A stretch of 64,000 bases of DNA, from assembly GCA_028713415.1 (NCBI GenBank), contig JAQTOI010000001.1, positions 18,651-82,650 on the forward strand. The letters run 5' to 3'. Source of the stretch: Candidatus Omnitrophota bacterium (GTDB taxonomy: Bacteria > Omnitrophota > Gorgyraeia > Duberdicusellales > 4484-171). Below are positions 1 through 64,000 of this stretch, one piece after another. The notes under the pieces were generated by a model. The model made no database searches, had not been told where the DNA came from, and saw nothing but the letters and a program-made list of their open reading frames with translations. Within the stretch, counting starts at the first letter, position 1; each line of letters opens with the position of its first letter. Both the position numbers and the translations under genes were made by a program.

Positions 1-357
1 GCGGAGCGTTTGACGTAATCGCAGGCGCGTCAAAACGCGCGCCTAAATGGGTGCAGGCAACCGGCTTGGAGTGGCTCTATCGCTGTATTCAGGAACCGCA
101 GAGGCTGGCAAAAAGATATTTTTTTGACACTATTGACTTAGCACGTATTTTTTTAATGAGCACATCATTTTTGCAAGTCTCTAAGACGAAGCAAAAATGA
201 TAGTGTAAATTATCCTTCGGAGCGCCCTTATATCGTAAAAATTTTAACAGAAAATTTTTACGAAACACTTCCGAAGCCTCCCCAAAAATCTTCCTTGAAT
301 ATTTTTGGGGTATCTAGTGGCGAGGGGGGAGTAATATTCATATTATTTTAATTCACA

Positions 358-1770
358 ATGACAAGATCATTTAAAATCTACCCTTTTTATATCATTGCCG
401 ACATGATACTGGCAGCTATTATTTTCTGCTTTAGCTATTTGTTGCGATACAATCTTGTAAGCTTTGCGCCGTTTGTTTATAAAAAACCTTATCTTGAGCA
501 ATACGTTTTAATTTTCGCCTTATGGCTTCTTTTGATTATTTTTTTCTTCAGGAAAAACAGGCTTTATACGACAAATAGGGGTTTAAGCATCCCCAAAGAA
601 ATCGGCAAGGTAATTCTCAGCTTGACGTATACCGTGATTTTAATCAGCGCCGCGGTATTTCTCCTGCAATATAAGTTTTTTTCCCGTAAAATTATCGCAG
701 AAAGCTTTTTTGCGCTCTGCGTTTCTTTAAGCGCCTGGAGAGCGGTTAAAAGGACCATGCTTAGAAGAATGATCGCAAGAGGCTTGCGCAATATCAATAT
801 ACTTATAGTCGGCGCAAATGAAACGGGAAGAATTATCGCAGAGGAGACAAAACTGATACCTTGGCTTGGGTTTAAAGCCATCGGCTATCTGGATAATCAT
901 AAAGAAGGATATGTCGACGGCATACCAGTGCTTGGAAAAATTAAAGATTTTTTCGGCGTCGCCAAAAATAATTTTGTCGATGAAGTGATTATCGCTGTTA
1001 CTAGCGAAAGCAAGGAGATTGTTGAATTGATAGAGCAAGCTAAAAATCTGCATCTAGGGATAAGAAAAGTTGTCTCTAGCGACCCGGAGGCCTCATTAGT
1101 GTCCGGACGCTTAAGTTATTTCGGCACCACACCGCTTTTTACCTATAGCGCGAAACAATATAATTTAAACGGTATAATCTTCAAAAGAATTTTTGATATC
1201 ACCACAGCTTTAATATTTATTATTCTGCTTTTGCCGCTATTTGTCATTATCGCGGTATTGATTAAGCTTGATTCTCCCGGACCGGCCATTTATACTCAAG
1301 AGCGGATAGGGGTTAAGGGAGGAATCTTTAAGTTATACAAGTTCCGTTCTATGATAAAGGGAGCCGATACGCTTCAAGAAGCGTTGTTAACAAAAAACGA
1401 AGCCAAAGACGGCATCATTTTTAAAATACGCAATGACCCCCGTATAACAACTGTGGGGTATTTTATAAGAAAATACAGTTTAGATGAACTTCCGCAGTTA
1501 TTTAACGTTTTGTGCGGAGAGATGAGTATAGTCGGGCCACGGCCCCCCCTGCCTAATGAGGTAAAAAAATATAAATATTATCATTTAGACAGACTTCAGG
1601 TAAAACCGGGCATGACCGGACTTTCCCAGATAAGAGGCAGGAGCGAACTTACCTTTAGAAAGTTGGTCAAATGGGATTTGTGGTATATAAACAACTGGTC
1701 TTTGCGTCTTGACCTGAATATTTTATTCTGGACTCTTCCGGCGATACTAAAAGGGCGGGGAGCCTATTAA
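358..1770 (+). CDS. Polyprenyl-phosphate glycosyl-1-phosphate transferase (WbaP/EpsB-like bacterial sugar transferase; initiating enzyme)
   Basis: 470 aa. N-terminal multi-TM region. C-terminal Bac_transf-type domain with the motifs KRIFDI...LLLPLFVIIAVLIKLDSPGP...ERIGVKG..F.YKFRSM...DELPQL.NVL.GEMS.VGPRP. ATG start at 358. Confidence 0.8.
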   Translation: MTRSFKIYPFYIIADMILAAIIFCFSYLLRYNLVSFAPFVYKKPYLEQYVLIFALWLLLIIFFFRKNRLYTTNRGLSIPKEIGKVILSLTYTVILISAAVFLLQYKFFSRKIIAESFFALCVSLSAWRAVKRTMLRRMIARGLRNINILIVGANETGRIIAEETKLIPWLGFKAIGYLDNHKEGYVDGIPVLGKIKDFFGVAKNNFVDEVIIAVTSESKEIVELIEQAKNLHLGIRKVVSSDPEASLVSGRLSYFGTTPLFTYSAKQYNLNGIIFKRIFDITTALIFIILLLPLFVIIAVLIKLDSPGPAIYTQERIGVKGGIFKLYKFRSMIKGADTLQEALLTKNEAKDGIIFKIRNDPRITTVGYFIRKYSLDELPQLFNVLCGEMSIVGPRPPLPNEVKKYKYYHLDRLQVKPGMTGLSQIRGRSELTFRKLVKWDLWYINNWSLRLDLNILFWTLPAILKGRGAY

Positions 1771-1774
1771 ACGC

Positions 1775-2965
1775 ATGAGAAAAGAACGATACGCAAAAAT
1801 TTTCGATTATATTTGTGAATATAGCTTATACGGACTTATATTCTTCATTCCGATATCAAGTGCGGCTGTTGAGTCGTTTTTTGGCTTTGCATTTTTAGGT
1901 TTCATTCTCAAAAAAATTAGCAAACCGGATTTTAAATTCTTGGGCACTTCGTATAATTTTTTTCTTTGGTTGTTTGTTATTTTTATGTGCCTTTCATTGT
2001 TTAATAGCGGAATATATATAGAAAAAAGCCTAAAAACATTATTTTTCAAATGGCTCGAATATATTACTATTTTTATAATAGCACAGGATATCATCAATAC
2101 TAAAATACGCCTGCGTAACGCCTTAGGTATTATGCTTTTTGTGGCTGTTCTGGTGGGCATAGACGGAGTCATCCAGAAATTATGGGGCATTGAGTATTTC
2201 AGGCACAGGCCGCTGGTCCAGGCAAGCAGCGGTTTATACTTTATCAGTGGGCCATTTAATCACTATAACGCTTTCGGCACGTATTTGATGGTTACTTCCT
2301 TGATATTTACAGCTTTGTTGCTGGAGCGCAGTTTCGCAAAAAAAATTAAATTTTTTTTAGCGCTTTTTTCGATGCTATTGGTGGCATGTTTGCTATTAAC
2401 CTCTTCTCGCGGGGCCTGGATAGCTTATTTGAGCGCTTTAGGTTTAATGTTTGTAATTTCTAAAAGATTCAAAGCGGCATCCGTAATCCTTGGCCTATTT
2501 TTGATAGTGTTGTTATTTGTTCCGGGCATAAAAGAAAGGTTTAATTTCACTCTTAGCGCGCAGGGAGACGCGCGCCGGTTTGCCATATGGAGGAGCGCGT
2601 TATTGATGATTAAGGAAAACCCCTATTTAGGAAAAGGTCTGGGCACCTTTATGGATTATTTTCCGCATTACTACAAACATACAAGGAGGTTCTTCGCCCA
2701 ATACGCGCATAATTGTTTTCTGCAAATTTGGGCAGAGACGGGTATTTTTAGCTTAATCAGTTTTCTTCTCACGGTATCAGTCATATTCAAGAAGAGCCTT
2801 AAAAAAATTTTTAAAGCGCCTGACTGTTTATTAATTGCATTTACCTGCGCAATTTTCGGATTTCTTGTAAACAGCTTTTTTGACACCCAGCTTTATTCGC
2901 TGCAGCTTGCGGTATTATTCTGGATTTTATTGGGGTTAGCGGCTGCGAAAATCAATCTTGCCTAA
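1775..2965 (+). CDS. O-antigen ligase / polymerase family membrane protein (Wzy_C domain; WaaL or Wzy-like)
   Basis: 396 aa, about 10 TM segments. Characteristic Wzy_C block LLTSSRGAWIAYL and ...YAHNCFLQIWAETGIFSL. Tightly linked (4-bp gap) to the upstream priming transferase. Confidence 0.7.
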   Translation: MRKERYAKIFDYICEYSLYGLIFFIPISSAAVESFFGFAFLGFILKKISKPDFKFLGTSYNFFLWLFVIFMCLSLFNSGIYIEKSLKTLFFKWLEYITIFIIAQDIINTKIRLRNALGIMLFVAVLVGIDGVIQKLWGIEYFRHRPLVQASSGLYFISGPFNHYNAFGTYLMVTSLIFTALLLERSFAKKIKFFLALFSMLLVACLLLTSSRGAWIAYLSALGLMFVISKRFKAASVILGLFLIVLLFVPGIKERFNFTLSAQGDARRFAIWRSALLMIKENPYLGKGLGTFMDYFPHYYKHTRRFFAQYAHNCFLQIWAETGIFSLISFLLTVSVIFKKSLKKIFKAPDCLLIAFTCAIFGFLVNSFFDTQLYSLQLAVLFWILLGLAAAKINLA

Positions 2966-2991
2966 TAACATTATTTGATCCCTAAATTATT

Positions 2992-4122
2992 ATGGAGAAA
3001 GTCGACATCGTTGTAATCGGAGCAGGGGTGGTGGGGCTTGCGATAGCCGAGCGCTTGAGCAGAAAAAAGAAATCCATTTATCTCCTTGAACGCCATAGTT
3101 CATTTGGCAGAGAAACCAGCTCGCGCAATAGCGAAGTAATCCATGCGGGGATTTATTACCCTTCGGGGTCGCTTAAGGCTAAGCTTTGCGTAGAGGGCAA
3201 TAGCCTACTTTATGAAATCTGCGCTAAAGGAAATATTCCCCATAAAAGGATAGAAAAATTAATCGTGGCGACTAATCCAAGCGAAGAAGAAGAACTCATA
3301 CAGCTTCTAAATCGCGGCAAACGCAATGGTGCAAAGGGACTGGAGATTATCTCAAAAGAAGAAGTAAAAAAGCTTGAGCCGGATATAAAGGCGCGAGCAG
3401 CGCTTTATTCGCCCTCTACCGGTATAATTGACAGCCACAGCTTGATGAAATATTTCGAGGCTGCCTTTAAAGGAAAGGGCGGAGAAGTTGTTTATAACTG
3501 CCAAGTTAAGGGGCTATCTAAATCGCAAAGCGGCTATGAAGTTACCGTGGATGAGAGTACTGGCGAGACATTTAAATTCAGCGCAGCCACGGTAATTAAT
3601 AGTGCGGGTTTAGAGTCGGACACGGTCGCTTCTCTGCTTGGAATTGATATCGCCAAACAAAGTTATTCTTTAAAATACTGTAAAGGGCAATATTTTAGAG
3701 TGCAAAATCCTAAGAAATACGTACGAGTTTCAAGGCTGATCTACCCTGTGCCGCATGAGCGCGCATCAGGCCTGGGAGTCCATGCTACAAAAGATTTATC
3801 CGGAGGCTTACGTTTAGGCCCGGATGCCCGTTACGTAGAGAGAAGCGATTTTAATTATGATGTTGATGCGTCATGCCGCGGTGCTTTTCTTCAATCAGCA
3901 TTGCAACTTCTTCCTTTTTTAGAAGAAGATGATTTGGTGCCGGATACTTCCGGCATAAGGCCGAAATTGCAGGGAGAAGGCGAAGATTTCAGGGATTTTA
4001 TAATTCAGGAAGAAAGCGCTTTGGGTTTTAACGGTTTTATAAACCTTATCGGCATAGAGTCTCCGGGTTTAACCTGCGCACAGTCAATAGCGGAATATGT
4101 AGCGGACTTATTGCAAATTTAA
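2992..4122 (+). CDS. FAD-dependent oxidoreductase (LhgO / L-2-hydroxyglutarate oxidase-like DAO family)
   Basis: 376 aa. N-terminal Rossmann dinucleotide motif DIVVIGAGVVGLAIAERL. Followed by ...RNSEVIHAGIYYPSGSLKAKLCVEGN, typical of the LhgO/YgaF subfamily. Confidence 0.6.
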   Translation: MEKVDIVVIGAGVVGLAIAERLSRKKKSIYLLERHSSFGRETSSRNSEVIHAGIYYPSGSLKAKLCVEGNSLLYEICAKGNIPHKRIEKLIVATNPSEEEELIQLLNRGKRNGAKGLEIISKEEVKKLEPDIKARAALYSPSTGIIDSHSLMKYFEAAFKGKGGEVVYNCQVKGLSKSQSGYEVTVDESTGETFKFSAATVINSAGLESDTVASLLGIDIAKQSYSLKYCKGQYFRVQNPKKYVRVSRLIYPVPHERASGLGVHATKDLSGGLRLGPDARYVERSDFNYDVDASCRGAFLQSALQLLPFLEEDDLVPDTSGIRPKLQGEGEDFRDFIIQEESALGFNGFINLIGIESPGLTCAQSIAEYVADLLQI

Positions 4123-4859
4123 ATATCCTTTCGTTGATATCTCGTAAATCTTATTTTAAACAAACTACAAAGAGATTTTATCCCATCCCGCAGGGGTCTT
4201 ACTTTTGAGGTTTTCTTTTTATCGTGCCAGCGCACCGGCACTTCTTTTATTTTTAAGCCATGCTTAAAAATAAGGTAGATAAGTTCGCTGTCAAAACTCC
4301 AGTCATCACGCACAAGTTTAGAGAATAATAATTTCGCCGCCGCTTTCTTATACAATTTAAAGCCGCAATTATAGTCATTTACGGCTGTGCCTAAAATCAG
4401 CCTGGAAAGAAGAATATAGATATTCCCCAGAATAATTCTATAAAAGGGCTGGCGGGTTTCGATTATCGCTCCCGGGAGACGTCGCGAAGCAATAGCTATA
4501 TCGTAACCTTCTATGATTGCCGACATCAAGCCTTCTATCTGGTTTATGCGCGTTGAGTTATCCGCATCCATAAAAAGTATAAGCTCACCTTTCGCAGCCG
4601 ATACGCCTTCTTTTACAGAGTAACCCTTGCCGCGGTTGGGAGAATGTTCAAGCAAAGTAAAATGGGCGAATAACTTGCTTTCAAGAGCGGCAAGCGTGGC
4701 CGTTTCATCAAGTGAGCCGTCATTAACCACGATGATTTCGTAAGCATAGTTTTTATTTTTAAGGTATTGGGCAACATCCTGGAGCGTGAAAGCTATGTTG
4801 GCTCCTTCATTATAGGCAGGTATCACTATCGACAGATAAATATTATTTTCTCTCACCAT
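4119..4859 (-). CDS. GT2 polyprenyl-phosphate glycosyltransferase (dolichyl-phosphate mannose/glucose synthase-like)
   Basis: 246 aa, the only convincing minus-strand gene in the window. LSIVIPAYNEGANI...IIVVNDGSLDET...FMDADNS (DxD) are GT2 hallmarks. Convergent with the upstream + gene (4-bp overlap of stops) and divergent from 4946+. Confidence 0.75.
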   Translation of the reverse strand: MVRENNIYLSIVIPAYNEGANIAFTLQDVAQYLKNKNYAYEIIVVNDGSLDETATLAALESKLFAHFTLLEHSPNRGKGYSVKEGVSAAKGELILFMDADNSTRINQIEGLMSAIIEGYDIAIASRRLPGAIIETRQPFYRIILGNIYILLSRLILGTAVNDYNCGFKLYKKAAAKLLFSKLVRDDWSFDSELIYLIFKHGLKIKEVPVRWHDKKKTSKVRPLRDGIKSLCSLFKIRFTRYQRKDI

Positions 4860-4909
4860 AGAACAATTATTATAGCAAAAATATTAAGATTATTATATAT
4901 TTTCTTCAT

Positions 4910-4938
4910 TTGGCAATGACTGGCAAATAAAGTATAAT
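4910..4938 (+). promoter_or_regulatory. Near-consensus sigma70-type promoter. -35 TTGGCA (4910-4915), 17-bp spacer, -10 TATAAT (4933-4938). Predicted TSS about 4945, immediately before the ATG at 4946 (leaderless or near-leaderless).
   Basis: Read directly: ttTTGGCAatgactggcaaataaagTATAATataaaatATG. No Shine-Dalgarno between the -10 and the start codon. Confidence 0.5.
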
Positions 4939-4945
4939 ATAAAAT

Positions 4946-5677
4946 ATGTTTCTATCAATAGTTATCCCGGCATACAACGAAGAAAATAGGCTCCTGCCTA
5001 CCTTAGAGAAGATATATTCCTATCTGGGCAGCAACAACTTTGATTGTGAGGTTATCGTTGTGGATGACGGTTCTTTGGATAACACAAAAGATACAGCCCT
5101 CAGGAGCCAGCTCAATAATGCAGGTAAGCTCACTGTATTGCAAAATGGACGTAACAGGGGAAAAGGATTCTCCGTAAAAAGGGGTATATTAGCTTCGCAA
5201 GGGGATTATATTTTATTCAGCGACGCCGACCTCTCAACGCCCATTGAAGAGTTTGAAAAATTATTTAAGGGCGTGAAGGAGGGGTTTGACATAGTTATCG
5301 GCTCTCGTGGCGTCTTTGAGTCGGACATCAGAGTTCATCAGCCTTGGCATAGAGAGAAAATGGGTAAGATTTTTAATTTCTTTATCAAGGCGTTTATTTT
5401 TAATAATTTTAGCGATACGCAGTGCGGTTTTAAGCTTTTTAAGGGTTCTATAGCGCGGGATATCGCATCTAGTACCGTAATAGAGGGGTTTTGTTTTGAC
5501 GTTGAGATGATCTATATTGCTAAAATGCGCCGCTATAAAATTAAAGAGATTGGAGTTATATGGAATAATTCTCCGCAAAGCAGGGTTAAGATATTCGGAA
5601 GCTCAATAGGTATGTTTTATGATTTATTAAGGATAAAGGCGTTACATAAAAACTATAGTGACAGCAAACCAGCATAG
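4946..5677 (+). CDS. GT2 polyprenyl-phosphate sugar synthase (CsbB/GtrB/DPM1-like)
   Basis: 243 aa. LSIVIPAYNEENRL...VIVVDDGSLDNT...FSDADLS (DxD). Immediately followed (stop/start TAGATG) by a YfhO-like GT-C protein. Confidence 0.75.
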   Translation: MFLSIVIPAYNEENRLLPTLEKIYSYLGSNNFDCEVIVVDDGSLDNTKDTALRSQLNNAGKLTVLQNGRNRGKGFSVKRGILASQGDYILFSDADLSTPIEEFEKLFKGVKEGFDIVIGSRGVFESDIRVHQPWHREKMGKIFNFFIKAFIFNNFSDTQCGFKLFKGSIARDIASSTVIEGFCFDVEMIYIAKMRRYKIKEIGVIWNNSPQSRVKIFGSSIGMFYDLLRIKALHKNYSDSKPA

Positions 5678-7873
5678 ATGCATTTTCTAAAAAAGTATCA
5701 CCCCATATTACTTATCTTCATTATCCTGATTTTTCTTTTTCCTCTTGTGACGCTTGAAAAAAGCTTCTTAGGCGGAGATAATTTTGTTCAATTCTACCCT
5801 TGGTTTAGCGCTTATTCGGAATCGATAAAAAATCTACAGTTTCCTTTCTGGACTCCTTATATACAAAGCGGCTTTCCTTTGATGGCAGAAGGCCAGGTAG
5901 GGGGATTTTATCCGTTAAATATCGTTTTATTTTTCCTTTTACCTTTCCAAATAGCCTATAATTATTCAATAATCATACATTTTTCACTCGCAGCATTGTT
6001 CATGTATTTTTATATGCGCCGCTTGCGCATTGGAGCTAACGGGGCGCTATTCGGTAGCCTCATATTCTGCTGCGGGAGCGCTTTTGCGGGATGTTTCTAT
6101 AATATGATTACGCTAAGGACATTAGCCTGGTTTCCTTTAGTATTATTGCTGTTAGAAAAATATGCCGAAAGCAACCGCAAAAAATATTTAATCGGCGGCT
6201 CTTTAATTTTTGGTATGCAATTATTAGCCGGCTTTGTCCAGATGGCTTTATATAGCGGCTTATTCTATGGCCTCTATCATATTGTTAGATCGCGCCAAGA
6301 TAAAAAATCCTGGGCAAAAATAGGCTTAAATCTTTTTGTTCTGGCCTTTCTCGCCCTTATTCTTTATATTCCGCAATTTATTTTGAGTTGGGATTTCGTG
6401 CGTCAGTCAGTAAGAGCCCACAATGTTTCTTTGGGATTTGCTCTCTGGGGTTCATTTTCTCCGCTTGGATTTTTCGGAATGGTTTTTCCTTCAGCGACCC
6501 GGCTTATAAGAGGAGAGTTTTATGTCGGTATTATTGGGTTTATTTTTGCTGTATTCGCCATTTTTTATATAAAAGATACAAAGGAAAAAAGATTTACGCC
6601 TCTTTTTGCAATGTTAATCGCAGCGCTATTGCTGGCGCTGGGTAAATACAACCCTTTTTATACGCTTTTGGTCAAAATCTTCAAATTATATAGTTTTAGA
6701 AACCCTGCAAAATTTTTATTTTTTGGATTATTTTCTCTGTCGGTTTTTTCCGGACTGGGGTATTCTTTTCTGAATGATCCTTTAAGGTATTTCACAAAAA
6801 AAACCGCGGATTTTTTATTGAAATTATTTGCGTCAGCCGTCTTCTTATTTTTCATATTTAAATTAATTCTTCATGTTTTTAAAGCCCCGCTGCTTAAATC
6901 AGGGTATTGGTACGTTGAGAGATTCATTGCCAGCCAGCCTTATCACCGCTACAGCTTAGAATTCTACATGCATAAGGTACAAGCCATATATACTGCTTTT
7001 TCTTTATCATTGTCTATCTCAAGTAAAGGGATAATTTTTTCTTTTTTATTAATCCTTGCGGGAATGTTATTCTGTCACTGGTGTATTGTTAAACCAGGAA
7101 GAATCCGCAAATTAAAAGCAATTTGGTTTACGATTGCAATTTGCGATCTTTTCTTATATGGCTATTACATAAGCGGATTTGGGAAAAATATCATTTCATT
7201 CAATGTATTAGAGCCGCAATATAGAAATATTTACAGTATTATCAAAAGCGACAGAGATAGCTTCAGGATTTATCCTTTCAATCTTTATTCGCGCCAGCTG
7301 CCTAATTGGTGCCTGCCAAACGCAAATATGCTTTATAAGCTGGAAAGCATCGCCTCCTATACCCCGTTAATAGATTATAACTACTGGTTAAAAACAAAAG
7401 GTCTGGGCGTAATCGATGATTCGTTAGGCTTCTTACCCGCGAAAAAAGATGTTTTTACATCAGGCGCCGGTTTACTTAAAGCATTAAACGTCAAATATGT
7501 GATTACGAGCGATAAATTAGACAATGATAAATTAGAGTTAGTTGCAGAGGAAGGAATAATGCGCCTTTATAAGCTCAAAAATTATTATCCACGTTTCTTT
7601 TTTTCCGAAAATTTTGAAAATCCTACGCCCAGCGTAAGAATAACCAGTAAACTGGTTCGTTCGGGGGTTACGTCTTCTGAATTTGAAATTAACAGCGATA
7701 TCGCCGGTTACTTTATATGGTCTCAGAGTTACTCCGAACAATGGGCTGTTTATGTGGATGAGAAAAAATCCAGGGTATTTAAGCCCTATGGCATTCTGCA
7801 GGCGGTTTTTTTACCTCCGGGTGAACACCGTATTAAATTTGTGTTTTATCCGTTGACATCTGTATGTAAATAG
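5678..7873 (+). CDS. YfhO-family membrane protein (GT-C fold, polyprenyl-P-sugar dependent glycosyltransferase-like)
   Basis: 731 aa, more than 12 TM. N-terminal FLGGDNFVQFYPWF...SGFPLMAEGQ block typical of YfhO. Large C-terminal soluble domain. Paired with the upstream GT2, as in CsbB/YfhO and GtcA-type systems. Confidence 0.6.
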   Translation: MHFLKKYHPILLIFIILIFLFPLVTLEKSFLGGDNFVQFYPWFSAYSESIKNLQFPFWTPYIQSGFPLMAEGQVGGFYPLNIVLFFLLPFQIAYNYSIIIHFSLAALFMYFYMRRLRIGANGALFGSLIFCCGSAFAGCFYNMITLRTLAWFPLVLLLLEKYAESNRKKYLIGGSLIFGMQLLAGFVQMALYSGLFYGLYHIVRSRQDKKSWAKIGLNLFVLAFLALILYIPQFILSWDFVRQSVRAHNVSLGFALWGSFSPLGFFGMVFPSATRLIRGEFYVGIIGFIFAVFAIFYIKDTKEKRFTPLFAMLIAALLLALGKYNPFYTLLVKIFKLYSFRNPAKFLFFGLFSLSVFSGLGYSFLNDPLRYFTKKTADFLLKLFASAVFLFFIFKLILHVFKAPLLKSGYWYVERFIASQPYHRYSLEFYMHKVQAIYTAFSLSLSISSKGIIFSFLLILAGMLFCHWCIVKPGRIRKLKAIWFTIAICDLFLYGYYISGFGKNIISFNVLEPQYRNIYSIIKSDRDSFRIYPFNLYSRQLPNWCLPNANMLYKLESIASYTPLIDYNYWLKTKGLGVIDDSLGFLPAKKDVFTSGAGLLKALNVKYVITSDKLDNDKLELVAEEGIMRLYKLKNYYPRFFFSENFENPTPSVRITSKLVRSGVTSSEFEINSDIAGYFIWSQSYSEQWAVYVDEKKSRVFKPYGILQAVFLPPGEHRIKFVFYPLTSVCK

Positions 7874-7935
7874 ATTATTCTTGTATAATATTATTGTCAT
7901 TTTCGGCATATTAATAATAGAGAATGGAGGAATAA

Positions 7936-10116
7936 ATGAAGAAAGTTTTGGTGACCGGCGGAGCCGGATATTTAGGCAGTGTTTTGTGTGAAAAACTATT
8001 AGAAAAATCATATAGCGTAAGATGTTTTGACAGGCTTTATTTCGGCCAAGAGCCCGTCAGGCATCTCATGAAAAACAAGAATTTTGAGCTTATCTGCGGA
8101 AATATCATCGACCTCGATAGCTATCCGTCCCTTCTTGAAGATATTGACGCAGTTGTGCATTTAGCGGGTATCGCAAATGATCCTACCGCGGAACTCGATC
8201 CTCAATTAACCTATAGGGTTAACTGCGACGCAAGCGTCAAACTTGCCGCATTGGCGAAGAGTAAAAATATACAACGTTTTATTTTTGCTTCAAGCTGCAG
8301 CGTTTACGGTAAAGGCCTGGCTGACGTGGTTAACGAAGATTCACCCATTAACCCTGTTTCGGTATACGCTGAGTCAAAGGCAAAAGCCGAAAAGGAAATA
8401 TTGTCATTGGCTGACCGTTCTTTTTCCCCTACGTCGTTGCGCCAGGCGACGCTTTACGGGATGTCGCCTCGCATGCGTTTTGATCTTGCCATTAATTTGA
8501 TGGTGCTACACGCGGCGACAAAAGGGAAAATTTTTATATGGGGCGGAGGGGACCAGTGGAGGCCTTTTCTCCATGTAGCCGATTCCGCGGAAGCGATGCT
8601 TCATTGCTTGATCGTTAATCCCGATAAGGTACGCGGTAAAATTTACAATGTAGGTTCCACCAAAGATAATTTTAAGATCATTGATTTAGCCAATCTAATT
8701 AAGGATATGATTAAGGGGACAACTTTGGATGTGATACCGGAAAATCCCGATAAACGCAGCTATTGCGTGAATTGCGACGCCATAGAAAAAGATTTAAAAT
8801 GGAAGCCCTCAATGAACATAAAAGATGCGGTTAAAGCTATAGGGGCTTTTTGTGCCTCGAAAAAAGCCCAGGAATTAGCAAGTGATACTTTCTATAATAT
8901 ACGAACAGTGCAAAAATTTGTTCGAACGCCGGCCATACGCGGCGGAGACCCCATGTGCCCCCAATTTCTTCCCTTTTCTGTTCCCAGTATTGGTAAAGAA
9001 GAGGAAGATGAAGTAATTGCAACGTTACGCTCTGGCTGGCTTACCACCGGCCCACGCGTAAAGAAACTCGAGGGAATGTTTGAAGAATATATTGGATGCA
9101 AGCATGCCGTATGCGTTAATTCATGTACCGCCGCCTTACATTTAAGCCTGGTTACTCTTGGTATTGAAGCGGGAGATGAGGTGATTACTTCTCCCATTAC
9201 TTGGCCGGCAACCGCTAATGTTATCGTGCATACCGGGGCAACGCCTGTTTTTGCAGACGTAGAGAAAGAAACCTTGAATATCGATCCTGAAAAGATAGAA
9301 GAAAAAATAACCAAAAAAACAAAAGCCATAATCCCCGTGCATATGGCAGGACAACCCTGCCGCATGGATGAGATAAGGAGAGTTGCTAGCAAACATAACC
9401 TTTATGTCATCGAAGATGCCGCGCACGCGATTGGCGCGCAATTTAAAGGAAAAAATATTGGAACTTTAAGTGATTTTACTTGTTTCAGCTTTTATCCCAT
9501 AAAGAATATGACTACTATTGAAGGGGGCCTGGTGGCTACCTCAAGCGAAAAATGGGCAGACTTGGTAAAAGTTTACAGCCTTCATGGCGTCAGTAAGGAT
9601 GCATGGAAGAGATACGATAGAAGCTTTAGGGGCAGTGCCGAAGTAATGTATCCGGGTTTTAAATACAACATGTCTGATGTGCAGGCGGCCTTAGGTTTGC
9701 ATCAATTACCGCGTTTGGATGGATTTATCAAGACACGGGAATTGATATCGCGCCAGTATGATGAAGCCTTTAAGGATATGGAAGACTTGATAGCTTTGCC
9801 CGCGCATATAAAAAATATAAAACACGCGCATCACCTCTATATAATCATGCTTGCAATAGAAAAGTTAAATATTTCGCGGGATGGATTTATCGAAGCGCTT
9901 AAATGCGAGAACGTGGGCGTAGGCATACATTTTAATTCTCTGCACCTGCAGCATTATTATCAAAAAAGATTTAAATTTAAAAAAGAAGATTTTCCGCAAT
10001 CCGCTTATCTTTCCGAAAGGATACTTTCCCTGCCGCTATATCCATCGATGACACAATATGACATAGAAACAGTGATTAAGGCAGTGAAGAAGCTAATTAG
10101 GTATTATAAAAAATGA
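7936..10116 (+). CDS. Bifunctional fusion: N-terminal NAD-dependent epimerase/dehydratase (extended SDR) + C-terminal DegT/DnrJ/EryC1/StrS PLP-dependent sugar aminotransferase
   Basis: 726 aa. Residues 1-~310: VLVTGGAGYLGSVLCEKLL (GxxGxxG) and YAESK catalytic motif. Residues ~340-726: FLPFSVPSIGKEEEDEVIATLRSGWLTTGP...AVCVNSCTAALHL...FSFYPIKNMTTIEGG (PLP-lysine block as in PseC/ArnB). RBS GGAGG upstream of the ATG. Confidence 0.75.
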   Translation: MKKVLVTGGAGYLGSVLCEKLLEKSYSVRCFDRLYFGQEPVRHLMKNKNFELICGNIIDLDSYPSLLEDIDAVVHLAGIANDPTAELDPQLTYRVNCDASVKLAALAKSKNIQRFIFASSCSVYGKGLADVVNEDSPINPVSVYAESKAKAEKEILSLADRSFSPTSLRQATLYGMSPRMRFDLAINLMVLHAATKGKIFIWGGGDQWRPFLHVADSAEAMLHCLIVNPDKVRGKIYNVGSTKDNFKIIDLANLIKDMIKGTTLDVIPENPDKRSYCVNCDAIEKDLKWKPSMNIKDAVKAIGAFCASKKAQELASDTFYNIRTVQKFVRTPAIRGGDPMCPQFLPFSVPSIGKEEEDEVIATLRSGWLTTGPRVKKLEGMFEEYIGCKHAVCVNSCTAALHLSLVTLGIEAGDEVITSPITWPATANVIVHTGATPVFADVEKETLNIDPEKIEEKITKKTKAIIPVHMAGQPCRMDEIRRVASKHNLYVIEDAAHAIGAQFKGKNIGTLSDFTCFSFYPIKNMTTIEGGLVATSSEKWADLVKVYSLHGVSKDAWKRYDRSFRGSAEVMYPGFKYNMSDVQAALGLHQLPRLDGFIKTRELISRQYDEAFKDMEDLIALPAHIKNIKHAHHLYIIMLAIEKLNISRDGFIEALKCENVGVGIHFNSLHLQHYYQKRFKFKKEDFPQSAYLSERILSLPLYPSMTQYDIETVIKAVKKLIRYYKK

Positions 10117-11828
10117 CGGATAAAAAAATTATTTTTTTGATTTTCGCCATCGGCTTTGTACTAAGGATTGTCGGCATTAATTTCGGCCTTCCATTTGCTT
10201 ATCACGATGACGAGCCGATTATAGTTAATTATGCGCTGGCTTATGCGAGCGGAGATTTCAATCCGCACGTTTTCAACATTAGCCCCTTTCTTTCATATAT
10301 CCTTTTTTTTATTTATGGAGCATTTTTTGTCATTGGCAGGCTGTTCGGAGCTTTTCATCAGATAAAGGATTTTGCCTACCTTTATCTTAATGATCCGACT
10401 TTTTTTTATCTTATCGGCCGAGTTGCGTATGGATTACTTTGCGGCTCGGCTTCTATTGTTGCGCTTTATGTTCTAGGTAAAAAATGTTTTGATAAATCTA
10501 CCGGGCTGCTTGCGGCATTTTTTCTTGCTGTCAATTTCCTTCATGTCCGAGATTCACATTATATTTATTTTGATATTCCACTCACTCTTTGCGTGATCAT
10601 TTTTTTTATCAAGGCTATTGATTTTTTTAAGCCAGTCCGTCTCAAGAATTATATTGCGTTGAGCCTATTACTTGGGCTAGCGATTTCAGTCAAGAATACA
10701 GGGTCTTTTCTGGTTTTTCCTTTTATGGCGGTAGTCATCTATAATTTTTTTATTTCTCGAGAGGTATCCTTAAGGATAAAATTTACGCGAATTTTAGTTT
10801 GCCCTGTTGTCGTGGGGAGCGCATTTTTCGCGGGAAATCCTTTCGCGTTCCTTGATTTTAAGGCTTTCTTCAGAAGCGGTTTGCATTTACCGGTAGAGGT
10901 CCCGCCCCCGTTCCATCATCTGCTTGTTTCACTCTTTGGAGGTTGCGGTATGGCTATGGTTTTGTTGGGCCTTGTGAGCATGGCAGTGATACTCGTTACG
11001 CGTAAAAATAAGCGCGCGTTGATTATTATCCTCTTTACGATTATTTATTACAGTGCACTCCATAGGTCAAGTCAGCCTGGCGAACGGCTTGTCATGCCTT
11101 TGGTTCCTTTTATCCTTCTGTTTGCTGCTTGGCTTTTTGTTCTGCTTGCACGTTCCTTGCGCAAGTATAAAATTATTTATGTTGTTATTCCAGCGCTGTT
11201 GGCCGTCCTTATTTTTCCTTCGCTGATACGAATCTATTACGCCAATAAGCTTTTTTTACGCCAAGATACACGGACGCAAGCTTATCATTGGATTAAAGCC
11301 AATATAGTTAAGAATTCGCGTATTGCTCTCGACGCTACGCAATCTTGTTTTCCGCGCTTGGAAAAGAATAAGGAACAGTTTAAAGAACGCGAAAAATATA
11401 TTTCTGTCACTTCTTTCCGAAAGCCACAGGGCGCCGATCAAATGAAAGCCCGGTTTATGCGGGATAACCCCTACTATCCCGCGATAACTTATTATCTTTT
11501 TTATTTAAGAGATGAGGCAACGGTCGGCAAGAAAGGATTTCTTACGATATATCCGGATATCCCTATTGCGTTTAATTCTCTGGGTTTACGAGATATCCAG
11601 TATGTCGTGCTTTCTCAGATTATATTTAAACCTAAATATGCGAATTTTATGGAGGAGTTAAAGCGTTCATATCGGCTTATCAAAGTATTCTCGCCTTATC
11701 GCCGCAGTATTCAGAGGAAAAAGCCAATCGAATTTGCCCCTATTCCGGCCGCAGCTTTTACTTTAGAAGAATTACGTGATAGAATTTCATACGGGCCGTA
11801 TATTGAAATATATGAGCGAATACAATAA
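10113..11828 (+). CDS. GT-C membrane glycosyltransferase, ArnT/PMT (GT39/GT83)-like
   Basis: 571 aa, multi-TM. First periplasmic loop carries the DE motif (AYHDDEPIIVNYALAYASGDF) typical of ArnT/PMT_2 family enzymes. 4-bp overlap with the upstream gene. Confidence 0.65.
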   Translation: MTDKKIIFLIFAIGFVLRIVGINFGLPFAYHDDEPIIVNYALAYASGDFNPHVFNISPFLSYILFFIYGAFFVIGRLFGAFHQIKDFAYLYLNDPTFFYLIGRVAYGLLCGSASIVALYVLGKKCFDKSTGLLAAFFLAVNFLHVRDSHYIYFDIPLTLCVIIFFIKAIDFFKPVRLKNYIALSLLLGLAISVKNTGSFLVFPFMAVVIYNFFISREVSLRIKFTRILVCPVVVGSAFFAGNPFAFLDFKAFFRSGLHLPVEVPPPFHHLLVSLFGGCGMAMVLLGLVSMAVILVTRKNKRALIIILFTIIYYSALHRSSQPGERLVMPLVPFILLFAAWLFVLLARSLRKYKIIYVVIPALLAVLIFPSLIRIYYANKLFLRQDTRTQAYHWIKANIVKNSRIALDATQSCFPRLEKNKEQFKEREKYISVTSFRKPQGADQMKARFMRDNPYYPAITYYLFYLRDEATVGKKGFLTIYPDIPIAFNSLGLRDIQYVVLSQIIFKPKYANFMEELKRSYRLIKVFSPYRRSIQRKKPIEFAPIPAAAFTLEELRDRISYGPYIEIYERIQ

Positions 11829-11830
11829 TC

Positions 11831-12613
11831 ATGGAAAAATTATCTCCGGTTTATTCTGTTGTCGTTCCTGTTTTTAATGAACAAGAAGTCCTCCCTGCGT
11901 TCTATGAGCGTCTGAAAAATACTTTGGATAATCTCGGACTATCGTATGAGATCGTTTTTGTCGATGATGGAAGCACCGATGGCTCATACTCAATACTTAA
12001 GAATTTTGCTCTCAATAATTCCGCGATACATGTGGTTAGTTTTAAAATGAATTTTGGACAACATCGGGCAGTAACTGCAGGATTGCGCGCCGCGCGCGGC
12101 GATTACGTTATTGCGCTTGACGCAGACCTTCAAAATCCTCCGGAAGAAATACCAAAGCTTATCATGAAAATGAAAGAAGGTTTCGATATGGTGGCGGGGG
12201 TACGGAAACTGCGCAAAGACACATTTGGTCGACGTTTCTCGTCACTGATAACGAATGCAGTGATTCGCCTGGTAACTGGTCTATCGATGAGCGACTATGG
12301 TTCAATGCTACGGATATTTAAGCGGGAAACTGCCTCTAAGCTTGCTCGTGTCTTCGAAAAAAACCAAGGCTATATTACGATGCTTGTTGCCAAAGTAACG
12401 CATCATGTAGGAGAGGTAGAGGTGGACCATGATCAGCGTTATGCCGGAACGTCAAAGTATACATTTAGAAAGCTTTTTGTGCTTTTTTTTAAAATTTTCT
12501 GCTACTATGATTGGTTTTCAAGATTTTTTATAGCGCGCGGGAACGAACCTCTCTACGTGATTGATAAGGAGATTGAATATGGAAAGGAAATTATCAAAAT
12601 TGCTCGTCCTTGA
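11831..12613 (+). CDS. GT2, ArnC-like undecaprenyl-phosphate aminosugar transferase
   Basis: 260 aa. YSVVVPVFNEQEVLPAFYERL...YEIVFVDDGSTDGS...ALDADLQNPPEEIPKL closely follows the ArnC/GtrB pattern. Confidence 0.7.
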   Translation: MEKLSPVYSVVVPVFNEQEVLPAFYERLKNTLDNLGLSYEIVFVDDGSTDGSYSILKNFALNNSAIHVVSFKMNFGQHRAVTAGLRAARGDYVIALDADLQNPPEEIPKLIMKMKEGFDMVAGVRKLRKDTFGRRFSSLITNAVIRLVTGLSMSDYGSMLRIFKRETASKLARVFEKNQGYITMLVAKVTHHVGEVEVDHDQRYAGTSKYTFRKLFVLFFKIFCYYDWFSRFFIARGNEPLYVIDKEIEYGKEIIKIARP

Positions 12614-13334
12614 TGAATGGGATTCACGTTTCTTCAAAAAACGCATAGGGAAGCTTAAAGTAACGCATACGCAGAAGCATCTTGTTTCTTTTTCTGAACT
12701 TTTAGCGGTACGCGCGCGCGCAAAGCTTGAAAATATGAATTTTGTTACTGTGCGTTTTGACAAACCAGATGCCCGTCTTGAAAAAATAGCCAGGCGTGGC
12801 GGATTGCGTAAGTGCGGCGGAGGAGTAAATTTTATCTATAAAATTCCGGTAAATTTTAAAAATGCACCCAGTGTTGACTTTAAAATAAAAGAGTGCACCA
12901 GCCAACAGATTTCTTCCGCGTGCCTGCTCGCAAAAGACGCTTTTCGGTTAAGTTTCCTTTACTCTTGCGGTTTTGCTCCTCAGAATGTCATCGATAGGTA
13001 TCACCAAGTATGGGTTCGTAACTTGTACGCTAACAAAAACAGTTGCCTATTAGTTGCCAGCCGCCAGGGTAATGTTTTAGGTTTTCTCGTCTCATCTGCC
13101 GACATTCAGGGCCACCGCGGCAAAATGATGCTTATGGCGGTTAATAAACGATATCGAGGCATGGGCATTGGGAAAAGGCTAGTGGAGGGATTTATTGCTT
13201 GGGCAGCTGCGCATAAAATATCACGCATTGCGGTACGCACACAGGAAGATAATTACGCCGCGATTGCGGTGTATAATAAATTGAAATTTCGTTTACTCTA
13301 TAGCGACAGCGATTACTATATGAGATTGAAGTGA
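12579..13334 (+). CDS. GNAT family N-acetyltransferase
   Basis: ORF track starts at a TTG (12561). ATG at 12579 preceded by AAGGAG (12566-12571) is the more likely start. C-terminal GNAT core RYRGMGIGKRLVEGFIAWA...IAVRTQEDNYAAIAVYNKLKF. Overlaps the upstream GT2 by about 35 bp. Confidence 0.6.
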   Translation: MERKLSKLLVLDEWDSRFFKKRIGKLKVTHTQKHLVSFSELLAVRARAKLENMNFVTVRFDKPDARLEKIARRGGLRKCGGGVNFIYKIPVNFKNAPSVDFKIKECTSQQISSACLLAKDAFRLSFLYSCGFAPQNVIDRYHQVWVRNLYANKNSCLLVASRQGNVLGFLVSSADIQGHRGKMMLMAVNKRYRGMGIGKRLVEGFIAWAAAHKISRIAVRTQEDNYAAIAVYNKLKFRLLYSDSDYYMRLK

Positions 13335-15004
13335 AAAAAAATTTACCAGTAGTTTTTTTGCTGGCTACTTTTGTTATTATTGTTTTTACCTCCGTTAACA
13401 CAAAATCTCCGATTTGTGATGAAGCCGGGCACCATATCGCTGCCGGATATTCTTTTTTAAAAACCGGAGATTTTCGTATGAATCCGGCCACTCCGCCTTT
13501 AACTCGGATGCTTATGGCTGCTCCGCTTCTTCCCCTGAATCTAAAGCTGCCTCTTAATCATCCTTCCTGGCAGAATATCGATAGCACTGTTTTTAACTAT
13601 CAATTTCTTTATGTGCTTAACCAAAACCCGCAGCGTATTATTTTTTTAAGCAGGCTCCCAATGATAGCGCTTTCTGCACTCCTGGGCATTCTGATATTTA
13701 TTTGGGCACAAAAGATATATGGTTACAAGGCAGGTTTGTTTGCCCTGTTTCTATATGTATTTTCACCTACTGTATTGGCAAATGCCGGCTTAGGAATGGC
13801 AGATATGGGTTCTGCTTTCTTCATGTCTCTTGCAATATATCAATATTGGAAATTTAATTCTGCCACACGCAGAAGGACCATGTATCTGTTATTGACGGGG
13901 ATATGCTCTGGATTAGCTTTTTCTGCTAAAATAAATGCTTTTTTGCTGCTGCCGTTGTTTTTTATATGGGCGCTATACCGAGTTTTTCTTGCGCAAAACC
14001 GAAAACAAGAACTTCACCGTCAAACCATTTTATTGCTGATTATCTTTGCTATAAGTTTTATAACGCTTTGGGCTACCTATGGTTTTGAATTCAAACCCTT
14101 GCTGAAAAATGCGCCGGATATTCCTGAAAAAATAGCGTATATCAATAAGCTCTCAAAAATGCTTCCGTTTGTTAATCAGGAAGAAACTGCGCACCGGCTT
14201 GTTGATTTCGCTCAAAATACCCCCATACCTCTAAGCGCTTATATTATTTCTTGTCTCGGTATCATTAATCAAGTAGTTAGAGGGGAGCAGGCAGTTTTCT
14301 TTTTTGGCAACAGTTATCTGCAGGGCTCTAAAATATACTACTTTATCGTATTTCTCATCAAAACTCCGTTGCCTTTTCTGGTGCTGATAGCAATTTCTCT
14401 GCTTTTGCTGATTTTAAAAAAACGCACGCCAGTCGATAAACTAACAAATTCGTTTATTAGCCTCCCTATTATTTTTTTCTTTTTAAGCGCTTCGTTTTCT
14501 AAACTGCAGGGCGGACTGCGTTATCTTTTGCCGATGTATCCGTTCCTATTGATTTGGCTTTCGGATATCGTAAATGTCCGGTTAAAAAATAAAAAAATCT
14601 ATGCGCCTGCCTTTTTTACGGCTATTTCTATATGGTATGCGGCTTGTGCATTTCTTACCTACCCAAACTATTTAGCCTACTTTAATGAACTCGTCGGCGG
14701 GATGAACGGCTTTGGCTATAAAATTACCCACGATCTCGATTGGGGCCAAGATCTTCCCGCTTTATCCGAATATCTGCGCAAGGAAAAAATTGAAACCGTA
14801 AGGCTTCTATACTTTGGTACTGCAGAACCGGCAGCCTACGGCATAACGTACACTGCGTTAAGTTCTCAGGATTACCTTATGCCAGGCAAAAATGTTTACG
14901 CAATTAGTGCCCGCTATTTGCGTGTTCTGCCATGGACCGCTAACGCCACGCCAACTGCTAAGCCGGGATATTCAATATTTGTCTACGATTTTCGCAATAG
15001 CTAG
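13331..15004 (+). CDS. GT-C membrane glycosyltransferase, ArnT/PMT (GT39/GT83)-like (second copy)
   Basis: 557 aa, multi-TM. DE motif in the first loop (SPICDEAGHHIAAGYSFLKTGDF). GTG start overlapping the upstream stop (GTGA). Confidence 0.65.
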   Translation: MKKNLPVVFLLATFVIIVFTSVNTKSPICDEAGHHIAAGYSFLKTGDFRMNPATPPLTRMLMAAPLLPLNLKLPLNHPSWQNIDSTVFNYQFLYVLNQNPQRIIFLSRLPMIALSALLGILIFIWAQKIYGYKAGLFALFLYVFSPTVLANAGLGMADMGSAFFMSLAIYQYWKFNSATRRRTMYLLLTGICSGLAFSAKINAFLLLPLFFIWALYRVFLAQNRKQELHRQTILLLIIFAISFITLWATYGFEFKPLLKNAPDIPEKIAYINKLSKMLPFVNQEETAHRLVDFAQNTPIPLSAYIISCLGIINQVVRGEQAVFFFGNSYLQGSKIYYFIVFLIKTPLPFLVLIAISLLLLILKKRTPVDKLTNSFISLPIIFFFLSASFSKLQGGLRYLLPMYPFLLIWLSDIVNVRLKNKKIYAPAFFTAISIWYAACAFLTYPNYLAYFNELVGGMNGFGYKITHDLDWGQDLPALSEYLRKEKIETVRLLYFGTAEPAAYGITYTALSSQDYLMPGKNVYAISARYLRVLPWTANATPTAKPGYSIFVYDFRNS

Positions 15005-15053
15005 CCATCGCTCTTGACTACCAATGACTATTATTGACTAATTAAGATAATTG

Positions 15054-15081
15054 TTGACAAGCGTATGCCCGCCGCTATAAT
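15054..15081 (+). promoter_or_regulatory. Sigma70-type promoter for the small HTH gene. -35 TTGACA (15054-15059), 16-bp spacer, -10 TATAAT (15076-15081). Followed by RBS GAGGAG (15092-15097) and ATG at 15101.
   Basis: Read directly. The -10 box lies inside the ORF-track start (15065). This argues that the real start is the downstream ATG at 15101, which has a strong SD. Confidence 0.5.
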
Positions 15082-15100
15082 AAGCAAAAAAGAGGAGATA

Positions 15101-15340
15101 ATGGAAATTAAGCCAAACGAAGTCTATACTACCGAAGAAACCCAAGCATTACTTAAGATAAGCCCTTCTACGACCATGCGCCTTATTAAAAAAGGTGTTA
15201 TTCGTACCGCCAAAGTAGGAAAACAATATCGTATATTGGGAAAAGAGTTGCTTCGTCTTCTTTCGCCGACTCTGGAAGATAAGGTAGGGAAAGTCTACAA
15301 TAAAGGTAGGCATTGGTTACACAAAGATGTAGATGGATGA
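15101..15340 (+). CDS. Small helix-turn-helix DNA-binding protein, excisionase/MerR-like (HTH_17) family
   Basis: 80 aa from 15101 (the ORF track gives 15065, 91 aa). ...VYTTEETQALLKISPSTTMRLIKKGVIRTAKVGKQYRI... matches the excisionase-family DNA-binding domain pattern (T.EEAA.LLGVS..T.YRLI..G.LPA.KVGR.WRI). Confidence 0.55.
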   Translation: MEIKPNEVYTTEETQALLKISPSTTMRLIKKGVIRTAKVGKQYRILGKELLRLLSPTLEDKVGKVYNKGRHWLHKDVDG

Positions 15341-15364
15341 CGCAAGGATATTAAAAAGGAGCTA

Positions 15365-16351
15365 ATGCACATGAAGGATATATTTAAAAACAAGGTGGTG
15401 CTCATTACAGGCGGGACAGGATCCTTTGGCCAGAAATTTACCGAGATAGTTATAAAAAACTACAAACCCAGAAAACTTATTATTTTCAGCCGTGACGAGA
15501 TGAAACAGTATGAGATGCAAAAACGGTTTAATCAGGAAAACCTGCGTTATTTTGTGGGCGATGTGCGCGATCCCGATCGATTACATAGAGCTTTTGAGGG
15601 CGTGGATATTGTCGTGCATGCCGCCGCGTTAAAAATAGTCCCAACCGCAGAATATAATCCTTTTGAAGCCATTAGGACAAATATCCTTGGAGGAGAAAAC
15701 ATAATCAATGCCGCGATAGACCATAATGTCGCAAAAGTGCTGGCGATAAGCTCAGATAAGGCTGTCAATCCGGTCAACCTTTATGGCGCTACAAAAATGT
15801 GCATGGAAAAATTATTCGTTGCTGCCAATGCCTATGCCGGCAAGCACGTAACGAGAATGGCATGCGCCCGATACGGAAATGTGGTAGGTTCGCGGGGCAG
15901 CATAGTGCCATTGTTCAAAAAGCAGGCGAAAGCTGGGACAATAACCATAACTGATGAACGGATGACCAGGTTCTGGATCACGCTTGAGCAGGGAGTGAAA
16001 TTTGTCATTTCATGCATCGAAAACATGTATGGAGGCGAAATATTTGTACCGAAGATTCCAACCATGAAGATAATCGATCTTGCAAAAGCAGTCGCGCCCA
16101 AATGCAAAATAAAGAAGATAGGCATTCGCCCGGGAGAAAAGATCCATGAATGCATGTTGACCGAGGATGAGACGCGCCATGCCATGGAGTTTAAGGATTT
16201 CTTTGTGATAGAGCCCGAACATTACTGGTGGAAAAAGCAAGGGCATCTTAAGAACGGCAAAAGAATGCCGGAGGGATTTCGCTATTCGAGCGATACCAAT
16301 GAACAGTGGCTTACGAGCAAAGACATCCTTACGATGATCGGCGAGGATTAA
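15365..16351 (+). CDS. pseB: UDP-N-acetylglucosamine 4,6-dehydratase (inverting), PseB/FlaA1
   Basis: 328 aa. KVVLITGGTGSFGQKF...IFSRDEMKQYEMQ..F..GDVRD and the YGATK catalytic block match the PseB/CapD short-chain family. Confidence 0.85.
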   Translation: MHMKDIFKNKVVLITGGTGSFGQKFTEIVIKNYKPRKLIIFSRDEMKQYEMQKRFNQENLRYFVGDVRDPDRLHRAFEGVDIVVHAAALKIVPTAEYNPFEAIRTNILGGENIINAAIDHNVAKVLAISSDKAVNPVNLYGATKMCMEKLFVAANAYAGKHVTRMACARYGNVVGSRGSIVPLFKKQAKAGTITITDERMTRFWITLEQGVKFVISCIENMYGGEIFVPKIPTMKIIDLAKAVAPKCKIKKIGIRPGEKIHECMLTEDETRHAMEFKDFFVIEPEHYWWKKQGHLKNGKRMPEGFRYSSDTNEQWLTSKDILTMIGED

Positions 16352-17502
16352 TGATGAAAATCATTCCATACGGTCATCAATCCATTGACAGGCACGACAT
16401 AAAGCAGGTAATTGCCGTTTTAAAATCTGATTGGATTACCCAGGGACCGAAAATAAAAGAATTTGAAGATGATCTTTGCAGATATACCGGCGCACGTTTT
16501 TGCTTGGCGGTTTCAAGCGGGACAGCTGCGTTGCATGTCGCGTGCCTGGCAGCGGGAGTGCAAAGAGGAGATGAGGTCATCACAACACCTATTACTTTTG
16601 CTGCCTCAGCGAATTGCGCTTTGTATTGTGGAGGCAAGCCGGTTTTTGCCGATGTACAAAAAGATACCATAAACATCGATCCTTTTGCGATATCGAAAAA
16701 AATAAACACAAAAACAAAAGTATTGATCCCGGTCCATTTTGCAGGGTACCCCTGTGATTTAAAAGAGATCAATCGCATTGCAAAAAAAAATAATCTTATA
16801 GTTATCGAGGATGCCGCGCATGCCCTGGGTGCAACCTACCAGAATAAAAAAATCGGCTCATGTACTTACTCTGACATGACGGTCCTTAGCTTTCACCCCG
16901 TTAAAACCATCACTACCGGTGAAGGCGGTGCTGTCTTGACAAATAGTAAGAGCCTGTATGAAAAGCTTGTCATGTTCAGAAATCACGGCATAACCAAGAG
17001 TAACTTTAAGCGTGCACCCGAGGGGGAATGGTACCATGAGATGCGATGCTTAGGATATAACTACCGGATAACTGATTTTCAAGCTGCACTGGGTATCTCA
17101 CAGCTGCGGAAAGTAGATAGCTTTATAAAAGCAAGACAAAGTATAGCGGATATATACAAAAAGGCATTTAGCGGTAATCCTTATTTTGATCTTTTATCAG
17201 AACCCCGCGGTGCGCAGTCTTCGCATCATTTGTTTGCGATACTGTTAAAGGATCATTACAAAAGAGAAAGAAAACAAATATTTGCCAACCTAAGAAAGAA
17301 TGGGCTTGGCGTGCAGGTGCATTATATTCCAGTATATTTTCATCCTTATTATCAGCAGTTAGGCTTTAAGAGAGGCATTTGCCCGGTTGCAGAGGATTTC
17401 TATCAAAGAGAAATAAGCATACCTATATACCAGTCTATGAGTAAAGCAGCAATGCAAAGTGTTATTAAGAAAGTTTTAAAAGTATTTACGGGATACCGAT
17501 GA
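16351..17502 (+). CDS. pseC: UDP-4-amino-4,6-dideoxy-N-acetyl-beta-L-altrosamine transaminase, PseC (DegT family)
   Basis: ORF track begins at 16306, inside pseB. The ATG at 16351 overlaps the pseB stop (TAATG) and gives MMKIIPYGHQSIDRHDIKQVIAVLKSDWITQGPKI.EFE..L, the canonical PseC N-terminus. PLP-lysine block SFHPVKTITTGEGG. An A9 tract lies inside the gene (16782-16790). Confidence 0.8.
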   Translation: MMKIIPYGHQSIDRHDIKQVIAVLKSDWITQGPKIKEFEDDLCRYTGARFCLAVSSGTAALHVACLAAGVQRGDEVITTPITFAASANCALYCGGKPVFADVQKDTINIDPFAISKKINTKTKVLIPVHFAGYPCDLKEINRIAKKNNLIVIEDAAHALGATYQNKKIGSCTYSDMTVLSFHPVKTITTGEGGAVLTNSKSLYEKLVMFRNHGITKSNFKRAPEGEWYHEMRCLGYNYRITDFQAALGISQLRKVDSFIKARQSIADIYKKAFSGNPYFDLLSEPRGAQSSHHLFAILLKDHYKRERKQIFANLRKNGLGVQVHYIPVYFHPYYQQLGFKRGICPVAEDFYQREISIPIYQSMSKAAMQSVIKKVLKVFTGYR

Positions 17503-18362
17503 ATAAAATTGCTCTTGGATCAGCGCAGTTTGGAGCACATTACGGAATCAATAATCGCAGAGGAAAGATACCGGCAAACGAGGTCTTTGAAATCCTTGAT
17601 TTCGCTTCAGCCTCACAGATAGATTTACTCGACACTGCTTTTGAATACGGCGAGAGCGAAAACGTTATCGGCTATTACGAGAGAGCGCACGGTTGCCCTT
17701 TTAAAATAGTATCTAAGCTGCCGCAGTGTGCGGGCAGAGAAGTTAAAGACCTCTTCGATGCATCGCTTACGAGGCTACATGCAAAAAGTCTTTACGGGTA
17801 TCTCATACATAATTTTAAATATTTCAATGAGCATCCTGATATCTGGCGCATTTTGGAGATATTAAAGGCAGAGGGAAAAATTGAAAAGATAGGTTTCTCG
17901 ATATATTATCCAACGGAACTTGAGACACTTTTTAAGCGGAACATCAGATTCGATATGATACAGTTCCCTTACAGCATTTTAGACCAAAGGTTTACAGCGT
18001 ACTTTTCTGAACTTAAAAAGAGGGGAATTGAAATACACGTCCGCTCGGTCTTTCTTCAGGGATTGATATTTAAAGAAGCAGCTTTCTTAAATGAGAAGTT
18101 CTCAAAAATAAAGGATACAATAACGCAGATCAGATCTTTGGCCAAGGATAAGGGTATTTCGCTTGTTGCGCTCTGTGTCAATTTTGCCGCACTTAATGAA
18201 TTTATAGATAAGATTATAATCGGGGTAGATAGCCTTGGGAACCTAAAAGAAATAGTTTCATCGCGCAATTATACCAGTAACGTTGAAGAGGTCTTAAGCC
18301 AGCTTGCTACTTTGCGTGAGGATGACGAAACAATGATAGTGCCTGCAAAATGGAGGATTTAA
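17499..18362 (+). CDS. Aldo/keto reductase family oxidoreductase
   Basis: 287 aa. IALGSAQFG...LDTAFEYGESENVIG is the AKR signature. Confidence 0.6.
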   Translation: MNKIALGSAQFGAHYGINNRRGKIPANEVFEILDFASASQIDLLDTAFEYGESENVIGYYERAHGCPFKIVSKLPQCAGREVKDLFDASLTRLHAKSLYGYLIHNFKYFNEHPDIWRILEILKAEGKIEKIGFSIYYPTELETLFKRNIRFDMIQFPYSILDQRFTAYFSELKKRGIEIHVRSVFLQGLIFKEAAFLNEKFSKIKDTITQIRSLAKDKGISLVALCVNFAALNEFIDKIIIGVDSLGNLKEIVSSRNYTSNVEEVLSQLATLREDDETMIVPAKWRI

Positions 18363-19144
18363 AAGTGGATATAACTGCTATCATACAGGCAAGGCTTACC
18401 TCAACAAGGCTCCCGGGTAAGGTGTTGTTGCCTTTGGGTGATAAGCCGTTGATCTGGTATGTGTATAAGCGTACCTGCATGGCAGGCAAGATTAAAAAGG
18501 TCGTAGTTGCTACTTCAAGCGAAAAATCCGATGAGCCTTTGGTAAATTATTGTTTAAAGGAAAATATCCCCGTATTGAGAGGAAGTATGGACGACGTATT
18601 GGACAGATATTATCAGGTAGCTAAACAAATAAACGCACGCCACATAGCCAGGATTACGGCGGATTGCCCATTGATAGATCATACAATTTTAGATGCCATG
18701 GCTAATGAGTATAGTAGAGTTAGTAACGATATAGATTATCTTTCCAATACTCACCCTCCGACATTCCCCGATGGAATGGATTGCGAAATTTTTTCTTTTA
18801 ATACTTTAGAGAAAGCGTGGAAAAGCGCAACACTGCAATCAGAGAGAGAACACGTAACGCCCTATATGTATAATAATCCCGATAAATTCAACATACAAAA
18901 CTTTGAAAATGATGAGGATTATTCTCATATACGTTTAACCGTGGATGAAAAAGAAGATTACGAACTCGTCAAAAGAGTATACAGCCATTTTGATTACAGA
19001 TTGGATTTTGATACACACGATATAATCGCGTTCCTGTCAAAAGAAAAAGAATTTGCAAAAATAAATAATAAGTTTGCAAGGAATGAAGGGTATCTAAAAT
19101 CTGTCCGCCAGGATAAAAAACAGCAACAAAAGAAGAGAGAATAA
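18350..19144 (+). CDS. pseF: Acylneuraminate cytidylyltransferase-family protein (CMP-nonulosonate synthetase, PseF-like / SpsF-like)
   Basis: 264 aa. ITAIIQARLTSTRLPGKVLLPLGDKPLIWYV is the CTP_transf_3 N-terminal motif. Located inside the Pse cluster. Confidence 0.6.
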   Translation: MEDLKVDITAIIQARLTSTRLPGKVLLPLGDKPLIWYVYKRTCMAGKIKKVVVATSSEKSDEPLVNYCLKENIPVLRGSMDDVLDRYYQVAKQINARHIARITADCPLIDHTILDAMANEYSRVSNDIDYLSNTHPPTFPDGMDCEIFSFNTLEKAWKSATLQSEREHVTPYMYNNPDKFNIQNFENDEDYSHIRLTVDEKEDYELVKRVYSHFDYRLDFDTHDIIAFLSKEKEFAKINNKFARNEGYLKSVRQDKKQQQKKRE

Positions 19145-19153
19145 CGGTCCATC

Positions 19154-20581
19154 ATGAAGCCAAAAAAAGTGTTATTTATCTACCCGAACATTAATACGGA
19201 GCTAAGGATTCCGTTAGCGATTTCTATCCTTATAGCGTGTATCCGAAAAGCAGGGCATCAGGTTAAACTATTCGACACTACTTTTATGGTAGAAGATTTC
19301 GCGACTGATAATGAAGCAATGACGAATTTAGGCACTCATATGCCCACCAACCTGGTAGACATGGTCGGCCGCTTGCGCAAGGTTAATATAAAGGAAGAAT
19401 TCCATAAGGCCATAAAAGAATATTCGCCGGATCTGATTGCAGCCAGCCTCGTTGAAAGGAACTTTCCTACGGCAAAACAGCTTTTTTCATCGGTTAAGAA
19501 AGAGTTCCCGGACCTGCCGGTGCTTATCGGAGGTATTATGTCTACCATAGCCCCGGAACTTGTCATCAGAGAAGACTGGGTGGATATACTCTGTGTTGGC
19601 GAAGGTGAACACACTATCGTAGAACTGTTAAATAAGCTGGATGATCGAAATGCCCTGCGCAGCATAAAGAATATTTGGACTAAAGATGTCAATGGAAAAG
19701 TTTTTTCTAACCAGTTAAGAGATTTGATTGCTATGGACGATGTGCCTGATCAGGATTGGAGTGATTTTGATTTACGTCATCTTTTAAAACCCTTTATGGG
19801 TAAAGTTTACAGAGGAGGCGCATTTGAGTTTAGCAGGGGTTGCAGTAAGGTGTGTACCTTTTGCGTGGCCCCTCAGCTGAGGAATACACAAAAAGGCCTT
19901 GGAAAGTACCACCGGACAAAAACCCCGAATGTGGCGATAGGGGAAATAGAGCATAAAGTTAAGGATTATAATCTTAATATGATTTCTTTTGGAGACACTG
20001 ATTTTTTGAGCGAAGTGCCCAAGGACGTTATGAAAGAGTTTCTTTCTTTATATATCGAGCGTATTCAATTGCCTTTTACTATTCAATCCGGGATTGAGAC
20101 GCTCGCGGACGAAGAGATATTATCGCTTTTAAGGAAGGCCCGTTGCTGCGCAGTCAGCGTCGGTGTGGAGAGCGGCTCTGACACGATAAGAAAGAATATA
20201 ATCAAGAAATTCGTTTCCAAAGAATTTATTAAAAAGGCATTTGCGTTGTGCCGCGCACATGAACTAAGAATAACCGCAAATTATATGATAGGATTACCAT
20301 TCGAAACTGAAGATGATGTATTTGAAACGATAAGGTTCAACAAAGAGATCAATCCGCCCTCCATCGCCGTAACTTTTTTTACGCCCTTTGTCGGCACTGA
20401 ACTGTATGACATCAGTGTGAAAGAAGGTTTTTACAACCCTTTTAATATAGGGTCAAACAATTATAAGGGTTCTCCTCTGGAGATGCCCAATCTTTCTTCA
20501 GAGCGGATCTATGTGCTCGTGAAGGAATTCGTTAACGAATTTAAATCGTATCAGAAGGATTTTAATATAATAAATTCATGA
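19154..20581 (+). CDS. B12-binding domain-containing radical SAM protein (class B radical SAM, probable methyltransferase)
   Basis: 475 aa. N-terminal cobalamin-binding-like region (LIGGIMSTIAPELV...DILCVGEGEHTIVELL). CxxxCxxC radical SAM cluster motif in FEFSRGCSKVCTFCV. Confidence 0.75.
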   Translation: MKPKKVLFIYPNINTELRIPLAISILIACIRKAGHQVKLFDTTFMVEDFATDNEAMTNLGTHMPTNLVDMVGRLRKVNIKEEFHKAIKEYSPDLIAASLVERNFPTAKQLFSSVKKEFPDLPVLIGGIMSTIAPELVIREDWVDILCVGEGEHTIVELLNKLDDRNALRSIKNIWTKDVNGKVFSNQLRDLIAMDDVPDQDWSDFDLRHLLKPFMGKVYRGGAFEFSRGCSKVCTFCVAPQLRNTQKGLGKYHRTKTPNVAIGEIEHKVKDYNLNMISFGDTDFLSEVPKDVMKEFLSLYIERIQLPFTIQSGIETLADEEILSLLRKARCCAVSVGVESGSDTIRKNIIKKFVSKEFIKKAFALCRAHELRITANYMIGLPFETEDDVFETIRFNKEINPPSIAVTFFTPFVGTELYDISVKEGFYNPFNIGSNNYKGSPLEMPNLSSERIYVLVKEFVNEFKSYQKDFNIINS

Positions 20582-21531
20582 AGAAATCATACAGCGAATT
20601 GTTGGATAAGGAATTGTTAAGTTTCGTAGATCCGAACACCGGAATGCTTTCGGTAGCTCATTCTTCAATGATAGATTGCCCTATATGTGAAACAAGTTCC
20701 CTGCGGCAAAGAGAGTTATTTATTAAGCGGGGATACAGATTCGTTCTCTGCGCAGGGTGTGGGCTTATTTTTTCCAACCCGTCTATTCATAACGAGGCTA
20801 ACCGTGCATTGTATGACCAGGCCCCATCTATTAAATGCTGGTCAGAAATCCTGCAAACGCAAGACCAGAGGGGCAAAGATCTCTGTCTGTATAGTTCTTT
20901 AATTGCTTTAACAAGTAAGCTTGTTAAGCATAATGCGCCCAGGTGTCTTGATATATCCATGAGAGCGGGGCTTGCAGCCGGGTTATTTAAAAAGCGAGGA
21001 TGGAAGAGCGATTTTTATGATTTTTCTAAATACACAAGAGAGTTAGGAAAGCGAAAATTGCCCCGTGTTAGATTCTACGATTCTTTTGACTCTATTGTGA
21101 AAGCGAAAAATACCTATGATGTTGTCGTTAGCATGGAGGCAATGGAGCATTTTGCTAACCCAAGTTTTTTTATGGAGAATGTTTCGAAAATTCTTGCAAA
21201 GGGAGGTATTTTTTGTGGTTTTGTTTCAAACGTAGAAAGCATGCTTGTGCGTGTTATGGGTTCTGAGGCACCGCTCTTTGACGGTTTGTATCAAAAATTC
21301 TTTTTCCACACAGGATCTCTGAAGGCGTTATTTAAAGAGTTCAACTTTATTCCTAAAAATTTTAAGACGTTCATACCGGCTCTTGAAAAAACAGAGAAAT
21401 TTTTTAATCGAATGTTACCGGAAAGACTCTCGGCTTTCTCGCGCGCGGACATGGCGAAGATATTTAGAGTTATAAAAGAGAGCGATACCCTGGGATATAA
21501 ATTATTATTCGTTGCCAAAAAACTTAAGTAG
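20578..21531 (+). CDS. Putative SAM-dependent methyltransferase with N-terminal Cys4 zinc-ribbon (divergent motif I)
   Basis: 317 aa. CPICE...CAGCG zinc ribbon. Class I MTase-like core (CLDISMRAGLAAG...VVVSMEAMEHF) with a degenerate glycine-rich motif. Confidence 0.4.
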   Translation: MKKSYSELLDKELLSFVDPNTGMLSVAHSSMIDCPICETSSLRQRELFIKRGYRFVLCAGCGLIFSNPSIHNEANRALYDQAPSIKCWSEILQTQDQRGKDLCLYSSLIALTSKLVKHNAPRCLDISMRAGLAAGLFKKRGWKSDFYDFSKYTRELGKRKLPRVRFYDSFDSIVKAKNTYDVVVSMEAMEHFANPSFFMENVSKILAKGGIFCGFVSNVESMLVRVMGSEAPLFDGLYQKFFFHTGSLKALFKEFNFIPKNFKTFIPALEKTEKFFNRMLPERLSAFSRADMAKIFRVIKESDTLGYKLLFVAKKLK

Positions 21532-21558
21532 CGCGAAGTTAGAAGATAAGTAATCATT

Positions 21559-22869
21559 ATGGGTAAGTCGCAGAATTTATACAGGAAAGCTAAGAATATA
21601 ATACCGGGAGGTACCCAGCTTCTATCAAAAAGACCCGAGATGTTTTTGCCTGATTTTTGGCCGGCATATTACAAGGAAGCCAAAGGATGCTACGTTGTTG
21701 ATCTCGATGGGAAAAGTTACACAGATATGAGCTATATGGGTATCGGCTCATGCATATTGGGGTACGCTGACAGTGACGTAAATAAAGCCGTAAAAAGAGC
21801 AATTGACAGCGGTTCAATGTCTACGCTTAATGCTCCGGAGGAGTTTGAGCTAGCCAAAGTTCTTATCGCCTTACACCCCTGGGCGGATATGGTGCGCTAT
21901 GCGCGCACTGGTGGTGAAGCAATGGCTATGGCGGTAAGGATTGCGCGAGCCGCGAGCAGGAAAGATGCGGTGTTGTTTTGCGGTTACCATGGTTGGCATG
22001 ACTGGTATCTAGCGGCAAATTTAGCGAGCGATAGCGCATTAGACGGCCATCTCTTACCCGGTCTTAACCCTTTAGGTGTGCCGCGAACATTACAGGGTAC
22101 AGCATTTCCGTTTAGATACAACGATATTGAAAATTTCTTAAAACTTATAAAAATACACAAAAATAACATTGGGGTTGTGGTGATGGAATCTATCCGCGAC
22201 CAGAAGCCTATAAGGGAATTCCTCGCAACGATACGGGAAGTTACGAAAAAACTTAAAATAGTTCTCATTGTAGATGAAATTACCGCCGGTTTCCGGCTCA
22301 ATACCGGCGGAGCGCATTTATTGTTTGGACTTAAGCCCGATATGGCTGTTTTTGCCAAGGGTATGAGTAATGGATTTCCCATGGCTGCCGTAATCGGTAA
22401 AGAAGAGATTATGCAACGTGCCCAAGATACCTTTATAAGCAGTACCTACTGGACGGATAAAATTGGACCTACGGCAGCCCTGGCTACCATAAAAAAGTTT
22501 AGGACCTGCAATGTTTCGAAGCATCTTGCCTATGTTGGCAGGCTAGTTCAGGAGGGTTGGCGTACCTTGGCCGCCAAACACGCCCTTAAAACAGAAATCT
22601 CAGGGATGTTGCCGCTTGGGCATTTTTCATTCCAGTACGATAAACCCCTGGAATTAAAAACGCTGTTTACTCAATTGATGCTTGCAAAGGGATTCCTTGC
22701 TACGAATGCTTTCTATGCTTCATATGCGCATAAAGAGGAGCACGTGCAAAAATATTTAAGCGCCGTCGGTGAGGCGTTTGCTTTTATAGCAAAGGCAATA
22801 AAAAAAGGCAATCCCGCTAAATTCTTGAAAGGCCCGGTGTGCCATAGCGGATTTAAGAGATTAACGTAA
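21559..22869 (+). CDS. Class III aminotransferase (glutamate-1-semialdehyde 2,1-aminomutase-like)
   Basis: 436 aa. ...KAKNIIPGGTQLLSKRPE......GCYVVDLDGKSYTD and LIVDEITAGFRLNTGGA are hallmarks of the GSA-AT / AT-III fold. Confidence 0.75.
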   Translation: MGKSQNLYRKAKNIIPGGTQLLSKRPEMFLPDFWPAYYKEAKGCYVVDLDGKSYTDMSYMGIGSCILGYADSDVNKAVKRAIDSGSMSTLNAPEEFELAKVLIALHPWADMVRYARTGGEAMAMAVRIARAASRKDAVLFCGYHGWHDWYLAANLASDSALDGHLLPGLNPLGVPRTLQGTAFPFRYNDIENFLKLIKIHKNNIGVVVMESIRDQKPIREFLATIREVTKKLKIVLIVDEITAGFRLNTGGAHLLFGLKPDMAVFAKGMSNGFPMAAVIGKEEIMQRAQDTFISSTYWTDKIGPTAALATIKKFRTCNVSKHLAYVGRLVQEGWRTLAAKHALKTEISGMLPLGHFSFQYDKPLELKTLFTQLMLAKGFLATNAFYASYAHKEEHVQKYLSAVGEAFAFIAKAIKKGNPAKFLKGPVCHSGFKRLT

Positions 22870-22876
22870 ACTATTC

Positions 22877-23860
22877 ATGAAAGTTTTGATATTGACTGAA
22901 GGCGGCTGCGGCATCGGGTTCGGGCATATGGCACGATGCCAATCCCTCTATCAGGCTTTTAAGATACGGAAGACAACTACACAATTTATCATCAATGCAG
23001 ATACAGCAGCACGCAATTTTTTCAAAAACAAAGATGCTATTTTTCTTAATTGGATTAAAGAAAGAGCACAGCTTTTCAAATATATAGAGAAAGCCGATAT
23101 GGTAATCATCGATTCGTATCTGGCTGACCTGGCTCTCTATAAAAAAATATCCAGTAGGGTAAAAAAACTCGTTTGTATTGACGATACTGTGCGCCTGGAT
23201 TACCCTTGCAAAGTGATTGTCAACGGTGCCGTTTTCGCTCAAAATTTAAACTATCGTCAGAAAAAAGGCATTACCTTTTTGCTCGGCAGTAAATACACTC
23301 CGCTGCGAAAAGAATTCTGGAAGGTGTCGAATAAAAAAATCCGTGCGAGAATAAAGAATATTTTAATAATGCTCGGCGGTACTGACATAGCGAATTTACT
23401 CAAAGGTGCTATGGGGATGTTGAATAAAAAGTATCCTTTGTATCAGAAAAAGATTATCGTCGGGTGCGGATTTAAAAATACCAGATTTCTTGATCAACTA
23501 TCCGATATGCATTGCAGGGTTATTTACAACCCCGATGCAAAAGCAATAAAAAGAGAAATGCTTGCCTCTGATGTGGCTATTTCTGCAGGCGGACAGACGC
23601 TCTATGAGCTTGCCAGAGTCGGCGTACCCACGGTAGCAATCCGTGTTGCCGCAAATCAATCGAATAATTTAAAAGGCTTACGCAAAGCAGGATTTATCGA
23701 ATATGCCGCAAGCGCTACGAACAGCAAACTTTTCAATACCATAGGGAAATGTCTCGATACGATAAAGGACCAGCGCATCAGGGAAACCATGTCACGTAAG
23801 GGTAGAGCCCTTGTGGATGGTGCCGGCGCACTACGGATTGTCGATTATTTACTAAACTGA
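22877..23860 (+). CDS. pseG: UDP-2,4-diacetamido-2,4,6-trideoxy-beta-L-altropyranose hydrolase, PseG (GT28-like)
   Basis: 327 aa. MKVLILTEGGCGIGFGHMARCQSL matches the PseG N-terminal G.GH..R motif. Similar size and MurG-like C-terminal half. Confidence 0.7.
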   Translation: MKVLILTEGGCGIGFGHMARCQSLYQAFKIRKTTTQFIINADTAARNFFKNKDAIFLNWIKERAQLFKYIEKADMVIIDSYLADLALYKKISSRVKKLVCIDDTVRLDYPCKVIVNGAVFAQNLNYRQKKGITFLLGSKYTPLRKEFWKVSNKKIRARIKNILIMLGGTDIANLLKGAMGMLNKKYPLYQKKIIVGCGFKNTRFLDQLSDMHCRVIYNPDAKAIKREMLASDVAISAGGQTLYELARVGVPTVAIRVAANQSNNLKGLRKAGFIEYAASATNSKLFNTIGKCLDTIKDQRIRETMSRKGRALVDGAGALRIVDYLLN

Positions 23861-23862
23861 TT

Positions 23863-24570
23863 ATGAAGAAGAAAAAAAAGATAATCATAGCAACCATCAA
23901 ACCCTGGAACATCGCAATAGCAAAAAAATTCCACGACACATTTAGAGGTAAATATCAGGTCATTATCATCAGTTCAAAGAGTAATTTCACCTATCAGCGC
24001 ATTCGTACTATCAACCCTGAATACATATTTTTTCCGCATTGGTCCTGGAAAATTGCTGCGGAAATCTATGAAAATTTTAATTGTGTCGTGTTCCATATGA
24101 CCGATTTACCTTTTGGCAGGGGAGGCAGCCCTTTGCAGAATCTTATAGTGAGGGGAAAAACCAAAACGAAAATATCAGCCATCAAAGTAGTAAAAGATAT
24201 TGATGCGGGATCCATCTATTTAAAGAAAGATTTATCCCTTAAGGGCCCTGCCCAGAGCATATATGAAAAAGCTTCAAAGATAATTTTTAATGAGATGATT
24301 CCCCGTATCGTTGGCAACCGGCATCTTCCTAAGCCTCAGCGCGGCAGAGTTGTCTTTTTTAAGAGAAGAGAACCTAGGGAAAGCCGGATACCTGCTGGTT
24401 CCAGCATTAAGGGCATCTATGATCATATCCGTATGCTCGACGCTTACGATTATCCTCATGCATTCATCGAAACAAAAGATTTTCGTATCGAATTCACTAA
24501 AGCATATAAAGATGGTAACAGTGTTGTGGCGCAAGCGCGTATTAAAAAAAGGAGCGACGATGAAGCGTAA
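23863..24570 (+). CDS. Formyltransferase-family protein (Fmt/ArnA N-domain-like)
   Basis: 235 aa. NCVVFHMTDLPFGRGGSPLQ contains the conserved Asn, catalytic His and the LP..RG..P folate-binding signature. Confidence 0.7.
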   Translation: MKKKKKIIIATIKPWNIAIAKKFHDTFRGKYQVIIISSKSNFTYQRIRTINPEYIFFPHWSWKIAAEIYENFNCVVFHMTDLPFGRGGSPLQNLIVRGKTKTKISAIKVVKDIDAGSIYLKKDLSLKGPAQSIYEKASKIIFNEMIPRIVGNRHLPKPQRGRVVFFKRREPRESRIPAGSSIKGIYDHIRMLDAYDYPHAFIETKDFRIEFTKAYKDGNSVVAQARIKKRSDDEA

Positions 24571-25240
24571 GATTTTGATAATCGCGGCTCACCCTGACGA
24601 TGAGATCTTAGGGTGCGGCGGTTCTGCTGCCCGGTTCGTTGCAGAAGGAAACGAAGTTTCCACCCTTATCTTAGGAGAAGGAATAACCTCGAGAGACCAA
24701 ACACGGCGCAGAGAATTAAGGAAAAAAGATCTGAAAAAATTAAAAACGGAAGTTTATGATGCGAATAATGCGATAGGCGTAAAAAATATTTTTCTCAATG
24801 ATTTTCCCGACAATCGTTTTGACACGATGGCATTTTTGGATATCGTAAAGGTAATTGAGAAAGTAAAAGATAAAATTTCACCGGATACACTATATACTCA
24901 TTGCCGGCAGGACTTAAATATCGACCATAGAATAACCTACCAGGCAGTTTTAACGGCATGCCGGCCGCTTCAGGGAGAAACTGTTAAGGAGATCTACTCT
25001 TTTGAAGTGCCTTCTTCGACTGAGTGGAATTACCCTTATGCGTTTAGTCCCAATATTTTTATAACAATCGATAAATCTATCCAGAAGAAACTCGATGCTT
25101 TACGGTGTTATTCAAGTGAAATAAGAGATTTTCCTCATCCGAGGTCTCTAGAGGCAGTTAAAGTAAATGCGCGCCGCTGGGGCAGCGTAGCCGGAGTTAG
25201 TTACGCCGAAGCCTTTGAGCTTATACGAAGTATCCAATGA
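24560..25240 (+). CDS. LmbE/PIG-L family N-acetylsugar deacetylase
   Basis: ORF track 24311 start is inside the upstream gene. ATG at 24560 with AAAGGAG upstream gives MKRKILIIAAHPDDEILGCGG, the AHPDDE zinc-binding motif of PIG-L deacetylases. Confidence 0.7.
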   Translation: MKRKILIIAAHPDDEILGCGGSAARFVAEGNEVSTLILGEGITSRDQTRRRELRKKDLKKLKTEVYDANNAIGVKNIFLNDFPDNRFDTMAFLDIVKVIEKVKDKISPDTLYTHCRQDLNIDHRITYQAVLTACRPLQGETVKEIYSFEVPSSTEWNYPYAFSPNIFITIDKSIQKKLDALRCYSSEIRDFPHPRSLEAVKVNARRWGSVAGVSYAEAFELIRSIQ

Positions 25241-25707
25241 AAAGGCACGATGATCTTATCTTAAGCCCGGCATCAGGCGATGACTGCAAAGACCTTTGGG
25301 TCTGGAGGAATAATCCGCTTATAAGAATAAATTTTTTTGATACGGAATGCGTTGGCTGGGAAGAGCATAAGAAATGGTTCAATTCAAATATTGCAAACCC
25401 CAATACGAGGATTTATATCGCCAAACAAGGAACAAAAAAAACTGGCGTTATTAGATTTGAAATAAAGGATAACTGCACGCAAGTTAGTGTGAATCTTAAT
25501 CCTGATTATTTAGGCAAGGGTTTAGGCGCAAAAATCATAGAACAGGGGTCAGAGAGATTTATAAGCGAAACAAAGAACGTAAAACCCATTATTGCCGAAA
25601 TTAAAAAAAATAATATAGCATCACAAAAGGCTTTCGCAAAAGCGGGTTTTGCGTTTATTAAGGAAGACGATACGCGAGTGATTTATCAAAAAATAAGAGG
25701 CAAATAA
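25237..25707 (+). CDS. pseH: GNAT N-acetyltransferase, PseH-like (UDP-4-amino-4,6-dideoxy-AltNAc N-acetyltransferase)
   Basis: 156 aa, the PseH size class. GNAT core GKGLGAKIIEQG...IAEIKKNNIASQKAFAKAGF. Located between the LmbE gene and pseI. Confidence 0.6.
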   Translation: MKRHDDLILSPASGDDCKDLWVWRNNPLIRINFFDTECVGWEEHKKWFNSNIANPNTRIYIAKQGTKKTGVIRFEIKDNCTQVSVNLNPDYLGKGLGAKIIEQGSERFISETKNVKPIIAEIKKNNIASQKAFAKAGFAFIKEDDTRVIYQKIRGK

Positions 25708-25711
25708 TTCA

Positions 25712-26740
25712 ATGAGAAATTTTTTTAAACGAGATGATAGCGTGTTTGTGATTGCGGAAATTTCTGCAAACCACGGAAAGAATTTTAAAAGAGCAGTATC
25801 GTTAATTAAGAAAGCCAAGGAATGCGGAGTAGATGCCGTGAAATTTCAAACGTATACTCCTGATACAATGACCCTCGATGTTAAAAACAGACATTTTATG
25901 ATAAAGCATCCAAGATGGGGCGGACAGACTTTATATCAATTATACAAGGAGGCATATACTCCCTGGAAATGGTTTAAAGAGTTAAAGCGTGTTGCAGGAG
26001 ATGCGGGATTAACGTTTTTCTCTACCGCATTTGATAAAACTTCCGTTGATTTTTTAGAGAATCTTGGCGTACCCCTTCATAAGATCGCCTCATTCGAGCT
26101 GGTAGATTTACCTCTGATCGAATATATAGCCAAAACAAAAAAACCCCTCATTATATCGACAGGAATGGCAACGCGCTCAGAAATTAAGGATGCCGTCAAT
26201 ACGGCAAAGAGGCACGGGACAAGCAATTTAATGTTGCTAAAATGCGTAAGCAGCTACCCCGCTAAACCGCAAGATTTGAATTTAAGGACAATTCCCGACT
26301 TAAAGAAGCTTTTTAAATGTCCCGTAGGGCTTTCAGACCACAGCCTGACTACTGTTACATCAGTTGCCGCGGTTGCGCAGGGAGCAACAATAATTGAAAA
26401 GCATTTTACTCTGTCGCGAAACATAAAAACACCGGATAGTTTTTTTTCTTTAGAGCCCCGGGAATTAAAAGAGTTGGTGGAGAGCATACGAATCGTTGAA
26501 AAAGCCCTAGGGAGAGTGAGTTATGGCCTGGGAGAGGAAGAGAAAAAAAACAGAGTTTTTAGACGCTCGTTGTTCTTTGTCAAGGATACTAAGAAAGGGG
26601 AAGTTTTGACAGAAGAAAACATTAGGGCCATAAGGCCGGCATCCGGTCTTAAACCAAAATATTTGCGGTCAGTCCTGAATCGCAAAGCAAAAAAAAATAT
26701 TGAAAAAGGGACACCTTTAACTAAGGAATTGATTTCCTAA
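25712..26740 (+). CDS. pseI: Pseudaminic acid synthase PseI (NeuB family)
   Basis: 342 aa. VIAEISANHGKNFKRAVSLIKKAKECGVDAVKFQTY is the NeuB/PseI TIM-barrel N-terminus. C-terminal SAF/antifreeze-like domain. Confidence 0.85.
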   Translation: MRNFFKRDDSVFVIAEISANHGKNFKRAVSLIKKAKECGVDAVKFQTYTPDTMTLDVKNRHFMIKHPRWGGQTLYQLYKEAYTPWKWFKELKRVAGDAGLTFFSTAFDKTSVDFLENLGVPLHKIASFELVDLPLIEYIAKTKKPLIISTGMATRSEIKDAVNTAKRHGTSNLMLLKCVSSYPAKPQDLNLRTIPDLKKLFKCPVGLSDHSLTTVTSVAAVAQGATIIEKHFTLSRNIKTPDSFFSLEPRELKELVESIRIVEKALGRVSYGLGEEEKKNRVFRRSLFFVKDTKKGEVLTEENIRAIRPASGLKPKYLRSVLNRKAKKNIEKGTPLTKELIS

Positions 26741-26748
26741 ATCAGCAA

Positions 26749-28479
26749 ATGAAAATAGCACTGGTAGAAAGAGAAGACAGTTTCAACGCGGATGGTTTCG
26801 ATAAAATTATCCCTTTCTGCAGACATAACTACACAAATCAGGATAATTTGATTGAATTGTCTGAAATTTTTAAGATTTCTGACGATATCCATTCTGGTTT
26901 ACAGGGCTGGATGGATCAAAACAAAACGGAAGTAAATTTCGTCTATTTAGGAGCCGATATCTTACAGGCTTACGGCGCAAACATTTTTGAATATCTTTTC
27001 AATTTTTATCCAAAGGTGTACGCTCTTAAAAAAGTACTAAAGAAAGAATCCCCCGCGCAATTATGGATATCAAGCCCCGAAGCTGAACCCAGCTTAGAAA
27101 ACCCTTACCTTAATCAATTTATAGCTGATTTTCTTCCCGATAGCGTTGCGCTCAAGTATTTTGAATATCATAAGAAACCTGCTTCAGGAGCCCGTAAGCC
27201 GAAAAATCATACCTTGCGATCTATCAGGTTTATGTTAGATCTGATACGCAAACTCTCAAACGCAATCAGCCAGAACAAAAAAAACGATATTTTGATATGC
27301 TCTGACATGAGCAGGGTTAAAACTTTGTTAAAGCATCTTAAGCGTTCGGGCGTAATTTTCATACGAGAAGATTTTCCCGAAAGGCTTATCTTTCCTCTTT
27401 GTCTTGAGTCCATTAACCTTAAATTATTTTCAGATTTTAAAATATCAGGGTTTCAAGAAAAAGAAATTTCCGCAAAACGTATTGCTTTTATAGAGAAACT
27501 ATCACAAACAACAAGTAAATGCATTGTAGGAGGGTTAGACCTTACGCCATATGTTAAGAAATATCTTACCACGCTTTGGCAAAGGGAGCTGCTGCGTACG
27601 TTAGAGAGAGTTTGTCAAATGCATTCTCTGTTTAAGATTTTTCAAATAAAATCTTTACTGGTTGATGAGGACATAACAGTTCAAAAAAACTTGTTGGTCC
27701 AAGTTTCTAAGAACTATCACTGCAAATCTTATGTTAGCTGTCACGGCGACCCGTTTTACAAAATAGGAACAGTGCCCTTAACTGCCGACTATATATTGGC
27801 ATGGGGCGCTTATCAGAAAAATTTATTTATTAAATGGGGCCTAAGCGAAAACAAAATTCTTATTACCGGCAGCCTAAAGTATGACCAATATAAAAATATG
27901 CCCGCTCAAGAGGCAAAGAGGAGAATATGCAAAGATTTAAAATTGATATATTCAAAACAGGTGCTGCTGATTATCCCTTACCCCCTTAACTATAAAAGTA
28001 TAGTTTGGGAAAATTATTTTTGGCTTGAAAATAAGCGGATAGCAAGCGTTGCGAGCGCTTTTAAAGACCTGCAGATCGTCATAAAAGTTCATCCTTGTGA
28101 TATAAATGTATCTGAATGGTGTGCTCTGGCAGAAAGCCTGGGTATAAAACAAACAAATGTTTTAAAGAATTATGACCCATTGCTGTTGGCCAAGGGCGTT
28201 GATTTGTTGGCGGTGAGCCTATCTACGTTTGCGATCGATGGTATGGCTTATAAAAAACCAGTGATTTTGACAGATGGGTATAGTATGGAAAAGTATCAAA
28301 CATTAAATATATTCTATGACGGTACCACCGGGGAAAAACTTAAGAATTCCATCAGCGGCATTTTGAATGGCTCATATAAGAACCATATTGTTAATTGGCA
28401 GGCGGCAGCGGATTATATGCTTAATGGTATGGGAGATAGAATTTCTCAGACAATAATGGAGATATTAGAGCAACGATAG
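26749..28479 (+). CDS. GT-B-like TagF/KpsS-family protein, candidate nonulosonic-acid (pseudaminyl) or polyol-phosphate transferase
   Basis: 576 aa. C-terminal region has TagF-like blocks (VLLIIPYP...IVIKVHP...DPLLLAKGVDLLAVSLSTFAIDGMAYKKPVILTD), resembling the KxHP and D..L...D.LITDYSS motifs. Sits directly after pseI. Confidence 0.35.
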   Translation: MKIALVEREDSFNADGFDKIIPFCRHNYTNQDNLIELSEIFKISDDIHSGLQGWMDQNKTEVNFVYLGADILQAYGANIFEYLFNFYPKVYALKKVLKKESPAQLWISSPEAEPSLENPYLNQFIADFLPDSVALKYFEYHKKPASGARKPKNHTLRSIRFMLDLIRKLSNAISQNKKNDILICSDMSRVKTLLKHLKRSGVIFIREDFPERLIFPLCLESINLKLFSDFKISGFQEKEISAKRIAFIEKLSQTTSKCIVGGLDLTPYVKKYLTTLWQRELLRTLERVCQMHSLFKIFQIKSLLVDEDITVQKNLLVQVSKNYHCKSYVSCHGDPFYKIGTVPLTADYILAWGAYQKNLFIKWGLSENKILITGSLKYDQYKNMPAQEAKRRICKDLKLIYSKQVLLIIPYPLNYKSIVWENYFWLENKRIASVASAFKDLQIVIKVHPCDINVSEWCALAESLGIKQTNVLKNYDPLLLAKGVDLLAVSLSTFAIDGMAYKKPVILTDGYSMEKYQTLNIFYDGTTGEKLKNSISGILNGSYKNHIVNWQAAADYMLNGMGDRISQTIMEILEQR

Positions 28480-28577
28480 AAATGCAGCGTTGCGTTGTGA
28501 ATCATAATAATCTTTTGAAAATCTATTCTATATAAATAAAGTTAAAGCCAATAAAAAAAGGTAAGCGCGGATGCATC

Positions 28578-30062
28578 GTGATTTCTATGGATTATCTAAG
28601 TAAAGAAAAAATAGTAAAAGATACCACGAAGTATTCTCTCGCTACGATTGCCTCGCAGGCCATAGGGGTAATTACGAGCGTATTGTTAAGAAAATTGCTC
28701 GATCCCTCCCTGATGGGAATTTGGACTGGCCTTATGATTGTTCTAAATTACGGCCTTTATGCGGATTTTGGACTATTTTCGGCGGCTACAGTAAAAATTC
28801 CTTATTATAAAGGGAAAAAAGAAAAGCATAAAATCGAAAAAATAATGAATCTATCGTTCACCGTTAGCATTGTCGCGGTAATTTTATTAGCGGCTATGCT
28901 CATTATTGTTTCATTTTTTCTCGGAAAGACTTTTTCCCTACCCGTTATTACCGGGATAAGAATAGTTTCTTTTATTATGATTGCGACCATCCTGTATAAT
29001 TTCAATATCGTTATGTTGCGTGCGAACAAACAATTCACAATGTTAAGTAAAGTTGAAATTTTTAATTCTGCCGTTACCCTTGTTACAGTAATTTTGCTTG
29101 TCACCTTTTTTAAATTGTATGGATTATATTACGGGACTTTGCTGGCAGTGATAGCGAGTTTTTTATATAGTAAATCAATATCACATTACGATTTAAAATT
29201 ATATTTTGATATAAAGGAACTATCCCAACTCATAAAAGTCGGCTTACCTCTTGCGGCATATGGATTCTCATTCACCATATTGATCAGCTTGGACAAAATA
29301 GTAATTGCAAAAGCAATTGGAGCCAAGGATCTCGGATTTTATTCCATAGCGGTATTAGCATTTACTTACGCCCTGACATTTTCTAAACTGTTTGGTATTG
29401 TCACTTTACCGAGCATACAGGAAAGCTATGGAGAGACCGGTTCTATCAAACATATAATGCGTTATGTTAAAAAGCCTACCTTAATATTAGCGTATCTTTT
29501 ACCTTTACTTTTGGCTTTTGCGTATTTTATGATTCCTTTTTTAGTGCATTATTTTCTACCTAAGTATAGAGAAGGTATTACCAGTATGAAGATTATTTTA
29601 GGGGGATGTTTTTTTATCTCCCTGACATATTTAGCGCAGAATTTTTTAACCGCGTTGGATAAACAGATCCAAATGATACCTTTTGCATGTATTGCTGCCG
29701 CAGCAGGGTTGGTACTCGATTACATTTTTATAAAAATGAATATGGGCATAACAGGAGTTGCCCTGGGGACTTCAATATCATTTTTTATTTTCTTTTTTAT
29801 TATCATGGTCCACACACTGAAGCATTGCGATACTTCTATTGAAATTTCAGGATTTTTTGTGAATATTATTCTTATTTTTATATATTCATTCGGCTTGCTG
29901 TTTTTGGTTGAAAAGTATGTTCTAATAGACCGGTTTTTTTTAAAAACATTAGTTCATATGGTCTTGTTTTATCTCTGTTATCTGCCTGCTGTATTATTCA
30001 TTATCAGAGATAAGCCGACGAAAGAATTTTTGTTTCGTTTAAAAGCAAGCTTGGCATGTTAA
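28578..30062 (+). CDS. Wzx-type polysaccharide flippase (MOP/oligosaccharide flippase family)
   Basis: 494 aa, about 12-14 TM. Polysacc_synt-like N-terminal TM1-2 pattern. GTG at 28578 or ATG at 28587. Confidence 0.65.
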   Translation: MISMDYLSKEKIVKDTTKYSLATIASQAIGVITSVLLRKLLDPSLMGIWTGLMIVLNYGLYADFGLFSAATVKIPYYKGKKEKHKIEKIMNLSFTVSIVAVILLAAMLIIVSFFLGKTFSLPVITGIRIVSFIMIATILYNFNIVMLRANKQFTMLSKVEIFNSAVTLVTVILLVTFFKLYGLYYGTLLAVIASFLYSKSISHYDLKLYFDIKELSQLIKVGLPLAAYGFSFTILISLDKIVIAKAIGAKDLGFYSIAVLAFTYALTFSKLFGIVTLPSIQESYGETGSIKHIMRYVKKPTLILAYLLPLLLAFAYFMIPFLVHYFLPKYREGITSMKIILGGCFFISLTYLAQNFLTALDKQIQMIPFACIAAAAGLVLDYIFIKMNMGITGVALGTSISFFIFFFIIMVHTLKHCDTSIEISGFFVNIILIFIYSFGLLFLVEKYVLIDRFFLKTLVHMVLFYLCYLPAVLFIIRDKPTKEFLFRLKASLAC

Positions 30063-30126
30063 GATATAGCAAAAAAGCGCGTTGCCGTGCGTTTTTGAGG
30101 CAATAAGATAAACAGGTATTGATGAT

Positions 30127-30783
30127 ATGGGTATTTATACTTTAGAGAAAGAAAAAGTATATTATAGTTCTGATAGGAGAGAGATCGCCGCCATATTTAC
30201 GAATAGCGTCTCAAGCGTTCTGGACGTCGGCTGCGGTCAGGGTTTCTTAGGAAAAGTGCTTAAAGCCAAGGGTATAAAAAAAGTTACGGGAATAGAGGTT
30301 AATTGCGAAGCGGCAGAGATTGCCAAAAGAAACATCGATGAGGTGATTGTCGCTGACATTGAAAACACTGTTTTTAAATTCCCGGCTGGTTCCTTTGACG
30401 CCATTATCTTTGCTGATGTTCTTGAACATTTAATAAATCCATGGCAGGTTCTTGAGAAATTTAAAATATTCCTTAAGGAAGACGGTTTTTTTCTAATAAG
30501 CATCCCTAATATAAGATATTATAGGGTATTGCTTAATCTAATCTTAAAGGGAAAATTTCAATATGAGGACCAGGGCATACTTGATATAACGCACCTTCGT
30601 TTTTTTACCTTTAAAATGCTTAAAAAATACATGAAAGATATTGATTTCGAAATTATAAGAGTTAAGCGAAATTTTTCAGGATATATCAGCTGGTTATTTA
30701 ATATGGTTTTATTCAATGCACTTGCAGATTTTTTCACTCGGCAGTATATCGTTTTAGCAAAGCACAAAAAACATGACAGATAA
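30127..30783 (+). CDS. Class I SAM-dependent methyltransferase
   Basis: 218 aa. Motif I VLDVGCGQGFLGKVL. Post-I acidic residue and FADVLEHL. Confidence 0.7.
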   Translation: MGIYTLEKEKVYYSSDRREIAAIFTNSVSSVLDVGCGQGFLGKVLKAKGIKKVTGIEVNCEAAEIAKRNIDEVIVADIENTVFKFPAGSFDAIIFADVLEHLINPWQVLEKFKIFLKEDGFFLISIPNIRYYRVLLNLILKGKFQYEDQGILDITHLRFFTFKMLKKYMKDIDFEIIRVKRNFSGYISWLFNMVLFNALADFFTRQYIVLAKHKKHDR

Positions 30784-31567
30784 CTATCAAAATATTACTT
30801 CAGAAACCAAAAAAGCCTGGGAACTAAACTGGAGTAATATAGAACAGCGGGAAATTACTGAAATATTTAATTACCCCAGGGTAAAAAAGCAAATTGAGAT
30901 TTATCTGACGTATTTGCCAAAAAATGGCCTGGTGCTGGAAGCCGGATGCGGCCTTGGCCAATGGGCGCGTTATCTTAGCGATAGAGGATATAAGATGATA
31001 GGAATAGATTACAATTACAAAACAATAGAAAAAGCTAAAAATTTTAATCAGGATTTACCGTTAGGGGTTGCGGATGTGAGCAAGCTGCCGTTTCTCGATA
31101 AGAGTATTACTGCTTACCTTTCTTTTGGCGTGATTGAGCATTTCATAGAGGGTCCAGATGCCTCTTTACAGGAGGCTTATAGAGTTCTTGAAGAAAAAGG
31201 CATTGCCATTATAACTGTCCCTCATAAAAGTATTTTTATTATTCTTAAAAGCCCTCTTGTTGCAATAAAAAGATCGGCTGTTCTGCGCAGAATATTTTTC
31301 AAAAAAAATAAAGCGTATTATTATCAGCGATATTTTACGAGAAAAGAATTAACGGATAAATTTAATTCGCTCGGTTTTAGAATCGTTTCCTATAAGCCTA
31401 TAGACCATATATTCTCGCTTGTAGAATTTTCGGGAATTTTCAGGGATAAAAAAACTTACGACGGGGAGAACGCATTGGCCGTAAAGATAGGAAATTTTTT
31501 AGAGAGAGCGTTTCCTTTATTGTGTGCGGGCAGTAACTTATTTGTATTGCAAAAGAATGATAATTAA
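30773..31567 (+). CDS. Class I SAM-dependent methyltransferase
   Basis: 264 aa. VLEAGCGLGQWARYL...GIDYNY...FGVIEHF. Confidence 0.7.
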   Translation: MTDNYQNITSETKKAWELNWSNIEQREITEIFNYPRVKKQIEIYLTYLPKNGLVLEAGCGLGQWARYLSDRGYKMIGIDYNYKTIEKAKNFNQDLPLGVADVSKLPFLDKSITAYLSFGVIEHFIEGPDASLQEAYRVLEEKGIAIITVPHKSIFIILKSPLVAIKRSAVLRRIFFKKNKAYYYQRYFTRKELTDKFNSLGFRIVSYKPIDHIFSLVEFSGIFRDKKTYDGENALAVKIGNFLERAFPLLCAGSNLFVLQKNDN

Positions 31568-31582
31568 AAAGTGGGGTGAAAA

Positions 31583-32524
31583 ATGAAGCTTATAATTCAA
31601 ATTCCCTGTTATAACGAAGAAGAAACACTTCCTTTAGTATTGCGGGATTTACCAAAAAAGATTGATGGTGTAGATAAAATTGAAATACTCGTTATTAATG
31701 ATGGTAGCACGGATAAAACCGTAGAAGTTGCTCGTTCTTTAGGTGTGCACCATATTTTTATCCTTCCAAAACAAAGAGGCCTTGCGTATGTATTTAAGAC
31801 AGGATTGGAAAAGGCGCTTGAGCTTGGCGCTGACATAATTGTTAATACTGATGGAGATAACCAGTACAAGGGTGAATGTATAAAAGATCTGATTTACCCC
31901 ATAATTAAGCAAAATGCCCAAATAGTTATTGGCTGTAGGAACATATCTGAAATTAAACATTTTTCCTTTATCAAGAAATGCCTGCAGTATTTAGGAAGCC
32001 ATATCATAAGGAAAATTTCTAATACCGATATACCCGATACTACAAGTGGCTTCCGCGCTTATTCGCGCGAAGCCGCAATGAGAATAAACATATTCTCAGA
32101 TTATACCTATACACTGGAAACGATAATCCAGGCCGGAAGGAATAACCTGCACATTGCATTTGTTAAAATAGCAACTAACCCAAAATTAAGGGAATCGCGG
32201 CTTATAAAAAGCACCTTTAGGTATCTGGTGCGTTCCGCAGCCACAGCGCTTAGAATATACTTAATGTACGAACCGCTTAGGACATTTTTTTTCATAGGCA
32301 TTTTTCCCATTGTCGGCGGAGGCATCTTTATCGTCCGCTTTTTGATAGATCATTTCACTCGGCCCAGCGGCGGGCATATCCAATCTTTAATAATTGCAGC
32401 TATAGCTATTATTATGGGATTTGTGACAATTATGATAGGCCTTTTGGGAGACATTATTTCGGCAAACCGCAAACTGAATGAAGAAATTTTATATAAGTTA
32501 AAAAAAGAAAATTTAAAAATGTAG
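31583..32524 (+). CDS. GT2 polyprenyl-phosphate glycosyltransferase with C-terminal TM anchor (GtrB/ArnC-like)
   Basis: 313 aa. KLIIQIPCYNEEETL...LVINDGSTDKT...NTDGDNQ (DxD). Two C-terminal TM helices, as in GtrB. Confidence 0.7.
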   Translation: MKLIIQIPCYNEEETLPLVLRDLPKKIDGVDKIEILVINDGSTDKTVEVARSLGVHHIFILPKQRGLAYVFKTGLEKALELGADIIVNTDGDNQYKGECIKDLIYPIIKQNAQIVIGCRNISEIKHFSFIKKCLQYLGSHIIRKISNTDIPDTTSGFRAYSREAAMRINIFSDYTYTLETIIQAGRNNLHIAFVKIATNPKLRESRLIKSTFRYLVRSAATALRIYLMYEPLRTFFFIGIFPIVGGGIFIVRFLIDHFTRPSGGHIQSLIIAAIAIIMGFVTIMIGLLGDIISANRKLNEEILYKLKKENLKM

Positions 32525-32539
32525 AAGAAACAAAGAATA

Positions 32540-32570
32540 GGCGTTTTCGGTTTTAAAACCACCGCCTTTT
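32540..32570 (+). terminator. Rho-independent terminator-like hairpin: GGCG-ttttc-GGTTTTAAAACC-ac-CGCC followed by TTTT
   Basis: Read directly, 16 nt after the GT2 stop. Perfect palindrome GGTTTT/AAAACC nested in GGCG/CGCC, then a T4 run. Confidence 0.5.
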
Positions 32571-32651
32571 GGGATAATGACAATTGTAGACCATTTGGCA
32601 TAGATTATAACGAGCAATATTTTTTAAGATGGACTAACCACGGGTTATTTT

Positions 32652-33749
32652 ATGATACATATTTTTATCGGCACAAAAGCCCAGTATATAAAAACAGCAC
32701 CTTTGATACGATTGCTGGATGAAAAGGGGATTGAATATAACCTTATCGATAGCGGTCAACATGCGGCTTTTTCAAAAGAAGTAAGGCCGCATCTTGCCAT
32801 AAGGAATCCCGATATATATTTAAGAAGAAATAATGATATTGATACTATATTGGATGCTATTTTATGGATGGGTAAAACTTTGGCTCAAATAATTTTTAAG
32901 CCGAAATTTATAAAAAAAAATATTTTTAAGGATAAAAAAGGCATATGCATTGTTCACGGCGATACGCCATCAACGCTGCTGGCAGTTTTGATGGCTAAAA
33001 GAGCAGGATTAAAAGTTGCCCATATAGAAGCAGGGTTAAGATCATATAACTATTTTGATCCATTCCCGGAAGAATTGGTACGTGTGATATCAATGAAATT
33101 GTCGGATTATTTGTTTATCCCCAGTGAGGAAGCAGCACATAATGTTGAAAAGATGAAATGCAAGGGAAAAAAAATTAAATTAGGGGTTAATACAAATATA
33201 GAATCCTTGCACTATGCGTTAGCACTGGCAAAGGGTGAGTGCAATCTGAAAAAGCCGTACGCTCTTTTGACATTTCACAGAGTTGAGACACTTACGAATA
33301 GTAAACGGATAAAATTTATAATCAGATTGATTAACCACATAACCACGCTTATGCCCGTGGTTTTTATAACGCATACATGTACTAAAAAAGCATTAATTAG
33401 ATTGCATATGCTCAACGATTTTACGCAGAACGAAAAAATTATAATTAAAGAATTAGTTTCGCATTGCGAATTTCTGCAATATTTGAAAAGCTGCGATTTT
33501 ATACTTACCGACGGAGGCAGCATTCAAGAGGAAGCTTACTATTTAAATAAGCCGTGCCTTATACTAAGGAAGCGAACAGAAAGGCCAGAAGGTTTGGATG
33601 AGAATGCAGTAGTTTCTAATTTTAACTTTGAAGAAAATATTTCTTTTGTTAAAAGGTATAGAGAGTTTAAGAGAAAAAGCGCTGTGGAAAATATTCACCC
33701 ATCTCAGATAATTCTTGAAACTCTAAAAGGATATGCTCAAGTAAATTAA
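32652..33749 (+). CDS. wecB: UDP-N-acetylglucosamine 2-epimerase (non-hydrolysing), WecB/MnaA family
   Basis: 365 aa. MIHIFIGTKAQYIKTAPLIRLL...VHGDTPSTLLAVLMAKRAGLKVAHIEAGLRS is the Epimerase_2 signature. Confidence 0.8.
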   Translation: MIHIFIGTKAQYIKTAPLIRLLDEKGIEYNLIDSGQHAAFSKEVRPHLAIRNPDIYLRRNNDIDTILDAILWMGKTLAQIIFKPKFIKKNIFKDKKGICIVHGDTPSTLLAVLMAKRAGLKVAHIEAGLRSYNYFDPFPEELVRVISMKLSDYLFIPSEEAAHNVEKMKCKGKKIKLGVNTNIESLHYALALAKGECNLKKPYALLTFHRVETLTNSKRIKFIIRLINHITTLMPVVFITHTCTKKALIRLHMLNDFTQNEKIIIKELVSHCEFLQYLKSCDFILTDGGSIQEEAYYLNKPCLILRKRTERPEGLDENAVVSNFNFEENISFVKRYREFKRKSAVENIHPSQIILETLKGYAQVN

Positions 33750-33752
33750 ATA

Positions 33753-34595
33753 ATGAAGATAGAATCGGGAATTCCAATTATCGCTGATTATAATAAATTG
33801 ATAAAATCAGATTTATTCAAAGACATGGAATTGTCTTCGGATAAATTTATTCGGCAACATAGTGCTTATATGAAAAGATACAGATGGCATTGGGTAGCCG
33901 ATCCATTGCACCAATGGGGTAGACAATGGGAGTATCCTTTTGTATATAGTCGCCTCGAGGATTGTCTACGCAATAAAGCAGAAAAAAATGCAACGATATT
34001 GGATGCTGGTTCCGGAGCCACATTCTTTCCTTATTATTGCGCCGGAAAGTTCCCGGATTCCAGTATTTTTTGTTGTGATTATGATAAAACTCTGGAAAAA
34101 ACTTTTGCGAGAATAAATAGAACAGAGAAAAGCACGGTTGATTTTAAACAGGCGGATATACGTCATTTACCGTTTGAAAACAGTTATTTTGATGTTATTT
34201 ATTGCATCTCAGTTTTAGAGCACACATCTGATTATTCGACTGTTTTAAAAGAGTTTAAGCGTGTGCTAAAGCCCGGAGGGCTGTTTGTGATAACCTTTGA
34301 TGTTTCGCTCGATGGCTTTGCTGATATTCCGATAGATATTGCAGACAAATTGCTTTGCGAAATTGTAAAAAATTTTGAAGGCGCGCAGGTACCTGACGTT
34401 CAGAAGATTGCAACGTTGTTACAACGAAAGGAACAGAGGCTTACCACTGAATACATCTACTGTACCGATCGAAAACTTTTACCTTGGAAATATCCTGCTT
34501 TGTCTGCAATAAAAACCAGTTTACTTAAACGAAAATTTCCTACCAAACTATTCAAGAACATTACTTGCTACTGTTTATCGGTTATAAAAAAATAA
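33753..34595 (+). CDS. Class I SAM-dependent methyltransferase
   Basis: 280 aa. ILDAGSGATFFPYY...VLKPGGLFVITFD. Confidence 0.65.
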   Translation: MKIESGIPIIADYNKLIKSDLFKDMELSSDKFIRQHSAYMKRYRWHWVADPLHQWGRQWEYPFVYSRLEDCLRNKAEKNATILDAGSGATFFPYYCAGKFPDSSIFCCDYDKTLEKTFARINRTEKSTVDFKQADIRHLPFENSYFDVIYCISVLEHTSDYSTVLKEFKRVLKPGGLFVITFDVSLDGFADIPIDIADKLLCEIVKNFEGAQVPDVQKIATLLQRKEQRLTTEYIYCTDRKLLPWKYPALSAIKTSLLKRKFPTKLFKNITCYCLSVIKK

Positions 34596-34598
34596 TAT

Positions 34599-35543
34599 AT
34601 GAAGGTTGAGATATTCATACTTAATTATAACGGTCGAGAGTTGCTAAGCGAATGCTTGCCGTCCATCAGGGATGCCTCTTGCAGAAGCAAGTATAAACCA
34701 AGGGTAATAGTTGTGGATAATCAGAGCAATGATGGAAGTTATGAATTTGTAAGTGATAATTTTGCGGACATTGACTTTAAAAAAATGAAGCAGAACAGGG
34801 TCCTGTGCTCCTTTAATGATGTCCTTGCGGAATCCGATGCCGATATTGCATTTCTTTTAAATAATGATATTACTGTAAAACAGGAATTCATAGACCCTAT
34901 TATTGATATATTTGAAAAAGATCCAAAGACTTTTATGGTGGCACCAAAATTTTACAAGCGTGACGAAAAGGAATTAGAATGTATATGGTTTGTACCTCAT
35001 TTCCGGGCGGGTGTATTTAATGCTTTTTCCGCCCATAAGATTGGATTTTCCGATGATAATAATGTCTGCTACACGTTTCAATGCGGCATCGCCGCCTTTG
35101 ACAGGAAAAAATTTCTTCAATTATCGGGATACGATGATATATACTTGCCCGGCAGGCTGGAAGATTCGGATATCTGTTTCAGGGCATGGAAAAAAGGGTA
35201 TAAGTGTTATTACCAGCCTAAAAGCATAGGGTTTCATAAAGAAATGGCTAGTTTTAAGAAAAGATTCAGCATGAAGGAAATATTAACCTTAAGTCACCGC
35301 AACACGTATATTTTTATGTGGAAAAACATCACGGATCCGGCAATTCTTGCAAAACATTTTTTGCTGTTGATTCCAAGGTTTGGATATGCACTCTTGACCT
35401 TTAAAATAGAAATCATAGCCGGATTTTTCCAGGCTCTTGGAAAAATTAGATTAATATTGCAGAAAAGAAAAACAGCAAGAAAGAATTTTCTGCTCAAAGA
35501 TAGGGAAGTATTCGCCCTTTTTACCGGTGAAAGAAAATGGTAG
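34599..35543 (+). CDS. GT2 family glycosyltransferase (rhamnosyltransferase/WbbL-like)
   Basis: 314 aa. VEIFILNYNGRELL...VVDNQSNDGS...LLNNDITV. Confidence 0.65.
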   Translation: MKVEIFILNYNGRELLSECLPSIRDASCRSKYKPRVIVVDNQSNDGSYEFVSDNFADIDFKKMKQNRVLCSFNDVLAESDADIAFLLNNDITVKQEFIDPIIDIFEKDPKTFMVAPKFYKRDEKELECIWFVPHFRAGVFNAFSAHKIGFSDDNNVCYTFQCGIAAFDRKKFLQLSGYDDIYLPGRLEDSDICFRAWKKGYKCYYQPKSIGFHKEMASFKKRFSMKEILTLSHRNTYIFMWKNITDPAILAKHFLLLIPRFGYALLTFKIEIIAGFFQALGKIRLILQKRKTARKNFLLKDREVFALFTGERKW

Positions 35544-36274
35544 AAAATATTTTTTTAAAATTAATAAAAGACCCGTTTGGTTTTATTAAAAGGGGATTGT
35601 ATAAAACCATAATCGCGCCTTTTAAATATGGCAAGGGTAATGATTACGATGCCAAGAGCTATTGGAATGATAGGTTTAGAAAATACGATCATGCCTTACG
35701 AGGAGTGGGCGACGAGGGTTTGTCTGAAGAAGAGAACAAAAAAGCATACGAAGAGGCGGCAGGAGTATTTAGGGGGCTGTGCTTACAGGAAAATATTGAT
35801 TTCAATAATATAAACGTCCTGGAAATAGGCTGTGGCACAGGTTTCTACACGCAGATACTTCATGGCTTGGGCGTACAACACTATACGGGAGTTGATATAA
35901 CGGATGCATTATTCTCCGGGCTCGCTAAAAAATTTTCAAAATATACCTTTATCATGAAAGATATTACCGCGGATACGATAGAAGGCAAATTCGGATTGGT
36001 CGTAATGATAGATGTAATTGAGCACATAGTTATTGAATCTAAATTTTCCGCTGCAATGGAAAATGTAAAAAAGTGTTTATCCGGCGACGGCATTTTTATA
36101 TTAGCGCCTATAATGCACGAGAGCAAACGGCATCTTTTTCATACGCGGTCATACTCATCGGATGACATAAAAAGGGAATTCCCTGGTTATGTTTTTAGCA
36201 AATTAACTCCGTTTCGCGGCAGTTACATAGTATCAATAAGGAAGCAGGGTGGGGATGTAGTGAACGAGAAATAA
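35537..36274 (+). CDS. Class I SAM-dependent methyltransferase
   Basis: 245 aa. VLEIGCGTGFYTQIL...VVMIDVIEHI. Confidence 0.65.
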   Translation: MVENIFLKLIKDPFGFIKRGLYKTIIAPFKYGKGNDYDAKSYWNDRFRKYDHALRGVGDEGLSEEENKKAYEEAAGVFRGLCLQENIDFNNINVLEIGCGTGFYTQILHGLGVQHYTGVDITDALFSGLAKKFSKYTFIMKDITADTIEGKFGLVVMIDVIEHIVIESKFSAAMENVKKCLSGDGIFILAPIMHESKRHLFHTRSYSSDDIKREFPGYVFSKLTPFRGSYIVSIRKQGGDVVNEK

Positions 36275-36384
36275 GAAATTGCGGTAGCAAAGAAAGGCAA
36301 CAACAGTAAGCGCTATTTTTATTCGGAAGTAATGGTATAATCGAAATTGCTTCATAAATAATATGTACAAAAAAATATTTCAAT

Positions 36385-38022
36385 ATGAATTCATCTAAAA
36401 TAACCGTTAAGCCGGCAGAAGAACGGAAACTATGTATATTCTTGTTTTTTTTCGTATCTTCGATCTTTCTGCTATTTTTTAACGGTCATTACGGAGGCGA
36501 CGGCCTTGAGAGTTATTTGACTGCAGAAAGTATAGTACTCGATAAAGATTTGTCTATACACGATAGGCCATTTCAGGTAAGCGAGATGCGTTACGCCGTA
36601 AGAGGGCATAAGGCCGACGACGGAAAAATATATTCAAACCAGGGGTTAGCCATGCCATTAGCGCTTTCACCTTTTTATATGCTTGGCTATCTTATTTCAA
36701 ATCTATTCCATGGCATACCGCGGCCTTATATCTCACAGTTTTGTGTTTCGATGTCCAATCCTTTAATAATGGCATTCGCCAGTGTCATCTTATTTAAACT
36801 TTTGAGAGAACTCCAATTTAACCTGAAAGTGTCGCTTGGCACTGTTTTTTTATATTCTTTCTGCACAATGAATATTATATATGTCCGGTCAGGGTTCGCT
36901 GAGCCACTTGTGTGTTTGTTCCTATTGCTTTCAGTGTTGTACGTGCTGCGTTATGAAAAATATTCCCGATTGCGTAATATGTTATTAGCGTCAGTTTTTT
37001 TGTGTCTTACTATTTTTATAAAAAAGAATTCATTGATATTCTTACCGCCTTATGTGGCATACCTGATCTATCTCAATATAAAATACCGCCAACGTTTTAA
37101 TCACATCTTGTATGTCTTTAAATTTTACTCTGCATTTATAATACCGCTACTTTTTTCTGTGGGGCTTATTATGATGCAGAATATTCTGCTTTATGGGGGC
37201 ATATTTAATACAGAGTTTGGTTCAGCGGCCGATATTTTTACAGTAGCTACGTCAGGATACGGACCTATGCCTAAAACTTTTGACGCTGCCAAATACGGCA
37301 ATCAATTTATAAGAGCGACCTTTTATTTCTTAATAAGCAGCGGCAAAGGCTATTTGATTTATAATATTATTTTTCTGCCCGCGATTTTTGGAATACTGCC
37401 GGCTTTTTTTCGTAAATATAGAGCCATAATGATTTTTATAGCGGCTTTGGTATTGTGCGTTCTTATCTTCTATATTCAGCGTTTCATCAGAGGTTCGCTA
37501 TTTTCCTGGGGGCCGCGATATCTGTTTCCCACTTTACCTTTTATGGCTGTTTTCTTAGCGATTTTTATTGAAGAAAGTAAAACAGCCGCAAGAAGAGGCG
37601 CGCTGTATATTTTAGCGGCAATTGGTTTTTTAATACAATTACCCGCTTTGTTTATCAATTGCTCCGCATTTATTTTCTTTGTTAAAGAAAAACTGCAGCT
37701 TCAAGAATATTTAATGGATTTTTTGCCAGAACTTAGCCCTATACGAGGAACATGGTTTCTTTTTATTTCTTTTATAAAACGTAAATTATCCGGAGAATCC
37801 CTTCATTTTTCTTTCAATCCGGACATAAGAATGGTCGAGCCTAAACTAGAATCGCTCGCGGGGTATGACACACTAGATGTTTGGTGGGCCAATATTCTTA
37901 AAGTTGCCCCCCGCATGTGGCCTTTCGTTTTGATTCTTATCGCCGTGCTCTTAATTACAATAATAGTATGTTCTTATAAGATTAAATCAACTATTTCTAA
38001 GGTATCAACGGCAGAAGGATGA
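36385..38022 (+). CDS. Polytopic membrane protein, possible GT-C-like glycosyltransferase (uncharacterised)
   Basis: 545 aa, more than 12 predicted TM helices. Early loop NGHYGGDGLESYLTAES resembles the acidic first-loop motif of GT-C enzymes but is not canonical. Confidence 0.35.
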   Translation: MNSSKITVKPAEERKLCIFLFFFVSSIFLLFFNGHYGGDGLESYLTAESIVLDKDLSIHDRPFQVSEMRYAVRGHKADDGKIYSNQGLAMPLALSPFYMLGYLISNLFHGIPRPYISQFCVSMSNPLIMAFASVILFKLLRELQFNLKVSLGTVFLYSFCTMNIIYVRSGFAEPLVCLFLLLSVLYVLRYEKYSRLRNMLLASVFLCLTIFIKKNSLIFLPPYVAYLIYLNIKYRQRFNHILYVFKFYSAFIIPLLFSVGLIMMQNILLYGGIFNTEFGSAADIFTVATSGYGPMPKTFDAAKYGNQFIRATFYFLISSGKGYLIYNIIFLPAIFGILPAFFRKYRAIMIFIAALVLCVLIFYIQRFIRGSLFSWGPRYLFPTLPFMAVFLAIFIEESKTAARRGALYILAAIGFLIQLPALFINCSAFIFFVKEKLQLQEYLMDFLPELSPIRGTWFLFISFIKRKLSGESLHFSFNPDIRMVEPKLESLAGYDTLDVWWANILKVAPRMWPFVLILIAVLLITIIVCSYKIKSTISKVSTAEG

Positions 38023-38050
38023 TATTTACGCTAAACATAAAGGAGTAACT

Positions 38051-39025
38051 ATGAAAAAAAGCTATTACAAAAATAAAAGAGTGCTTATAACCGGGGCTGA
38101 CGGTTTTATGGGTTCACATTTAACCGAAAGGCTGCTTTGTGAAGGAGCAAAAGTTTCCGTTTACCTGCGGGGGAACTCCGTATCCGGGACTATTCAATAC
38201 AGTTTAAAAAACATAAAACACCTTGAAGGTGACTTAGAAGATATCCTTACCGGGAATATCTCCGCTTTAGATTCAAAAGACTTAGTTATCAAGAATAAGC
38301 CGGAAATAGTTTTCCATTTGGCTGCGGATGCCTATGTGCCGAATTCTTTCGACCATCCGATTGAAGTAATGGAGACCAACGTTTTAGGCACGCTCAACAT
38401 GCTCCATGCCGTAAAAGAATGCAAAGCCATAAAACGGATTGTCTGCACCTCTTCCAGCGAAATATACGGTATGACCCTGGGCGGCTCTATCGACGAAGAA
38501 CACCCTTTATACCCTTCATCGCCCTATGCCGCAAGCAAGGTAGCGGCCGATAGGTACGCCTATTCCTATTGCAACACTTATCACTTGCCCATTGCCATAA
38601 TTCGCCCCTTTAATACTTACGGCCCGCGGCATACCTATGATGTGATACCAAAGTTTATAGAGCTGGCGCTGTCTGGAAAAACATTATGCGTGCATGGCAC
38701 TGGAAAGCAATCGCGCGATTTCACCTATGTCGATGATATGATTGAGGCTTTTATGCTGATGGGCAGCCATAAGGAAGCTTTAGGGCGGGCGATAAATTTT
38801 GGAACCGGCAAAGCAATTACCATTAATTACATCGCCAGCAAGATAAAAGAAATCTCCGCGAGCCCCTCGCCAATTGTGCATACCAAAGAGCGCAAAGCGC
38901 AGGTGCCAAAATTACTTTGTAATTATTCGCTGGCCAAGAAACTTTTCGGTTGGTCTCCTAAAATTTTTATAGATGAAGGTTTAAGGAGGAATATCAAATG
39001 GGCAAAAGAATTTCTGGCGTTTTAA
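38051..39025 (+). CDS. NAD-dependent epimerase/dehydratase (extended SDR; UDP-sugar 4-epimerase or 4,6-dehydratase-like)
   Basis: 324 aa. [19 protein letters not shown] (GxxGxxG). YAASK catalytic YxxxK. Confidence 0.75.
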
Positions 39026-39534
39026 AAAAAACCTACATAGATAAACGCGCTGTTGTGGCGAAAAGTGCCAGAATCGGAGAAGGCACAAAAGTTTGGGCTT
39101 TTGCGCAAGTCGGAGATAACGCGAAAATTGGCAAGAATTGCGTTATAGGTAACGGCGCTTACATTGATAGGAATGTAATTGTAGGTAACAACGTTAAAAT
39201 CCACAACAAAGCATTGCTTTATAACGGCCTTATTGTCGAAGACAATTGTTTTATCGGACCCGGAGCGTGTTTCGCTAACGATAAACGCCCGTGTTTTAAT
39301 AAAACCCGCAACTTAAAAGGAGTATCCTGGAGGCTTAAAAAAGGCTCATCTGTAGGGGCGAATGCTACAATATTGCCGGATGTTACTATCGGAGAAAATT
39401 CGATTGTCGGCGCAGGCTCGGTAGTGACCAAAGATATTCCTTCAAATGTTACGGCCTGCGGCAATCCCGCACGAATATTGCGCCGCGAAAACGCAAAAAA
39501 ATCCGCAAAACCGCAAAAATTACCAAAATTATAA
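38998..39534 (+). CDS. Hexapeptide-repeat (left-handed beta-helix) sugar N-acetyltransferase (WbbJ/PglD-like)
   Basis: 178 aa. Repeated [LIV]G..x..x hexapeptides ([28 protein letters not shown]...). The C-terminus is encoded by the CGCAAAA repeats. Confidence 0.7.
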
Positions 39535-39540
39535 GATAAA

Positions 39541-40662
39541 ATGCCGAAAACGTCAGTTAAGGAACAGTTTTCGCAAGCTGCCGGCTGGATAAAAAATTCG
39601 GGAATTCAATCTTCTGAAGGAGGATTTTACTCCTGGTTCGATAATGATAACAAATCCTACTCTTATCTGTATTCGGAAATAACCGGCTACGGCATCACCA
39701 CGCTTCTTTTCCTCTACGATATCGAAAAAGACGCTGTGTGTTTGGACAAAGCGCAAGCCGCGGCAGCCTGGTTAAAAAAAATTGCCATGCATCCCTGCTG
39801 TGGCATGCGCACGCGCTTTTACAGCAATGATACTTTAGCGGATAAAACATACTCGTTTGCGCAAGAAAATATTTTTTCCTTTGATACAGGCATGGTATTG
39901 TATGGAATAGCTAACCTTTATCGTGTCACAGCTGTTCCGGAGTATATAGCTATGGCAACCAAAATTGCAGATTTTCTTATCGGAGTTATGCAGCAGGACG
40001 ACGGTTCGCTTGCCCCGATATATAATCCTAAACGTAAAGAATTATCGCTGCCTTTAGAAAATAAATGGTCTAATCAGCCGGCCGGATTTCACGCTAAAGT
40101 AGCGCTTGGATTTGCTGATCTTTTTGATATAACAGCTGATAAAAAATACTACGATGCAGCTTTGCGCCTCTGCGAATATGCGATTAGCACTCAGGAAGCT
40201 AGTGGCCGATTTATCACTGACAAAAAGACAAACACCACGCATCTGCATCCGCATTGCTACAGCGCCGAAGGGCTTTGGTACGTAGGCAGCCGTTTCAATA
40301 TACCGGAATTTGTCTTGGCTGCTAGAAACGCAACTATATGGGCGCTGGAACACGTAAATTCAAGCGGTATCAATGAGCTTTATAGCCCCGAAAAAGGGTT
40401 CAATGCTTTTGTGAGAAGCGATATTCTGGCGCAGCTTTTACGTTTGAGCTTGATATTTTCTAAAAACAGCGGGCAAAAAGAGCTCCTTTCGGCCTTACTT
40501 AGCCATCAATTGCGCGATGCTTCCTCGCAGAGCGGCGGATTCCTGTTTAACAAAAATTGCGGGCACATTAATTCCTGGTGCAGCATGTTCGCGCTTCAAG
40601 CGCTATATTTACATGAAAACAAAAAAAGCACTTTTTTTGAGCAACCAAGGTTATTGATATAA
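39541..40662 (+). CDS. Hypothetical protein (soluble, possibly alpha/alpha-barrel-like), function unknown
   Basis: 373 aa. No motif I can name with confidence. Conserved-looking SEITGYGITTLLFLY and W..G.RF blocks. Embedded between an acetyltransferase and a WecB paralog. Confidence 0.3.
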   Translation: MPKTSVKEQFSQAAGWIKNSGIQSSEGGFYSWFDNDNKSYSYLYSEITGYGITTLLFLYDIEKDAVCLDKAQAAAAWLKKIAMHPCCGMRTRFYSNDTLADKTYSFAQENIFSFDTGMVLYGIANLYRVTAVPEYIAMATKIADFLIGVMQQDDGSLAPIYNPKRKELSLPLENKWSNQPAGFHAKVALGFADLFDITADKKYYDAALRLCEYAISTQEASGRFITDKKTNTTHLHPHCYSAEGLWYVGSRFNIPEFVLAARNATIWALEHVNSSGINELYSPEKGFNAFVRSDILAQLLRLSLIFSKNSGQKELLSALLSHQLRDASSQSGGFLFNKNCGHINSWCSMFALQALYLHENKKSTFFEQPRLLI

Positions 40663-40831
40663 GGTAAAGACCGCAGAAGCGCAAAAATCGTAATGCGGTC
40701 ATCGGTTGCGTAGCTAGAAACGCCAGGCGTCAAACGTCAATCGTATTTTTACGAAAGACGATAGCCGATGAACGATTCGAGCTACGCGATCCTTCAACAT
40801 TAGACGCGTCTTTGCGGCGTAAAAATTTGCT

Positions 40832-41950
40832 ATGAAAAACAAAAAACTAGCATTTATATTCGGGACAAGGCCGGAGATTATAAAATTAAGCCCCATAATC
40901 AGAGAATGCCAAAGAAAAAAGGTTTCCTTTTTCTGTATCCATACCGGCCAGCACTATTCTTATGCTTTAGATACGATATTTTTTAAGGAATTACGCTTAC
41001 CTAAGCCTGAATACAGGTTGCAGATAAAATCCAAAGCACCTTTTCGGCAAGGCGAGCATACCGGAACTATGCTTATCGAAATCGAAAAGATACTTCTGCG
41101 GGAAATGCCATATTGCGTAGTGGTGCAGGGCGATACAAATACAGTGCTTGCCGCCGCACTCACAGCAGAAAAAATATCGACCACTTCTCATTATACAGGT
41201 TTCTATATCAAAGTAGCCCATGTGGAAGCGGGACTGCGAAGTTTTGATAGAAGCATGCCTGAAGAGGTGAATCGTTTTATAGCGGACCATCTTTCCGATT
41301 TCCTTTTTGTCCCTACAAAAAATGAGCAGAAACTTTTATTGCGCGAAGGAGTCCCTTCTTCCTGGATACACGTGACAGGTAATACTATCGTTGATGCGCT
41401 ACAGCAGTCGCTGGCATTGGCGCGAAGAGTGAACGGGATATTAGGAAAATTAGCAATCTCAAAAAATGCGTATATGCTTTTGACCCTTCATAGGCAGGAA
41501 AATGTGGACTCAAAAATAGTTTTCAAAAATATTCTTAAAGGACTTGAGAGCGTTTATGAGAAATTTAGATTACCGGTTATTTTTCCAATGCATCCACGCA
41601 CACAAAAGAGGCTTAAAGTTTTTAATCTAAAGATACCATTCGGCATAAAAGTTATTGAGCCTGTGGGATTTCTTGATTTTTTATCCCTGGAAGCAGACTC
41701 AAGGCTTACTCTTACGGATTCAGGAGGGGTCCAGGAAGAATCCTGCATATTAAAGGTGCCTTGCGTTACCTTGCGCAATAATACCGAACGCCCCCAAACG
41801 GTTCTGGTCGACGCAAATGTGGTCGCGGGAACAAATCCGGAAAATATCTTAAAGGCCGCAATTAAAATGTACGGAACTTCTCGGCGATGGAGGAATCCTT
41901 TAGGCGATGGAACTGCGGCTAAACAAATATTAAATATCTTATTGAAATAA
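40832..41950 (+). CDS. wecB: UDP-N-acetylglucosamine 2-epimerase (non-hydrolysing), second paralog
   Basis: 372 aa. KLAFIFGTRPEIIKLSPII...VVVQGDTNTVLAAAL...HVEAGLRSFD. Confidence 0.8.
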   Translation: MKNKKLAFIFGTRPEIIKLSPIIRECQRKKVSFFCIHTGQHYSYALDTIFFKELRLPKPEYRLQIKSKAPFRQGEHTGTMLIEIEKILLREMPYCVVVQGDTNTVLAAALTAEKISTTSHYTGFYIKVAHVEAGLRSFDRSMPEEVNRFIADHLSDFLFVPTKNEQKLLLREGVPSSWIHVTGNTIVDALQQSLALARRVNGILGKLAISKNAYMLLTLHRQENVDSKIVFKNILKGLESVYEKFRLPVIFPMHPRTQKRLKVFNLKIPFGIKVIEPVGFLDFLSLEADSRLTLTDSGGVQEESCILKVPCVTLRNNTERPQTVLVDANVVAGTNPENILKAAIKMYGTSRRWRNPLGDGTAAKQILNILLK

Positions 41951-41966
41951 AAACGAGGTAACTTAG

Positions 41967-43004
41967 GTGAAAGTAGCATTTTTCGTTTATCCTGCAGCGT
42001 TTCAGACTCCCGGCGGAGGAGAGGTGCTGTTGCTTAAAACAAAAGAATCTCTCCAGACAAAAGGCGTATCAGTAAAGCTGTTTAATCAATGGGAAGATAA
42101 GCTAAAAGATTTTGATATTTTGCACGTATTCAGCAGCGTAAAGGATTGCCTTGGCCTGATGGAAGCCGCAAAAAACGTTGGCGTCAAAGTAGCCCTTTCC
42201 CCGATATACTGGTCAACACTTAAACGGTCAGTACACGAATATGGGACACGCCCCAAGAAACTAAGAATGATTTTGCAGCATATGGCGAAAGTAATAGCGC
42301 CAGTCCTGCCTTCTAGCCGGCGCAAAATCTTTCAGGTAGTGGATGTTATACTCCCTAATTCAGAAGCAGAAGCGGAGCAGGTTTCCCGTTTATTCGCTAT
42401 CGATAAGAAGAAAATGCGCGTGGTTTTTTTGGGCGCCGATGAAAGATTCCGCAAGGCCGACAAAAAAGAATTTATAGATAAATATAAAGTGGAAGATTTT
42501 ATTCTCTCGGTCGGCCGGATTGAACCTCGCAAAAATCAGCTTAATTTAATAAAGGCGGCTAGAGGATTGAATAAGCGGATAGTTTTTGTGGGAAACCCCG
42601 CCATTGGATACGAAGGATATTATAATGCATGTAAAAAAATAGCCCCGGAAAATACTCTTTTTATCGAGCGTTTGGAACATTCGAGCACCTTGCTCGCTTC
42701 CGCGTATGCGGCCTGTTCTGTTTTTGTATTGCAAGGCTGGTTTGAAACGCCAGGCTTGGTCGCTCTTGAAGCAGCGCTGGCAGGCGCGAGGCTCGCGGTA
42801 ACGTCTGGAGGCTCAACGCGTGAATATTTTAAGGAATATGTCGAATATTTTAACCCGGCAAGCCCTCTTAGCATATGCCGCGCTATAGAAAAATCCCTTT
42901 TGAGAGAAAAGACCGATGATTTGCGCGAATATATAGCAAAAAATTTCCTTTGGGAAAATGTAGCGCAACAAAATATCAGAGTCTATGAGGAGCTGTTAAG
43001 ATAG
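41967..43004 (+). CDS. GT4 family glycosyltransferase (GT-B, retaining)
   Basis: 345 aa. GTG start. C-terminal E..G...LEA.A.G block (ETPGLVALEAALAGARLAVT). Confidence 0.65.
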   Translation: MKVAFFVYPAAFQTPGGGEVLLLKTKESLQTKGVSVKLFNQWEDKLKDFDILHVFSSVKDCLGLMEAAKNVGVKVALSPIYWSTLKRSVHEYGTRPKKLRMILQHMAKVIAPVLPSSRRKIFQVVDVILPNSEAEAEQVSRLFAIDKKKMRVVFLGADERFRKADKKEFIDKYKVEDFILSVGRIEPRKNQLNLIKAARGLNKRIVFVGNPAIGYEGYYNACKKIAPENTLFIERLEHSSTLLASAYAACSVFVLQGWFETPGLVALEAALAGARLAVTSGGSTREYFKEYVEYFNPASPLSICRAIEKSLLREKTDDLREYIAKNFLWENVAQQNIRVYEELLR

Positions 43005-43023
43005 CTACCCTTAAAATAAATGC

Positions 43024-44160
43024 ATGAGAATAGGCATAGATATTTACCCCTTATCAAAAAAATTCCAGGGCATCAGTATCTATCTTTTTAACCTTCTTAA
43101 ATATACATATTTTCTTGATAAGGAAAATGATTATTTTTTATATACCTACCCATTTCAATCGCTACAATTGCCTTTTGCACCTAACGAAAAATGGCATCTG
43201 CAAATGCGCAAGGGGTATTTTAGACGCAGCGCTACCTCATGGATGCAGTTTGCCGCCAATGCTGATTTACAAAACGATAATATAGATATTTTTTTGGGGC
43301 CCCAGGCAATTTTACCTTTGAATTTACCACCCTCAATTAAAACTGCATTGATTGTAAATGACTTAACGTTCTATTTCTATCCTTCCACTTTGAAGTGGAA
43401 AAATCGCATAATATTTCCTTTATTTTTTAAAAAATCTCTTCTTAAAGCTTCCAGAGTTATCACGATTTCCGCGACGGTTGCTTCCGAGATAAAAAAAATA
43501 TTCCCGGTAGTTTCTGATAAGATTACAAGCCTGCATTCCGGAATAGAACACCGGGATTTTACTGTAGAGGATAAAGAGCAAGCAAAAAAACATATATCTG
43601 AAAAGTTTGAAACTTCTCAAAAATATATTTTAACCGTATCTACTATAGAGCCGAGGAAAAATATAGAAAACTTGCTAAAAGCATATCAGGTTTTCAGAAA
43701 AAAATATCCTTCTCTTAATTATCAGCTCTTAATTGCCGGCGCAGCAGGCTGGAATAGTTCGCCTCTCTATAAGCTTTATAAGAGCTTGGGATTTAGTGAA
43801 AAGGAGGTTAAATTTCTCGGTTATGTCCCGCAGTCTGAGCTGGCGAAGTTATATGCTGGAGCACAAATTTTTGTTTTTCCTTCTCTTTATGAAGGCTTAG
43901 GTTTTCCTCCCCTGGAGGCTCTTGCAGCCGGAGTGCCTGTTGTTGCCTCTAACATCCCCGTTCTTAAGGAGACCTTGGCCGATTGTGCTTATTTCTTTGA
44001 TCCGAATAATCCGGAAGATATTGCTGATTCTTTGAATGCTATTTTAACTGATGAAAATATCAGGAACCGTTTGGCTATAAGCGGCTCTGAACGCATAAAA
44101 TCATTCTCATGGGAGAGGACAGCAGCGGAGTTGTTGGATTTGTTTCGGCAATTAAAATAG
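43024..44160 (+). CDS. GT4 family glycosyltransferase
   Basis: 378 aa. EPRKNIENLLKAYQVF...LYEGLGFPPLEALAAGVPVVASN. Confidence 0.75.
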   Translation: MRIGIDIYPLSKKFQGISIYLFNLLKYTYFLDKENDYFLYTYPFQSLQLPFAPNEKWHLQMRKGYFRRSATSWMQFAANADLQNDNIDIFLGPQAILPLNLPPSIKTALIVNDLTFYFYPSTLKWKNRIIFPLFFKKSLLKASRVITISATVASEIKKIFPVVSDKITSLHSGIEHRDFTVEDKEQAKKHISEKFETSQKYILTVSTIEPRKNIENLLKAYQVFRKKYPSLNYQLLIAGAAGWNSSPLYKLYKSLGFSEKEVKFLGYVPQSELAKLYAGAQIFVFPSLYEGLGFPPLEALAAGVPVVASNIPVLKETLADCAYFFDPNNPEDIADSLNAILTDENIRNRLAISGSERIKSFSWERTAAELLDLFRQLK

Positions 44161-44164
44161 TATT

Positions 44165-45883
44165 ATGATTTTAAGGAAAGAAATCATTATTGTCGTTGCG
44201 CTATTGGCATTTTTTCTAATGAGCGGATTATATTACGCTTTTACTAATTCTATCACTTCAGATGAAAAAACGCATATAGCCACAGGGTACTTAAATATCC
44301 GTTTTAACGATTACCGTTTTAACGTAGAGCACCCCCCGTTGATTAAACAACTGGCGGCTATACCTCTTTTATTTATGAATCTTAATTTTCCGCAGGAGAT
44401 TTATAAAAATTCAACTACACCCATGGATATTGTTAATATTCAGGAAGCGTTTCTTTTTAAGATGGGTAATGACTTAGATGCGATGCTTTTTTTTGCGCGG
44501 CTGCCGAATATATTATTTGGAATATTGCTGGGGTTTGCGATATACCTTTTCTCAAGGGAATTAAACGGCAAATTAGCCGGTCTTATTTCATTGGGGGTTT
44601 TTGTTTTTTCTCCGACATTTTTAGGGCACTCTCCGCTTGTAACCATGGATGTTGCGGTAAGTTGTTTCTATTTTTTTACCGTTTATTCTTTAATGAATTA
44701 TTTCTCTACCAAAAAAAGTATTTTTTTATATATCGCCGGTATAGGATTAGGTGTAAGTTTAGCCGCAAAATTTAGCGCGTTAGTTCTGATACCGGCGCTC
44801 TATGCATTGATTATTGCTATGATTTTCACTAAGCATTTTGAAAAACAAAGTTTTATTCTTAAAATGCCTCCATGGAAAATTATCCTGCTTATCCCGGTTT
44901 TTATCTTCGCGGTTTCTTACAAGGGTTCAGTGCGTTTCATGATTCCGGCTTTCGCTATTTTTTTTATTTCAGTAGTATTCTGTAAAATTGATTTTTTTGC
45001 GAAAAATGTGCGTTTTGCGGCAAAAATTTCGCTTCTACTTTTAATTCTTGGTTTTGCCGTGGTAATACTCGATTACACGCAATATGACTGGTTTCCAAAT
45101 CACAGCGCTACCAAAGCTTATTTCAAAGGATTTGAAAATTTTAAAGGCCACGCTTCTGGCGGGCATCCCTCTTATCTTTTGGGGCATTACTCCAATACGG
45201 GTTGGTGGTATTATTTTCCTTTAACTATCCTTTTTAAAGAACCAATAACGACGCTCGGGCTCGTAACTTTGGGATTTATCGGCATATTGGCGAAAAAACA
45301 AAATGATTGGCGTCTTTTATTTGTCTTCATTCCTATGTGCGCATATCTTTTTGTAGCCTGCTTCCTTAATAAGGCTAATATGGGTATACGCCACATAATG
45401 CCGGCATTACCATTTCTCTACGTTATTGCCGGCTATAGCGTAACGCTCTTTAAAAAATATTTAAACATGAGACTTTTGAAATTAATTTTACCCGGAGTAA
45501 TTTTAACATTGTGCCTGGAGGTTGTGACTGCTTACCCTGCGCACTTGTCTTATTTTAACGTGGCAAGTGGAGGAATAAGCAACGGCTATAAACTGTTAAG
45601 CGATTCCAATATTGCCTGGGGGCAGGATTTCAAACGCTTAAAACAATACCTCGAGCGAAATGGAATCAACCATGTAATAATCGACACCAGTTTTGGCGGA
45701 ATAAACGCATACGATTATTATAAGATTCCATACCGGCTATTGGGCCCGGAAGAAAAAATAAATCCCGTAAAAGGATTTTATGTTATTGATACCTTAAGGC
45801 TGCAGGCAAGTGATATACAATGGCTTGATAAATATAAGCCGATCTCGCGTATCGGTGGCTCACTGCTCATTTATCAAATATAA
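44165..45883 (+). CDS. GT-C membrane glycosyltransferase, ArnT/PMT-like (third copy)
   Basis: 572 aa. DE motif in the first loop (NSITSDEKTHIATGYLNIRFNDY...EHPPL). Multi-TM. Confidence 0.65.
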   Translation: MILRKEIIIVVALLAFFLMSGLYYAFTNSITSDEKTHIATGYLNIRFNDYRFNVEHPPLIKQLAAIPLLFMNLNFPQEIYKNSTTPMDIVNIQEAFLFKMGNDLDAMLFFARLPNILFGILLGFAIYLFSRELNGKLAGLISLGVFVFSPTFLGHSPLVTMDVAVSCFYFFTVYSLMNYFSTKKSIFLYIAGIGLGVSLAAKFSALVLIPALYALIIAMIFTKHFEKQSFILKMPPWKIILLIPVFIFAVSYKGSVRFMIPAFAIFFISVVFCKIDFFAKNVRFAAKISLLLLILGFAVVILDYTQYDWFPNHSATKAYFKGFENFKGHASGGHPSYLLGHYSNTGWWYYFPLTILFKEPITTLGLVTLGFIGILAKKQNDWRLLFVFIPMCAYLFVACFLNKANMGIRHIMPALPFLYVIAGYSVTLFKKYLNMRLLKLILPGVILTLCLEVVTAYPAHLSYFNVASGGISNGYKLLSDSNIAWGQDFKRLKQYLERNGINHVIIDTSFGGINAYDYYKIPYRLLGPEEKINPVKGFYVIDTLRLQASDIQWLDKYKPISRIGGSLLIYQI

Positions 45884-45889
45884 AAACTT

Positions 45890-46969
45890 ATGAAAGTTTT
45901 TTTTGATGCACGGATGATTACACATCCCGGAATAGGCAGGTATATAAAAAGCATAATACCGGCCCTCATGCGCCAAAATCGCGGCTTAGAATTAGTTCTT
46001 TTGGGCGATAAGGCAGTAATCGAGAAATTGCTGGGATTCGAGACTGATGTAATTGATTTTAATTACCCTATCTATTCAATACAGGAGCAAATAGGCTTTT
46101 TGCGTATAAAAAAAATTATTGGCGCAAACCTTTTTCATGTGCCGCATTACAATGTTCCTTTCCTTGCGCGTTTTAACCTAATCGTTACCATTCACGATAT
46201 CATTCACATAACGTACCCTCAAGGCGCCAGCAATAGATTGGCTTCTTTTTATATGCACTTAGCCCTAAGGCGCGCGATAGCTTGTGCAAAAAAAATAATA
46301 TGCGTATCCGCAGCAACCGAAAAAAGTATCCAACAATTTTTTAGGACTAAAGTTTATCAATTAGAGGTAATCGGCGAGGGGGTAAGCGATTTTTTTTCGC
46401 TAACGCCTGATATTACCCAGCTTCAATATATAAAAAATAAATACAACCTTCCTGATAAATTTATCCTGTATGTAGGAAGTATCCGCAAGCATAAAAATAT
46501 CACTTCGCTCGTTAGCGCTTTTTTGGAGCTTAAGAAAACAATTCCCGCGCTAACGCTTGTGCTCGTAGGCAGGTCATCCCAGGGTTTACGCATTAAGGAA
46601 GAGAGCGTAATTTACCTGGGAGAAATTTCAGATGAGGACCTGGCCTGCGTCTACAATTTAGCTAGTGTTTTATGCAATGTCTCTTTATATGAAGGTTTTA
46701 ACCTCACCATCTTAGAGGCGCAGAAGTGCAAACTCCCTGTTGTTTGCAGCGATATACCCACACATCGAGAAACCGCAGGTTTATCCGCTACTTTCGTGCC
46801 GGCGACCGGTGTTGACCAAATAAAAGAAGCCCTATATAATGTAATAACAAAAAACGATTTAAAAACATCTTTGGTCAATGCGGGGCTTGCGAATGTTGCC
46901 AGGTTCGATTGGAATCTCGCCGCTTCAAAAACCTTTGAAGTCTATAAAAACGCAAATTTTGTTGATTAA
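45890..46969 (+). CDS. GT4 family glycosyltransferase
   Basis: 359 aa. ...LYEGFNLTILEAQKCKLPVVCSDIPTHRE. Confidence 0.7.
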   Translation: MKVFFDARMITHPGIGRYIKSIIPALMRQNRGLELVLLGDKAVIEKLLGFETDVIDFNYPIYSIQEQIGFLRIKKIIGANLFHVPHYNVPFLARFNLIVTIHDIIHITYPQGASNRLASFYMHLALRRAIACAKKIICVSAATEKSIQQFFRTKVYQLEVIGEGVSDFFSLTPDITQLQYIKNKYNLPDKFILYVGSIRKHKNITSLVSAFLELKKTIPALTLVLVGRSSQGLRIKEESVIYLGEISDEDLACVYNLASVLCNVSLYEGFNLTILEAQKCKLPVVCSDIPTHRETAGLSATFVPATGVDQIKEALYNVITKNDLKTSLVNAGLANVARFDWNLAASKTFEVYKNANFVD

Positions 46970-47076
46970 TTGCCACCGGCCGCAGGCTACAAGCTACAGG
47001 CCTCAAAATTACAAAGCCATATTTTATTTAGCCGGAAGCTTGCAGCCCGGAGCTTGTAGCGAAAAGTAACATATTT

Positions 47077-48204
47077 ATGAAAGTTGCCTTAGTCCACGAT
47101 TGGCTCACCGGAATGCGGGGCGGGGAGAAGGTCCTTGAAGTTCTCTGTGAACTTTTTCCCCAATCTCAAATCTTTACTCTATTGCATAAAAAGGGTACAC
47201 TTTCATCCACCATAGAGGGCATGCCCATAAAAACTTCATTTCTTCAGTTTTTTCCTTCAATAGAACAGAATTATAGAAATTATCTCCCGTTCTTCCCTTT
47301 GGCGATTGAAAGTTTCGATTTTAAAGGTTTCGATTTAATTATCAGTTCTTCCCATTGCGTGGCAAAAGCTGCCAAAGCGCCAAAAGGAGCAAAACATTTT
47401 TGTTATTGTCATGCGCCGATGCGTTACGTATGGAACTTTTTTGACCAATACTTCGGAGCTTATCCGGCTTGGAAAAAGGGATTTATCAAATTTATCTCAA
47501 AAGACCTTAGGCGTTGGGACAGGCGGACCGTAGCCCGGGTTGATGAATTTATCGCTAATTCAGAAACCGTTAGAAAGCGCATACGTGATATTTATAACCG
47601 CAAGGCTTCGGTTATCTACCCGCCGGTTGATGTCGAGCAGTTCACTATTGATACGAATGTTAAGCGCGGTGATTTTTATTTGTGCGTATCGGCCCTGGTG
47701 CCGTATAAACGTATTGGTATCGTAATTGACGCTTTTAACGAAATGCGAGATAAAAGACTGATCATTGTTGGGGACGGTAATTCGCGAAGTGAATTGGAAA
47801 AAAGAAAAATATCTGATAATATATCTTTTAAAGGCTGGGTCAAGCCCGAAGACTTGTTAAGCTTATACAGAAAAGCAAGAGCTTTCGTTTACGCGGCAGA
47901 AGAAGATTTTGGTATAGCTCCAGTGGAGGCGCAGGCTGCGGGTTTACCTGTTATTGCTTATGGAGCAGGCGGAGTATCTGAGACGGTAATTCCGCTAAAC
48001 GGAACTTATCGTCGAGATGCGCCCACGGGAGTGTTCTTCTTTGAACAAAAGCCAGAAGCCCTGATAGCTGCGATTGAAGAATTTGAACGAAGAGAGAAGG
48101 AGCTTTCTCCAATTCTTATGCGCCAGAATGCATTGCGGTTCTCAAGAGAAAGTTTCAAAAATAATATACGCGAATTTTTAGAAAAACGCGTTGGGAAAAT
48201 TTAA
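47077..48204 (+). CDS. GT4 family glycosyltransferase
   Basis: 375 aa. MKVALVHDWLTGMRGGEKVLEVL N-terminus. ...EDFGIAPVEAQAAGLPVIAYGAGG. Confidence 0.7.
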   Translation: MKVALVHDWLTGMRGGEKVLEVLCELFPQSQIFTLLHKKGTLSSTIEGMPIKTSFLQFFPSIEQNYRNYLPFFPLAIESFDFKGFDLIISSSHCVAKAAKAPKGAKHFCYCHAPMRYVWNFFDQYFGAYPAWKKGFIKFISKDLRRWDRRTVARVDEFIANSETVRKRIRDIYNRKASVIYPPVDVEQFTIDTNVKRGDFYLCVSALVPYKRIGIVIDAFNEMRDKRLIIVGDGNSRSELEKRKISDNISFKGWVKPEDLLSLYRKARAFVYAAEEDFGIAPVEAQAAGLPVIAYGAGGVSETVIPLNGTYRRDAPTGVFFFEQKPEALIAAIEEFERREKELSPILMRQNALRFSRESFKNNIREFLEKRVGKI

Positions 48205-49607
48205 TGATTAATAAATTGCGCAAAAAAAAGCTTAGCATACTATTTTCCGGCTTAACTATTACCAGCGATTTTGTTTGTGTCTTATGCGCGTTTATTCTCT
48301 CCTACTGGTTGCGTTTCTACTCTTCTCTCTTTGCTAATCCTATGGGCATACCATCGTATCGCCAATACACTTTTCCCATGTTGTTCGCTGCAGTGTTGTT
48401 AGTTATCATTTTTAATGCCGATGGTTTATATATATATACGCCTGCAAAAAAATTCATCGATTATTTCTTTAGGATTTTTAAAAATATCTGCATCGTCATG
48501 CTTTTTATTTTCGCAGGAACTTTCTTTTACCGCGAATTTACGTTTTCGCGCTTGCTCGTTATTATACTCTGGGCAACCATGGTAACTTTGTTGTCCTTTT
48601 CCCGCTATATCCTGCGCAAAATTTATATACAATATATTTTACCAAAGGTAAAGAAAAAGATACTGGTTATAGGCAACCCTCAGAATTTTGAAATGTTTAA
48701 TCAACACAAAATATATTTTCAATTCTACGGAACTATAGCCGGATTTATTTCTCATCGCAAAGCTCATTGCGCCGCTATAGACCAACAGCAGTATTTAGGT
48801 TCTCTTGATGATTTTGAGGGGATTTTGGATAAAATTAAACCCGACGAAGTGATACTTTCTACGCTTGAAATTCCCCGTAAAAAAATAATTGAACTGATTT
48901 TAGAGTCGGAGAAGCGCCTGATAAACTTTAAAATAGTGGCAGATCTCCTGGAGATTATGATACAACAGTTTGAACTTGAGAATATCGGTGGTTTAAATTT
49001 GCTTAAAATAAAAGAATCGCCCCTTAATTTCGCCTATAACCGGTTCCTAAAGCGTTTCGTGGATATTCTTGGTTCGTCGCTCGGCCTAATTATACTCTCG
49101 CCTTTTTTATTGATAATTTCACTGCTGGTAAAACTTTCCTCTTCCGGCGGAGTTTTTTTTGTGCAAGAACGAGTGAGCGAAGAGGGGAAGATTTTTAAAA
49201 TTTATAAGTTCAGGACTATGGTGCAGGACGCAGAAAGTGCAACCGGACCGGTTTTTGCCGCACGCGGCGATGAGCGCTGCACGAGGATTGGCTTGATTAT
49301 GCGCCGCTATAATATAGATGAACTGCCGCAGCTTATTAACGTGTTGCGCGGCGAGATGAGCCTGGTGGGGCCGCGGCCGGAGAGGCCGCATTTTGTCGAA
49401 CAGTTTAAGGATGATATCCCGCGTTACATGAGCCGCCATCACGTAAAATCAGGTATTACCGGCTGGGCGCAGGTAAACGGATTGCGCCAGGGTACGGCAA
49501 TCGGAGAAAGAATAAAATACGACCTTTATTATCTGGAGAATTGGTCTATATGGCTTGATATAAAAATTATCATTCTTTCTTTTGCGGCGTTAAAGAACGC
49601 TTATTGA
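48204..49607 (+). CDS. Polyprenyl-phosphate glycosyl-1-phosphate transferase (second WbaP/EpsB-like priming enzyme)
   Basis: 467 aa. Same architecture as 358-1770. ...LGLIILSPFLLIISLLVKLSSSGGVFFVQERVS..GK.FKIYKFRTM...DELPQLINVLRGEMSLVGPRPERP. Confidence 0.8.
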   Translation: MINKLRKKKLSILFSGLTITSDFVCVLCAFILSYWLRFYSSLFANPMGIPSYRQYTFPMLFAAVLLVIIFNADGLYIYTPAKKFIDYFFRIFKNICIVMLFIFAGTFFYREFTFSRLLVIILWATMVTLLSFSRYILRKIYIQYILPKVKKKILVIGNPQNFEMFNQHKIYFQFYGTIAGFISHRKAHCAAIDQQQYLGSLDDFEGILDKIKPDEVILSTLEIPRKKIIELILESEKRLINFKIVADLLEIMIQQFELENIGGLNLLKIKESPLNFAYNRFLKRFVDILGSSLGLIILSPFLLIISLLVKLSSSGGVFFVQERVSEEGKIFKIYKFRTMVQDAESATGPVFAARGDERCTRIGLIMRRYNIDELPQLINVLRGEMSLVGPRPERPHFVEQFKDDIPRYMSRHHVKSGITGWAQVNGLRQGTAIGERIKYDLYYLENWSIWLDIKIIILSFAALKNAY

Positions 49608-49680
49608 AACCGCGAAGCCGCAAAAGCACCGCAAAAGCGCAAAAGGATATAAGGGGCGACCTCGCAGAAGGCGCAAAAAA

Positions 49681-50370
49681 ATGAAGCTTTCAGTATTAAT
49701 ACCTATCTATAATGAGATAGCTACATTAACTGCAATTATTGAGAAAATTTCATCAGTTGACCTAGAGAAGGAACTTATTATTGTTGATGATTGTTCAACT
49801 GATGGCTCACGCGAGCTTCTCCTTAAGACCTATGCTAATCGCAAGGATGTAAGAATTATTTGCCATCAGCAGAATTTGGGCAAAGGCGCGGCCGTAAGAG
49901 AAGCTCTTCAGTATGCACAAGGTGAATATACGATTATTCAGGATGCCGATTTAGAGTATGACCCTAAAGATTACCTATTGCTTCTTGAAGCAGCCCAAAA
50001 TTATAATACGGGAGTAATTTACGGGTCGCGGTTTAAATCAACCTGGCGCGCTACTTCGCTGTGGCATTTTATAGTTAATAAGCTTTTGACAGAAGCAACT
50101 AATTTACTCTTTGGCTCCAGGCTTACAGATATGGAGACATGTTACAAAATAATACGCACTGATATTTTTAAAAGCTTACAGCTTGAATCCCGGCATTTTG
50201 AAATTGAGCCGGAGATAACAGCTAAACTTCTCAAAAAAGGCCATACGATTATTGAAATCCCGATTTCTTATAAAGGCAGATCATACCATGAGGGTAAAAA
50301 AATCTCATGGGTTGATGGGCTTATTACGCTTTGGGTTTTGCTTAAATCTAAATTTTCCGTGAATAATTAA
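49681..50370 (+). CDS. GT2 polyprenyl-phosphate sugar synthase (DPM1-like)
   Basis: 229 aa. LSVLIPIYNEIATL...LIIVDDCSTDGS...IIQDADLEYDP. Confidence 0.7.
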   Translation: MKLSVLIPIYNEIATLTAIIEKISSVDLEKELIIVDDCSTDGSRELLLKTYANRKDVRIICHQQNLGKGAAVREALQYAQGEYTIIQDADLEYDPKDYLLLLEAAQNYNTGVIYGSRFKSTWRATSLWHFIVNKLLTEATNLLFGSRLTDMETCYKIIRTDIFKSLQLESRHFEIEPEITAKLLKKGHTIIEIPISYKGRSYHEGKKISWVDGLITLWVLLKSKFSVNN

Positions 50371-50378
50371 TTTTTAAA

Positions 50379-51689
50379 ATGTTAACAAGAAAAGATCCTT
50401 CGGCCTTACCCCCTCAGGATGACCCTTCACTAATCGGAAAGGCTCTGCGAGTGGTCAATTACCTAACCGAATTTTTTTTATATCTCTTGGCTTTTGGCGT
50501 TACCTTTGCCAATTCAGTGGTTGAGGTTGGTGCCGGTTTCATTATCTTTTGCTTCATATTAAAGCGCATTATATTGAAAGATTTCAAATTTAAAGCGCGA
50601 CCTACTGTTTTTGCGTTGTTTCTTTATTTTGCGTGGCTTTTATGCTCGCTTTTCTACAGTGATTACCGCCAGGATAGCTTTGAGCGAATCTTGCGTTGGC
50701 TGCGTTACATATTTGTTTTTTTAGCGCTAGTTGATTATTTTGTTGAGGATGAAAAAAGAATCAAACGTTTTTTCTGGGCCTTCATTTCCATCGCAGTTTT
50801 TACGTTTATTAACGGTATTTTTCAGGAATTAACTGGTTTTTCAATATTGCGCCACGACCGTACGGTAAATCCCTTGGATATTATGCATAGAATCAGCGCT
50901 TCATTTGTCCATCCCAATGATTTCGGGGCTTACATAATTACAGCTCTTCCTTTGACATTTGTATTTATGTTGCGTTCTTTAAAAAATTGGCAAAGAGCGC
51001 TATTGATTGCGGCTTGCATCCTTGGGTTTTACTGCCTCCTTAAAACATCATCGCGTGGCGCCTGGGTGGGTTTCTTTGTGGGTATAGTTATATTTGCTTC
51101 CTTCTATAACAAAAAAATTACGATCGCTATACCGATTGCACTTATTTTGGTTCTTTTGTTTGTTCCTGGTGTACGCAGCCGCGCAATGAGCTTATTTTCC
51201 CCTGAACACAATACTGTTTGGGAAAGAACTCAACTTTGGCAGGGGACTATAGCCATGATAAAAGAACATCCCATAAAAGGTTTCGGCCTTAATACTTATT
51301 CTAAATACTTCCCAATTTACAAACCGGCTGATTATCCTGATCTGCGCTATGCGCATAATTGCTTCTTGCAAATGTGGGCTGAAATAGGCTTGGTGGGTTT
51401 GCTTATTTTTATTGGTATTATCGGGACAGTTTTCATTACGGTCATAAGGGGCTTGAACAAAAAGAAAAATAAAGGCTTTGAAGGTTTACTTATAACCGCT
51501 TCTCTGGCCGGTTATACCGCGTATCTTGTGCAAAGCGCTTTAGACACCAATCTTTACTCGCTTGCGCTTACGTTTCATTTCTGGGTCCTGACCGCCTATC
51601 TTATTTCCGTGAATAAAATTCTTGAGGAAGATTTTTCGGATGAGCCCTCGCTAATCAAGAAATCTCAAGGAGGTCGATTACATGCCTAA
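50379..51689 (+). CDS. O-antigen ligase / polymerase family membrane protein (Wzy_C), second copy
   Basis: 436 aa. LLKTSSRGAWVGF and ...YAHNCFLQMWAEIGLVGL, the same signature blocks as 1775-2965. Confidence 0.7.
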   Translation: MLTRKDPSALPPQDDPSLIGKALRVVNYLTEFFLYLLAFGVTFANSVVEVGAGFIIFCFILKRIILKDFKFKARPTVFALFLYFAWLLCSLFYSDYRQDSFERILRWLRYIFVFLALVDYFVEDEKRIKRFFWAFISIAVFTFINGIFQELTGFSILRHDRTVNPLDIMHRISASFVHPNDFGAYIITALPLTFVFMLRSLKNWQRALLIAACILGFYCLLKTSSRGAWVGFFVGIVIFASFYNKKITIAIPIALILVLLFVPGVRSRAMSLFSPEHNTVWERTQLWQGTIAMIKEHPIKGFGLNTYSKYFPIYKPADYPDLRYAHNCFLQMWAEIGLVGLLIFIGIIGTVFITVIRGLNKKKNKGFEGLLITASLAGYTAYLVQSALDTNLYSLALTFHFWVLTAYLISVNKILEEDFSDEPSLIKKSQGGRLHA

Positions 51690-52473
51690 AGGCTACACTA
51701 TATCAGCGGTCATCTTGAGCCTGAACTCTGAGAAGAAGATTCCAGCTTGCCTTGAGTCTCTTGTGGGTTGGGCCGATGAGATTATTGTGGTTGACGGAGA
51801 AAGTAAGGATAGAACTGGCGCGATTGCATCAAAATACGGGGCAAAATTTTATTCGCATGAATTTCTGGGAGAATTTTCCAAGGAGAGAAATTTCGGTATA
51901 GAGCGCGCCACTAAAGAGTGGGTTTTGCAATTGGACAGCGATGAAGTGGTAAGTGCAGGTTTTAAAGAAGCCTGTAACCGGATTTTACCTTCGACTGACT
52001 GCGCCGCTTTTAAATTTTTGCGCAAGAACTGCTTCCTGGGGCATTTTTTCACTTATGGAGGCTGGTATCACCATTCTCAGCACCTGCTCAAAAAAGGGTT
52101 GGCTCATTATGAGGGTAGGGTCCATGAGCGCATGATTGTTAACGGTAAGGTTGGCCAGTTGCCGGCCGATATTTTGCATTTCCCTTTTGATAGCATAAGC
52201 GAATTTATTGAGCGCCAAAACCGCTACACTGATTTGCAAGCGCAGGATATTATTGACGAAGAAGTCACGCTCGATATAAAGAAAATTAAATACAACATTA
52301 CCTGGAAACCCTTAAAACTGTTCAAAAAAATGTATTGGAGCAAGAAAGGTTACAAAGAAGGGATGCATGGCTTAATATTTTCTATTCTTTTTAGCTATGT
52401 TCATTTTTTAAAGTGGGCCAAGGTTTGGGAAAGGATTGGAGGTAAGAAAGGTGACACTGAGTCTAAAACATAA
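51682..52473 (+). CDS. GT2 family glycosyltransferase (LPS-core-type GT2)
   Basis: 263 aa. ISAVILSLNSEKKI...IIVVDGESKDRT...LDSDEVV. Confidence 0.65.
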   Translation: MPKGYTISAVILSLNSEKKIPACLESLVGWADEIIVVDGESKDRTGAIASKYGAKFYSHEFLGEFSKERNFGIERATKEWVLQLDSDEVVSAGFKEACNRILPSTDCAAFKFLRKNCFLGHFFTYGGWYHHSQHLLKKGLAHYEGRVHERMIVNGKVGQLPADILHFPFDSISEFIERQNRYTDLQAQDIIDEEVTLDIKKIKYNITWKPLKLFKKMYWSKKGYKEGMHGLIFSILFSYVHFLKWAKVWERIGGKKGDTESKT

Positions 52474-53203
52474 CGAGATAGAAGATTTTTATTTTAACGG
52501 GCAGCTTCCTTACGCCAACAGGTTATTCTTTATTCAGCATCTGGCGCCCTATGTATTTTTTAATCCTACATGCCGCAACAAAAAAATTTTAGAGATAGGT
52601 ATAGGAGATGGGTTCGGCACGTATTATCTATCAAAAGGCGCTGATTCAATGGTTGGCTTAGACATGGACATAGAGAGTTGCCGTTCGCTTAGTAAATATG
52701 CCCTAAGGCGCGGCGCAACCGCCTTAAGAAGCGTCAACGCTAACGCTTTGGCGCTACCCTTTAAAGACCGTTCGTTCGATCACGCGATAACATGTCAGGT
52801 TATAGAGCATATCCAAGAGGACAATCTTTCTTTATTCTTAAAAGAGATATATAGGGTTCTTGTGCCTGGCGGGAGCTGCCTTATTGTTACCTTAAACGTA
52901 GAAAACAATATAAAAAATCCAAAAACATACGAAAAATTTTATCAGCACCATAAAGAGTTCAATAAGAAAGAGCTTGGCGCTTTGCTGCGCACAGTGTTTT
53001 CTAATACAGAAATATTCGGATTAGAAGTGACTATTAAGCATAGATTTTTTCGAAGGCTGAAAAAATGGGGACTGAATAATTATCGTCTGGGTGGCCTTAA
53101 TCCGGTAGCGGGTTTTTATCGCAATATATTGCCTCGTGATTTTTTTATTTCACGCAGAGTAACGAAGCATTCGCTTGATTTAATCGGATTATGCCGGAAG
53201 TAG
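52436..53203 (+). CDS. Class I SAM-dependent methyltransferase
   Basis: ORF-track start is a TTG. GTG at 52450 preceded by GGAGG is the more plausible start. ILEIGIGDGFGTYYL...VIEHI. Confidence 0.65.
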   Translation: MEVRKVTLSLKHNEIEDFYFNGQLPYANRLFFIQHLAPYVFFNPTCRNKKILEIGIGDGFGTYYLSKGADSMVGLDMDIESCRSLSKYALRRGATALRSVNANALALPFKDRSFDHAITCQVIEHIQEDNLSLFLKEIYRVLVPGGSCLIVTLNVENNIKNPKTYEKFYQHHKEFNKKELGALLRTVFSNTEIFGLEVTIKHRFFRRLKKWGLNNYRLGGLNPVAGFYRNILPRDFFISRRVTKHSLDLIGLCRK

Positions 53204-53274
53204 AGCCCCGGCATTAAATACTTATCGCGCGAATCTTCAGCGTAACATAAAATATAATAGTAAGTTAAACCTGC

Positions 53275-54237
53275 ATGCACAAAATGATGCGTAATATTGT
53301 TTTTATCCGTTCTGATAGATTGGGGGAATTTTTGCTTAGCCTTTATGCCCTTAAGCTGGTACGGATTAATCAGCCGCAGGCGCGAGTTCATCTTATTGCG
53401 CAGAAAGAAAATCTTGAGTTAATCCGCGGCATTGATTGTGTGGATAATTACGTTGAATACAATGAGCGTATTTTTAGCGGCTTTTCAGGCGCATTTCGGC
53501 TGGCCGCAATGATAAGGAAAACTGCATGTGATTGCGTTATTGTTCTTAACCCTAAAAAAGAGTTTCATCTGGCAGCATGGCTTTCGGGTTCACCAATACG
53601 CGCAGGCTACAGGAGAAAATGGGGTTTTTGTTTAAACAAAAAGATAGAAGACCTTAAATTCCAGGGAGTAAAACATGAGATAGAATATAATCTTGACTTG
53701 ATAAAACCTATCTGCGAGAAATTTTTTATCCCTGAAGTTAACTTAAGCGTCGATTCTCAAGGCTCGCTTGAATTTTTAAAGCCCACTTTTAACCTTGATA
53801 AAAAATATGTAGTTATCCATCCTTTTACTTCGCATGGCCAGAAAAAAATAGTAAATGATTTTTGGCTAAAGCTTATAAATGCGCTTACTGCCTGTGGCAT
53901 AACCGACATAGCGCTGGTAGGAGGAGCTAATGAGGTGCAGGAAAGCAGGGAATTTGAAGGCATCACGAAAGTAAAAAACTTTGTAGGAAAACTTTCCTTA
54001 CGTAATCTGGCGGCCTTTTTAAAATATAACTGTTTTGCTTTTATCGGCCTTGATTCAGGCCCCATGCACCTGGCGAGCATCTTAGAAATTCCAACAGTAG
54101 GGTTATTCAGGGCGTCTTCTTCCAGACGCTGGGGGCCTTATCAAAAAGGCTCCTTGGTAATCGAAGGCGCAGATATAAATACTTTTATCGCAAAAATAGA
54201 AAATATTGTTTCTTTTGTGAAGAAAAATAAAAAATAA
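53275..54237 (+). CDS. Glycosyltransferase family 9 (ADP-heptose:LPS heptosyltransferase-like)
   Basis: 320 aa. NIVFIRSDRLGEFLLSLYALKLVR N-terminus and ...GLDSGPMHLASIL are typical of GT9 (RfaF/WaaC/WaaQ family). Confidence 0.7.
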   Translation: MHKMMRNIVFIRSDRLGEFLLSLYALKLVRINQPQARVHLIAQKENLELIRGIDCVDNYVEYNERIFSGFSGAFRLAAMIRKTACDCVIVLNPKKEFHLAAWLSGSPIRAGYRRKWGFCLNKKIEDLKFQGVKHEIEYNLDLIKPICEKFFIPEVNLSVDSQGSLEFLKPTFNLDKKYVVIHPFTSHGQKKIVNDFWLKLINALTACGITDIALVGGANEVQESREFEGITKVKNFVGKLSLRNLAAFLKYNCFAFIGLDSGPMHLASILEIPTVGLFRASSSRRWGPYQKGSLVIEGADINTFIAKIENIVSFVKKNKK

Positions 54238-54242
54238 ATCTC

Positions 54243-55469
54243 ATGAAATTAAAAAAGAGGCATTTCATAGCCCTTATTTTCATTCCTATGTTTTTCGGGT
54301 TATTTTTCAGCTACCTTCATAGGGCGCCAAAAAGGAATTATTCCGATTTCAGAGTATATTACGCGACCGCGCAGCGCTTCGTAGCTCATGAGGATATCTA
54401 CAGCCGGCCAGATGAAGCGATTACCCCCTTTAAATATTCTCCCACCTTTGCCATGCTTATGGCGCCATTGGCGTTAGTCCCGCAAAAAAACGCAAGCCTT
54501 ATTTTCTTTACCTTTAATTTTGTTGCCATGCTTTGCGTTTTTGCCTTCTGCAAAAAAATTATTGTGCAGGATAAAACTTCTTATGGTGAGAATATTTTGC
54601 TCTATGGTGCCTGCGGTCTTTTTAGCTCCAGGTTTCTTCTACAAGTGTTAAACTCCGGACAGGTGACAATCTTTATGTTCGCCTTAATCGTTGCAGGGCT
54701 TTATCTGTTTGAGAAGAGAAAAGAGGCGCTCTCAGGCGCCATGCTTGCCTTATCTGTCATGATTAAATATACTTCAGCACTTTTTTTACCGTATTTTATT
54801 TTCAGGAAAAAAAGACAAGTTGCGTTTCTAATCATGATATTCGTAGCATTCTATTGCCTGCTCCCGGCTCTTTACGTAGGCCTAGAAAAAGAAGCGAATT
54901 ACCTTAAAAAATGGCTCCCTTTTATCAGTGACACTTCGCTGGATTCGGGCTCTTTGTATGACTATAAGAATCAATCTTTTTTTTCGCTTATTTTGCGCTA
55001 TTTTACCAAGGATTCTCCATATCAGGTTTCAATTCTTCATTTAAGTTTTAACCAGGGGCTAGCTTTTGCATTTGTTTTGGGTTTGGCCATATATGTCATG
55101 ATACTTTATCGTAAAGGCGAAAGCAAATTTTACCGCTCCCTGGATTATTCGCTGCTCTTTATAGCCATGGCGTTTTTTAACCCCAACGCCTGGATGACTA
55201 ATTTTATTTTTTTGATCCCGGCCTACATGTTTTTACTTTATTATTTAATACGAGTACGCTTCAAAGATATACTTACAATTATTCTTGTGGCGCTTTCCTT
55301 TGCGCTGGCTAGCTGGGGGAGCGAGTCAATTGTCGGAAATGATATAGAGAATCTGCTGGAAGTGCTATCTTGCGTAACTATATCAGGGCTACTTTTGATG
55401 GCAGCATTGTTTAGATTAAAATTTGATAAAAAATTGCGCGGATTTAATAACGATTACGCTGATTTTTAG
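54243..55469 (+). CDS. Polytopic membrane protein, possible GT87/DUF2029-like mannosyltransferase-type GT-C
   Basis: 408 aa, about 10-12 TM helices. Assignment by overall architecture and context only. Confidence 0.3.
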   Translation: MKLKKRHFIALIFIPMFFGLFFSYLHRAPKRNYSDFRVYYATAQRFVAHEDIYSRPDEAITPFKYSPTFAMLMAPLALVPQKNASLIFFTFNFVAMLCVFAFCKKIIVQDKTSYGENILLYGACGLFSSRFLLQVLNSGQVTIFMFALIVAGLYLFEKRKEALSGAMLALSVMIKYTSALFLPYFIFRKKRQVAFLIMIFVAFYCLLPALYVGLEKEANYLKKWLPFISDTSLDSGSLYDYKNQSFFSLILRYFTKDSPYQVSILHLSFNQGLAFAFVLGLAIYVMILYRKGESKFYRSLDYSLLFIAMAFFNPNAWMTNFIFLIPAYMFLLYYLIRVRFKDILTIILVALSFALASWGSESIVGNDIENLLEVLSCVTISGLLLMAALFRLKFDKKLRGFNNDYADF

Positions 55470-55499
55470 TATTTAATAGCTTGAATCCGCCAATGCGTT

Positions 55500-55597
55500 A
55501 CGGATGCAAACAGATGCTTGCGGATGCCGCGGATACATTAATCCGTCTGGATTCGTAATAATCCCTGCCTTGCCGGTAGGCAGGCGTATGCATCCGT
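55500..55597. repeat. Highly structured intergenic element (nested inverted repeats), candidate ncRNA, REP-like element or terminator
   Basis: Outer inverted repeat ACGGATGCA (55500-55508) / TGCATCCGT (55589-55597). Inner hairpin CCTGCC-ttgccggta-GGCAGG (55564-55584). Additional CGGAT/ATCCG dyads. Confidence 0.4.
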
Positions 55598-55642
55598 TGA
55601 TAATGTTACTCAATCGGCTAAGTATTTACAATTTTTAAAACA

Positions 55643-56980
55643 ATGGATAATATTTTTGGGTTAAAAACGGAAAAAGTATATACGATTTTAGAGCTCAATA
55701 ATACTGTGCGCCAGCTGATACGGCAGGAATTTCCAAACTATGTTTGGGTCTGCGGAGAAATTCAGGATTTACGCGACAGAGGCGCAATCAACCTAAACCT
55801 GGTGCAGAAACACCATGAGTTTGATGAAATCGTTGCGCAGGTTAAGGCGGTTATTTTTGAGAACGTAAAACCACAGATTACAAAACGCATCAGGGAATCA
55901 GATTCGGCGTTTGATTTAAAAAAAGACATCGAGGTTAAGCTTTTGTGCAAAGTTGACCTCTACTCAAAAACCGGAAGTTTCAGCTTAACTGTAGTTGATA
56001 TAGATCCTATATATACCCTTGGTAAAATGGCGCAAAGCCGGCAAAGAATAATCGAAGAGTTGCGCGCTAAGGGCTACCTTGAGCGCAACAAATTATTGCC
56101 TATGCCACGGTTACCCTTACGTATCGGCCTTATTACTGCAGTTGATTCCGCGGCATATCACGATTTTATGGATGAGCTCAAAAAAAGCAGTTATGGTTTT
56201 TGTGTTTTAGTTTATGAGAGCTTCATGCAGGGAAAATTTACGCAAGCAAGCGTCCTTTCTGCGCTTAACTTTTTTAACTCCAAATGCGCGCAAGAAGTGG
56301 ATGCTATTGTCATCAGCCGAGGAGGAGGCTCCAGCGCGGATTTAAGTTATTTTGACGATAAAAAAATTGCGCAGGCGGTTGCACTCTCGAATTTGCCGGT
56401 TATATCAGCCTTAGGGCATCAGATAAACATCACTATTACCGATTTGGTGGCGCACACAACAGTAAAAACCCCCACCAAAGCTGCCCAGTTGCTTATTGAG
56501 AGGGTCAAGGATTTTCTCGATGAGTTAAATAGGCTGGGCACCGGAATATTTCAAACAGCGCAAAATTATCTAAGCAGCGAAAAAAGAGCCCTTGAAACTA
56601 ACGCAATTAAAATGGATTCCGCAGTACAGCGCTTTTTTAGGGTGCATAAAGATGAGTTGCTTACTAAAGAACGCGATGCTATGAATAATGTCAGGAGTTT
56701 TATAAATTCCAAGAGCAAGGACTTAATTAATAGCGCGCATCTCTTGCGGCACAGTGATAAACTTTTAAAAAGCTGCCGCACCGCGGTGAATACTATAGAA
56801 GAAAAAATCAGCCTACTTGACCCCAAGAATGTCCTTAAAAGGGGCTACTCTGTAACCTTCAAAGAAGGGCGCGCTCTAAAGTCTATTGACAATATAGAGG
56901 AGGGTGATATTATTAAAACCCTTCTTTATTATGGGAATATTGATTCTAAAGTGCTGGACAAAAAGAGGGAAGATCTATGA
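55643..56980 (+). CDS. xseA: Exodeoxyribonuclease VII large subunit
   Basis: 445 aa. ...ILELNNTVRQLIRQEFPNYVWVCGEIQDLRDRGA (OB-fold N-terminus). ...ISRGGGSSADLSYFDDKKIAQAV...PVISALGHQ. Confidence 0.8.
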   Translation: MDNIFGLKTEKVYTILELNNTVRQLIRQEFPNYVWVCGEIQDLRDRGAINLNLVQKHHEFDEIVAQVKAVIFENVKPQITKRIRESDSAFDLKKDIEVKLLCKVDLYSKTGSFSLTVVDIDPIYTLGKMAQSRQRIIEELRAKGYLERNKLLPMPRLPLRIGLITAVDSAAYHDFMDELKKSSYGFCVLVYESFMQGKFTQASVLSALNFFNSKCAQEVDAIVISRGGGSSADLSYFDDKKIAQAVALSNLPVISALGHQINITITDLVAHTTVKTPTKAAQLLIERVKDFLDELNRLGTGIFQTAQNYLSSEKRALETNAIKMDSAVQRFFRVHKDELLTKERDAMNNVRSFINSKSKDLINSAHLLRHSDKLLKSCRTAVNTIEEKISLLDPKNVLKRGYSVTFKEGRALKSIDNIEEGDIIKTLLYYGNIDSKVLDKKREDL

Positions 56981-57096
56981 TCACGAATTACCACTAATTT
57001 GGGACGAATTTACACGAATAAATTCGTGGCAATTTGTCTTTAATTCGTGGGCATTCGCGTAAAGAGTTTTAACGGTATTAATTAAATAATTAACGC

Positions 57097-57330
57097 ATGA
57101 TTAAAAAGTCTTTAAAATACAACGAGGCGATAGAGGAGTTAAATGCTATTCTGGCAGATTTGGAATCAGAACGTATTGACGTTGATGAGATTTCTATCAA
57201 AGTCAAACGCGCCATAGAGCTTATTAAAGTCTGCCGGGGAAAAATAGAGAATACGGAGCTGGAAGTGCGTAAAATTGTCAAAGAATTCGATAAAGATTTA
57301 GAAAAAGGTGAAGCTCGACAAGAAGGGTGA
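57097..57330 (+). CDS. xseB: Exodeoxyribonuclease VII small subunit
   Basis: 77 aa. YNEAIEELNAILADLESERIDVDEISIKVKRAIELIKVCRGKIENTELEV matches the XseB helical-hairpin pattern. Confidence 0.8.
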   Translation: MIKKSLKYNEAIEELNAILADLESERIDVDEISIKVKRAIELIKVCRGKIENTELEVRKIVKEFDKDLEKGEARQEG

Positions 57331-58304
57331 GTAATATGGTATCTTTAAAGTTGAGAATGTGGTTATTGACGACAATCCTTTTTGGAATTATCTATGTGAT
57401 TGTATTTTTCGTCCTGCGCTCGATAGGCGTGGGTAACCTCTATACCTATCTTATTTTCGCAAGCGTTATAACAATCTTTCAGTATTTTGTTGGGCCAAAA
57501 ATCGTGGAAATGTCCATGCGGGTCCAGTATCTTAAGCGGGAAGAAGCCCCTTGGCTTTTTGAGATGGTTGAAAATCTGGCCAGGGGCGCAAATATCCCTG
57601 TGCCTAGAATAGGCGTATCGCGTATTAACGTGCCCAATGCTTTTGCTTTCGGCAGGAGCATACGGGACGGTAGGATTTGTGTTACCCAAGGTATTCTTGA
57701 TTTACTAAGCCGTGATGAGTTGCGCGCTGTCTTGGGCCATGAAATGACGCATTTAAAAAGCAGGGACGTCCTCTTTATCACCTTTCTCTCGGTAATTCCC
57801 TTGATTCTTTATCAGTTGTTTTATAGCCTTACCTTTTACGGTGGATACTCCCGCAGACGAGATGGGGGTGCCAATACTGCATTACTTGGTTTAGTGGCCT
57901 TCGTATTTTATTTCATTACCAACCTTTTAGTGCTTTATGCTTCGCGTATCCGTGAATACTATGCTGACAGGGGTTCGGTAAAATTAGGAAATGCGCCTTC
58001 TAGCCTTGCCTCAGCCTTGTATAAACTCGTATATGGCGCAGCGCGAGCCCCTAGGGAAGAATTGCGGCAAGCTGAAGGAGTAAAAGCGTTTTTTCTTAAT
58101 GATGTGTCGCACGCCAAAACCGAGATAGCGGATTTAGCCAGCCTTGATTTAGACAAAAGTGGCACTATAGACCCTTTCGAATTAAAAGCATTACAACAAA
58201 AAGAGATAAGGCTTACAACAAGTGACAAACTCATGGAAGCCTTAAGTACCCATCCCAATATGCTTAAGCGTATCAAGCAACTTTCTGGTTATAGCAGAAT
58301 TTAA
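57327..58304 (+). CDS. htpX: Zinc metalloprotease HtpX (peptidase M48)
   Basis: 325 aa. HEMTH zinc-binding motif in AVLGHEMTHLKSRD. Four TM helices. ORF-track start is GTG 57327 overlapping the xseB stop; the alternative ATG at 57336 has a better SD. Confidence 0.8.
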   Translation: MSNMVSLKLRMWLLTTILFGIIYVIVFFVLRSIGVGNLYTYLIFASVITIFQYFVGPKIVEMSMRVQYLKREEAPWLFEMVENLARGANIPVPRIGVSRINVPNAFAFGRSIRDGRICVTQGILDLLSRDELRAVLGHEMTHLKSRDVLFITFLSVIPLILYQLFYSLTFYGGYSRRRDGGANTALLGLVAFVFYFITNLLVLYASRIREYYADRGSVKLGNAPSSLASALYKLVYGAARAPREELRQAEGVKAFFLNDVSHAKTEIADLASLDLDKSGTIDPFELKALQQKEIRLTTSDKLMEALSTHPNMLKRIKQLSGYSRI

Positions 58305-58831
58305 TCCCTCCTCACCAGGCGGCCGCATAATTTTGCCCTCTTCTGAAACCGTTTACAAAAAACGCAAATTTACTCTTAAAACCGCTGGCTCCCCTCTACC
58401 TATATATGTTATATTGAATTGTTTACTAATTGTATGGCTAATTGTTGGCCTAATAAGGGCTGCCGGAGGGGACGGCACTTAAACCCGTGCGTTCCTCCTA
58501 AGGGAACAATAGAACAATTGAGCATTAGACCGCAATTGAGCCTTCATTCTTTCTATTGTTCTATTATCTATTGCTCAATTGCTCTGTCTGATTTTGCCAA
58601 GGGCAAAATAAGACTGCCGGGGGTAACGCGGTCGATGAAAACCCATCATCCACCTCCTAAAAAGGCAATATCCCCGGCGGTTTTTATTAAACCACCACAA
58701 TTTAGCGCTTAAGGAATAAACCTCGTTAATCCTATGCTATTTATACCTTTTAGGTTTACCGGAGGAGAAAATCCGCATATTGCTAATAGCAGCTTGCGTT
58801 TTTCCGGTGTAATAAAAAATTAAATTCATAC

Positions 58832-58859
58832 TTTACAAAATAAAAAAAGAGCATATAAT
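58832..58859 (+). promoter_or_regulatory. Candidate sigma70 promoter for rpsO-pnp. -35 TTTACA (58832-58837), 16-bp spacer, -10 TATAAT (58854-58859). About 120-nt leader containing a CTTCGAA/TTCGAA hairpin.
   Basis: Read directly. S15 is known to autoregulate via structures in its own leader in diverse bacteria. Confidence 0.4.
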
Positions 58860-58987
58860 AGCATCTGTTCTTCGATAAGTGTAGTTTTTCGCCTTCAAAA
58901 CTAAGCCCCCAGGGAGCTTCGAAGTTGTTCGAAAGGCCCTTTGAATCAATATTGACAGGCTAAATGAAAGGAGTATGATAGGATATT

Positions 58988-59251
58988 ATGCTTACTAAAG
59001 GACGAAAGAAAAATTTAATCGATAAGTTCAAAGAACACCAACAAGATACAGGCTCGGCTTCTGTGCAGGTAGCGCTGCTTACTGAACGGATTAATTACCT
59101 TACAGATCACCTCAAGAAACATAAGAAGGATTTTCATTCCCGCCGCGGCCTCTTAATGCTCGTAGGAAGGCGCCGCCGTCTGCTAACCTATCTTAAGAGA
59201 AAAGATCCTCCGGGCTACGGAGAGGTGGCAAAGGAATTGGACCTTAAATAA
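58988..59251 (+). CDS. rpsO: 30S ribosomal protein S15
   Basis: 87 aa. ...DTGSASVQVALLTERINYLTDHLKKHKKDFHSRRGLLMLVGRRRRLLTYLKRKD is near-universal S15 sequence. Confidence 0.9.
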   Translation: MLTKGRKKNLIDKFKEHQQDTGSASVQVALLTERINYLTDHLKKHKKDFHSRRGLLMLVGRRRRLLTYLKRKDPPGYGEVAKELDLK

Positions 59252-59252
59252 A

Positions 59253-61334
59253 ATGGGTGTTTCTCTGTCTATCTCTAATTTAGGAAGGAGTTCTTTTAAT
59301 TTTTCTACCGGTGATTGGGCGCGCCAGGCTAACGGCAGCGTTGTGGCTTCTTATGGAGATACTGTATTGCTGGCTACTGCTTGCGTTTCCAAAGAACCTC
59401 AAACAAAAGGTTTTTTCCCACTTACCGTAGAGTATCAAGAGAGAACTTACGCCATGGGTAAAATACCCGGCGGTTTTATAAAAAGGGAAGGCCGCCCGAA
59501 AGATTCTGAAATACTTTCCGCCCGCCTAGTGGATAGGCCACTTCGCCCGCTTTTTCCCGCAGGGCTTACCAACGAAATCCAAATCGTTATTATGGTGCTT
59601 TCAAGCGACGCTAAGAATGACCCCGATACGCTCGCCATTAACGCGGCCAGCGCAGCCTTGCTCATTTCCGATATACCCTTTGATAATCCCGTAGGCGCGG
59701 TAAGAGTTTCAAAAGTAGATGATCAGCTGTTAATTAACCCGACTTATGAAGAGCGTGAAAAGTCAACGATTGATTTTGTTATAGCCGGAACTGCAGAAAA
59801 GATAGTAATGCTGGAAGGTAATTTTGGAGAAATCAACGAAGGAGAGGCGTTAAATGTTATTAAATTCGCGCACCCTGCCATAAAAGAAATAATCAACCTG
59901 CAAAAATCTTTACAACGCAAGACCGGTAAGCAGAAAAAAGTTTTTCCTTTATCAGTGCCGGATGAGAATTTAATCAACGCCTTAAGGCCTTTGGTGCTTG
60001 CTAAATTGGAAAGTATCTACGGCATGTTAAATAAAGAAGAGCGTGAAACCCAGGTGAACGAGCTTATTTCTTCTTTTTATGCGGAGAAGCTTAAAGAAAA
60101 TCCCCAGATTACACAAGAAGCCGTAGCTTGCGCTTTTGAAGTTTTGGAGGATTCTTTTTTACGTAAAAAAATCATGGAAGAAGGAAAGCGTCCGGACGGC
60201 AGGTCTCTAGATGAAATACGGCCTATAGACTGCAAGGTCAGTGTCCTGCCGCGTACTCATGGTTCAAGCGTTTTTACGCGGGGACAAACCCAGTCTTTAG
60301 CCGTGACTACCCTGGGCACCAGTTCTGATGCGCAGCATATCGAGGCCTTGGAGGGTGAGCAATCCAAGCATTTTATGCTGCATTATATTTTCCCGCCCTT
60401 TAGCGTGGGGGAAATTAAACCCATGAGAGGGCCTTCGCGCAGGGACATAGGCCACGGTGCGCTGGCAGAAAAAGCTTTATTGAGAGTGATCCCTTCAAAG
60501 GAAAATTTCCCTTATACCATACGGTTGGTTTCCGAGATTTTAGAATCCAACGGTTCTTCCAGTATGGCTACGGTATGCGCTTCATCATTATCGCTTATGG
60601 ATGCTGGAGTGCCCATAAAGAACCCTGTCGCGGGAATTGCCATGGGCCTTGTTTCGCAAGGGAGCAATTTTAAAATTCTTACCGATATCGCCGGGCTTGA
60701 AGACCACTACGGAGAAATGGATTTTAAGATTGCCGGAACAGAGAACGGCATAAACGCGATTCAACTGGATATAAAGTCAGAAGGGCTTACTTACGAAATC
60801 ATAGAAGCGGCGCTTGCAGCCGCGAAAGAAGCGCGATTGATTATTTTAAAAAAGATGAATGCGGCCATATCCACTCCGCGCGAGGCGGTTGCGCAATACG
60901 CACCGAAAATTAAGACTTTCAAGATAGATTCAGAAAAAATCGGAGCAGTTATAGGGCCTGGAGGAAAAATTATCAGGCGTATTTCCCGCGAAAATAACGC
61001 GACTATAGACATTGACGATGAAGCAGGAACCGTTTCCGTAATGGCATACACCCAGGAGGAGCTCGAAAGAGTTGTCAAAATTGTTATTAATTTAACCAAA
61101 GAGATAGAACCGGGAGAAGTTTTTGAGGGAAAGATTACGCGCATAGCCAATTTTGGAGCCTTCTGTGAAATCCTTCCCGGAAAACAGGGCCTTATCCACG
61201 TTTCTGAAATAGCCAATACTTACGTGAAAGATGTAAGAGATTTCCTTAAAGAAGGGGATATAGTAAAAGTTAAAGTGATAGGCATAGACAACCAGGGCAA
61301 GATCAACTTGAGCATGAAGCAGATAGAGCCTTAA
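59253..61334 (+). CDS. pnp: Polynucleotide phosphorylase (polyribonucleotide nucleotidyltransferase)
   Basis: 693 aa. Two RNase PH-like domains. C-terminal KH (IGAVIGPGGKIIRRI) and S1 (GEVFEGKITRIANFGAFCEILPGKQGLIHVSEIA) domains. Immediately downstream of rpsO. Confidence 0.9.
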   Translation: MGVSLSISNLGRSSFNFSTGDWARQANGSVVASYGDTVLLATACVSKEPQTKGFFPLTVEYQERTYAMGKIPGGFIKREGRPKDSEILSARLVDRPLRPLFPAGLTNEIQIVIMVLSSDAKNDPDTLAINAASAALLISDIPFDNPVGAVRVSKVDDQLLINPTYEEREKSTIDFVIAGTAEKIVMLEGNFGEINEGEALNVIKFAHPAIKEIINLQKSLQRKTGKQKKVFPLSVPDENLINALRPLVLAKLESIYGMLNKEERETQVNELISSFYAEKLKENPQITQEAVACAFEVLEDSFLRKKIMEEGKRPDGRSLDEIRPIDCKVSVLPRTHGSSVFTRGQTQSLAVTTLGTSSDAQHIEALEGEQSKHFMLHYIFPPFSVGEIKPMRGPSRRDIGHGALAEKALLRVIPSKENFPYTIRLVSEILESNGSSSMATVCASSLSLMDAGVPIKNPVAGIAMGLVSQGSNFKILTDIAGLEDHYGEMDFKIAGTENGINAIQLDIKSEGLTYEIIEAALAAAKEARLIILKKMNAAISTPREAVAQYAPKIKTFKIDSEKIGAVIGPGGKIIRRISRENNATIDIDDEAGTVSVMAYTQEELERVVKIVINLTKEIEPGEVFEGKITRIANFGAFCEILPGKQGLIHVSEIANTYVKDVRDFLKEGDIVKVKVIGIDNQGKINLSMKQIEP

Positions 61335-61380
61335 GCGCTAATTGCCGCTAATTCGTTTTGCGGGAGTTAGCGCATTTTTC
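61335..61380 (+). terminator. Terminator-like hairpin after pnp: GCGCTAA...CCGC-loop-GCGG...TTAGCGC followed by A + TTTTT
   Basis: Read directly. It overlaps the TTG-initiated 5' extension of the ftsK ORF in the ORF track, arguing for the later ATG. Confidence 0.4.
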
Positions 61381-61402
61381 ATCCGCGGTAATTCGCGCCT
61401 AT

Positions 61403-63670
61403 ATGAAAAAAATTTCGTCTTTATTAAAGAGCGCAACTCTTTTTTTTGTAGCAAGCATAATATTTTTAAGCCTTCTTTCTTATACCCCGCGCGACATCCC
61501 CTTTTTAACATATCCACCTTCAGGTGTTACCCATAATTTTGTCGGCATATTCGGCGCTTACCTGGCCTTCGGGCTTTTTTTTGTTTTTGGTTATGCCTCT
61601 TACTTTTTTCCTTTTTATTTTTTCTGCCTTGGCCTTGCCTGCTTCCAGATTGTCCGGTTCTGCGGGTTAGGCAAGAGTAAGATTGTCAATATAATTTCAT
61701 TTTGTTTTTTTATTATTTTCCTTTCCGCTTTTGTAGGGTTATTTATAGAAGACCCATCAGGCAACAACTTATTCAAATATGCCGGGATAACGGGGTGGTA
61801 CCTTGCTACTTTTGCCAAAAAATATTTAGGCACGCAGGGTTCGTTTATTACCGTGGGGCTGCTTCTTGTAGTAAATGCACTTTTGTTGTTCGGTTACTTT
61901 TTCTTGGATTTATTTCCTCTAGCCTCGCGCGCCTGTAAAAGTATGTTTAATTATTTGGGCTCAGCCATTGCGCACAGGCGCGAATCAAAATATATAAAAC
62001 TTCCTGCTTCCGGTGAAGCTTTTGAAGATAAAAAGAGAAAAGTTCTCAAAGAGCAGGATTTAAAACCGAAGGAGTTAAATGGAGAGAAGAAATCCGGAAT
62101 AAAACCGGAAATAAAATTTTACAACCCAAAACCAGCCGTAGTAGCTAAGCCCAAGGATGTCCTGCCTAAAGAGACAAGTGGCGATAAGGCTCTCGAGCAG
62201 GCCGCCGCTCAAAAAAAGATAGAAACACTCGAGGGGGAGCTTACGAAAAAGTTCGACCCTAAAACATACAAGCTGCCTTCGTACGAAATCCTGAAAGTCC
62301 CTCCTGCGCTTGATTATCGCGAGGTAAAAGAAGATATTGAAGCAAGTATAGCCAACCTGGAAGATACACTTTCTGACTTTGGCGTCGAGACTAAAGTGGT
62401 TAGCGTGCAAAAAGGCCCCGTGGTGACCATGTATGAGCTGCAGCCCGCGGCAGGCGTTAAAATACAGAAAATTTCTGCCCTCGCAGATGATATCGCTCTT
62501 GCGATGAAATCTTCATCGGCACGGGTAGTAGCGCCTATACCAGGGCGAGGCACCGTGGGCGTTGAGATACCTAATGAGAAAAAACACCTGGTATCTTTCC
62601 GGGAAGTTTTAGAAGAAAAGGCTTTCATTAATTCTTCTTCAAAGTTAACGCTGGCTATCGGAAAAGACGTCTCCGGCAACGCTGTGGTGGCGGATTTAAA
62701 AGACATGCCGCACCTTTTAATAGCGGGAACCACAGGTTCAGGCAAAACTGTTTGTGTTAATTCTCTTGTTTGCTCGATTTTAGTGAAAGCAAAGCCTGAT
62801 GAGGTGAAGTTCATTCTTATTGACCCTAAGATGGTAGAGCTGGCGCATTTTGCCGGTATCCCTCATCTTATTCATCCGATTATTTTTGAAGCAAAAAAAG
62901 CTTTTGTTGCATTAAACTGGGCGGTAGAAGAAATGGAACGCAGGTATCAACTGCTTGCGGGCGAGGGCGCACGCAATATTGATATGTACAATAAAAACGG
63001 CAATAAGATGCCGTACATTATTATTATTGTCGATGAACTGGCTGACCTTATGGTGGTAGCTAAAGAAAATATCGAAACCGCTATCCAGCGCCTGGCTCAA
63101 TTATCAAGAGCCGTAGGAATTCACCTGGTATTGGCGACCCAGAGGCCTTCGGTTGATGTTGTTACCGGAGTTATTAAAGCGAATTTTCCCGCGAGAATCT
63201 CTTTTAAAGTATCTTCGAAAGTGGACTCGCGCACCGTGCTTGATTCGATGGGCGCGGATAAACTTATCGGCAAAGGAGATTTGTTATTTTTGAAGCCCGG
63301 CGCCCCAAAATTGATTCGCGCACAAGGCTGTTACGTTGACGATGAAGATATAGATAATTTCACCTCATTTATGAGAAATCAGGGAGGCCCCATTTACGAA
63401 GAAGGCATTACGCAAGCGGAGAAAAAAGGCACGATGAATGTCGAAGAGGATGAGTTATTCGAGGATGCGATAAAAACTATTCTGCAAGCGCGGCAAGCCT
63501 CCGCGTCTATCTTGCAGCGCAGGATGCGCGTGGGTTATACCCGCGCCGCGAGGCTTCTTGACTTAATGGAGCAGGCCGGGATTGTCGGGCCGTTCTGCGG
63601 CAGTAAGGCTCGCGAAATTTTAGTTGACCCAGAAATTTACCAGAAAGAAAAAGGGTGGATTCCGTCATGA
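61403..63670 (+). CDS. ftsK: DNA translocase FtsK/SpoIIIE
   Basis: N-terminal 4-5 TM helices. Linker region. Motor domain with Walker A LIAGTTGSGKTVCVNSL and ...IVDELADLM. C-terminal gamma winged-helix (SASILQRRMRVGYTRAARLLDLMEQAGIVGP). Start moved from the TTG at 61358 to the ATG at 61403 (MKKISSLLKS). Confidence 0.85.
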   Translation: MKKISSLLKSATLFFVASIIFLSLLSYTPRDIPFLTYPPSGVTHNFVGIFGAYLAFGLFFVFGYASYFFPFYFFCLGLACFQIVRFCGLGKSKIVNIISFCFFIIFLSAFVGLFIEDPSGNNLFKYAGITGWYLATFAKKYLGTQGSFITVGLLLVVNALLLFGYFFLDLFPLASRACKSMFNYLGSAIAHRRESKYIKLPASGEAFEDKKRKVLKEQDLKPKELNGEKKSGIKPEIKFYNPKPAVVAKPKDVLPKETSGDKALEQAAAQKKIETLEGELTKKFDPKTYKLPSYEILKVPPALDYREVKEDIEASIANLEDTLSDFGVETKVVSVQKGPVVTMYELQPAAGVKIQKISALADDIALAMKSSSARVVAPIPGRGTVGVEIPNEKKHLVSFREVLEEKAFINSSSKLTLAIGKDVSGNAVVADLKDMPHLLIAGTTGSGKTVCVNSLVCSILVKAKPDEVKFILIDPKMVELAHFAGIPHLIHPIIFEAKKAFVALNWAVEEMERRYQLLAGEGARNIDMYNKNGNKMPYIIIIVDELADLMVVAKENIETAIQRLAQLSRAVGIHLVLATQRPSVDVVTGVIKANFPARISFKVSSKVDSRTVLDSMGADKLIGKGDLLFLKPGAPKLIRAQGCYVDDEDIDNFTSFMRNQGGPIYEEGITQAEKKGTMNVEEDELFEDAIKTILQARQASASILQRRMRVGYTRAARLLDLMEQAGIVGPFCGSKAREILVDPEIYQKEKGWIPS

Positions 63671-64000
63671 ACGAAGAGATAGGCGCTAAATTAAAAACAC
63701 GCAGGCAGGAATTGGGCTTGAGCATTGAAGAAGTAGTTGAAAAAACTAAATTATACCCATCGGTTATCCGTGACCTTGAGGAAGGAAACTTCTCTAACAT
63801 CAACCACGCTTACTTAAAGGGCTTTATAAAAATTTATGCTTCATTTTTAGGCTTAAACTATTCCGAGCTGTCCAAGGTTGCAGGCGGAGAACAAATTAAA
63901 CCCAAAGATGATAAAAAAAACGCGCCGGCTTTCGTAGTGGATAAGGCGCCCAAAATAAAGTTTACCATAAAAGCTATACCTTTGCGCGTGCGTCAAGTTA
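63667..64000 (+). CDS. HTH (XRE-type) domain protein, RodZ-like; 5' partial (continues beyond window)
   Basis: ATGA overlap with the ftsK stop. MNEEIGAKLKTRRQELGLSIEEVVEKTKLYPSVIRDLEEGNF... is a Cro/C1-type HTH as at the N-terminus of RodZ-like proteins. No stop before the window end. Confidence 0.5.
   Translation, partial: MNEEIGAKLKTRRQELGLSIEEVVEKTKLYPSVIRDLEEGNFSNINHAYLKGFIKIYASFLGLNYSELSKVAGGEQIKPKDDKKNAPAFVVDKAPKIKFTIKAIPLRVRQV

What the first reader, a model, noticed from the sequence alone, without database searches (positions are those of the whole stretch)
15005..15340. Small excisionase-family HTH gene with its own consensus promoter and a 10-bp-phased TGACTA repeat array
The 60-bp gap between the Arn-like and Pse modules carries TTGACTA at 15014, ATGACTA at 15024, TTGACTA at 15034 and TTGACAA at 15054. 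Their starts are spaced exactly 10, 10 and 20 bp apart, one helical turn each. The last copy doubles as the -35 of a TTGACA-16-TATAAT promoter. A strong RBS (GAGGAG) and the ATG of an 80-aa excisionase/MerR-like HTH protein follow. Phased repeats overlapping a promoter are typical operator arrays, so this looks like an autoregulated small regulator inserted in the glycan island. Alternatively it is the Xis-like remnant of an integrative element that delivered the downstream Pse module.
Basis: seen in the sequence. Interest (0 to 1): 0.55.

Follow-up and report, generated by a model that had tools for sequence, protein, structure and literature searches.

The report
Conserved BldC-like regulator heading glycan operon
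A tiny, very strongly conserved DNA-binding protein and a row of 10-bp-spaced repeats over its own promoter sit at the start of a surface-sugar (pseudaminic acid) operon in Omnitrophota and related ultra-small bacteria; this is most likely a self-regulating switch for that operon, not a leftover of a mobile element.

Summary
TTGACTA, ATGACTA and TTGACTA at 15014, 15024 and 15034, plus TTGACA-16-TATAAT at 15054-15081, precede a 79-aa HTH_17 gene (15101-15340). The "20-bp gap" holds a conserved degenerate unit (AAGATAATTG, 15044). The array and the 12/12 promoter are each unique in the 64-kb window.

The organism is a Candidatus Omnitrophota MAG. The protein is a core, syntenic gene. It has over 1,000 clusters at 80-95% identity and is found in 56 species genomes (Omnitrophota, Auribacterota, Patescibacteria). 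It is nearly always the first gene before pseB/pseC or other glycan genes. It is more conserved than those enzymes.

About 50 of 55 loci carry an in-phase 10-bp direct-repeat array that overlaps the -35. The unit sequence differs by clade. The closest solved relative in sequence and in fold is BldC, followed by a phage Xis. Both bind direct repeats head-to-tail.

Best reading: a BldC-like regulator that polymerises on its phased operator and autoregulates, probably represses, the pse operon promoter. The Xis-remnant reading is rejected: no integrase, tRNA or viral homologues.

Binding itself is inferred, not shown. Similar 10-bp arrays also occur elsewhere in metagenomes without this gene.

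Novelty: new member of a known kind. Interest: about 0.55.

The parts
15014..15023 (+). Repeat unit 1 (TTGACTACCA), TGAC core about -73 from the predicted TSS
   Evidence: aligned with unit 1 of related loci in A4
15024..15033 (+). Repeat unit 2 (ATGACTATTA), about -63
   Evidence: T and G of the core are invariant in A4
15034..15043 (+). Repeat unit 3 (TTGACTAATT), about -53
15044..15053 (+). Degenerate in-phase unit 4 (AAGATAATTG). The AAGA form recurs in L004, L121, L009, L013 and L044
15054..15059 (+). Unit 5, which is also the -35 hexamer TTGACA
   Evidence: The -35 is in phase with the array in 38 of 44 loci
15076..15081 (+). -10 hexamer TATAAT, 16-nt spacer. Predicted TSS near 15088 (inferred, not mapped)
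   Evidence: conserved TATAAT column in A4
15092..15097 (+). Shine-Dalgarno GAGGAG
15101..15340 (+). 79-aa HTH_17 winged-helix protein, BldC/Xis-like, with a C-terminal helix extension at residues 56-77
15371..16351 (+). pseB (UDP-GlcNAc 4,6-dehydratase, inverting). It starts 30 nt after the HTH stop codon, and no terminator-like site is predicted between them
   Evidence: TIGR03589: 510.6 bits against a cut-off of 407.75. Gene call in L001. No terminator-like site
16354..17502 (+). pseC aminotransferase
   Evidence: TIGR03588: 520.3 bits against a cut-off of 423.5
17499..24570 (+). Rest of the presumed operon: aldo-keto reductase, cytidylyltransferase, B12-radical SAM, methyltransferase, class-III aminotransferase, pseG, formyltransferase
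   Evidence: Genes are tightly packed or overlapping on the same strand
13331..15004 (+). Upstream PMT/ArnT-like glycosyltransferase. This neighbour is conserved in many related loci

Best explanation
The 79-aa protein is a BldC-like, single-domain winged-HTH regulator. It is the first gene of a pseudaminic-acid-type glycan operon.

Proposed mechanism (binding and its sign are inferred throughout; see the 'inferred' list at the end):
- Monomers bind head-to-tail, one per helical turn, to the 10-bp direct repeats (consensus A-W-TGAC-T-A-Y-T).
- Three strong units at about -73, -63 and -53 nucleate a short protein filament.
- The filament extends over a weak unit 4 onto unit 5, which is the -35 hexamer of a consensus sigma-70 promoter.
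- At high protein level this competes with RNA polymerase, giving negative autoregulation of the regulator and of the co-transcribed pse genes.

Shown here:
- The gene, the array and the promoter exist.
- They are conserved together across Omnitrophota, Auribacterota-like and Patescibacteria genomes.
- The protein resembles BldC and Xis in fold and in sequence.

Inferred:
- That this protein binds this array.
- The head-to-tail binding mode.
- Co-transcription with pseB.
- The sign of regulation. Repression is favoured, at roughly 2:1 over activation.
For: (1) Family and fold.
- Pfam HTH_17: 48 bits. TIGR01764: 33.7 bits against a cut-off of 28.8.
- BldC itself is also HTH_17.
- A family profile finds BldC (6ama, 6amk) as the best solved relative, E 2e-5. 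A mycobacteriophage Xis (4j2n) and RacA follow, below significance (E 0.003 and 0.08).
- The AF2 model has pLDDT 95-97 over residues 1-50 and topology b1-a1-a2-b2-b3-a3.
- It superposes on BldC at rmsd 1.2-1.8 A, target-normalised TM 0.76-0.83, and on Pukovnik Xis at TM 0.82.
- BldC binds 9-10-bp direct repeats head-to-tail as cooperative multimers, one helical turn apart, at promoters (PMC5859096).

(2) Gene and array travel together.
- A strict search (three or more TGA[CT] at exact 10-bp steps) hits 36 of 56 loci: 33 immediately upstream of the gene and three further upstream in the same cluster. All are on its strand. Only one other hit occurs (L053:1597) in about 0.4 Mb.
- Relaxed scoring, or arrays at the operon head (L009, L011, L012), bring the total to about 50 of 55.

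(3) Conserved layout. Alignment A4 shows five in-phase units, then a 16-17-nt spacer, then TATAAT. The -35 is in phase with the array in 38 of 44 loci.

(4) Clade-level covariation.
- Repeat units: AWTGACTAYT in Omnitrophota, AATGATAACT in the Auribacterota-like clade, AWTGACACCT in Patescibacteria.
- These track differences in the recognition-helix region.

(5) The operator always overlaps the core promoter, though its placement differs.
- In Omnitrophota the -35 is the last unit.
- In Patescibacteria and the Auribacterota-like clade the -35 is the first unit, and the array covers the spacer, the -10 and the leader.
- This fits occlusion better than activation, as does a perfect 12/12 promoter.

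(6) Operon link.
- PseB follows after 30 nt with no terminator-like site predicted.
- In most of the 56 loci the next gene or genes belong to the PseB-type dehydratase and DegT/PseC-type aminotransferase clusters. PseB at 55% identity or more was confirmed in 21 loci and PseC at 45% or more in 26. Nine other loci scanned have another glycan gene first or no family hit.
- Two Patescibacteria loci carry a second array before an RfbC/FdtA-like gene in the same cluster.

(7) Strong purifying selection. Median identity is 74%, against 59% for PseB, 49% for PseC and 37% for the upstream glycosyltransferase. One search found 1,053 relatives (E <= 0.001), and the best 120 listed are 79-100% identical.
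Against: - No binding, footprint or TSS data exist. These organisms are uncultured.
- The repeat core TTGAC is also the sigma-70 -35 consensus. Part of the in-phase result is therefore built in, and RNA polymerase or another factor could be the ligand.
- Unit 4, next to the -35, is systematically degenerate. A filament might stop short of the -35, which would fit activation from -53 to -73 instead of repression.
- The protein has a conserved C-terminal helix (residues 56-77) that BldC lacks. It could mediate dimerisation or partner binding and change the binding mode.
- Similarity to BldC is distant: 22-23% identity, hhalign probability 43%, Foldseek E only 0.016.
- Four loci have the gene without a detectable array (L018, L019, L027, L042).
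- A metagenome scan for the repeat pattern returned 80 loci. Only 2 have the gene downstream, and most are long 10-bp tandem arrays in other contexts. Such arrays can therefore exist independently of this protein.
- The clade covariation is confounded by phylogeny.
Confidence: 0.6

Rival explanations
1. Same protein-operator pair, but the protein is an activator. A filament bound at -53 to -73, on one face of the helix, recruits or stabilises RNA polymerase at the pse promoter. This gives positive autoregulation, a switch-like ON state for surface glycan synthesis.
For: - In the Omnitrophota layout the three best units lie at typical class-I activator positions.
- The unit next to the -35 is degenerate in many species.
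- Some Xis-type proteins act as transcriptional activators, for example Xis2d, as cited in PMC12266134.
Against: - The promoter is already a perfect 12/12 consensus with a 16-nt spacer. Ten of the 13 loci in alignment A4 keep TATAAT and nine keep TTGACA. Such promoters need no activator.
- In Patescibacteria and Auribacterota-like loci the array runs from the -35 across the spacer, the -10 and the leader. That position is repressive.
- Both BldC targets described in PMC5859096 (whiI and smeA-ssfA) are treated as BldC-regulated, and whiI transcription comes on earlier in a bldC mutant.
Confidence: 0.2
2. The repeats are not the operator of this protein. They are promoter architecture: phased -35-like or UP-like elements, or intrinsically bent DNA, read by RNA polymerase or by another factor. 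Alternatively they are a slippage-prone 10-bp tandem repeat that tunes expression by copy number. The HTH protein would act elsewhere.
For: - The core TTGAC equals the -35 consensus.
- Unit number varies from 2 to more than 11. Two close relatives have roughly 4 and at least 11 units (L025 and L030), which looks like slippage.
- Long arrays of nearly the same 10-mer occur in many metagenome contigs without this gene.
Against: - Other strong promoter-like sites in the window have no such array (4910, 56886, 58832, 58952).
- Within about 0.5 Mb of related DNA, the arrays are essentially confined to this gene or its operon head.
- The unit sequence changes by clade along with the protein, while sigma-70 recognition should not change.
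- The array follows the gene even across phyla.
Confidence: 0.14
3. Excisionase (recombination directionality factor) remnant of an integrative element that brought in the Pse module. The repeats would be former Xis binding sites in an att region.
For: - The TIGR01764 'excisionase family' domain is present.
- There are weak PHROG excisionase hits, E 5e-4 to 7e-3.
- The fold is similar to Pukovnik Xis.
- Xis proteins also bind phased direct repeats.
Against: - The gene has the same syntenic position in 50 or more species across phyla.
- It is conserved more strongly than the neighbouring enzymes.
- No relatives were found in 2.9 million viral contigs.
- There are no tRNA genes in the window.
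- No integrase-type domain was found among the genes scanned on both sides.
- GC content is uniform.
- The repeats end in a consensus promoter that drives the gene itself.
Confidence: 0.03

Closest known systems
BldC of Streptomyces (PDB 6AMA, 6AMK; Schumacher et al. 2018, PMC5859096)
   Same: - A small protein built on a MerR/Xis-type winged HTH in Pfam HTH_17.
- It is the best solved-structure match by profile (E 2e-5) and by fold (rmsd 1.2-1.8 A).
- Its DNA targets are direct repeats about one helical turn apart, at promoters, with a variable number of repeats.
   Different: - Only about 22% identity.
- This protein has an extra conserved C-terminal helix (residues 56-77).
- Its repeat is TGAC-centred and spaced exactly 10 bp, not AATT-N4-C at 9 bp.
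- The array sits on its own promoter and overlaps the -35. BldC autoregulation was not examined here.
- The regulated genes are a nonulosonic-acid/glycan operon, not developmental genes.
- The host phyla are Omnitrophota and Patescibacteria.
- Binding is untested.
Phage and ICE excisionases (lambda Xis, mycobacteriophage Pukovnik/L5 Xis, D29 Gp36)
   Same: - The same winged-helix fold: 4j2n at target-normalised TM 0.82.
- Cooperative filament formation on phased direct repeats.
- D29 Gp36 shows that such proteins can act as repressors (PMC12266134).
   Different: - No recombinase partner, att site or mobile element.
- No viral homologues.
- It is a chromosomal core gene with conserved synteny.
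Classical MerR-family regulators
   Same: The N-terminal wHTH is homologous. BldC, for comparison, also matches Pfam MerR models.
   Different: - No long coiled-coil dimerisation helix and no effector domain.
- The operator is made of direct repeats, not a palindrome.
- The promoter spacer is 16-17 nt, not the 19-20 nt that MerR-type distortion needs.
MamR (magnetosome island HTH protein, NCBIfam NF040990)
   Same: It is the best-scoring NCBIfam model (43.2 bits, E 3.6e-11). It too is a small HTH_17-type protein.
   Different: The score is far below the 100-bit cut-off. There is no magnetosome gene context.

Membership tests
Pfam HTH_17 (PF12728) / TIGR01764 excisionase-family DNA-binding domain | Score above the curated cut-off | tested here: met
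   HTH_17: 48.1 bits against 27. TIGR01764: 33.7 bits against 28.8.
BldC family (head-to-tail wHTH regulators) | MerR/Xis-like winged HTH fold close to BldC | tested here: met
   The profile hits 6ama at E 2e-5. Foldseek gives rmsd 1.2-1.8 A and target-normalised TM 0.76-0.83. The model has pLDDT 95-97 over residues 1-50.
BldC family (head-to-tail wHTH regulators) | Protein consists only of the wHTH, with no effector or dimerisation domain | tested here: inconclusive
   No other Pfam domain was found. However, a conserved C-terminal helix at residues 56-77, modelled with low confidence, is absent from BldC.
BldC family (head-to-tail wHTH regulators) | Cognate DNA sites are direct repeats about one helical turn apart, in variable number | tested here: met
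   In-phase 10-bp direct repeats, from 2 to more than 11 units, lie next to the gene in about 50 of 55 loci. That the protein binds them is not tested.
BldC family (head-to-tail wHTH regulators) | Cooperative head-to-tail oligomerisation on DNA; hydrophobic interface residues (BldC F21, W31, L43) | not testable with these tools
   The HMM alignment places invariant L18 and L/M28 opposite F21 and W31. The wing residue equivalent to L43 falls in an indel. EMSA or a structure is needed.
Recombination directionality factor (Xis) of a mobile element | Encoded in an integrative element next to an integrase and att sites | tested here: not met
   No integrase domain among the neighbours scanned. No tRNA. 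No viral relatives. Synteny is conserved across phyla.
Classical MerR family | C-terminal coiled-coil dimerisation and effector domain; palindromic operator within a 19-20-nt spacer | tested here: not met
   The protein is 79 aa, the spacer is 16 nt and the repeats are direct. No palindrome overlaps the promoter; the only inverted pairs found lie upstream of it.
MamR (NF040990) | Score of at least 100 bits | tested here: not met
   43.2 bits.
Pseudaminic acid pathway (downstream genes) | PseB, PseC and PseG equivalog models above cut-off | tested here: met
   PseB 510.6 against 407.75; PseC 520.3 against 423.5; PseG 155.6 against 153.55, which is marginal. PseH and PseI were not identified among the genes scanned. 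The cytidylyltransferase matches only KdsB-type models, below their cut-offs.

The most novel reading that the evidence does not exclude
A single ultra-conserved BldC-like protein, with its helically phased operator, is the dedicated master switch of cell-surface nonulosonic-acid glycosylation in ultra-small bacteria: Omnitrophota, Auribacterota and CPR/Patescibacteria.
- The regulator-operator-glycan cassette would have moved between these distant phyla.
- Expansion and contraction of the 10-bp units (3 to more than 11 copies) would act as a slippage-driven tuning or phase-variation knob for the surface glycan.
- The very similar long 10-bp arrays found elsewhere in metagenomes might be targets of the same protein class.
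Probability: 0.3. Interest if true: 0.7.

Novelty: new member of a known kind. Interest (0 to 1): 0.55.

Why it matters
- Transcriptional regulation in Omnitrophota and CPR bacteria is almost uncharted, and these organisms are uncultured. This is a regulator-operator pair whose DNA site can be read straight from genomes and tested with one recombinant 79-aa protein and a 100-bp fragment.
- It links a BldC/Xis-type filament-forming winged helix to control of pseudaminic-acid-type surface glycans. Those glycans are likely to matter for host or partner attachment in these host-dependent nanobacteria.
- It would extend the BldC mechanism, so far shown in Streptomyces, to several distant phyla.
- It also corrects routine 'excisionase family' annotations of more than 1,800 protein clusters. 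Those labels wrongly suggest mobile elements inside glycan islands.

Tried and rejected
- **PDB search with one sequence or a shallow profile.** It gave only noise. A broader family profile (A3) was needed to reach BldC.
- **First AF2 model.** Built from a shallow alignment, it gave an implausible 33-residue helix through the invariant glycines. I discarded it for the second model.
- **The DNA search with IUPAC codes in scope 'loci'.** It returned nothing. I replaced it with my own scripts.
- **Regulon search in the window.** No second significant array was found. The best other two-unit hit, at 32576 in an intergenic gap, scores 12.6, below the shuffle maximum mean of 13.9. A pair TTGACACTA/TTGACTT at about 128-143 is spaced 9 bp, not 10.
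- **Metagenome pattern scan meant to reveal regulon members.** It was swamped by long 10-bp tandem arrays from other organisms, with only 2 of 80 next to the gene. It therefore cannot define a regulon.
- **Rfam.** No RNA family was found in the window, in the L009 locus (which includes its long leader) or in L091.
- **Literature.** No paper in the searched library links an excisionase-family HTH to pseudaminic acid, Omnitrophota or Patescibacteria glycan loci.
- **Rejected readings.** The Xis-remnant, MerR-type and MamR readings are rejected (see the membership tests).
- **Not possible within the caps.** A whole-genome scan of a complete Omnitrophota chromosome.

Full report
**1. What is in the sequence**

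The gap between the stop codon of a PMT/ArnT-like glycosyltransferase gene (ends 15004) and the ATG at 15101 reads as follows:
- TTGACTAcca (15014)
- ATGACTAtta (15024)
- TTGACTAatt (15034)
- AAGATAAttg (15044)
- TTGACA (15054), then 16 nt, then TATAAT (15076-15081)
- GAGGAG (15092-15097), then ATG (15101)

The ORF ends at 15340 and encodes 79 aa. Three details differ:
- The protein is 79 aa, not 80.
- The gap is 96 bp, not 60.
- The "20-bp" step holds a degenerate in-phase unit.

Statistical checks:
- TTGACTA occurs only twice in the 64 kb, both times here.
- The three-unit pattern is unique; 0.02 are expected per shuffle.
- A PWM built from related loci scores the array at 28.9, against a shuffle maximum averaging 11.9.
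- TRF reports a 10-bp period.
- The promoter is the only 12/12 sigma-70 match in the window; 0.07 are expected.
- The protein matches Pfam HTH_17 (48 bits) and TIGR01764.

**2. Genomic setting**

The window is a co-directional glycan island of about 57 kb, with uniform GC of 35-45%.

Genes upstream:
- an initiating sugar transferase
- a Wzy-like protein
- GT2 enzymes
- YfhO
- a fused dehydratase-aminotransferase
- two PMT-like glycosyltransferases
- a GNAT acetyltransferase

Genes immediately downstream of the small gene:
- PseB (TIGR03589, 510.6 bits against a cut-off of 407.75)
- PseC (520.3 against 423.5)
- an aldo-keto reductase
- a cytidylyltransferase
- a B12-radical SAM enzyme
- a methyltransferase
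- an aminotransferase
- PseG (155.6 against 153.55)
- a formyltransferase

PseB starts 30 nt after the HTH stop codon, and no terminator-like site is predicted between them. Co-transcription is therefore likely, but it is inferred. There are no tRNA genes in the window.

**3. The protein is a conserved core gene, not a remnant**

- The exact protein belongs to a Candidatus Omnitrophota MAG.
- One search found 1,053 relatives (E <= 0.001). The best 120 listed are 79-100% identical over the full length.
- A Patescibacteria version has 781 more relatives.
- One scan of species-representative genomes found it in 56 genomes. These are Omnitrophota (some mislabelled Planctomycetia), Auribacterota and several CPR lineages.
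- At 50% clustering the whole family collapses to 307 representatives.
- In the same genomes its median identity to the window protein is 74%. PseB is at 59%, PseC at 49% and the upstream glycosyltransferase at 37%.
- Synteny is striking. In most of the 56 loci the gene is followed within one or two genes by a PseB-type dehydratase and a DegT/PseC-type aminotransferase.
- Of nine other first-downstream genes scanned, eight are glycan genes: NeuB, a cytidylyltransferase, GT1 and GT2 glycosyltransferases, Wzx-type flippases and GDP-mannose dehydratase. One had no family hit.
- No relative exists in 2.9 million viral contigs. PHROG excisionase hits are marginal.

This excludes the integrative-element reading.

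**4. The repeat array travels with the gene**

The 130 nt upstream of the homologues show the same 10-bp direct repeats in nearly every locus.

- A strict search (three or more TGA[CT] at exact 10-bp steps) hits 36 of 56 loci: 33 immediately upstream of the gene and three further upstream in the same cluster. All are on its strand. Only one other hit occurs (L053:1597) in about 0.4 Mb searched on both strands.
- Three distal arrays sit at the head of the operon when another gene or a long leader precedes the HTH gene (L009, L011, L012).
- L053 has a second array before an RfbC/FdtA-like gene in the same cluster, in addition to the one before the HTH gene. In L058 the only array lies before the equivalent gene.
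- With relaxed scoring, about 50 of 55 informative loci have an array. L018, L019, L027 and L042 do not.

An alignment of 13 Omnitrophota promoters (A4) shows a fixed plan:
- Three good units.
- A fourth unit that is AAGA-type in six of the loci, including the window.
- A fifth unit that is the -35 TTGACA.
- A 16-17-nt spacer, then TATAAT, then 17-31 nt to the start codon.

The -35 is in phase with the array in 38 of 44 loci. Part of this is built in, because the unit core equals the -35 core.

Two layouts exist:
- In Omnitrophota the -35 is the last unit.
- In Patescibacteria and the Auribacterota-like clade the -35 is the first unit. The array then runs over the spacer, the -10 and the leader.

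The unit consensus differs by clade, in parallel with changes in the recognition-helix region:
- Omnitrophota: AWTGACTAYT
- Auribacterota-like: AATGATAACT
- Patescibacteria: AWTGACACCT

Unit number ranges from 2 to more than 11. Two close relatives, L025 and L030, have roughly 4 and at least 11 units, which points to replication slippage.

**5. What the protein resembles**

- A single-sequence or shallow-profile PDB search found nothing.
- A broader family profile finds BldC (6ama, 6amk) as the best solved relative, E 2e-5. Mycobacteriophage Pukovnik Xis (4j2n), a MerR-type cobalamin-binding protein and RacA follow, all below significance (E 0.003 to 0.08).
- BldC is itself HTH_17. Direct hhalign is weak: 43% probability, 22% identity.
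- The first AF2 model, from a shallow alignment, was implausible.
- The second model has pLDDT 95-97 over residues 1-50. It gives the canonical b1-a1-a2-wing-a3 winged helix plus a low-confidence C-terminal helix at residues 56-77.
- It superposes on BldC at 1.2-1.8 A (target-normalised TM 0.76-0.83) and on Pukovnik Xis (TM 0.82).

According to Schumacher et al. 2018 (PMC5859096):
- BldC is a monomeric wHTH.
- It binds direct repeats head-to-tail as cooperative multimers, with protected tracts one helical turn apart.
- It acts at promoters with two to four repeats.
- Lambda and Pukovnik Xis and D29 Gp36 behave similarly (PMC12266134).

Some distant family members are fusions of 4-5 tandem HTH_17 domains. 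Such a fusion is compatible with reading direct repeats.

**6. Most likely mechanism**

Shown:
- A conserved gene-array-promoter module sits at the head of a glycan operon.
- The protein has a BldC/Xis-type fold.

Inferred:
- The protein binds one monomer per 10-bp unit, head-to-tail.
- Binding nucleates on units 1-3 and extends over the weak unit 4 to the -35.
- This represses its own promoter, a perfect consensus one, and with it the pse operon.

Repression is favoured for three reasons:
- The promoter needs no activator.
- In the other clades the array covers the core promoter.
- Both BldC targets described in PMC5859096 are treated as BldC-regulated, and whiI comes on earlier in a bldC mutant.

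Activation from -53 to -73 remains possible, because unit 4 is degenerate. What signal, if any, modulates the protein is unknown. The conserved C-terminal helix is the obvious candidate surface.

**7. Caveats**

- Nothing here demonstrates binding.
- A metagenome scan for TGACTAYYAWTGACTAYYAWTGAC returned 80 loci. Only two have the gene downstream.
- Most of those loci are long intergenic arrays of (AATGACTAYC)n. In 25 of 80 the array is preceded by inverted GTCATT copies, and the flanking genes look like they come from other phyla.
- These arrays show that near-identical 10-bp tandem repeats arise independently of this gene. They also made the scan useless for defining a regulon.
- Within the window no second array is significant.

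**8. Comparison and novelty**

The module works like BldC, or like an Xis that has become a regulator. It passes the tests for domain, fold and direct-repeat site. The defining biochemical feature, cooperative head-to-tail binding, cannot be tested here.

It differs from BldC in five ways:
- a C-terminal extension
- a TGAC-centred unit spaced exactly 10 bp
- self-promoter placement
- a glycan regulon
- the host phyla

It is not a MerR-type regulator: the spacer is 16 nt, the repeats are direct, and there is no effector domain. It is not MamR (43 bits against a 100-bit cut-off). It is not an RDF.

No description of this family or its link to pse loci was found in the searched literature.

Verdict: a new member of a known kind, with a clean and testable prediction. 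Interest is moderate to good.

Noticed in passing
L059-L138 (metagenome contigs), e.g. L070:6292-6500, L075:312-385, L084:1816-2060, L135:676-1000 (coordinates for L070 and L135 are on the reverse-complemented locus, array strand): Long intergenic tandem arrays of a 10-bp unit, (AATGACTAYC)n, with up to more than 30 copies, lie on contigs that lack the HTH gene. In 25 of 80 loci the array is preceded by 2-7 inverted GTCATT copies at spacings of about 13-14 bp. None lies inside a long ORF. The flanking genes look like they come from other phyla. Origin and function are unknown.
   Followed up: partly
L091:820-900 (reverse-complemented locus, array strand): The same short array plus a TTGACA-N17-TATAAA promoter precedes a different gene (MKVCVFVDGENF..., which looks NYN/LabA-like) after a leader of about 100 nt. 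This may be a regulon member in some organism, or convergence. No Rfam hit.
   Followed up: partly
L053:1597-1620 and L058:2566-2589: In L053 a second in-phase TGACACC array lies upstream of an RfbC/FdtA-like gene in the same glycan cluster, in addition to the one before the HTH gene. In L058 the only array found lies before the equivalent gene. This hints at control beyond autoregulation.
   Followed up: partly
L009:3760-4000: In one Omnitrophota genome, a hairpin-rich leader of about 230 nt is inserted between the conserved array and promoter and the HTH start codon. No Rfam family matches.
   Followed up: partly
P0251, P0293, P0297 (protein representatives): Proteins of 216-280 aa are made of 4-5 tandem HTH_17 domains, 34-37% identical to the query. 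They look like covalent versions of a head-to-tail multimer. Their genomic context was not examined.
   Followed up: no
L025:3900-4000 vs L030:3780-4000: Two close relatives with about 90% identical regulators differ in unit number, roughly 4 against at least 11 near-perfect ATGATAACTA copies. This suggests slippage-driven expansion of the operator.
   Followed up: partly
window 120-150: TTGACACTATTGACTTAG lies upstream of the island's first gene, a Bac_transf initiating sugar transferase at 358. It has two TTGAC units, but they are spaced 9 bp, not 10, so this is not scored as an array.
   Followed up: no
window 58305-58990: A non-coding stretch of about 690 bp lies upstream of what looks like rpsO and pnp. 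It contains several short tandem repeats (AATTGTTGGCT x3.3, GAACAATA x3.2, TCTATTGC x4.4) and two 11/12 promoter-like sites at 58832 and 58952. No Rfam match.
   Followed up: no
window 19154-22869: Inside the pse operon lie a B12-binding radical SAM enzyme, a SAM methyltransferase and a class-III aminotransferase. This suggests a C-methylated or otherwise decorated pseudaminic acid derivative.
   Followed up: no
window 15101-15340: The best NCBIfam model is MamR, a magnetosome protein, at 43 bits against a 100-bit cut-off. It is only a shared HTH_17 domain. Automatic annotation could nonetheless mislabel the gene, since some Omnitrophota are reported to be magnetotactic (my own recollection, not checked here).
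   Followed up: yes

What the first reader, a model, noticed from the sequence alone, without database searches (positions are those of the whole stretch)
15365..26740. Pseudaminic acid pathway interrupted by B12-radical SAM, methyltransferase, class III aminotransferase, formyltransferase and LmbE deacetylase genes
pseB, pseC, a pseF-like gene, pseG, pseH and pseI are all present and recognisable. A block of tailoring genes sits inside the canonical set: an aldo/keto reductase, a class B (cobalamin) radical SAM enzyme of the kind that methylates unactivated carbons, a zinc-ribbon methyltransferase, a GSA-like aminotransferase, a folate-type formyltransferase and a PIG-L deacetylase. Together these would allow N-acyl group exchange on the nonulosonate (deacetylation followed by formylation; 7-N-formyl pseudaminic acid is known in some O-antigens). 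They would also allow C- or N-methylation and possibly an extra amination. This gene combination is not part of the described Pse pathways. It could specify a new methylated or formylated nonulosonic acid.
Basis: partly seen in the sequence, partly recalled or inferred. Interest (0 to 1): 0.75.

Follow-up and report, generated by a model that had tools for sequence, protein, structure and literature searches.

The report
Pseudaminic acid operon with radical-SAM tailoring
A bacterial operon for the sialic-acid-like sugar pseudaminic acid carries a rare cobalamin-type radical SAM enzyme plus methyltransferase that, in other uncultured microbes and in a group of phages, always travels with such sugar genes, pointing to an undescribed chemical modification of these surface sugars.

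Summary
Window 15101-28479 is one tightly packed + strand operon in a Candidatus Omnitrophica MAG. PseB, PseC and PseI pass the NCBIfam equivalog cut-offs and PseG passes marginally. The GNAT is only PseH-like. The cytidylyltransferase is SpsF/KdsB-like, not a PseF equivalog.

- AKR + cytidylyltransferase + class III aminotransferase: a very common, highly conserved nonulosonate (NulO) module of unknown chemistry.
- Formyltransferase-like + deacetylase: a common pair. An analogous pair is linked by a 2026 preprint to N-formyl/free-amine CMP-NulOs in Kuenenia.
- B12-radical SAM + zinc-ribbon methyltransferase: rare, and inserted between two genes that are adjacent or fused in relatives.

Of 25 distinct loci whose rSAM is at least 38% identical, 19 hold NeuB and 22 hold NeuB or the cytidylyltransferase. 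Of 49 loci below 33% identity, 1 holds NeuB. A phage lineage carries the rSAM and a NulO gene island among its head genes.

No paper in the searched library links radical SAM enzymes to NulOs. The most likely function is methyl tailoring of CMP-pseudaminic acid, with the rSAM C-methylating an unactivated carbon. That step is inferred, not shown. This is a new variant of a known kind.

The parts
15054..15081 (+). Promoter-like site, a perfect TTGACA-16-TATAAT, followed by GAGGAG and the ATG at 15101
   Evidence: the only 12/12 match in 14500-30500. One search shows the sequence. This is a consensus match only. The total count of promoter-like sites is not above the shuffles (48 vs 43.0, sd 5.8).
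15101..15340 (+). Small HTH_17 (excisionase/MerR-like) DNA-binding protein, first gene of the operon
   Evidence: PF12728, 47.6 bits. The start was moved to 15101 because the listed ORF start (15065) lies inside the promoter-like site.
15365..16351 (+). PseB, inverting UDP-GlcNAc 4,6-dehydratase
   Evidence: TIGR03589, 510.6 bits (cut-off 407.75).
16351..17502 (+). PseC, UDP-4-amino-4,6-dideoxy-AltNAc transaminase
   Evidence: TIGR03588, 520.1 bits (cut-off 423.5). The ATG overlaps the pseB stop codon by 1 nt.
17499..18362 (+). Aldo/keto reductase, part of the conserved AKR-CT-AT3 module
   Evidence: PF00248, 94.8 bits. 50-53% identical homologues sit in the same position in L155 and L156.
18350..19144 (+). 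SpsF/KdsB-type cytidylyltransferase, presumed CMP-nonulosonate synthetase
   Evidence: CTP_transf_3, 120 bits; PseF model only 22 bits; PDB 6oew, 162 bits. It is fused to the class III aminotransferase in L062.
19154..20581 (+). Class B (B12-binding domain) radical SAM enzyme, the rare tailoring gene
   Evidence: PF02310 + PF04055; invariant C230/C234/C237; AlphaFold model with pLDDT 90; fold matches to TsrM, MgmA, OxsB, AprD4 and TokK. Linkage to NulO genes.
20578..21531 (+). Class I SAM methyltransferase with an N-terminal four-Cys zinc ribbon, translationally coupled to the rSAM (4-nt overlap)
   Evidence: Orthologues (43-46% identical) lie immediately downstream of the rSAM in L062 and one gene further down in L001.
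21559..22869 (+). Class III (GSA-aminomutase-like) aminotransferase
   Evidence: PF00202, 145.7 bits; hemL model 204 vs cut-off 527; GenB-type C-6' aminotransferases 122 bits.
22877..23860 (+). PseG, UDP-sugar hydrolase
   Evidence: TIGR03590, 155.6 bits (cut-off 153.55).
23863..24570 (+). Formyltransferase-superfamily protein of the 1zgh type
   Evidence: PF21553, 68.6 bits; 1zgh, 262 bits; ArnA, 47 bits. His and Asp of the catalytic triad are kept; the Asn is replaced by Val.
24560..25240 (+). PIG-L/LmbE-family N-deacetylase
   Evidence: PF02585, 82.4 bits; AHPDDE motif; start corrected to 24560.
25237..25707 (+). GNAT N-acetyltransferase, PseH-like
   Evidence: Acetyltransf_3, 42.9 bits; PseH model 47.9 bits (cut-off 93.1).
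25712..26740 (+). PseI, pseudaminic acid synthase
   Evidence: NeuB + SAF; TIGR03586, 464.9 bits (cut-off 340.25).
26749..28479 (+). 576-aa protein, possibly the nonulosonate transferase
   Evidence: no Pfam hit; weak BFO_1060 glycosyltransferase hit (28 bits vs 200). Proteins of about 590-690 aa with no Pfam hit or of the LIC12162 family hold this position in relatives. No direct similarity to them was found.
28578..30062 (+). MOP/Wzx-type flippase
   Evidence: Polysacc_synt_3, 56 bits.

Best explanation
Window 15101-28479 is a single operon. It makes a CMP-activated, N-acyl-edited and methylated derivative of pseudaminic acid for a Wzx/Wzy-type surface glycan.

Core steps, inferred from strong family matches. 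PseB and PseC convert UDP-GlcNAc to the 4-amino-6-deoxy-L-altrose nucleotide. The GNAT acylates N-4. PseG removes UDP. PseI condenses the sugar with PEP. The SpsF-type cytidylyltransferase makes the CMP-sugar.

Tailoring falls into three modules.
1. PIG-L removes one N-acetyl group and the adjacent formyltransferase-like enzyme re-acylates the amine or leaves it free. This rests on analogy with Kuenenia, where free-amine/N-formyl CMP-NulOs were measured.
2. AKR + class III aminotransferase act with the cytidylyltransferase, to which the aminotransferase is fused in one relative. They perform a carbonyl/amine exchange on the sugar. The position and the direction are unknown.
3. The B12-radical SAM enzyme and its translationally coupled zinc-ribbon methyltransferase form a discrete two-gene cassette inserted between the cytidylyltransferase and aminotransferase genes. 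I take the rSAM to be a cobalamin-dependent C-methyltransferase acting on the CMP-linked nonulosonate. Its target would be the C-9 methyl, another backbone carbon, or an N-acyl methyl. The class I enzyme would add an N- or O-methyl.

What is shown: the gene identities, the operon structure, and the specific, repeated linkage of this rSAM family to NulO genes. What is inferred: every catalytic step of the tailoring enzymes.

My sub-probabilities: rSAM family is NulO-pathway tailoring, 0.9. It is a methyltransferase, about 0.5. It acts at the CMP-sugar level, about 0.4.
For: Gene identities and operon structure:
- Family matches.
- Operon packing and promoter-like site.

Linkage of the rSAM to NulO genes:
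- Among distinct loci with at least 6 kb of flank, 19 of 25 with an rSAM at least 38% identical hold NeuB, and 22 of 25 hold NeuB or the cytidylyltransferase.
- Only 1 of 49 loci below 33% identity holds NeuB.
- The contexts span Omnitrophica, Scalindua, Desulfobacterales, Pseudomonadota, Bacteroidetes and archaeal MAGs.

Neighbours of the rSAM:
- A class I methyltransferase lies next to it in 16 of 21 cellular loci.
- The cytidylyltransferase lies directly upstream in the window and in the Scalindua-type loci.
- CT and AT3 are adjacent (L155, L156, L005) or fused (L062) where the cassette is elsewhere or absent. In the window the cassette therefore interrupts them.

Independent contexts:
- Phage contigs carry the rSAM together with NeuB, methyltransferases, FT, PIG-L, DUF4910, CT, a PseB-like gene and AT3.
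- Other B12-rSAM subfamilies also sit in NulO clusters.

Class B identity of the rSAM:
- PF02310 58 bits, invariant CxxxCxxC, and a fold matching TsrM, MgmA, OxsB and TokK.
- The profile aligns over the B12 domain with the cobalamin-binding MgmA, TsrM, OxsB, TokK and CysS.

Published chemistry: +14 Da, N-formyl and free-amine CMP-NulOs in Kuenenia, and unexplained C10 ulosonic acids in Magnetospirillum.

Precedent from my own knowledge: Fom3 methylates a CMP-linked substrate, and GenK and GenD1 C-methylate aminosugars.
Against: - No named methylase model is passed. The best NCBIfam hits are the non-methylases HpnJ (138.8 vs 577.6) and BchE (134.3 vs 481).
- The best sequence and TM-score matches in the PDB include AprD4, a diol dehydratase that (to my knowledge) works without cobalamin.
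- A cobalamin-dependent rSAM methylase needs no partner methyltransferase. The tight pairing could instead mean that the rSAM creates a group which the methyltransferase then methylates.
- No cobalamin riboswitch, and no Rfam match at all, was found in the window.
- The formyltransferase-like protein lacks the catalytic Asn.
- The sugar product of this organism is unknown, and every related locus comes from a MAG or a viral contig.
- In four related loci (L008, L009, L012/L061, L013) no NeuB lies within the DNA held, although other NulO-type genes do.
Confidence: 0.55

Rival explanations
1. The rSAM is not a methyltransferase. It performs another radical reaction on the nonulosonate or its hexose precursor: dehydration or deamination as in AprD4 and DesII, oxidation as in BchE, or rearrangement as in HpnJ. 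The coupled class I methyltransferase then methylates the group that is created, or the AKR or aminotransferase processes the resulting carbonyl.
For: - HpnJ and BchE are the best family models.
- AprD4 is the best PDB sequence hit and has the highest TM-scores: 0.69/0.72.
- A methyltransferase is adjacent in 16 of 21 cellular loci.
- A reductase and an aminotransferase, the natural consumers of a radical-generated ketone, sit in the same operon.
- From my own knowledge, HpnJ works after a PIG-L deacetylase (HpnK), and a PIG-L gene is present here.
Against: - All of these scores are far below the family cut-offs.
- AprD4 aligns only over the rSAM half, whereas cobalamin-binding enzymes align over the N-terminal domain too.
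- AKR and AT3 occur massively without the rSAM. The rSAM occurs without AKR and AT3 in Scalindua-type clusters.
- Pseudaminic acid has no vicinal diol for an AprD4-type reaction (my own knowledge).
Confidence: 0.28
2. The rSAM-MT cassette modifies some other component of the glycan made by this large locus, not the nonulosonate. Candidates are another sugar or the acceptor.
For: The window holds many other methyltransferases and glycosyltransferases. In L008, L009, L012/L061 and L013 no NeuB was found in the DNA held.
Against: The cassette sits inside the NulO gene set, not among the glycosyltransferases, in the window and in most relatives. The NeuB-lacking loci still hold the cytidylyltransferase, AT3, PIG-L, FT and GNAT. 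Phages that carry the rSAM carry a NulO island.
Confidence: 0.1
3. The extra genes are an unrelated pathway that landed inside the pse operon by chance, or are decaying passengers.
For: The gene order differs from the canonical pse clusters, and the cassette position varies between genomes.
Against: All ORFs are intact and tightly or translationally coupled. There is no GC anomaly. The same combinations recur across phyla and in phages.
Confidence: 0.03

Closest known systems
Canonical CMP-pseudaminic acid pathway PseB-PseC-PseH-PseG-PseI-PseF (Helicobacter pylori, Campylobacter jejuni)
   Same: PseB, PseC and PseI pass the equivalog cut-offs and PseG passes marginally. A GNAT and a CTP_transf_3 cytidylyltransferase fill the PseH and PseF roles.
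   Different: The PseH and PseF equivalog models are not passed. Six extra enzymes lie inside the operon. The setting is a Wzx/Wzy polysaccharide locus rather than a flagellin glycosylation island.
Ca. Kuenenia stuttgartiensis Leg-type cluster with deacetylase + formyltransferase (bioRxiv 10.64898/2026.04.20.719630)
   Same: A deacetylase and a formyltransferase gene are embedded among NulO genes. The measured CMP-NulOs carry one free amine, one N-formyl group and +14 Da variants. Scalindua relatives with this architecture also carry the rSAM-MT cassette.
   Different: The preprint describes leg-type genes and reports no radical SAM gene. The Scalindua-type pair found here is Formyl_trans_N (with the Asn-x-His motif) plus a NodB-type deacetylase. 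The window has a 1zgh-type FT that lacks the Asn, plus PIG-L. I could not inspect the Kuenenia genome itself.
Legionella pneumophila serogroup 6/12 LPS cluster (PMC3694923)
   Same: It holds PseG, a GSA-aminomutase-like class III aminotransferase, a cytidylyltransferase, an aldo/keto reductase, DegT, CapD, NeuB, a methyltransferase and an aminopeptidase-like gene. That is the AKR-CT-AT3 module within a NulO cluster.
   Different: The table lists no B12-radical SAM, formyltransferase or PIG-L gene. It has HisH/HisF-type amidino genes instead.
Cobalamin-dependent radical SAM C-methyltransferases acting on sugars or CMP-linked substrates (GenK, GenD1, Fom3), recalled from my own knowledge
   Same: Two-domain B12-binding + radical SAM architecture. 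They act on an aminosugar or a CMP-activated substrate. GenB-type class III aminotransferases (122 bits to the window AT3) work in the same gentamicin pathway as GenK.
   Different: The NCBIfam methylase models score only about 80 bits. The substrate would be a nine-carbon ulosonic acid, which is unprecedented.
AprD4 (radical SAM 1,2-diol dehydratase, PDB 6fd2) and HpnJ/BchE-type non-methylating class B enzymes
   Same: These give the best PDB sequence hit and TM-score and the best NCBIfam models. AprD4 acts on an aminoglycoside sugar and is paired with a reductase.
   Different: Identity is about 17%. Only the rSAM half aligns by sequence. All family cut-offs are missed by a wide margin.
C. 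jejuni ptm tailoring genes (PtmG amidotransferase, PtmH methyltransferase)
   Same: Tailoring genes embedded between core NulO genes, yielding N-acyl-edited and methylated CMP-NulOs.
   Different: Different enzyme families. No radical chemistry.

Membership tests
Pseudaminic acid biosynthesis pathway | PseB, inverting UDP-GlcNAc 4,6-dehydratase | tested here: met
   TIGR03589, 510.6 bits vs cut-off 407.75
Pseudaminic acid biosynthesis pathway | PseC aminotransferase | tested here: met
   TIGR03588, 520.1 vs 423.5
Pseudaminic acid biosynthesis pathway | PseH N-acetyltransferase | tested here: inconclusive
   A GNAT is present and PseH is its best model, but 47.9 bits vs cut-off 93.1
Pseudaminic acid biosynthesis pathway | PseG UDP-sugar hydrolase | tested here: met
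   TIGR03590, 155.6 vs 153.55, a marginal pass
Pseudaminic acid biosynthesis pathway | PseI synthase | tested here: met
   TIGR03586, 464.9 vs 340.25; the NeuB/NnaB model stays below its cut-off
Pseudaminic acid biosynthesis pathway | PseF cytidylyltransferase | tested here: not met
   TIGR03584, 22.2 vs 205.7. The gene is an SpsF/KdsB-type CTP_transf_3. The role is plausibly filled by a non-orthologous enzyme.
Class B (cobalamin-dependent) radical SAM enzymes | CxxxCxxC cluster motif in a radical SAM core | tested here: met
   C230, C234 and C237 are invariant in 27 sequences; PF04055, 60.1 bits
Class B (cobalamin-dependent) radical SAM enzymes | N-terminal B12-binding Rossmann domain | tested here: met
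   PF02310, 58.2 bits vs 32.1. Conserved S-L-x-E-R and G-G-I motifs. The profile aligns with the B12 domains of MgmA, TsrM, OxsB, TokK and CysS. Fold matches.
Class B (cobalamin-dependent) radical SAM enzymes | Actual cobalamin binding | not testable with these tools
   AprD4 has the same fold and (to my knowledge) binds no cobalamin. Sequence alone cannot decide.
Named B12-rSAM methyltransferase families (PhpK, HpnR, MgmA, RiPP C-MT, TsrM-type) | Score above the family cut-off | tested here: not met
   PhpK 83.3 vs 600; HpnR 80 vs 650; MgmA-type 77.7 vs 360; RiPP C-MT 83.4 vs 282
HpnJ / BchE | Score above the family cut-off | tested here: not met
   HpnJ 138.8 vs 577.6; BchE 134.3 vs 481.35. 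No hopanoid or bacteriochlorophyll genes are nearby.
Folate-dependent formyltransferases (Fmt, ArnA-N, sugar N-formyltransferases) | Formyl_trans_N catalytic domain recognised | tested here: inconclusive
   No PF00551 hit at E <= 0.001 for the window protein. ArnA model 47 bits, Fmt (4iqf) 45.7 bits, VioF 18.6 bits. The phage orthologue does hit PF00551, at 30.5 bits.
Folate-dependent formyltransferases (Fmt, ArnA-N, sugar N-formyltransferases) | Catalytic Asn-x-His ... Asp triad | tested here: not met
   His and Asp are conserved. The Asn is replaced by Val/Ile/Leu throughout the 1zgh-type family. Scalindua-type FTs keep N-L-H.
PIG-L/LmbE deacetylases | PIG-L domain with the AHPDDE metal-binding motif | tested here: met
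   PF02585, 82.4 bits vs 28.2; the sequence IIAAHPDDE is present
Glutamate-1-semialdehyde 2,1-aminomutase (HemL) | Score above the equivalog cut-off | tested here: not met
   TIGR00713, 204.3 vs 527.3; PRK06209, 243.1 vs 486. It is a class III aminotransferase of another specificity.

The most novel reading that the evidence does not exclude
The B12-radical SAM enzyme C-methylates the carbon skeleton of the CMP-linked nonulosonate, for example turning the C-9 methyl into an ethyl group. The product would be a ten-carbon or branched ulosonic acid. This would supply the missing enzymology for the unexplained 'higher-carbon' C10 CMP-ulosonic acids reported in Magnetospirillum. It would also reveal a widespread radical tailoring layer on bacterial and archaeal sialic-acid-like sugars. 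That layer is carried by phages too, which could use it to rewrite the host surface or decorate their own particles.
Probability: 0.25. Interest if true: 0.85.

Novelty: new variant of a known kind. Interest (0 to 1): 0.62.

Why it matters
Pseudaminic and legionaminic acids cap flagella, S-layers, capsules and O-antigens. They govern phage recognition and immune evasion. Their known diversity comes from N-acyl and O-substituents added by ordinary transferases.

A conserved radical SAM tailoring enzyme would add carbon-skeleton or unactivated C-H chemistry to this sugar family. It would also give a concrete candidate for the genetic basis of the ten-carbon ulosonic acids seen by mass spectrometry, which so far have no explanation.

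The analysis further shows that the AKR-cytidylyltransferase-class III aminotransferase trio is a very common but uncharacterised part of environmental NulO pathways. Finally, phages with a NulO island among their head genes suggest that viruses manipulate sialic-acid-like surface sugars in uncultured lineages.

Tried and rejected
- Membership of the rSAM in HpnJ, BchE or any named methylase family: rejected, all scores are far below the cut-offs.
- Classification by fold: Foldseek against the PDB places it in class B but cannot separate methylases from AprD4 or OxsB. The afdb50 library was unavailable.
- Regulatory RNA: I looked for a cobalamin riboswitch or any Rfam family in the window and found none.
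- Literature: no paper in the searched library holds 'nonulosonic' + 'radical SAM', nor pseudaminic + radical SAM + cobalamin, nor pseudaminic + formyltransferase + LmbE. One irrelevant hit came up.
- Kuenenia: I tried to reach its cluster through the Scalindua formyltransferase. No hit could be assigned to Kuenenia, so whether it has the rSAM stays open.
- The 576-aa protein against the LIC12162-family proteins of related loci: no significant similarity.
- Recent-acquisition signal for the cassette: gene-by-gene GC and GC3 are ordinary.
- Window as prophage: rejected. The flanks are glycan-synthesis and housekeeping genes.
- AKR and AT3 as partners of the rSAM: rejected as a general rule, because each occurs without the other.

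Full report
**What is in the window.** The window comes from a Candidatus Omnitrophica MAG. The rSAM protein is 100% identical to an NCBI entry from an 86.5-kb contig. Between 15101 and 30062 all genes lie on the + strand, and from pseB to the 576-aa gene the gaps run from -13 to +27 nt. A perfect TTGACA-16-TATAAT site at 15054-15081 is followed by GAGGAG and the ATG of a small HTH_17 gene at 15101. It is the only 12/12 match in 14500-30500, but it is a consensus match only. The whole first 55 kb of the window is a surface-glycan super-locus. It holds two Bac_transf initiating transferases, two Wzy_C proteins, several PMT_2 GT-C enzymes and many glycosyl- and methyltransferases. Housekeeping genes follow (exonuclease VII, an M48 peptidase, PNPase). 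The locus is therefore chromosomal and not a prophage.

**Check of the observation.**
- PseB, PseC and PseI pass their NCBIfam equivalog cut-offs comfortably. PseG passes marginally.
- The GNAT is only PseH-like: 47.9 bits against a cut-off of 93.1.
- The 'pseF-like' gene is not a PseF equivalog (22 against 206 bits). It is an SpsF/KdsB-type CTP_transf_3 enzyme whose closest solved relative is 6oew.
- The AKR, the B12-binding radical SAM protein, the methyltransferase with a CPIC...CAGC zinc ribbon, the class III aminotransferase, the formyltransferase-like protein and the PIG-L deacetylase are all confirmed.
- The PIG-L gene starts at 24560, not at the long ORF's first start codon.

**The extra genes are three modules, not one block.**

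*Module 1: AKR, cytidylyltransferase, class III aminotransferase.*
The 120 listed are 68-75% identical and include proteins named as Omnitrophica, Methanoperedenaceae and Actinobacteria.
- Two contexts were picked from that list without regard to the rSAM. Both show PseB-like, DegT, AKR, CT, AT3, GNAT or FT, and NeuB in a row.
- In L062 the CT and AT3 are one 675-aa fusion protein.
- The same trio, with PseG, DegT, CapD and NeuB, is listed in the Legionella pneumophila Sg6/Sg12 LPS cluster (PMC3694923).
- The module is therefore common and probably core-like. I found no paper that assigns it a function.

*Module 2: formyltransferase-like protein plus deacetylase.*
- The two genes are adjacent in nearly all related loci. 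They come either as the 1zgh-type FT with PIG-L, or as a canonical Formyl_trans_N enzyme with a NodB-type deacetylase.
- The window's FT keeps the catalytic His and Asp but has Val in place of the Asn. The Scalindua-type FTs keep Asn-Leu-His.
- A 2026 preprint measured CMP-NulOs with one free amine, one N-formyl group and +14 Da variants in Ca. Kuenenia. It attributed them to a deacetylase and a formyltransferase embedded in the NulO cluster.

*Module 3: the B12-radical SAM enzyme and its methyltransferase.*
- This module is rare: 287 homologues in 5.8 billion proteins.
- In relatives CT and AT3 are adjacent or fused. In the window the rSAM-MT pair therefore sits as an insertion between them. 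Its GC content is ordinary.

**Linkage of the rSAM to nonulosonate genes.** I collected loci from GTDB species genomes, JGI metagenomes, IMG/VR and contig look-ups. I then searched them with the window's proteins.
- After removing duplicates and requiring at least 6 kb of flanking DNA, 25 loci have an rSAM at least 38% identical to the window's. Of these, 19 contain NeuB and 22 contain NeuB or the cytidylyltransferase.
- Among 49 loci with less than 33% identity, one contains NeuB. The family boundary is sharp.
- The linked loci come from MAGs labelled Scalindua, Desulfobacterales, Pseudomonadota, Gammaproteobacteria, Bacteroidetes and archaea.
- A class I methyltransferase lies next to the rSAM in 16 of 21 cellular loci. 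These methyltransferases belong to at least four unrelated subfamilies.
- The cytidylyltransferase lies directly upstream in the window and in the Scalindua-type loci.
- Other B12-rSAM subfamilies (449, 496 and 673 aa) and SPASM-type rSAMs also sit in NulO clusters. Radical SAM tailoring of these sugars seems to be a general but undescribed theme.

**What kind of rSAM it is.**
- The family has an invariant C230-x3-C234-x2-C237 motif and a conserved N-terminal Rossmann domain with S-L-x-E-R and G-G-I motifs.
- Pfam's B12-binding model scores 58 bits against a cut-off of 32.
- An AlphaFold model (pLDDT 90, pTM 0.90) matches TsrM, MgmA, OxsB, AprD4, TokK and CysS.
- A profile of the family aligns with MgmA over both domains (70.6 bits). 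It also aligns with the B12 domains of TsrM, OxsB, TokK and CysS. AprD4 scores highest (83.5 bits) but aligns only over the radical SAM half.
- Class B membership is therefore supported. Real cobalamin binding and methyl transfer cannot be decided from sequence.
- The best NCBIfam models are the non-methylases HpnJ and BchE, and every model is far below its cut-off.

**Most likely mechanism.**
- The core enzymes make pseudaminic acid and the SpsF-type enzyme activates it with CMP.
- PIG-L and the FT-like enzyme edit one N-acyl group.
- The rSAM-MT cassette adds methyl groups. I favour cobalamin-dependent C-methylation by the rSAM on the CMP-linked sugar, for four reasons. Most characterised class B enzymes are methylases. 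The gene is most often placed right after the cytidylyltransferase. Fom3 (my own knowledge) sets a precedent for a B12-rSAM that methylates a CMP-linked substrate. And +14 Da NulO variants, including an extended C10 backbone with no genetic explanation, have been measured.
- The main rival is a non-methylating radical reaction whose product is then methylated by the coupled class I enzyme, or processed by the AKR or aminotransferase.
- The role of AKR and AT3 is unknown. The CT-AT3 fusion, and the PseB-like/AT3 adjacency in a phage, place them on a nucleotide-linked sugar.

**Phages.**
- Apart from L062/L064 and L001 (65-67%), the closest relatives of the window's rSAM (55-66% identity) lie on IMG/VR viral contigs. 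They sit next to the terminase large subunit and portal genes, usually between them (phrog_38 261 bits; phrog_1216 83 bits).
- In the 29.5-kb contig IMGVR_UViG_3300035701_001831, an island of about 11 kb lies between the major head protein and an SU10-type adaptor. It holds NeuB, two methyltransferases, DUF4910/M28, a GNAT, an FT fragment, PIG-L, a GT1 glycosyltransferase, a GFO_IDH oxidoreductase, a short cytidylyltransferase, a PseB-like dehydratase and the class III aminotransferase.
- This is an independent context that ties the rSAM to nonulosonate synthesis, and it is notable in its own right.

**Novelty and verdict.** No paper in the searched library connects radical SAM enzymes with nonulosonic acids. 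The operon is a new variant of a known kind. It is a recognisable pseudaminic acid pathway with two common but poorly understood accessory modules and one rare, undescribed radical SAM cassette. The function of that cassette is inferred, not shown.

Noticed in passing
L144-L154 and L157 (IMG/VR); same contigs as L065-L076, L088 and L091 in the metagenome set: A phage lineage carries a 55-66% identical copy of the B12-radical SAM gene next to the terminase large subunit and portal genes, usually between them. On the longer contigs a nonulosonate island lies between the major head protein and the head-tail adaptor. It holds NeuB, methyltransferases, DUF4910, GNAT, an FT-like gene, PIG-L, GT1, GFO_IDH, a cytidylyltransferase, a PseB-like gene and a class III aminotransferase.
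   Followed up: partly
L066/L145 732-2942: The terminase large subunit of this phage is 736 aa, against about 485 aa in its relatives. The extra middle segment looks like an intein or homing-endonuclease insert. This was judged from the sequence only.
   Followed up: no
L062 3910-5937 and 6623-8179: Natural gene fusions: cytidylyltransferase + class III aminotransferase (675 aa) and PseG + GNAT (518 aa). The first ties the aminotransferase functionally to the CMP-activation step.
   Followed up: partly
L155 (Methanoperedenaceae-type contig) 1-165 and 17027-18517; L156 13021-15042; L061 4946-6619; L006, L084, L092: Further, only distantly related B12-binding radical SAM genes (449-673 aa) also sit inside nonulosonate clusters. 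SPASM-type radical SAM genes lie next to them in L005, L063, L061 and L155.
   Followed up: partly
L001 8990-9970; L002 12419-14485; L004 12574-14640; L154 11106-12038: A DUF4910/Peptidase_M28-like gene recurs next to the rSAM-MT cassette and in the phage island. In some loci it is fused to an Antibiotic_NAT acetyltransferase domain (688 aa). It is absent from the window. An 'aminopeptidase' gene holds the same place in the Legionella Sg6/12 cluster.
   Followed up: no
window 15054-15101: A perfect sigma-70 consensus (TTGACA, 16 nt, TATAAT) is followed by GAGGAG and the ATG of an HTH_17 gene directly upstream of pseB. It may be the operon promoter, with a small DNA-binding protein as the first gene.
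   Followed up: partly
window 7936-10116: A 726-aa fusion of an NAD-dependent epimerase/dehydratase with a DegT-type aminotransferase, flanked by PMT_2/ArnT-like GT-C enzymes (10113-11828, 13331-15004). This suggests a separate aminosugar lipid or glycan modification system just upstream.
   Followed up: no
window 358-55469: About 55 kb of almost uninterrupted + strand glycan genes. They include two Bac_transf initiating transferases (358-1770, 48204-49607), two Wzy_C proteins (1775-2965, 50379-51689), four PMT_2 GT-C proteins and at least seven class I methyltransferases. GC drops to about 0.35 between 28 and 37 kb.
   Followed up: partly
L011 (Ca. Scalindua sediminis contig), about 1600-16000: Three NeuB-family genes and three cytidylyltransferase genes lie within 20 kb around the rSAM homologue. 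This suggests several nonulosonate pathways in one locus.
   Followed up: no
L008 3352-4175: Downstream of the rSAM homologue, a zinc-ribbon methyltransferase like the window's is split into two ORFs (119 + 155 aa). This is either a frameshift or an assembly error.
   Followed up: no

What the first reader, a model, noticed from the sequence alone, without database searches (positions are those of the whole stretch)
30127..36274. Methyltransferase-dense segment: four class I SAM MTases alternating with GT2s and WecB
Four clear Rossmann-type methyltransferases lie within 6 kb (30127, 30773, 33753, 35537). Further copies are at 52436 and 20578, alongside the B12-rSAM enzyme. This number of methyltransferases in a glycan locus implies a heavily O- or N-methylated polysaccharide, or methylation used as a chain-terminating signal (as in some O-antigens where terminal methylation controls chain length). 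It is unusual at this density.
Basis: inference. Interest (0 to 1): 0.5.

Follow-up and report, generated by a model that had tools for sequence, protein, structure and literature searches.

The report
Methyltransferase-rich variable surface-glycan cassette
Four different methyl-adding enzymes really are packed into 6 kb of a sugar-coat gene cluster in an uncultured Omnitrophota bacterium, but they look like ordinary, swappable decorating enzymes in a strain-variable surface-glycan cassette, not a new kind of system.

Summary
ORFs at 30127, 30773, 33753 and 35537 are intact, soluble class I SAM methyltransferases (MT-A to MT-D). They are interleaved with two GT2s and a WecB-like epimerase. Two more MTases lie at 20578 and 52436, and a B12-radical SAM gene at 19154. 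The four are not duplicates (22-32% identity, SAM core only). None reaches any quinone, BioC, MetW or NodS equivalog cutoff. The window is from a Candidatus Omnitrophica MAG. The segment lies in a low-GC variable block (26.7-38.0 kb) beside a conserved right flank (50-85% identity in relatives). The shared backbone is a flippase, GT2d, a membrane-anchored GT2 resembling polyprenyl-phosphate sugar synthases, and a GT-C enzyme. MTase content varies around it. MT-A follows or precedes the flippase and MT-B precedes the anchored GT2 in other Omnitrophota. MT-C, often with the WecB-like gene and an MT-D-like gene, recurs in glycan loci across many phyla. Relatives carry 1-3 MTases per roughly 6-8 kb, and none of 166 comparison loci reaches four. 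Glycan methylation is the best reading. Chain termination is not supported: no ABC transporter, no WbdD-like kinase. In Tannerella forsythia three MTases add only two methyl groups, so gene count need not equal methyl count. This is a new member of a known kind.

The parts
26749..28479 (+). 576-aa protein with no Pfam family; left end of the low-GC variable block; candidate nonulosonic-acid transferase
   Evidence: No Pfam hit. Weak match to the BFO_1060 glycosyltransferase family. 23% identity to a 613-aa LIC12162/Glyphos_transf protein at the same position in L170. GC 0.37.
28578..30062 (+). Wzx/MOP-family flippase
   Evidence: Polysacc_synt_3 56 bits and Polysacc_synt 34 bits. 13 hydrophobic segments. 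Orthologues at 32-35% identity lie next to MT-A in L167 and L170.
30127..30783 (+). MT-A, class I SAM methyltransferase (Methyltransf_23/MetW-like fold), soluble
   Evidence: Pfam 75 bits. Closest solved relative is 3cc8, a putative MTase, E 1e-37. Closest homologues (44-71% identity) are mostly Omnitrophota. Adjacent to the flippase in L167 and L170 as well. No TM segment.
30773..31567 (+). MT-B, class I SAM methyltransferase, soluble; conserved partner of the anchored GT2
   Evidence: Methyltransf_11 68 bits. Homologues at 52-68% identity; those that carry a source name are from Omnitrophota. Lies directly upstream of the GT2_TM orthologue in the window and in L166, L168, L169 and L171, 5 of 5 cases.
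31583..32524 (+). GT2 with two C-terminal TM helices; polyprenyl-phosphate sugar synthase-like (DPMS/ArnC/AglJ type)
   Evidence: Glycos_transf_2 81 bits. Best NCBIfam hits are AglJ, PgfS, Dol-P-hexose transferase, PpgS and ArnC, all below equivalog cutoffs. The only PDB hits are DPMS 5mlz and ArnC structures, the latter aligned along the full length. TM segments at 237-255 and 269-287. 60-66% identity in five Omnitrophota loci.
32652..33749 (+). Divergent WecB-like UDP-HexNAc 2-epimerase
   Evidence: Epimerase_2 199 bits. TIGR00236 190.5 bits against a cutoff of 210. Best PDB hit is 4neq, UDP-GlcNAc 2-epimerase, 2e-42. Residues invariant with the canonical WecB are retained (A2). The subfamily is widespread and usually lies next to a GT2.
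33753..34595 (+). MT-C, member of a widespread ~280-aa class I MTase family with an invariant N-terminal W..HQW.R..EYP motif
   Evidence: Methyltransf_11 73.5 bits. 425 homologues at E<=1e-10; the listed ones are 41-58% identical over 83-100% of the query. Alignment A1. Found in bacteria, CPR and archaea. WecB-like orthologue present in 23/80 loci and an MT-D-like neighbour in 11/80. AF2 model pLDDT 88.8. Fold neighbours are generic.
34599..35543 (+). Soluble GT2 glycosyltransferase (GT2d)
   Evidence: Glycos_transf_2 46 bits. Orthologues at 37-43% identity in L166, L167, L169 and L170.
35537..36274 (+). MT-D, class I SAM methyltransferase, soluble
   Evidence: Methyltransf_11/12/25 about 41 bits. 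Pfam NodS 32 bits, covering the SAM-binding core only. NCBIfam NodS 26.8 bits against a cutoff of 300. Related ~270-aa MTases (27-31% identity) lie next to MT-C in 11/80 loci.
36385..38022 (+). GT-C-fold membrane glycosyltransferase (PMT_2-like); right end of the variable block
   Evidence: PMT_2 25.7 bits against a cutoff of 26.1. At least 9 hydrophobic segments. Orthologues at 34-43% identity in L166-L169 carry PMT_2 or PMT hits.
38051..41950 (+). Conserved right flank: SDR dehydratase/epimerase, hexapeptide acyltransferase, GH76/88-like protein, canonical WecB
   Evidence: Pfam. 85/72/50/74% identity to L170 and 75/62% to L169. GC 0.41-0.44 against 0.34-0.39 in the variable block.
19154..21531 (+). 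B12-binding radical SAM enzyme plus a 317-aa class I MTase inside the nonulosonic-acid module
   Evidence: Pfam.
52436..53203 (+). Sixth class I MTase (MT-F), in the second glycan assembly line
   Evidence: Methyltransf_11 63.5 bits.

Best explanation
The segment is the strain-variable core of a surface-glycan locus (LPS O-antigen-like, capsule-like or protein-glycan) in an Omnitrophota bacterium. The four methyltransferases are soluble cytoplasmic tailoring enzymes from four separate lineages, each recruited alongside a glycosyltransferase or sugar-nucleotide enzyme. The conserved backbone is a flippase, a soluble GT2, a membrane-anchored GT2 that most likely loads a sugar onto polyprenyl phosphate, and a GT-C enzyme that would transfer that lipid-linked sugar onto the glycan at the periplasmic face. 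This matches the known synthase + flippase + GT-C type of periplasmic glycosylation. The WecB-like epimerase would supply a 2-epimerised UDP-HexNAc (ManNAc-type). Because SAM is cytoplasmic, methylation must occur before flipping, on nucleotide-linked or polyprenyl-linked sugars. The result would be a glycan unit with one to four methylated positions, and swapping MTases between strains would diversify the surface. Shown here: gene identities at family level, solubility and topology, the conserved pairings, the variable-cassette structure, and the absence of ABC-transporter or WbdD features. Inferred: acceptor sugars, O- versus N-methylation, the stage of methylation, and the final acceptor molecule.
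For: No MTase has a TM segment, the anchored GT2 has two C-terminal TMs, and the GT-C has at least 9. Pairwise identity among the MTases is only 22-32% in the SAM core, so they are not duplicates. MT-C homologues lie in glycan loci in Peribacteria, Planctomycetota and a MAG named Tissierellales by the protein source but titled Dehalococcoidia UBA5760 on its contig record, and across 80 species. MT-A pairs with the flippase and MT-B with GT2_TM in other Omnitrophota, the latter in 5 of 5 loci. The GT2_TM + GT-C backbone is conserved at 60-66% and 34-43% identity. The right flank is 50-85% identical, while the block between varies in content and is low in GC. Population-variable polysaccharide cassettes are reported for Omnitrophota (bioRxiv 10.64898/2026.06.07.730766). 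L170 encodes a GT2::MTase fusion, which points to direct GT-MTase coupling. Precedents: the T. forsythia cluster with wzx, pse genes, five GTs, three MTases and wecB/wecC (PMC6120980), and three-component periplasmic glycosylation (PMC11127046).
Against: No MTase matches a characterized sugar MTase above a curated threshold. The MT-C fold search returns only generic class I cores (TM about 0.5), with N-MTases and the sugar O-MTases RebM/AtmM ranked alike. The WecB-like subfamily usually occurs without MT-C: MT-C was within 3 kb in 0 of 35 well-flanked loci, and one short-flank locus (L141) had it adjacent. That link is therefore facultative. No dedicated small GtrA-type flippase was identified. 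GT-C membership of 36385 is marginal on its own Pfam score. No chemistry exists for any Omnitrophota glycan.
Confidence: 0.6

Rival explanations
1. Fewer methyl groups than genes, or non-sugar targets within the glycan. Two MTases may be needed for one methylation, as with MtfJ and MtfO in T. forsythia. One or more may methylate a carboxyl group (methyl ester, like archaeal AglP, from my own knowledge), an amino group, or a phospho-substituent such as phosphoethanolamine, instead of a sugar hydroxyl.
For: In T. forsythia three MTases give two methyl groups (PMC6120980). MT-C's structural neighbours include phosphoethanolamine and sarcosine/dimethylglycine N-MTases. In L169 the MT-B homologue lies next to a CDP-alcohol phosphatidyltransferase and another MTase, and in L166/L168 next to inositol-phosphatase-like and SIS genes.
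Against: Nothing assigns a specific non-sugar substrate. In the window the MTases are flanked by GTs and an epimerase, not by phospho-substituent genes.
Confidence: 0.25
2. Methylation acts as a chain-terminating, length-controlling cap, as with WbdD in E. coli O9a or the methyl caps of ABC-transporter-dependent O-antigens and S-layer glycans.
For: Terminal methyl caps exist in such systems (PMC3482155). MTase genes in a glycan locus are compatible with a cap in principle.
Against: No ABC transporter (Wzm/Wzt) is present among the window's ORFs of 150 aa or more. A Wzx flippase and two Wzy_C proteins are present instead. The MTases are single-domain with no kinase or coiled-coil region. WbdD structures are absent from the PDB sequence hits at E<=1e-3.
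Confidence: 0.05
3. The MTases are unrelated small-molecule, quinone, RNA or protein methyltransferases that lie in the locus by coincidence.
For: The best-named NCBIfam hits are MetW, UbiG, UbiE, BioC and DVU_1556. Some source annotations call homologues UbiE or UbiG.
Against: All those scores are 2-10 fold below the curated equivalog cutoffs. The genes overlap or abut GT genes on one strand. Homologues of MT-A, MT-B and MT-C sit in glycan loci in every context examined, across phyla. The chance of four in seven genes is about 5e-6 under my assumed 2% MTase frequency.
Confidence: 0.03

Closest known systems
[quoted passage not shown]
   Same: Almost the same parts list in one co-directional cluster: a Pse-type nonulosonic-acid pathway, a candidate NulO transferase, a Wzx-like flippase, several GTs, several unrelated class I MTases, and WecB. 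Methylation there targets a ManNAc-derived residue and a galactose.
   Different: The phylum is different. The window has four MTases, not three, in the specific segment and six in 64 kb. No WecC is present here. The window adds a polyprenyl-phosphate GT2 plus a GT-C enzyme. Whether the product goes onto protein, lipid A-core or a capsule is unknown.
Three-component periplasmic glycosylation systems (GtrB-type polyprenyl-P-sugar synthase + flippase + GT-C; PMC11127046)
   Same: The membrane-anchored GT2 (31583) matches only DPMS and ArnC structures. A GT-C-fold protein (36385) lies 3.9 kb downstream. The two co-occur in four other Omnitrophota loci (L166-L169).
   Different: No small GtrA/SMR/MATE flippase was recognized; the only flippase candidate is the Wzx/MOP protein. 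The module is interleaved with four MTases and an epimerase, which is not a described feature of these systems. No activity has been tested.
WbdD (E. coli O9a) kinase-methyltransferase chain terminator (PMC3482155)
   Same: A SAM-dependent methyltransferase acting in O-polysaccharide biosynthesis.
   Different: WbdD is a bifunctional kinase-methyltransferase that regulates O-antigen chain length in an ABC-transporter-dependent pathway (PMC3482155); that it is a large, coiled-coil-bearing protein is from my own knowledge. None of these features is present here.
Haloferax volcanii N-glycosylation (Agl) pathway: AglJ, AglP, AglR, AglS
   Same: It combines a Dol-P-sugar GT2 (AglJ is the best NCBIfam hit for 31583), a SAM-dependent MTase acting on a lipid-linked glycan (AglP), a Wzx-like flippase (AglR) and a GT-C-type transferase that uses a Dol-P-sugar (AglS).
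   Different: It is an archaeal system on dolichol that targets S-layer protein Asn residues. The AglJ score is 96 bits against a cutoff of 325, so 31583 is not an orthologue. That pathway has only one MTase.

Membership tests
Class I (Rossmann-fold) SAM-dependent methyltransferases | Methyltransf_11/23/25-type domain above the Pfam gathering score, with a glycine-rich SAM-binding motif I | tested here: met
   All four ORFs pass (41-75 bits against cutoffs of 21-27). Motif I is present in each. The MT-C model shows the Rossmann strand/helix pattern at pLDDT 88.8.
Ubiquinone/menaquinone methyltransferases (UbiE/MenG, UbiG) | Score at or above the NCBIfam equivalog/subfamily cutoffs (TIGR01934 158; TIGR01983 103) | tested here: not met
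   The best scores are UbiG 49.6 (MT-A) and MenG/UbiE 44.2 (MT-C), both far below cutoff. The genomic context is glycan synthesis, not quinone synthesis.
WbdD-type chain-length terminators | Bifunctional kinase + MTase with a coiled-coil extension, working with a Wzm/Wzt ABC transporter | tested here: not met
   The proteins are single-domain, 218-280 aa. No ABC transporter is found in the window. No WbdD chain appears among the PDB hits.
NodS N-methyltransferase | NCBIfam NF041650 equivalog score of at least 300, i.e. a full-length NodS match | tested here: not met
   MT-D scores 26.8 bits against 300. The Pfam NodS hit of 32 bits covers only the SAM core, positions 44-145 of 201. No NodS structure appears among the PDB hits.
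Polyprenyl-phosphate glycosyltransferases of GT2 (DPMS/GtrB/ArnC/AglJ type), tested for ORF 31583 | An N-terminal GT2 catalytic domain plus C-terminal TM helices, and closest similarity to known polyprenyl-P sugar synthases | tested here: met
   GT2 domain 81 bits. Two C-terminal TM segments. The only PDB hits are DPMS and ArnC. The top NCBIfam hits are all polyprenyl-P transferases, but each is below its equivalog cutoff, so the sugar specificity is unknown.
GT-C fold glycosyltransferases, tested for ORF 36385 | 7-13 TM helices with an extracytoplasmic catalytic loop, and PMT/PMT_2-type similarity | tested here: inconclusive
   At least 9 hydrophobic segments. PMT_2 scores 25.7 bits against a cutoff of 26.1. 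Orthologues at 34-43% identity carry unmarked PMT_2 hits. The structure was not modelled.
Non-hydrolysing UDP-GlcNAc 2-epimerase (WecB/MnaA), tested for ORF 32652 | TIGR00236 equivalog score of at least 210, and conserved catalytic residues | tested here: inconclusive
   Scores 190.5 bits against 210, just below cutoff. Pfam Epimerase_2 scores 199 bits. 39 columns are invariant with the canonical WecB, including the HGDT, H-x-E-x-GLRS, PEE, HR-x-E and QEE motifs. It forms a distinct subfamily with its own motifs.
Three-component periplasmic glycosylation system | A polyprenyl-P-sugar synthase, a dedicated flippase and a GT-C transferase encoded together | tested here: inconclusive
   A synthase-like GT2 and a GT-C-like protein are present and co-conserved. 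No GtrA/SMR/MATE-type flippase was found, only a Wzx/MOP protein.
T. forsythia-type O-glycan MTases (MtfJ, MtfO, MtfY) | Sequence orthology to MtfJ/O/Y and 4-O-methylation of ManNAc-uronamide or Gal | not testable with these tools
   The reference sequences could not be fetched. Only the locus-level resemblance was established.

The most novel reading that the evidence does not exclude
The tight, conserved pairings (MT-B directly upstream of the polyprenyl-phosphate GT2 in 5 of 5 Omnitrophota loci; MT-C beside the WecB-like epimerase and a GT2 across phyla) might mean that methylation happens on the polyprenyl-phosphate-linked monosaccharide donor itself. A pre-methylated sugar would then be flipped and attached by the GT-C enzyme outside the cytoplasm. 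This would be a four-component extension of the three-component periplasmic glycosylation scheme, letting cells add methylated side-branches where no SAM is available. The high cross-phylum conservation of MT-C (41-58% identity along the full length, invariant N-terminal motif) would fit a small, invariant substrate better than a variable glycan.
Probability: 0.2. Interest if true: 0.5.

Novelty: new member of a known kind. Interest (0 to 1): 0.3.

Why it matters
Nothing is known chemically about Omnitrophota cell surfaces, although these tiny, often host-associated bacteria are widespread. This locus predicts a methyl-decorated, nonulosonic-acid-containing glycan whose methylation pattern is swapped between strains, much like serotype variation. 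That could matter for phage or host recognition. On the practical side, it delineates three reusable gene pairings (flippase + MT-A, MT-B + polyprenyl-P GT2, WecB-like + MT-C with or without MT-D) and a widespread uncharacterized MTase family (MT-C) that would be good targets for biochemical assignment. It does not reveal a new type of system.

Tried and rejected
1. Promoter and terminator scan of 26-41 kb. Counts equal the shuffled expectation, so there is no usable operon boundary.

2. Rfam gathering scan of the whole window. No RNA family was found and no riboswitch lies near the SAM or B12 enzymes.

3. PDB sequence searches with all four MTases. They returned only structural-genomics or generic MTases, and MT-A's strong hit 3cc8 has no known function.

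4. AlphaFold model of MT-C plus Foldseek against the PDB. Only class I cores matched (TM about 0.5), with no call on substrate class.

5. The hypothesis that GT2_TM + WecB-like + MT-C form an obligatory conserved cassette. This was rejected in that form. Starting from MT-C, the WecB-like gene is nearby in 21-29% of loci. Starting from the WecB-like subfamily, MT-C is adjacent in 0 of 35 well-flanked loci, with one further case (L141). MT-C is therefore a facultative add-on.

6. Tandem duplication as the origin of the four MTases. Rejected, since they share 22-32% identity in the SAM core only.

7. Chain-terminator and quinone-MTase readings. Rejected, as detailed under rival explanations.

8. 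Not attempted: direct comparison with T. forsythia MtfJ/O/Y, WbdD or mycobacterial Rmt sequences, which the tools could not fetch.

Full report
**Observation.** All four exceed the Pfam gathering scores for generic class I SAM-MTase domains with near-complete domain coverage, and all carry motif I. Between them lie a GT2 (31583), an Epimerase_2/WecB-like gene (32652) and a second GT2 (34599). A Wzx/MOP flippase (28578) precedes the block and a multi-TM PMT_2-like protein (36385) follows it. The further MTases at 20578 and 52436 and the B12-binding radical SAM at 19154 are also real. Genes overlap by 7-11 nt or are separated by 3-127 nt, all on the + strand.

**Wider context.** Pfam annotation of all 53 large ORFs shows that about 55 kb of the window is glycan biosynthesis:
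- two phosphoglycosyl transferases (358, 48204);
- two Wzy_C proteins (1775, 50379);
- a Pse-type nonulosonic-acid pathway with extra tailoring enzymes (15365-26740);
- many GT2 and GT4 genes;
- six GT-C-fold proteins (10113, 13331, 36385, 44165, YfhO 5678, GT87 54243);
- a GT9.

Housekeeping genes (xseA, M48 peptidase, pnp, ftsK) follow. No ABC transporter is present. The window derives from a MAG that NCBI names Candidatus Omnitrophica bacterium. The same contigs occur in Logan run SRR22315509.

NCBIfam hits to MetW, UbiG, UbiE/MenG, BioC and DVU_1556 are fold-level only and lie 2-10 fold below the curated cutoffs. Hits to sugar-related models (NodS, NanM, MftM) are equally sub-threshold. 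PDB sequence searches give only structural-genomics or generic MTases. WbdD and NodS structures are absent at E<=1e-3. MT-C has weak local matches to RebM and AtmM, which are sugar 4-O-MTases. An AlphaFold model of MT-C (pLDDT 88.8) finds only generic class I cores at TM about 0.5, and N-MTases and O-MTases rank alike. Sequence and fold therefore neither refute a glycan role nor identify substrates.

**Relationship among the four.** Pairwise identity is 22-32% and confined to the ~100-residue SAM core. These are four separate lineages, not tandem duplicates. None has a hydrophobic segment, so all should be cytoplasmic.

**Evidence from related loci: MT-C.** MT-C belongs to a widespread full-length family of about 280 aa. 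The search found 425 homologues at E<=1e-10; the listed ones are 41-58% identical. Its N-terminal motif W..HQW.R..EYP is invariant (A1). The family occurs across bacterial phyla, CPR bacteria and archaea. In three contexts examined gene by gene it sits among GT2/GT4 genes, Wzx, Wzy and WecB/WecC genes. Across 80 species-representative loci:
- a WecB-like orthologue is present in 23 loci (within 3 kb in 12 of the 56 loci with at least 3 kb of flank);
- an MT-D-like MTase lies adjacent in 11 loci;
- a GT2_TM orthologue is present in 7 loci.

Some loci reproduce the window's gene set closely. L014 (Marinimicrobia) has GT2_TM, MT-C and WecB-like at 55, 44 and 42% identity. Burkholderiales loci have the order WecB-like, MT-D-like, GT2, MT-C, then a 218-aa MT-A-like gene.

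**The reverse test.** Starting from the WecB-like subfamily, 80 metagenome loci show it almost always beside a GT2. MT-C was within 3 kb in none of the 35 loci with adequate flanks. One locus excluded for short flanks (L141) has MT-C directly after the epimerase. MT-C is therefore a facultative tailoring add-on, not part of an obligatory cassette.

**Evidence from related loci: MT-A and MT-B.** Their close relatives (44-71% identity) are mostly from Omnitrophota. In six Omnitrophota loci:
- MT-B lies directly upstream of the GT2_TM orthologue (60-64% identity) in all four loci that have it. With the window that makes 5 of 5.
- MT-A lies next to the flippase in both loci that have it.
- GT2_TM and the GT-C protein (34-43% identity) co-occur in four of the six loci (L166-L169).
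- The right flank (SDR, acyltransferase, GH76/88-like, WecB) is 50-85% identical in L170 and L169.
- The gene content between the NulO-transferase-like gene and that flank differs from locus to locus.

The variable block coincides with a GC dip: 0.34-0.39 against 0.40-0.45, and this includes the soluble proteins. A recent preprint reports population-variable polysaccharide cassettes in Omnitrophota genomes. The segment is thus a mosaic, serotype-like variable cassette. It combines lineage-specific partners (MT-A, MT-B) with a promiscuous cross-phylum set (WecB-like, MT-C, MT-D-like).

**Density.** No comparison locus reaches four class I MTases in 6.15 kb.

| Comparison set | Loci | MTases in any 6.15-kb span |
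|---|---|---|
| Centred on MT-C homologues | 80 | one in 61 loci, two in 15, three in 4 |
| Centred on WecB-like homologues | 80 | none in 57 loci, one in 19, two in 4 |
| Omnitrophota relatives | 6 | 1-3 MTase domains in about 6-8 kb, plus up to three B12-radical SAM genes |

L170 even encodes a GT2::MTase fusion. The window is therefore the extreme of a continuum and not a qualitative outlier. The phmmer-based MTase detection and the short contigs make the 0/160 figure approximate.

**Mechanism.** The 31583 protein has a GT2 domain plus two C-terminal TM helices. Among solved structures it matches only dolichol-P-mannose synthase and ArnC, and its best NCBIfam neighbours are all polyprenyl-phosphate sugar transferases. 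Together with the co-conserved GT-C protein, this fits the established scheme of synthase, flippase and GT-C for periplasmic glycosylation (PMC11127046). A dedicated small flippase was not found, however. The WecB-like protein retains the residues that are invariant with the canonical WecB and probably supplies a 2-epimerised UDP-HexNAc. Because the MTases are soluble and SAM is cytoplasmic, methylation must precede flipping. It would act on nucleotide-linked or polyprenyl-linked intermediates. Which one is inference.

**Comparison with known systems.** The closest locus-level analogue is the T. forsythia O-glycosylation cluster, with wzx, pseBCFHGI, five GTs, three MTases and wecB/wecC. There MtfJ and MtfO are both required for one 4-O-methyl on a ManNAc-derived residue, and MtfY methylates a Gal (PMC6120980). 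That precedent supports glycan methylation. It also warns that gene number does not equal methyl number. The WbdD-type chain-termination model (PMC3482155) fails its defining features here.

**Verdict.** This is a real, non-random, MTase-rich segment, best explained as tailoring enzymes in a variable surface-glycan cassette of an Omnitrophota bacterium. It is a new member of a known kind and of modest interest. The most novel reading still open is methylation of the polyprenyl-phosphate sugar donor before GT-C transfer.

Noticed in passing
window 15365-26740: A Pse-type nonulosonic-acid pathway (PseB, PseC, CMP-transferase, PseG-like, GNAT and NeuB) with extra tailoring genes: B12-radical SAM, a 317-aa MTase, a class III aminotransferase, a formyltransferase C-domain protein, a PIG-L deacetylase and an aldo-keto reductase. 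This predicts an unusually modified nonulosonic acid.
   Followed up: partly
window 5678-7873, 10113-11828, 13331-15004, 36385-38022, 44165-45883, 54243-55469: Six GT-C-fold membrane glycosyltransferases (YfhO, four PMT/PMT_2-like proteins and a GT87) plus several short Dpm1-like GT2s within 64 kb. This implies several separate periplasmic glycosylation steps and is arguably more unusual than the MTase count.
   Followed up: partly
window 7936-10116 (with 10113-15004): A 726-aa fusion of an SDR dehydratase/epimerase with a DegT aminotransferase, followed by a GT-C, a GT2, a GNAT and a second GT-C. It resembles an Arn-like route that puts an amino sugar on a lipid carrier.
   Followed up: no
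window 26749-28479: A 576-aa protein with no Pfam family and only a weak BFO_1060 glycosyltransferase match. It occupies the same position, after NeuB and before the flippase/MT-A, as a 613-aa LIC12162/Glyphos_transf-like protein in L170 (23% identity). It is a candidate nonulosonic-acid transferase.
   Followed up: partly
window 26700-38050 versus flanks: A GC/GC3 dip (0.34-0.39 against 0.40-0.45) that coincides with the block whose gene content varies between Omnitrophota relatives. The right flank at 38051-41950 is 50-85% identical to L170 and L169.
   Followed up: yes
L166 15480-18532; L168 14706-17774; L169 13949-17098; L171 14057-16173: An RtcB RNA-ligase homologue recurs inside all four Omnitrophota glycan loci; a thymidylate-kinase-like gene accompanies it in L166, L168 and L171, and an LPG_synthase_TM protein in L166, L168 and L169. 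This is an odd and unexplained association. It is not present in the window.
   Followed up: no
L170 14845-16284: A single 479-aa protein fuses a GT2 domain to a class I methyltransferase domain, which suggests direct coupling of glycosyl transfer and methylation in this lineage.
   Followed up: no
window 358-1770 and 48204-49607; 1775-2965 and 50379-51689: Two Bac_transf phosphoglycosyl transferases and two Wzy_C-domain proteins, suggesting two independent glycan assembly lines, or one polymerase plus one ligase or O-oligosaccharyltransferase, in the same region.
   Followed up: no
window 23863-24570 and 24311-25240: The listed TTG ORF for the PIG-L protein overlaps the preceding formyltransferase-like gene by 260 nt. 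The PIG-L domain starts at residue 89, so the true start is probably further downstream.
   Followed up: no
L010, L016, L027 (archaeal MAGs) and L026, L071 (Peribacteria): The MT-C family, sometimes together with GT2_TM and WecB-like neighbours, occurs in Woesearchaeota, an Asgard-related MAG and CPR bacteria at 42-50% identity. This indicates inter-domain transfer of this glycan-tailoring gene set.
   Followed up: partly
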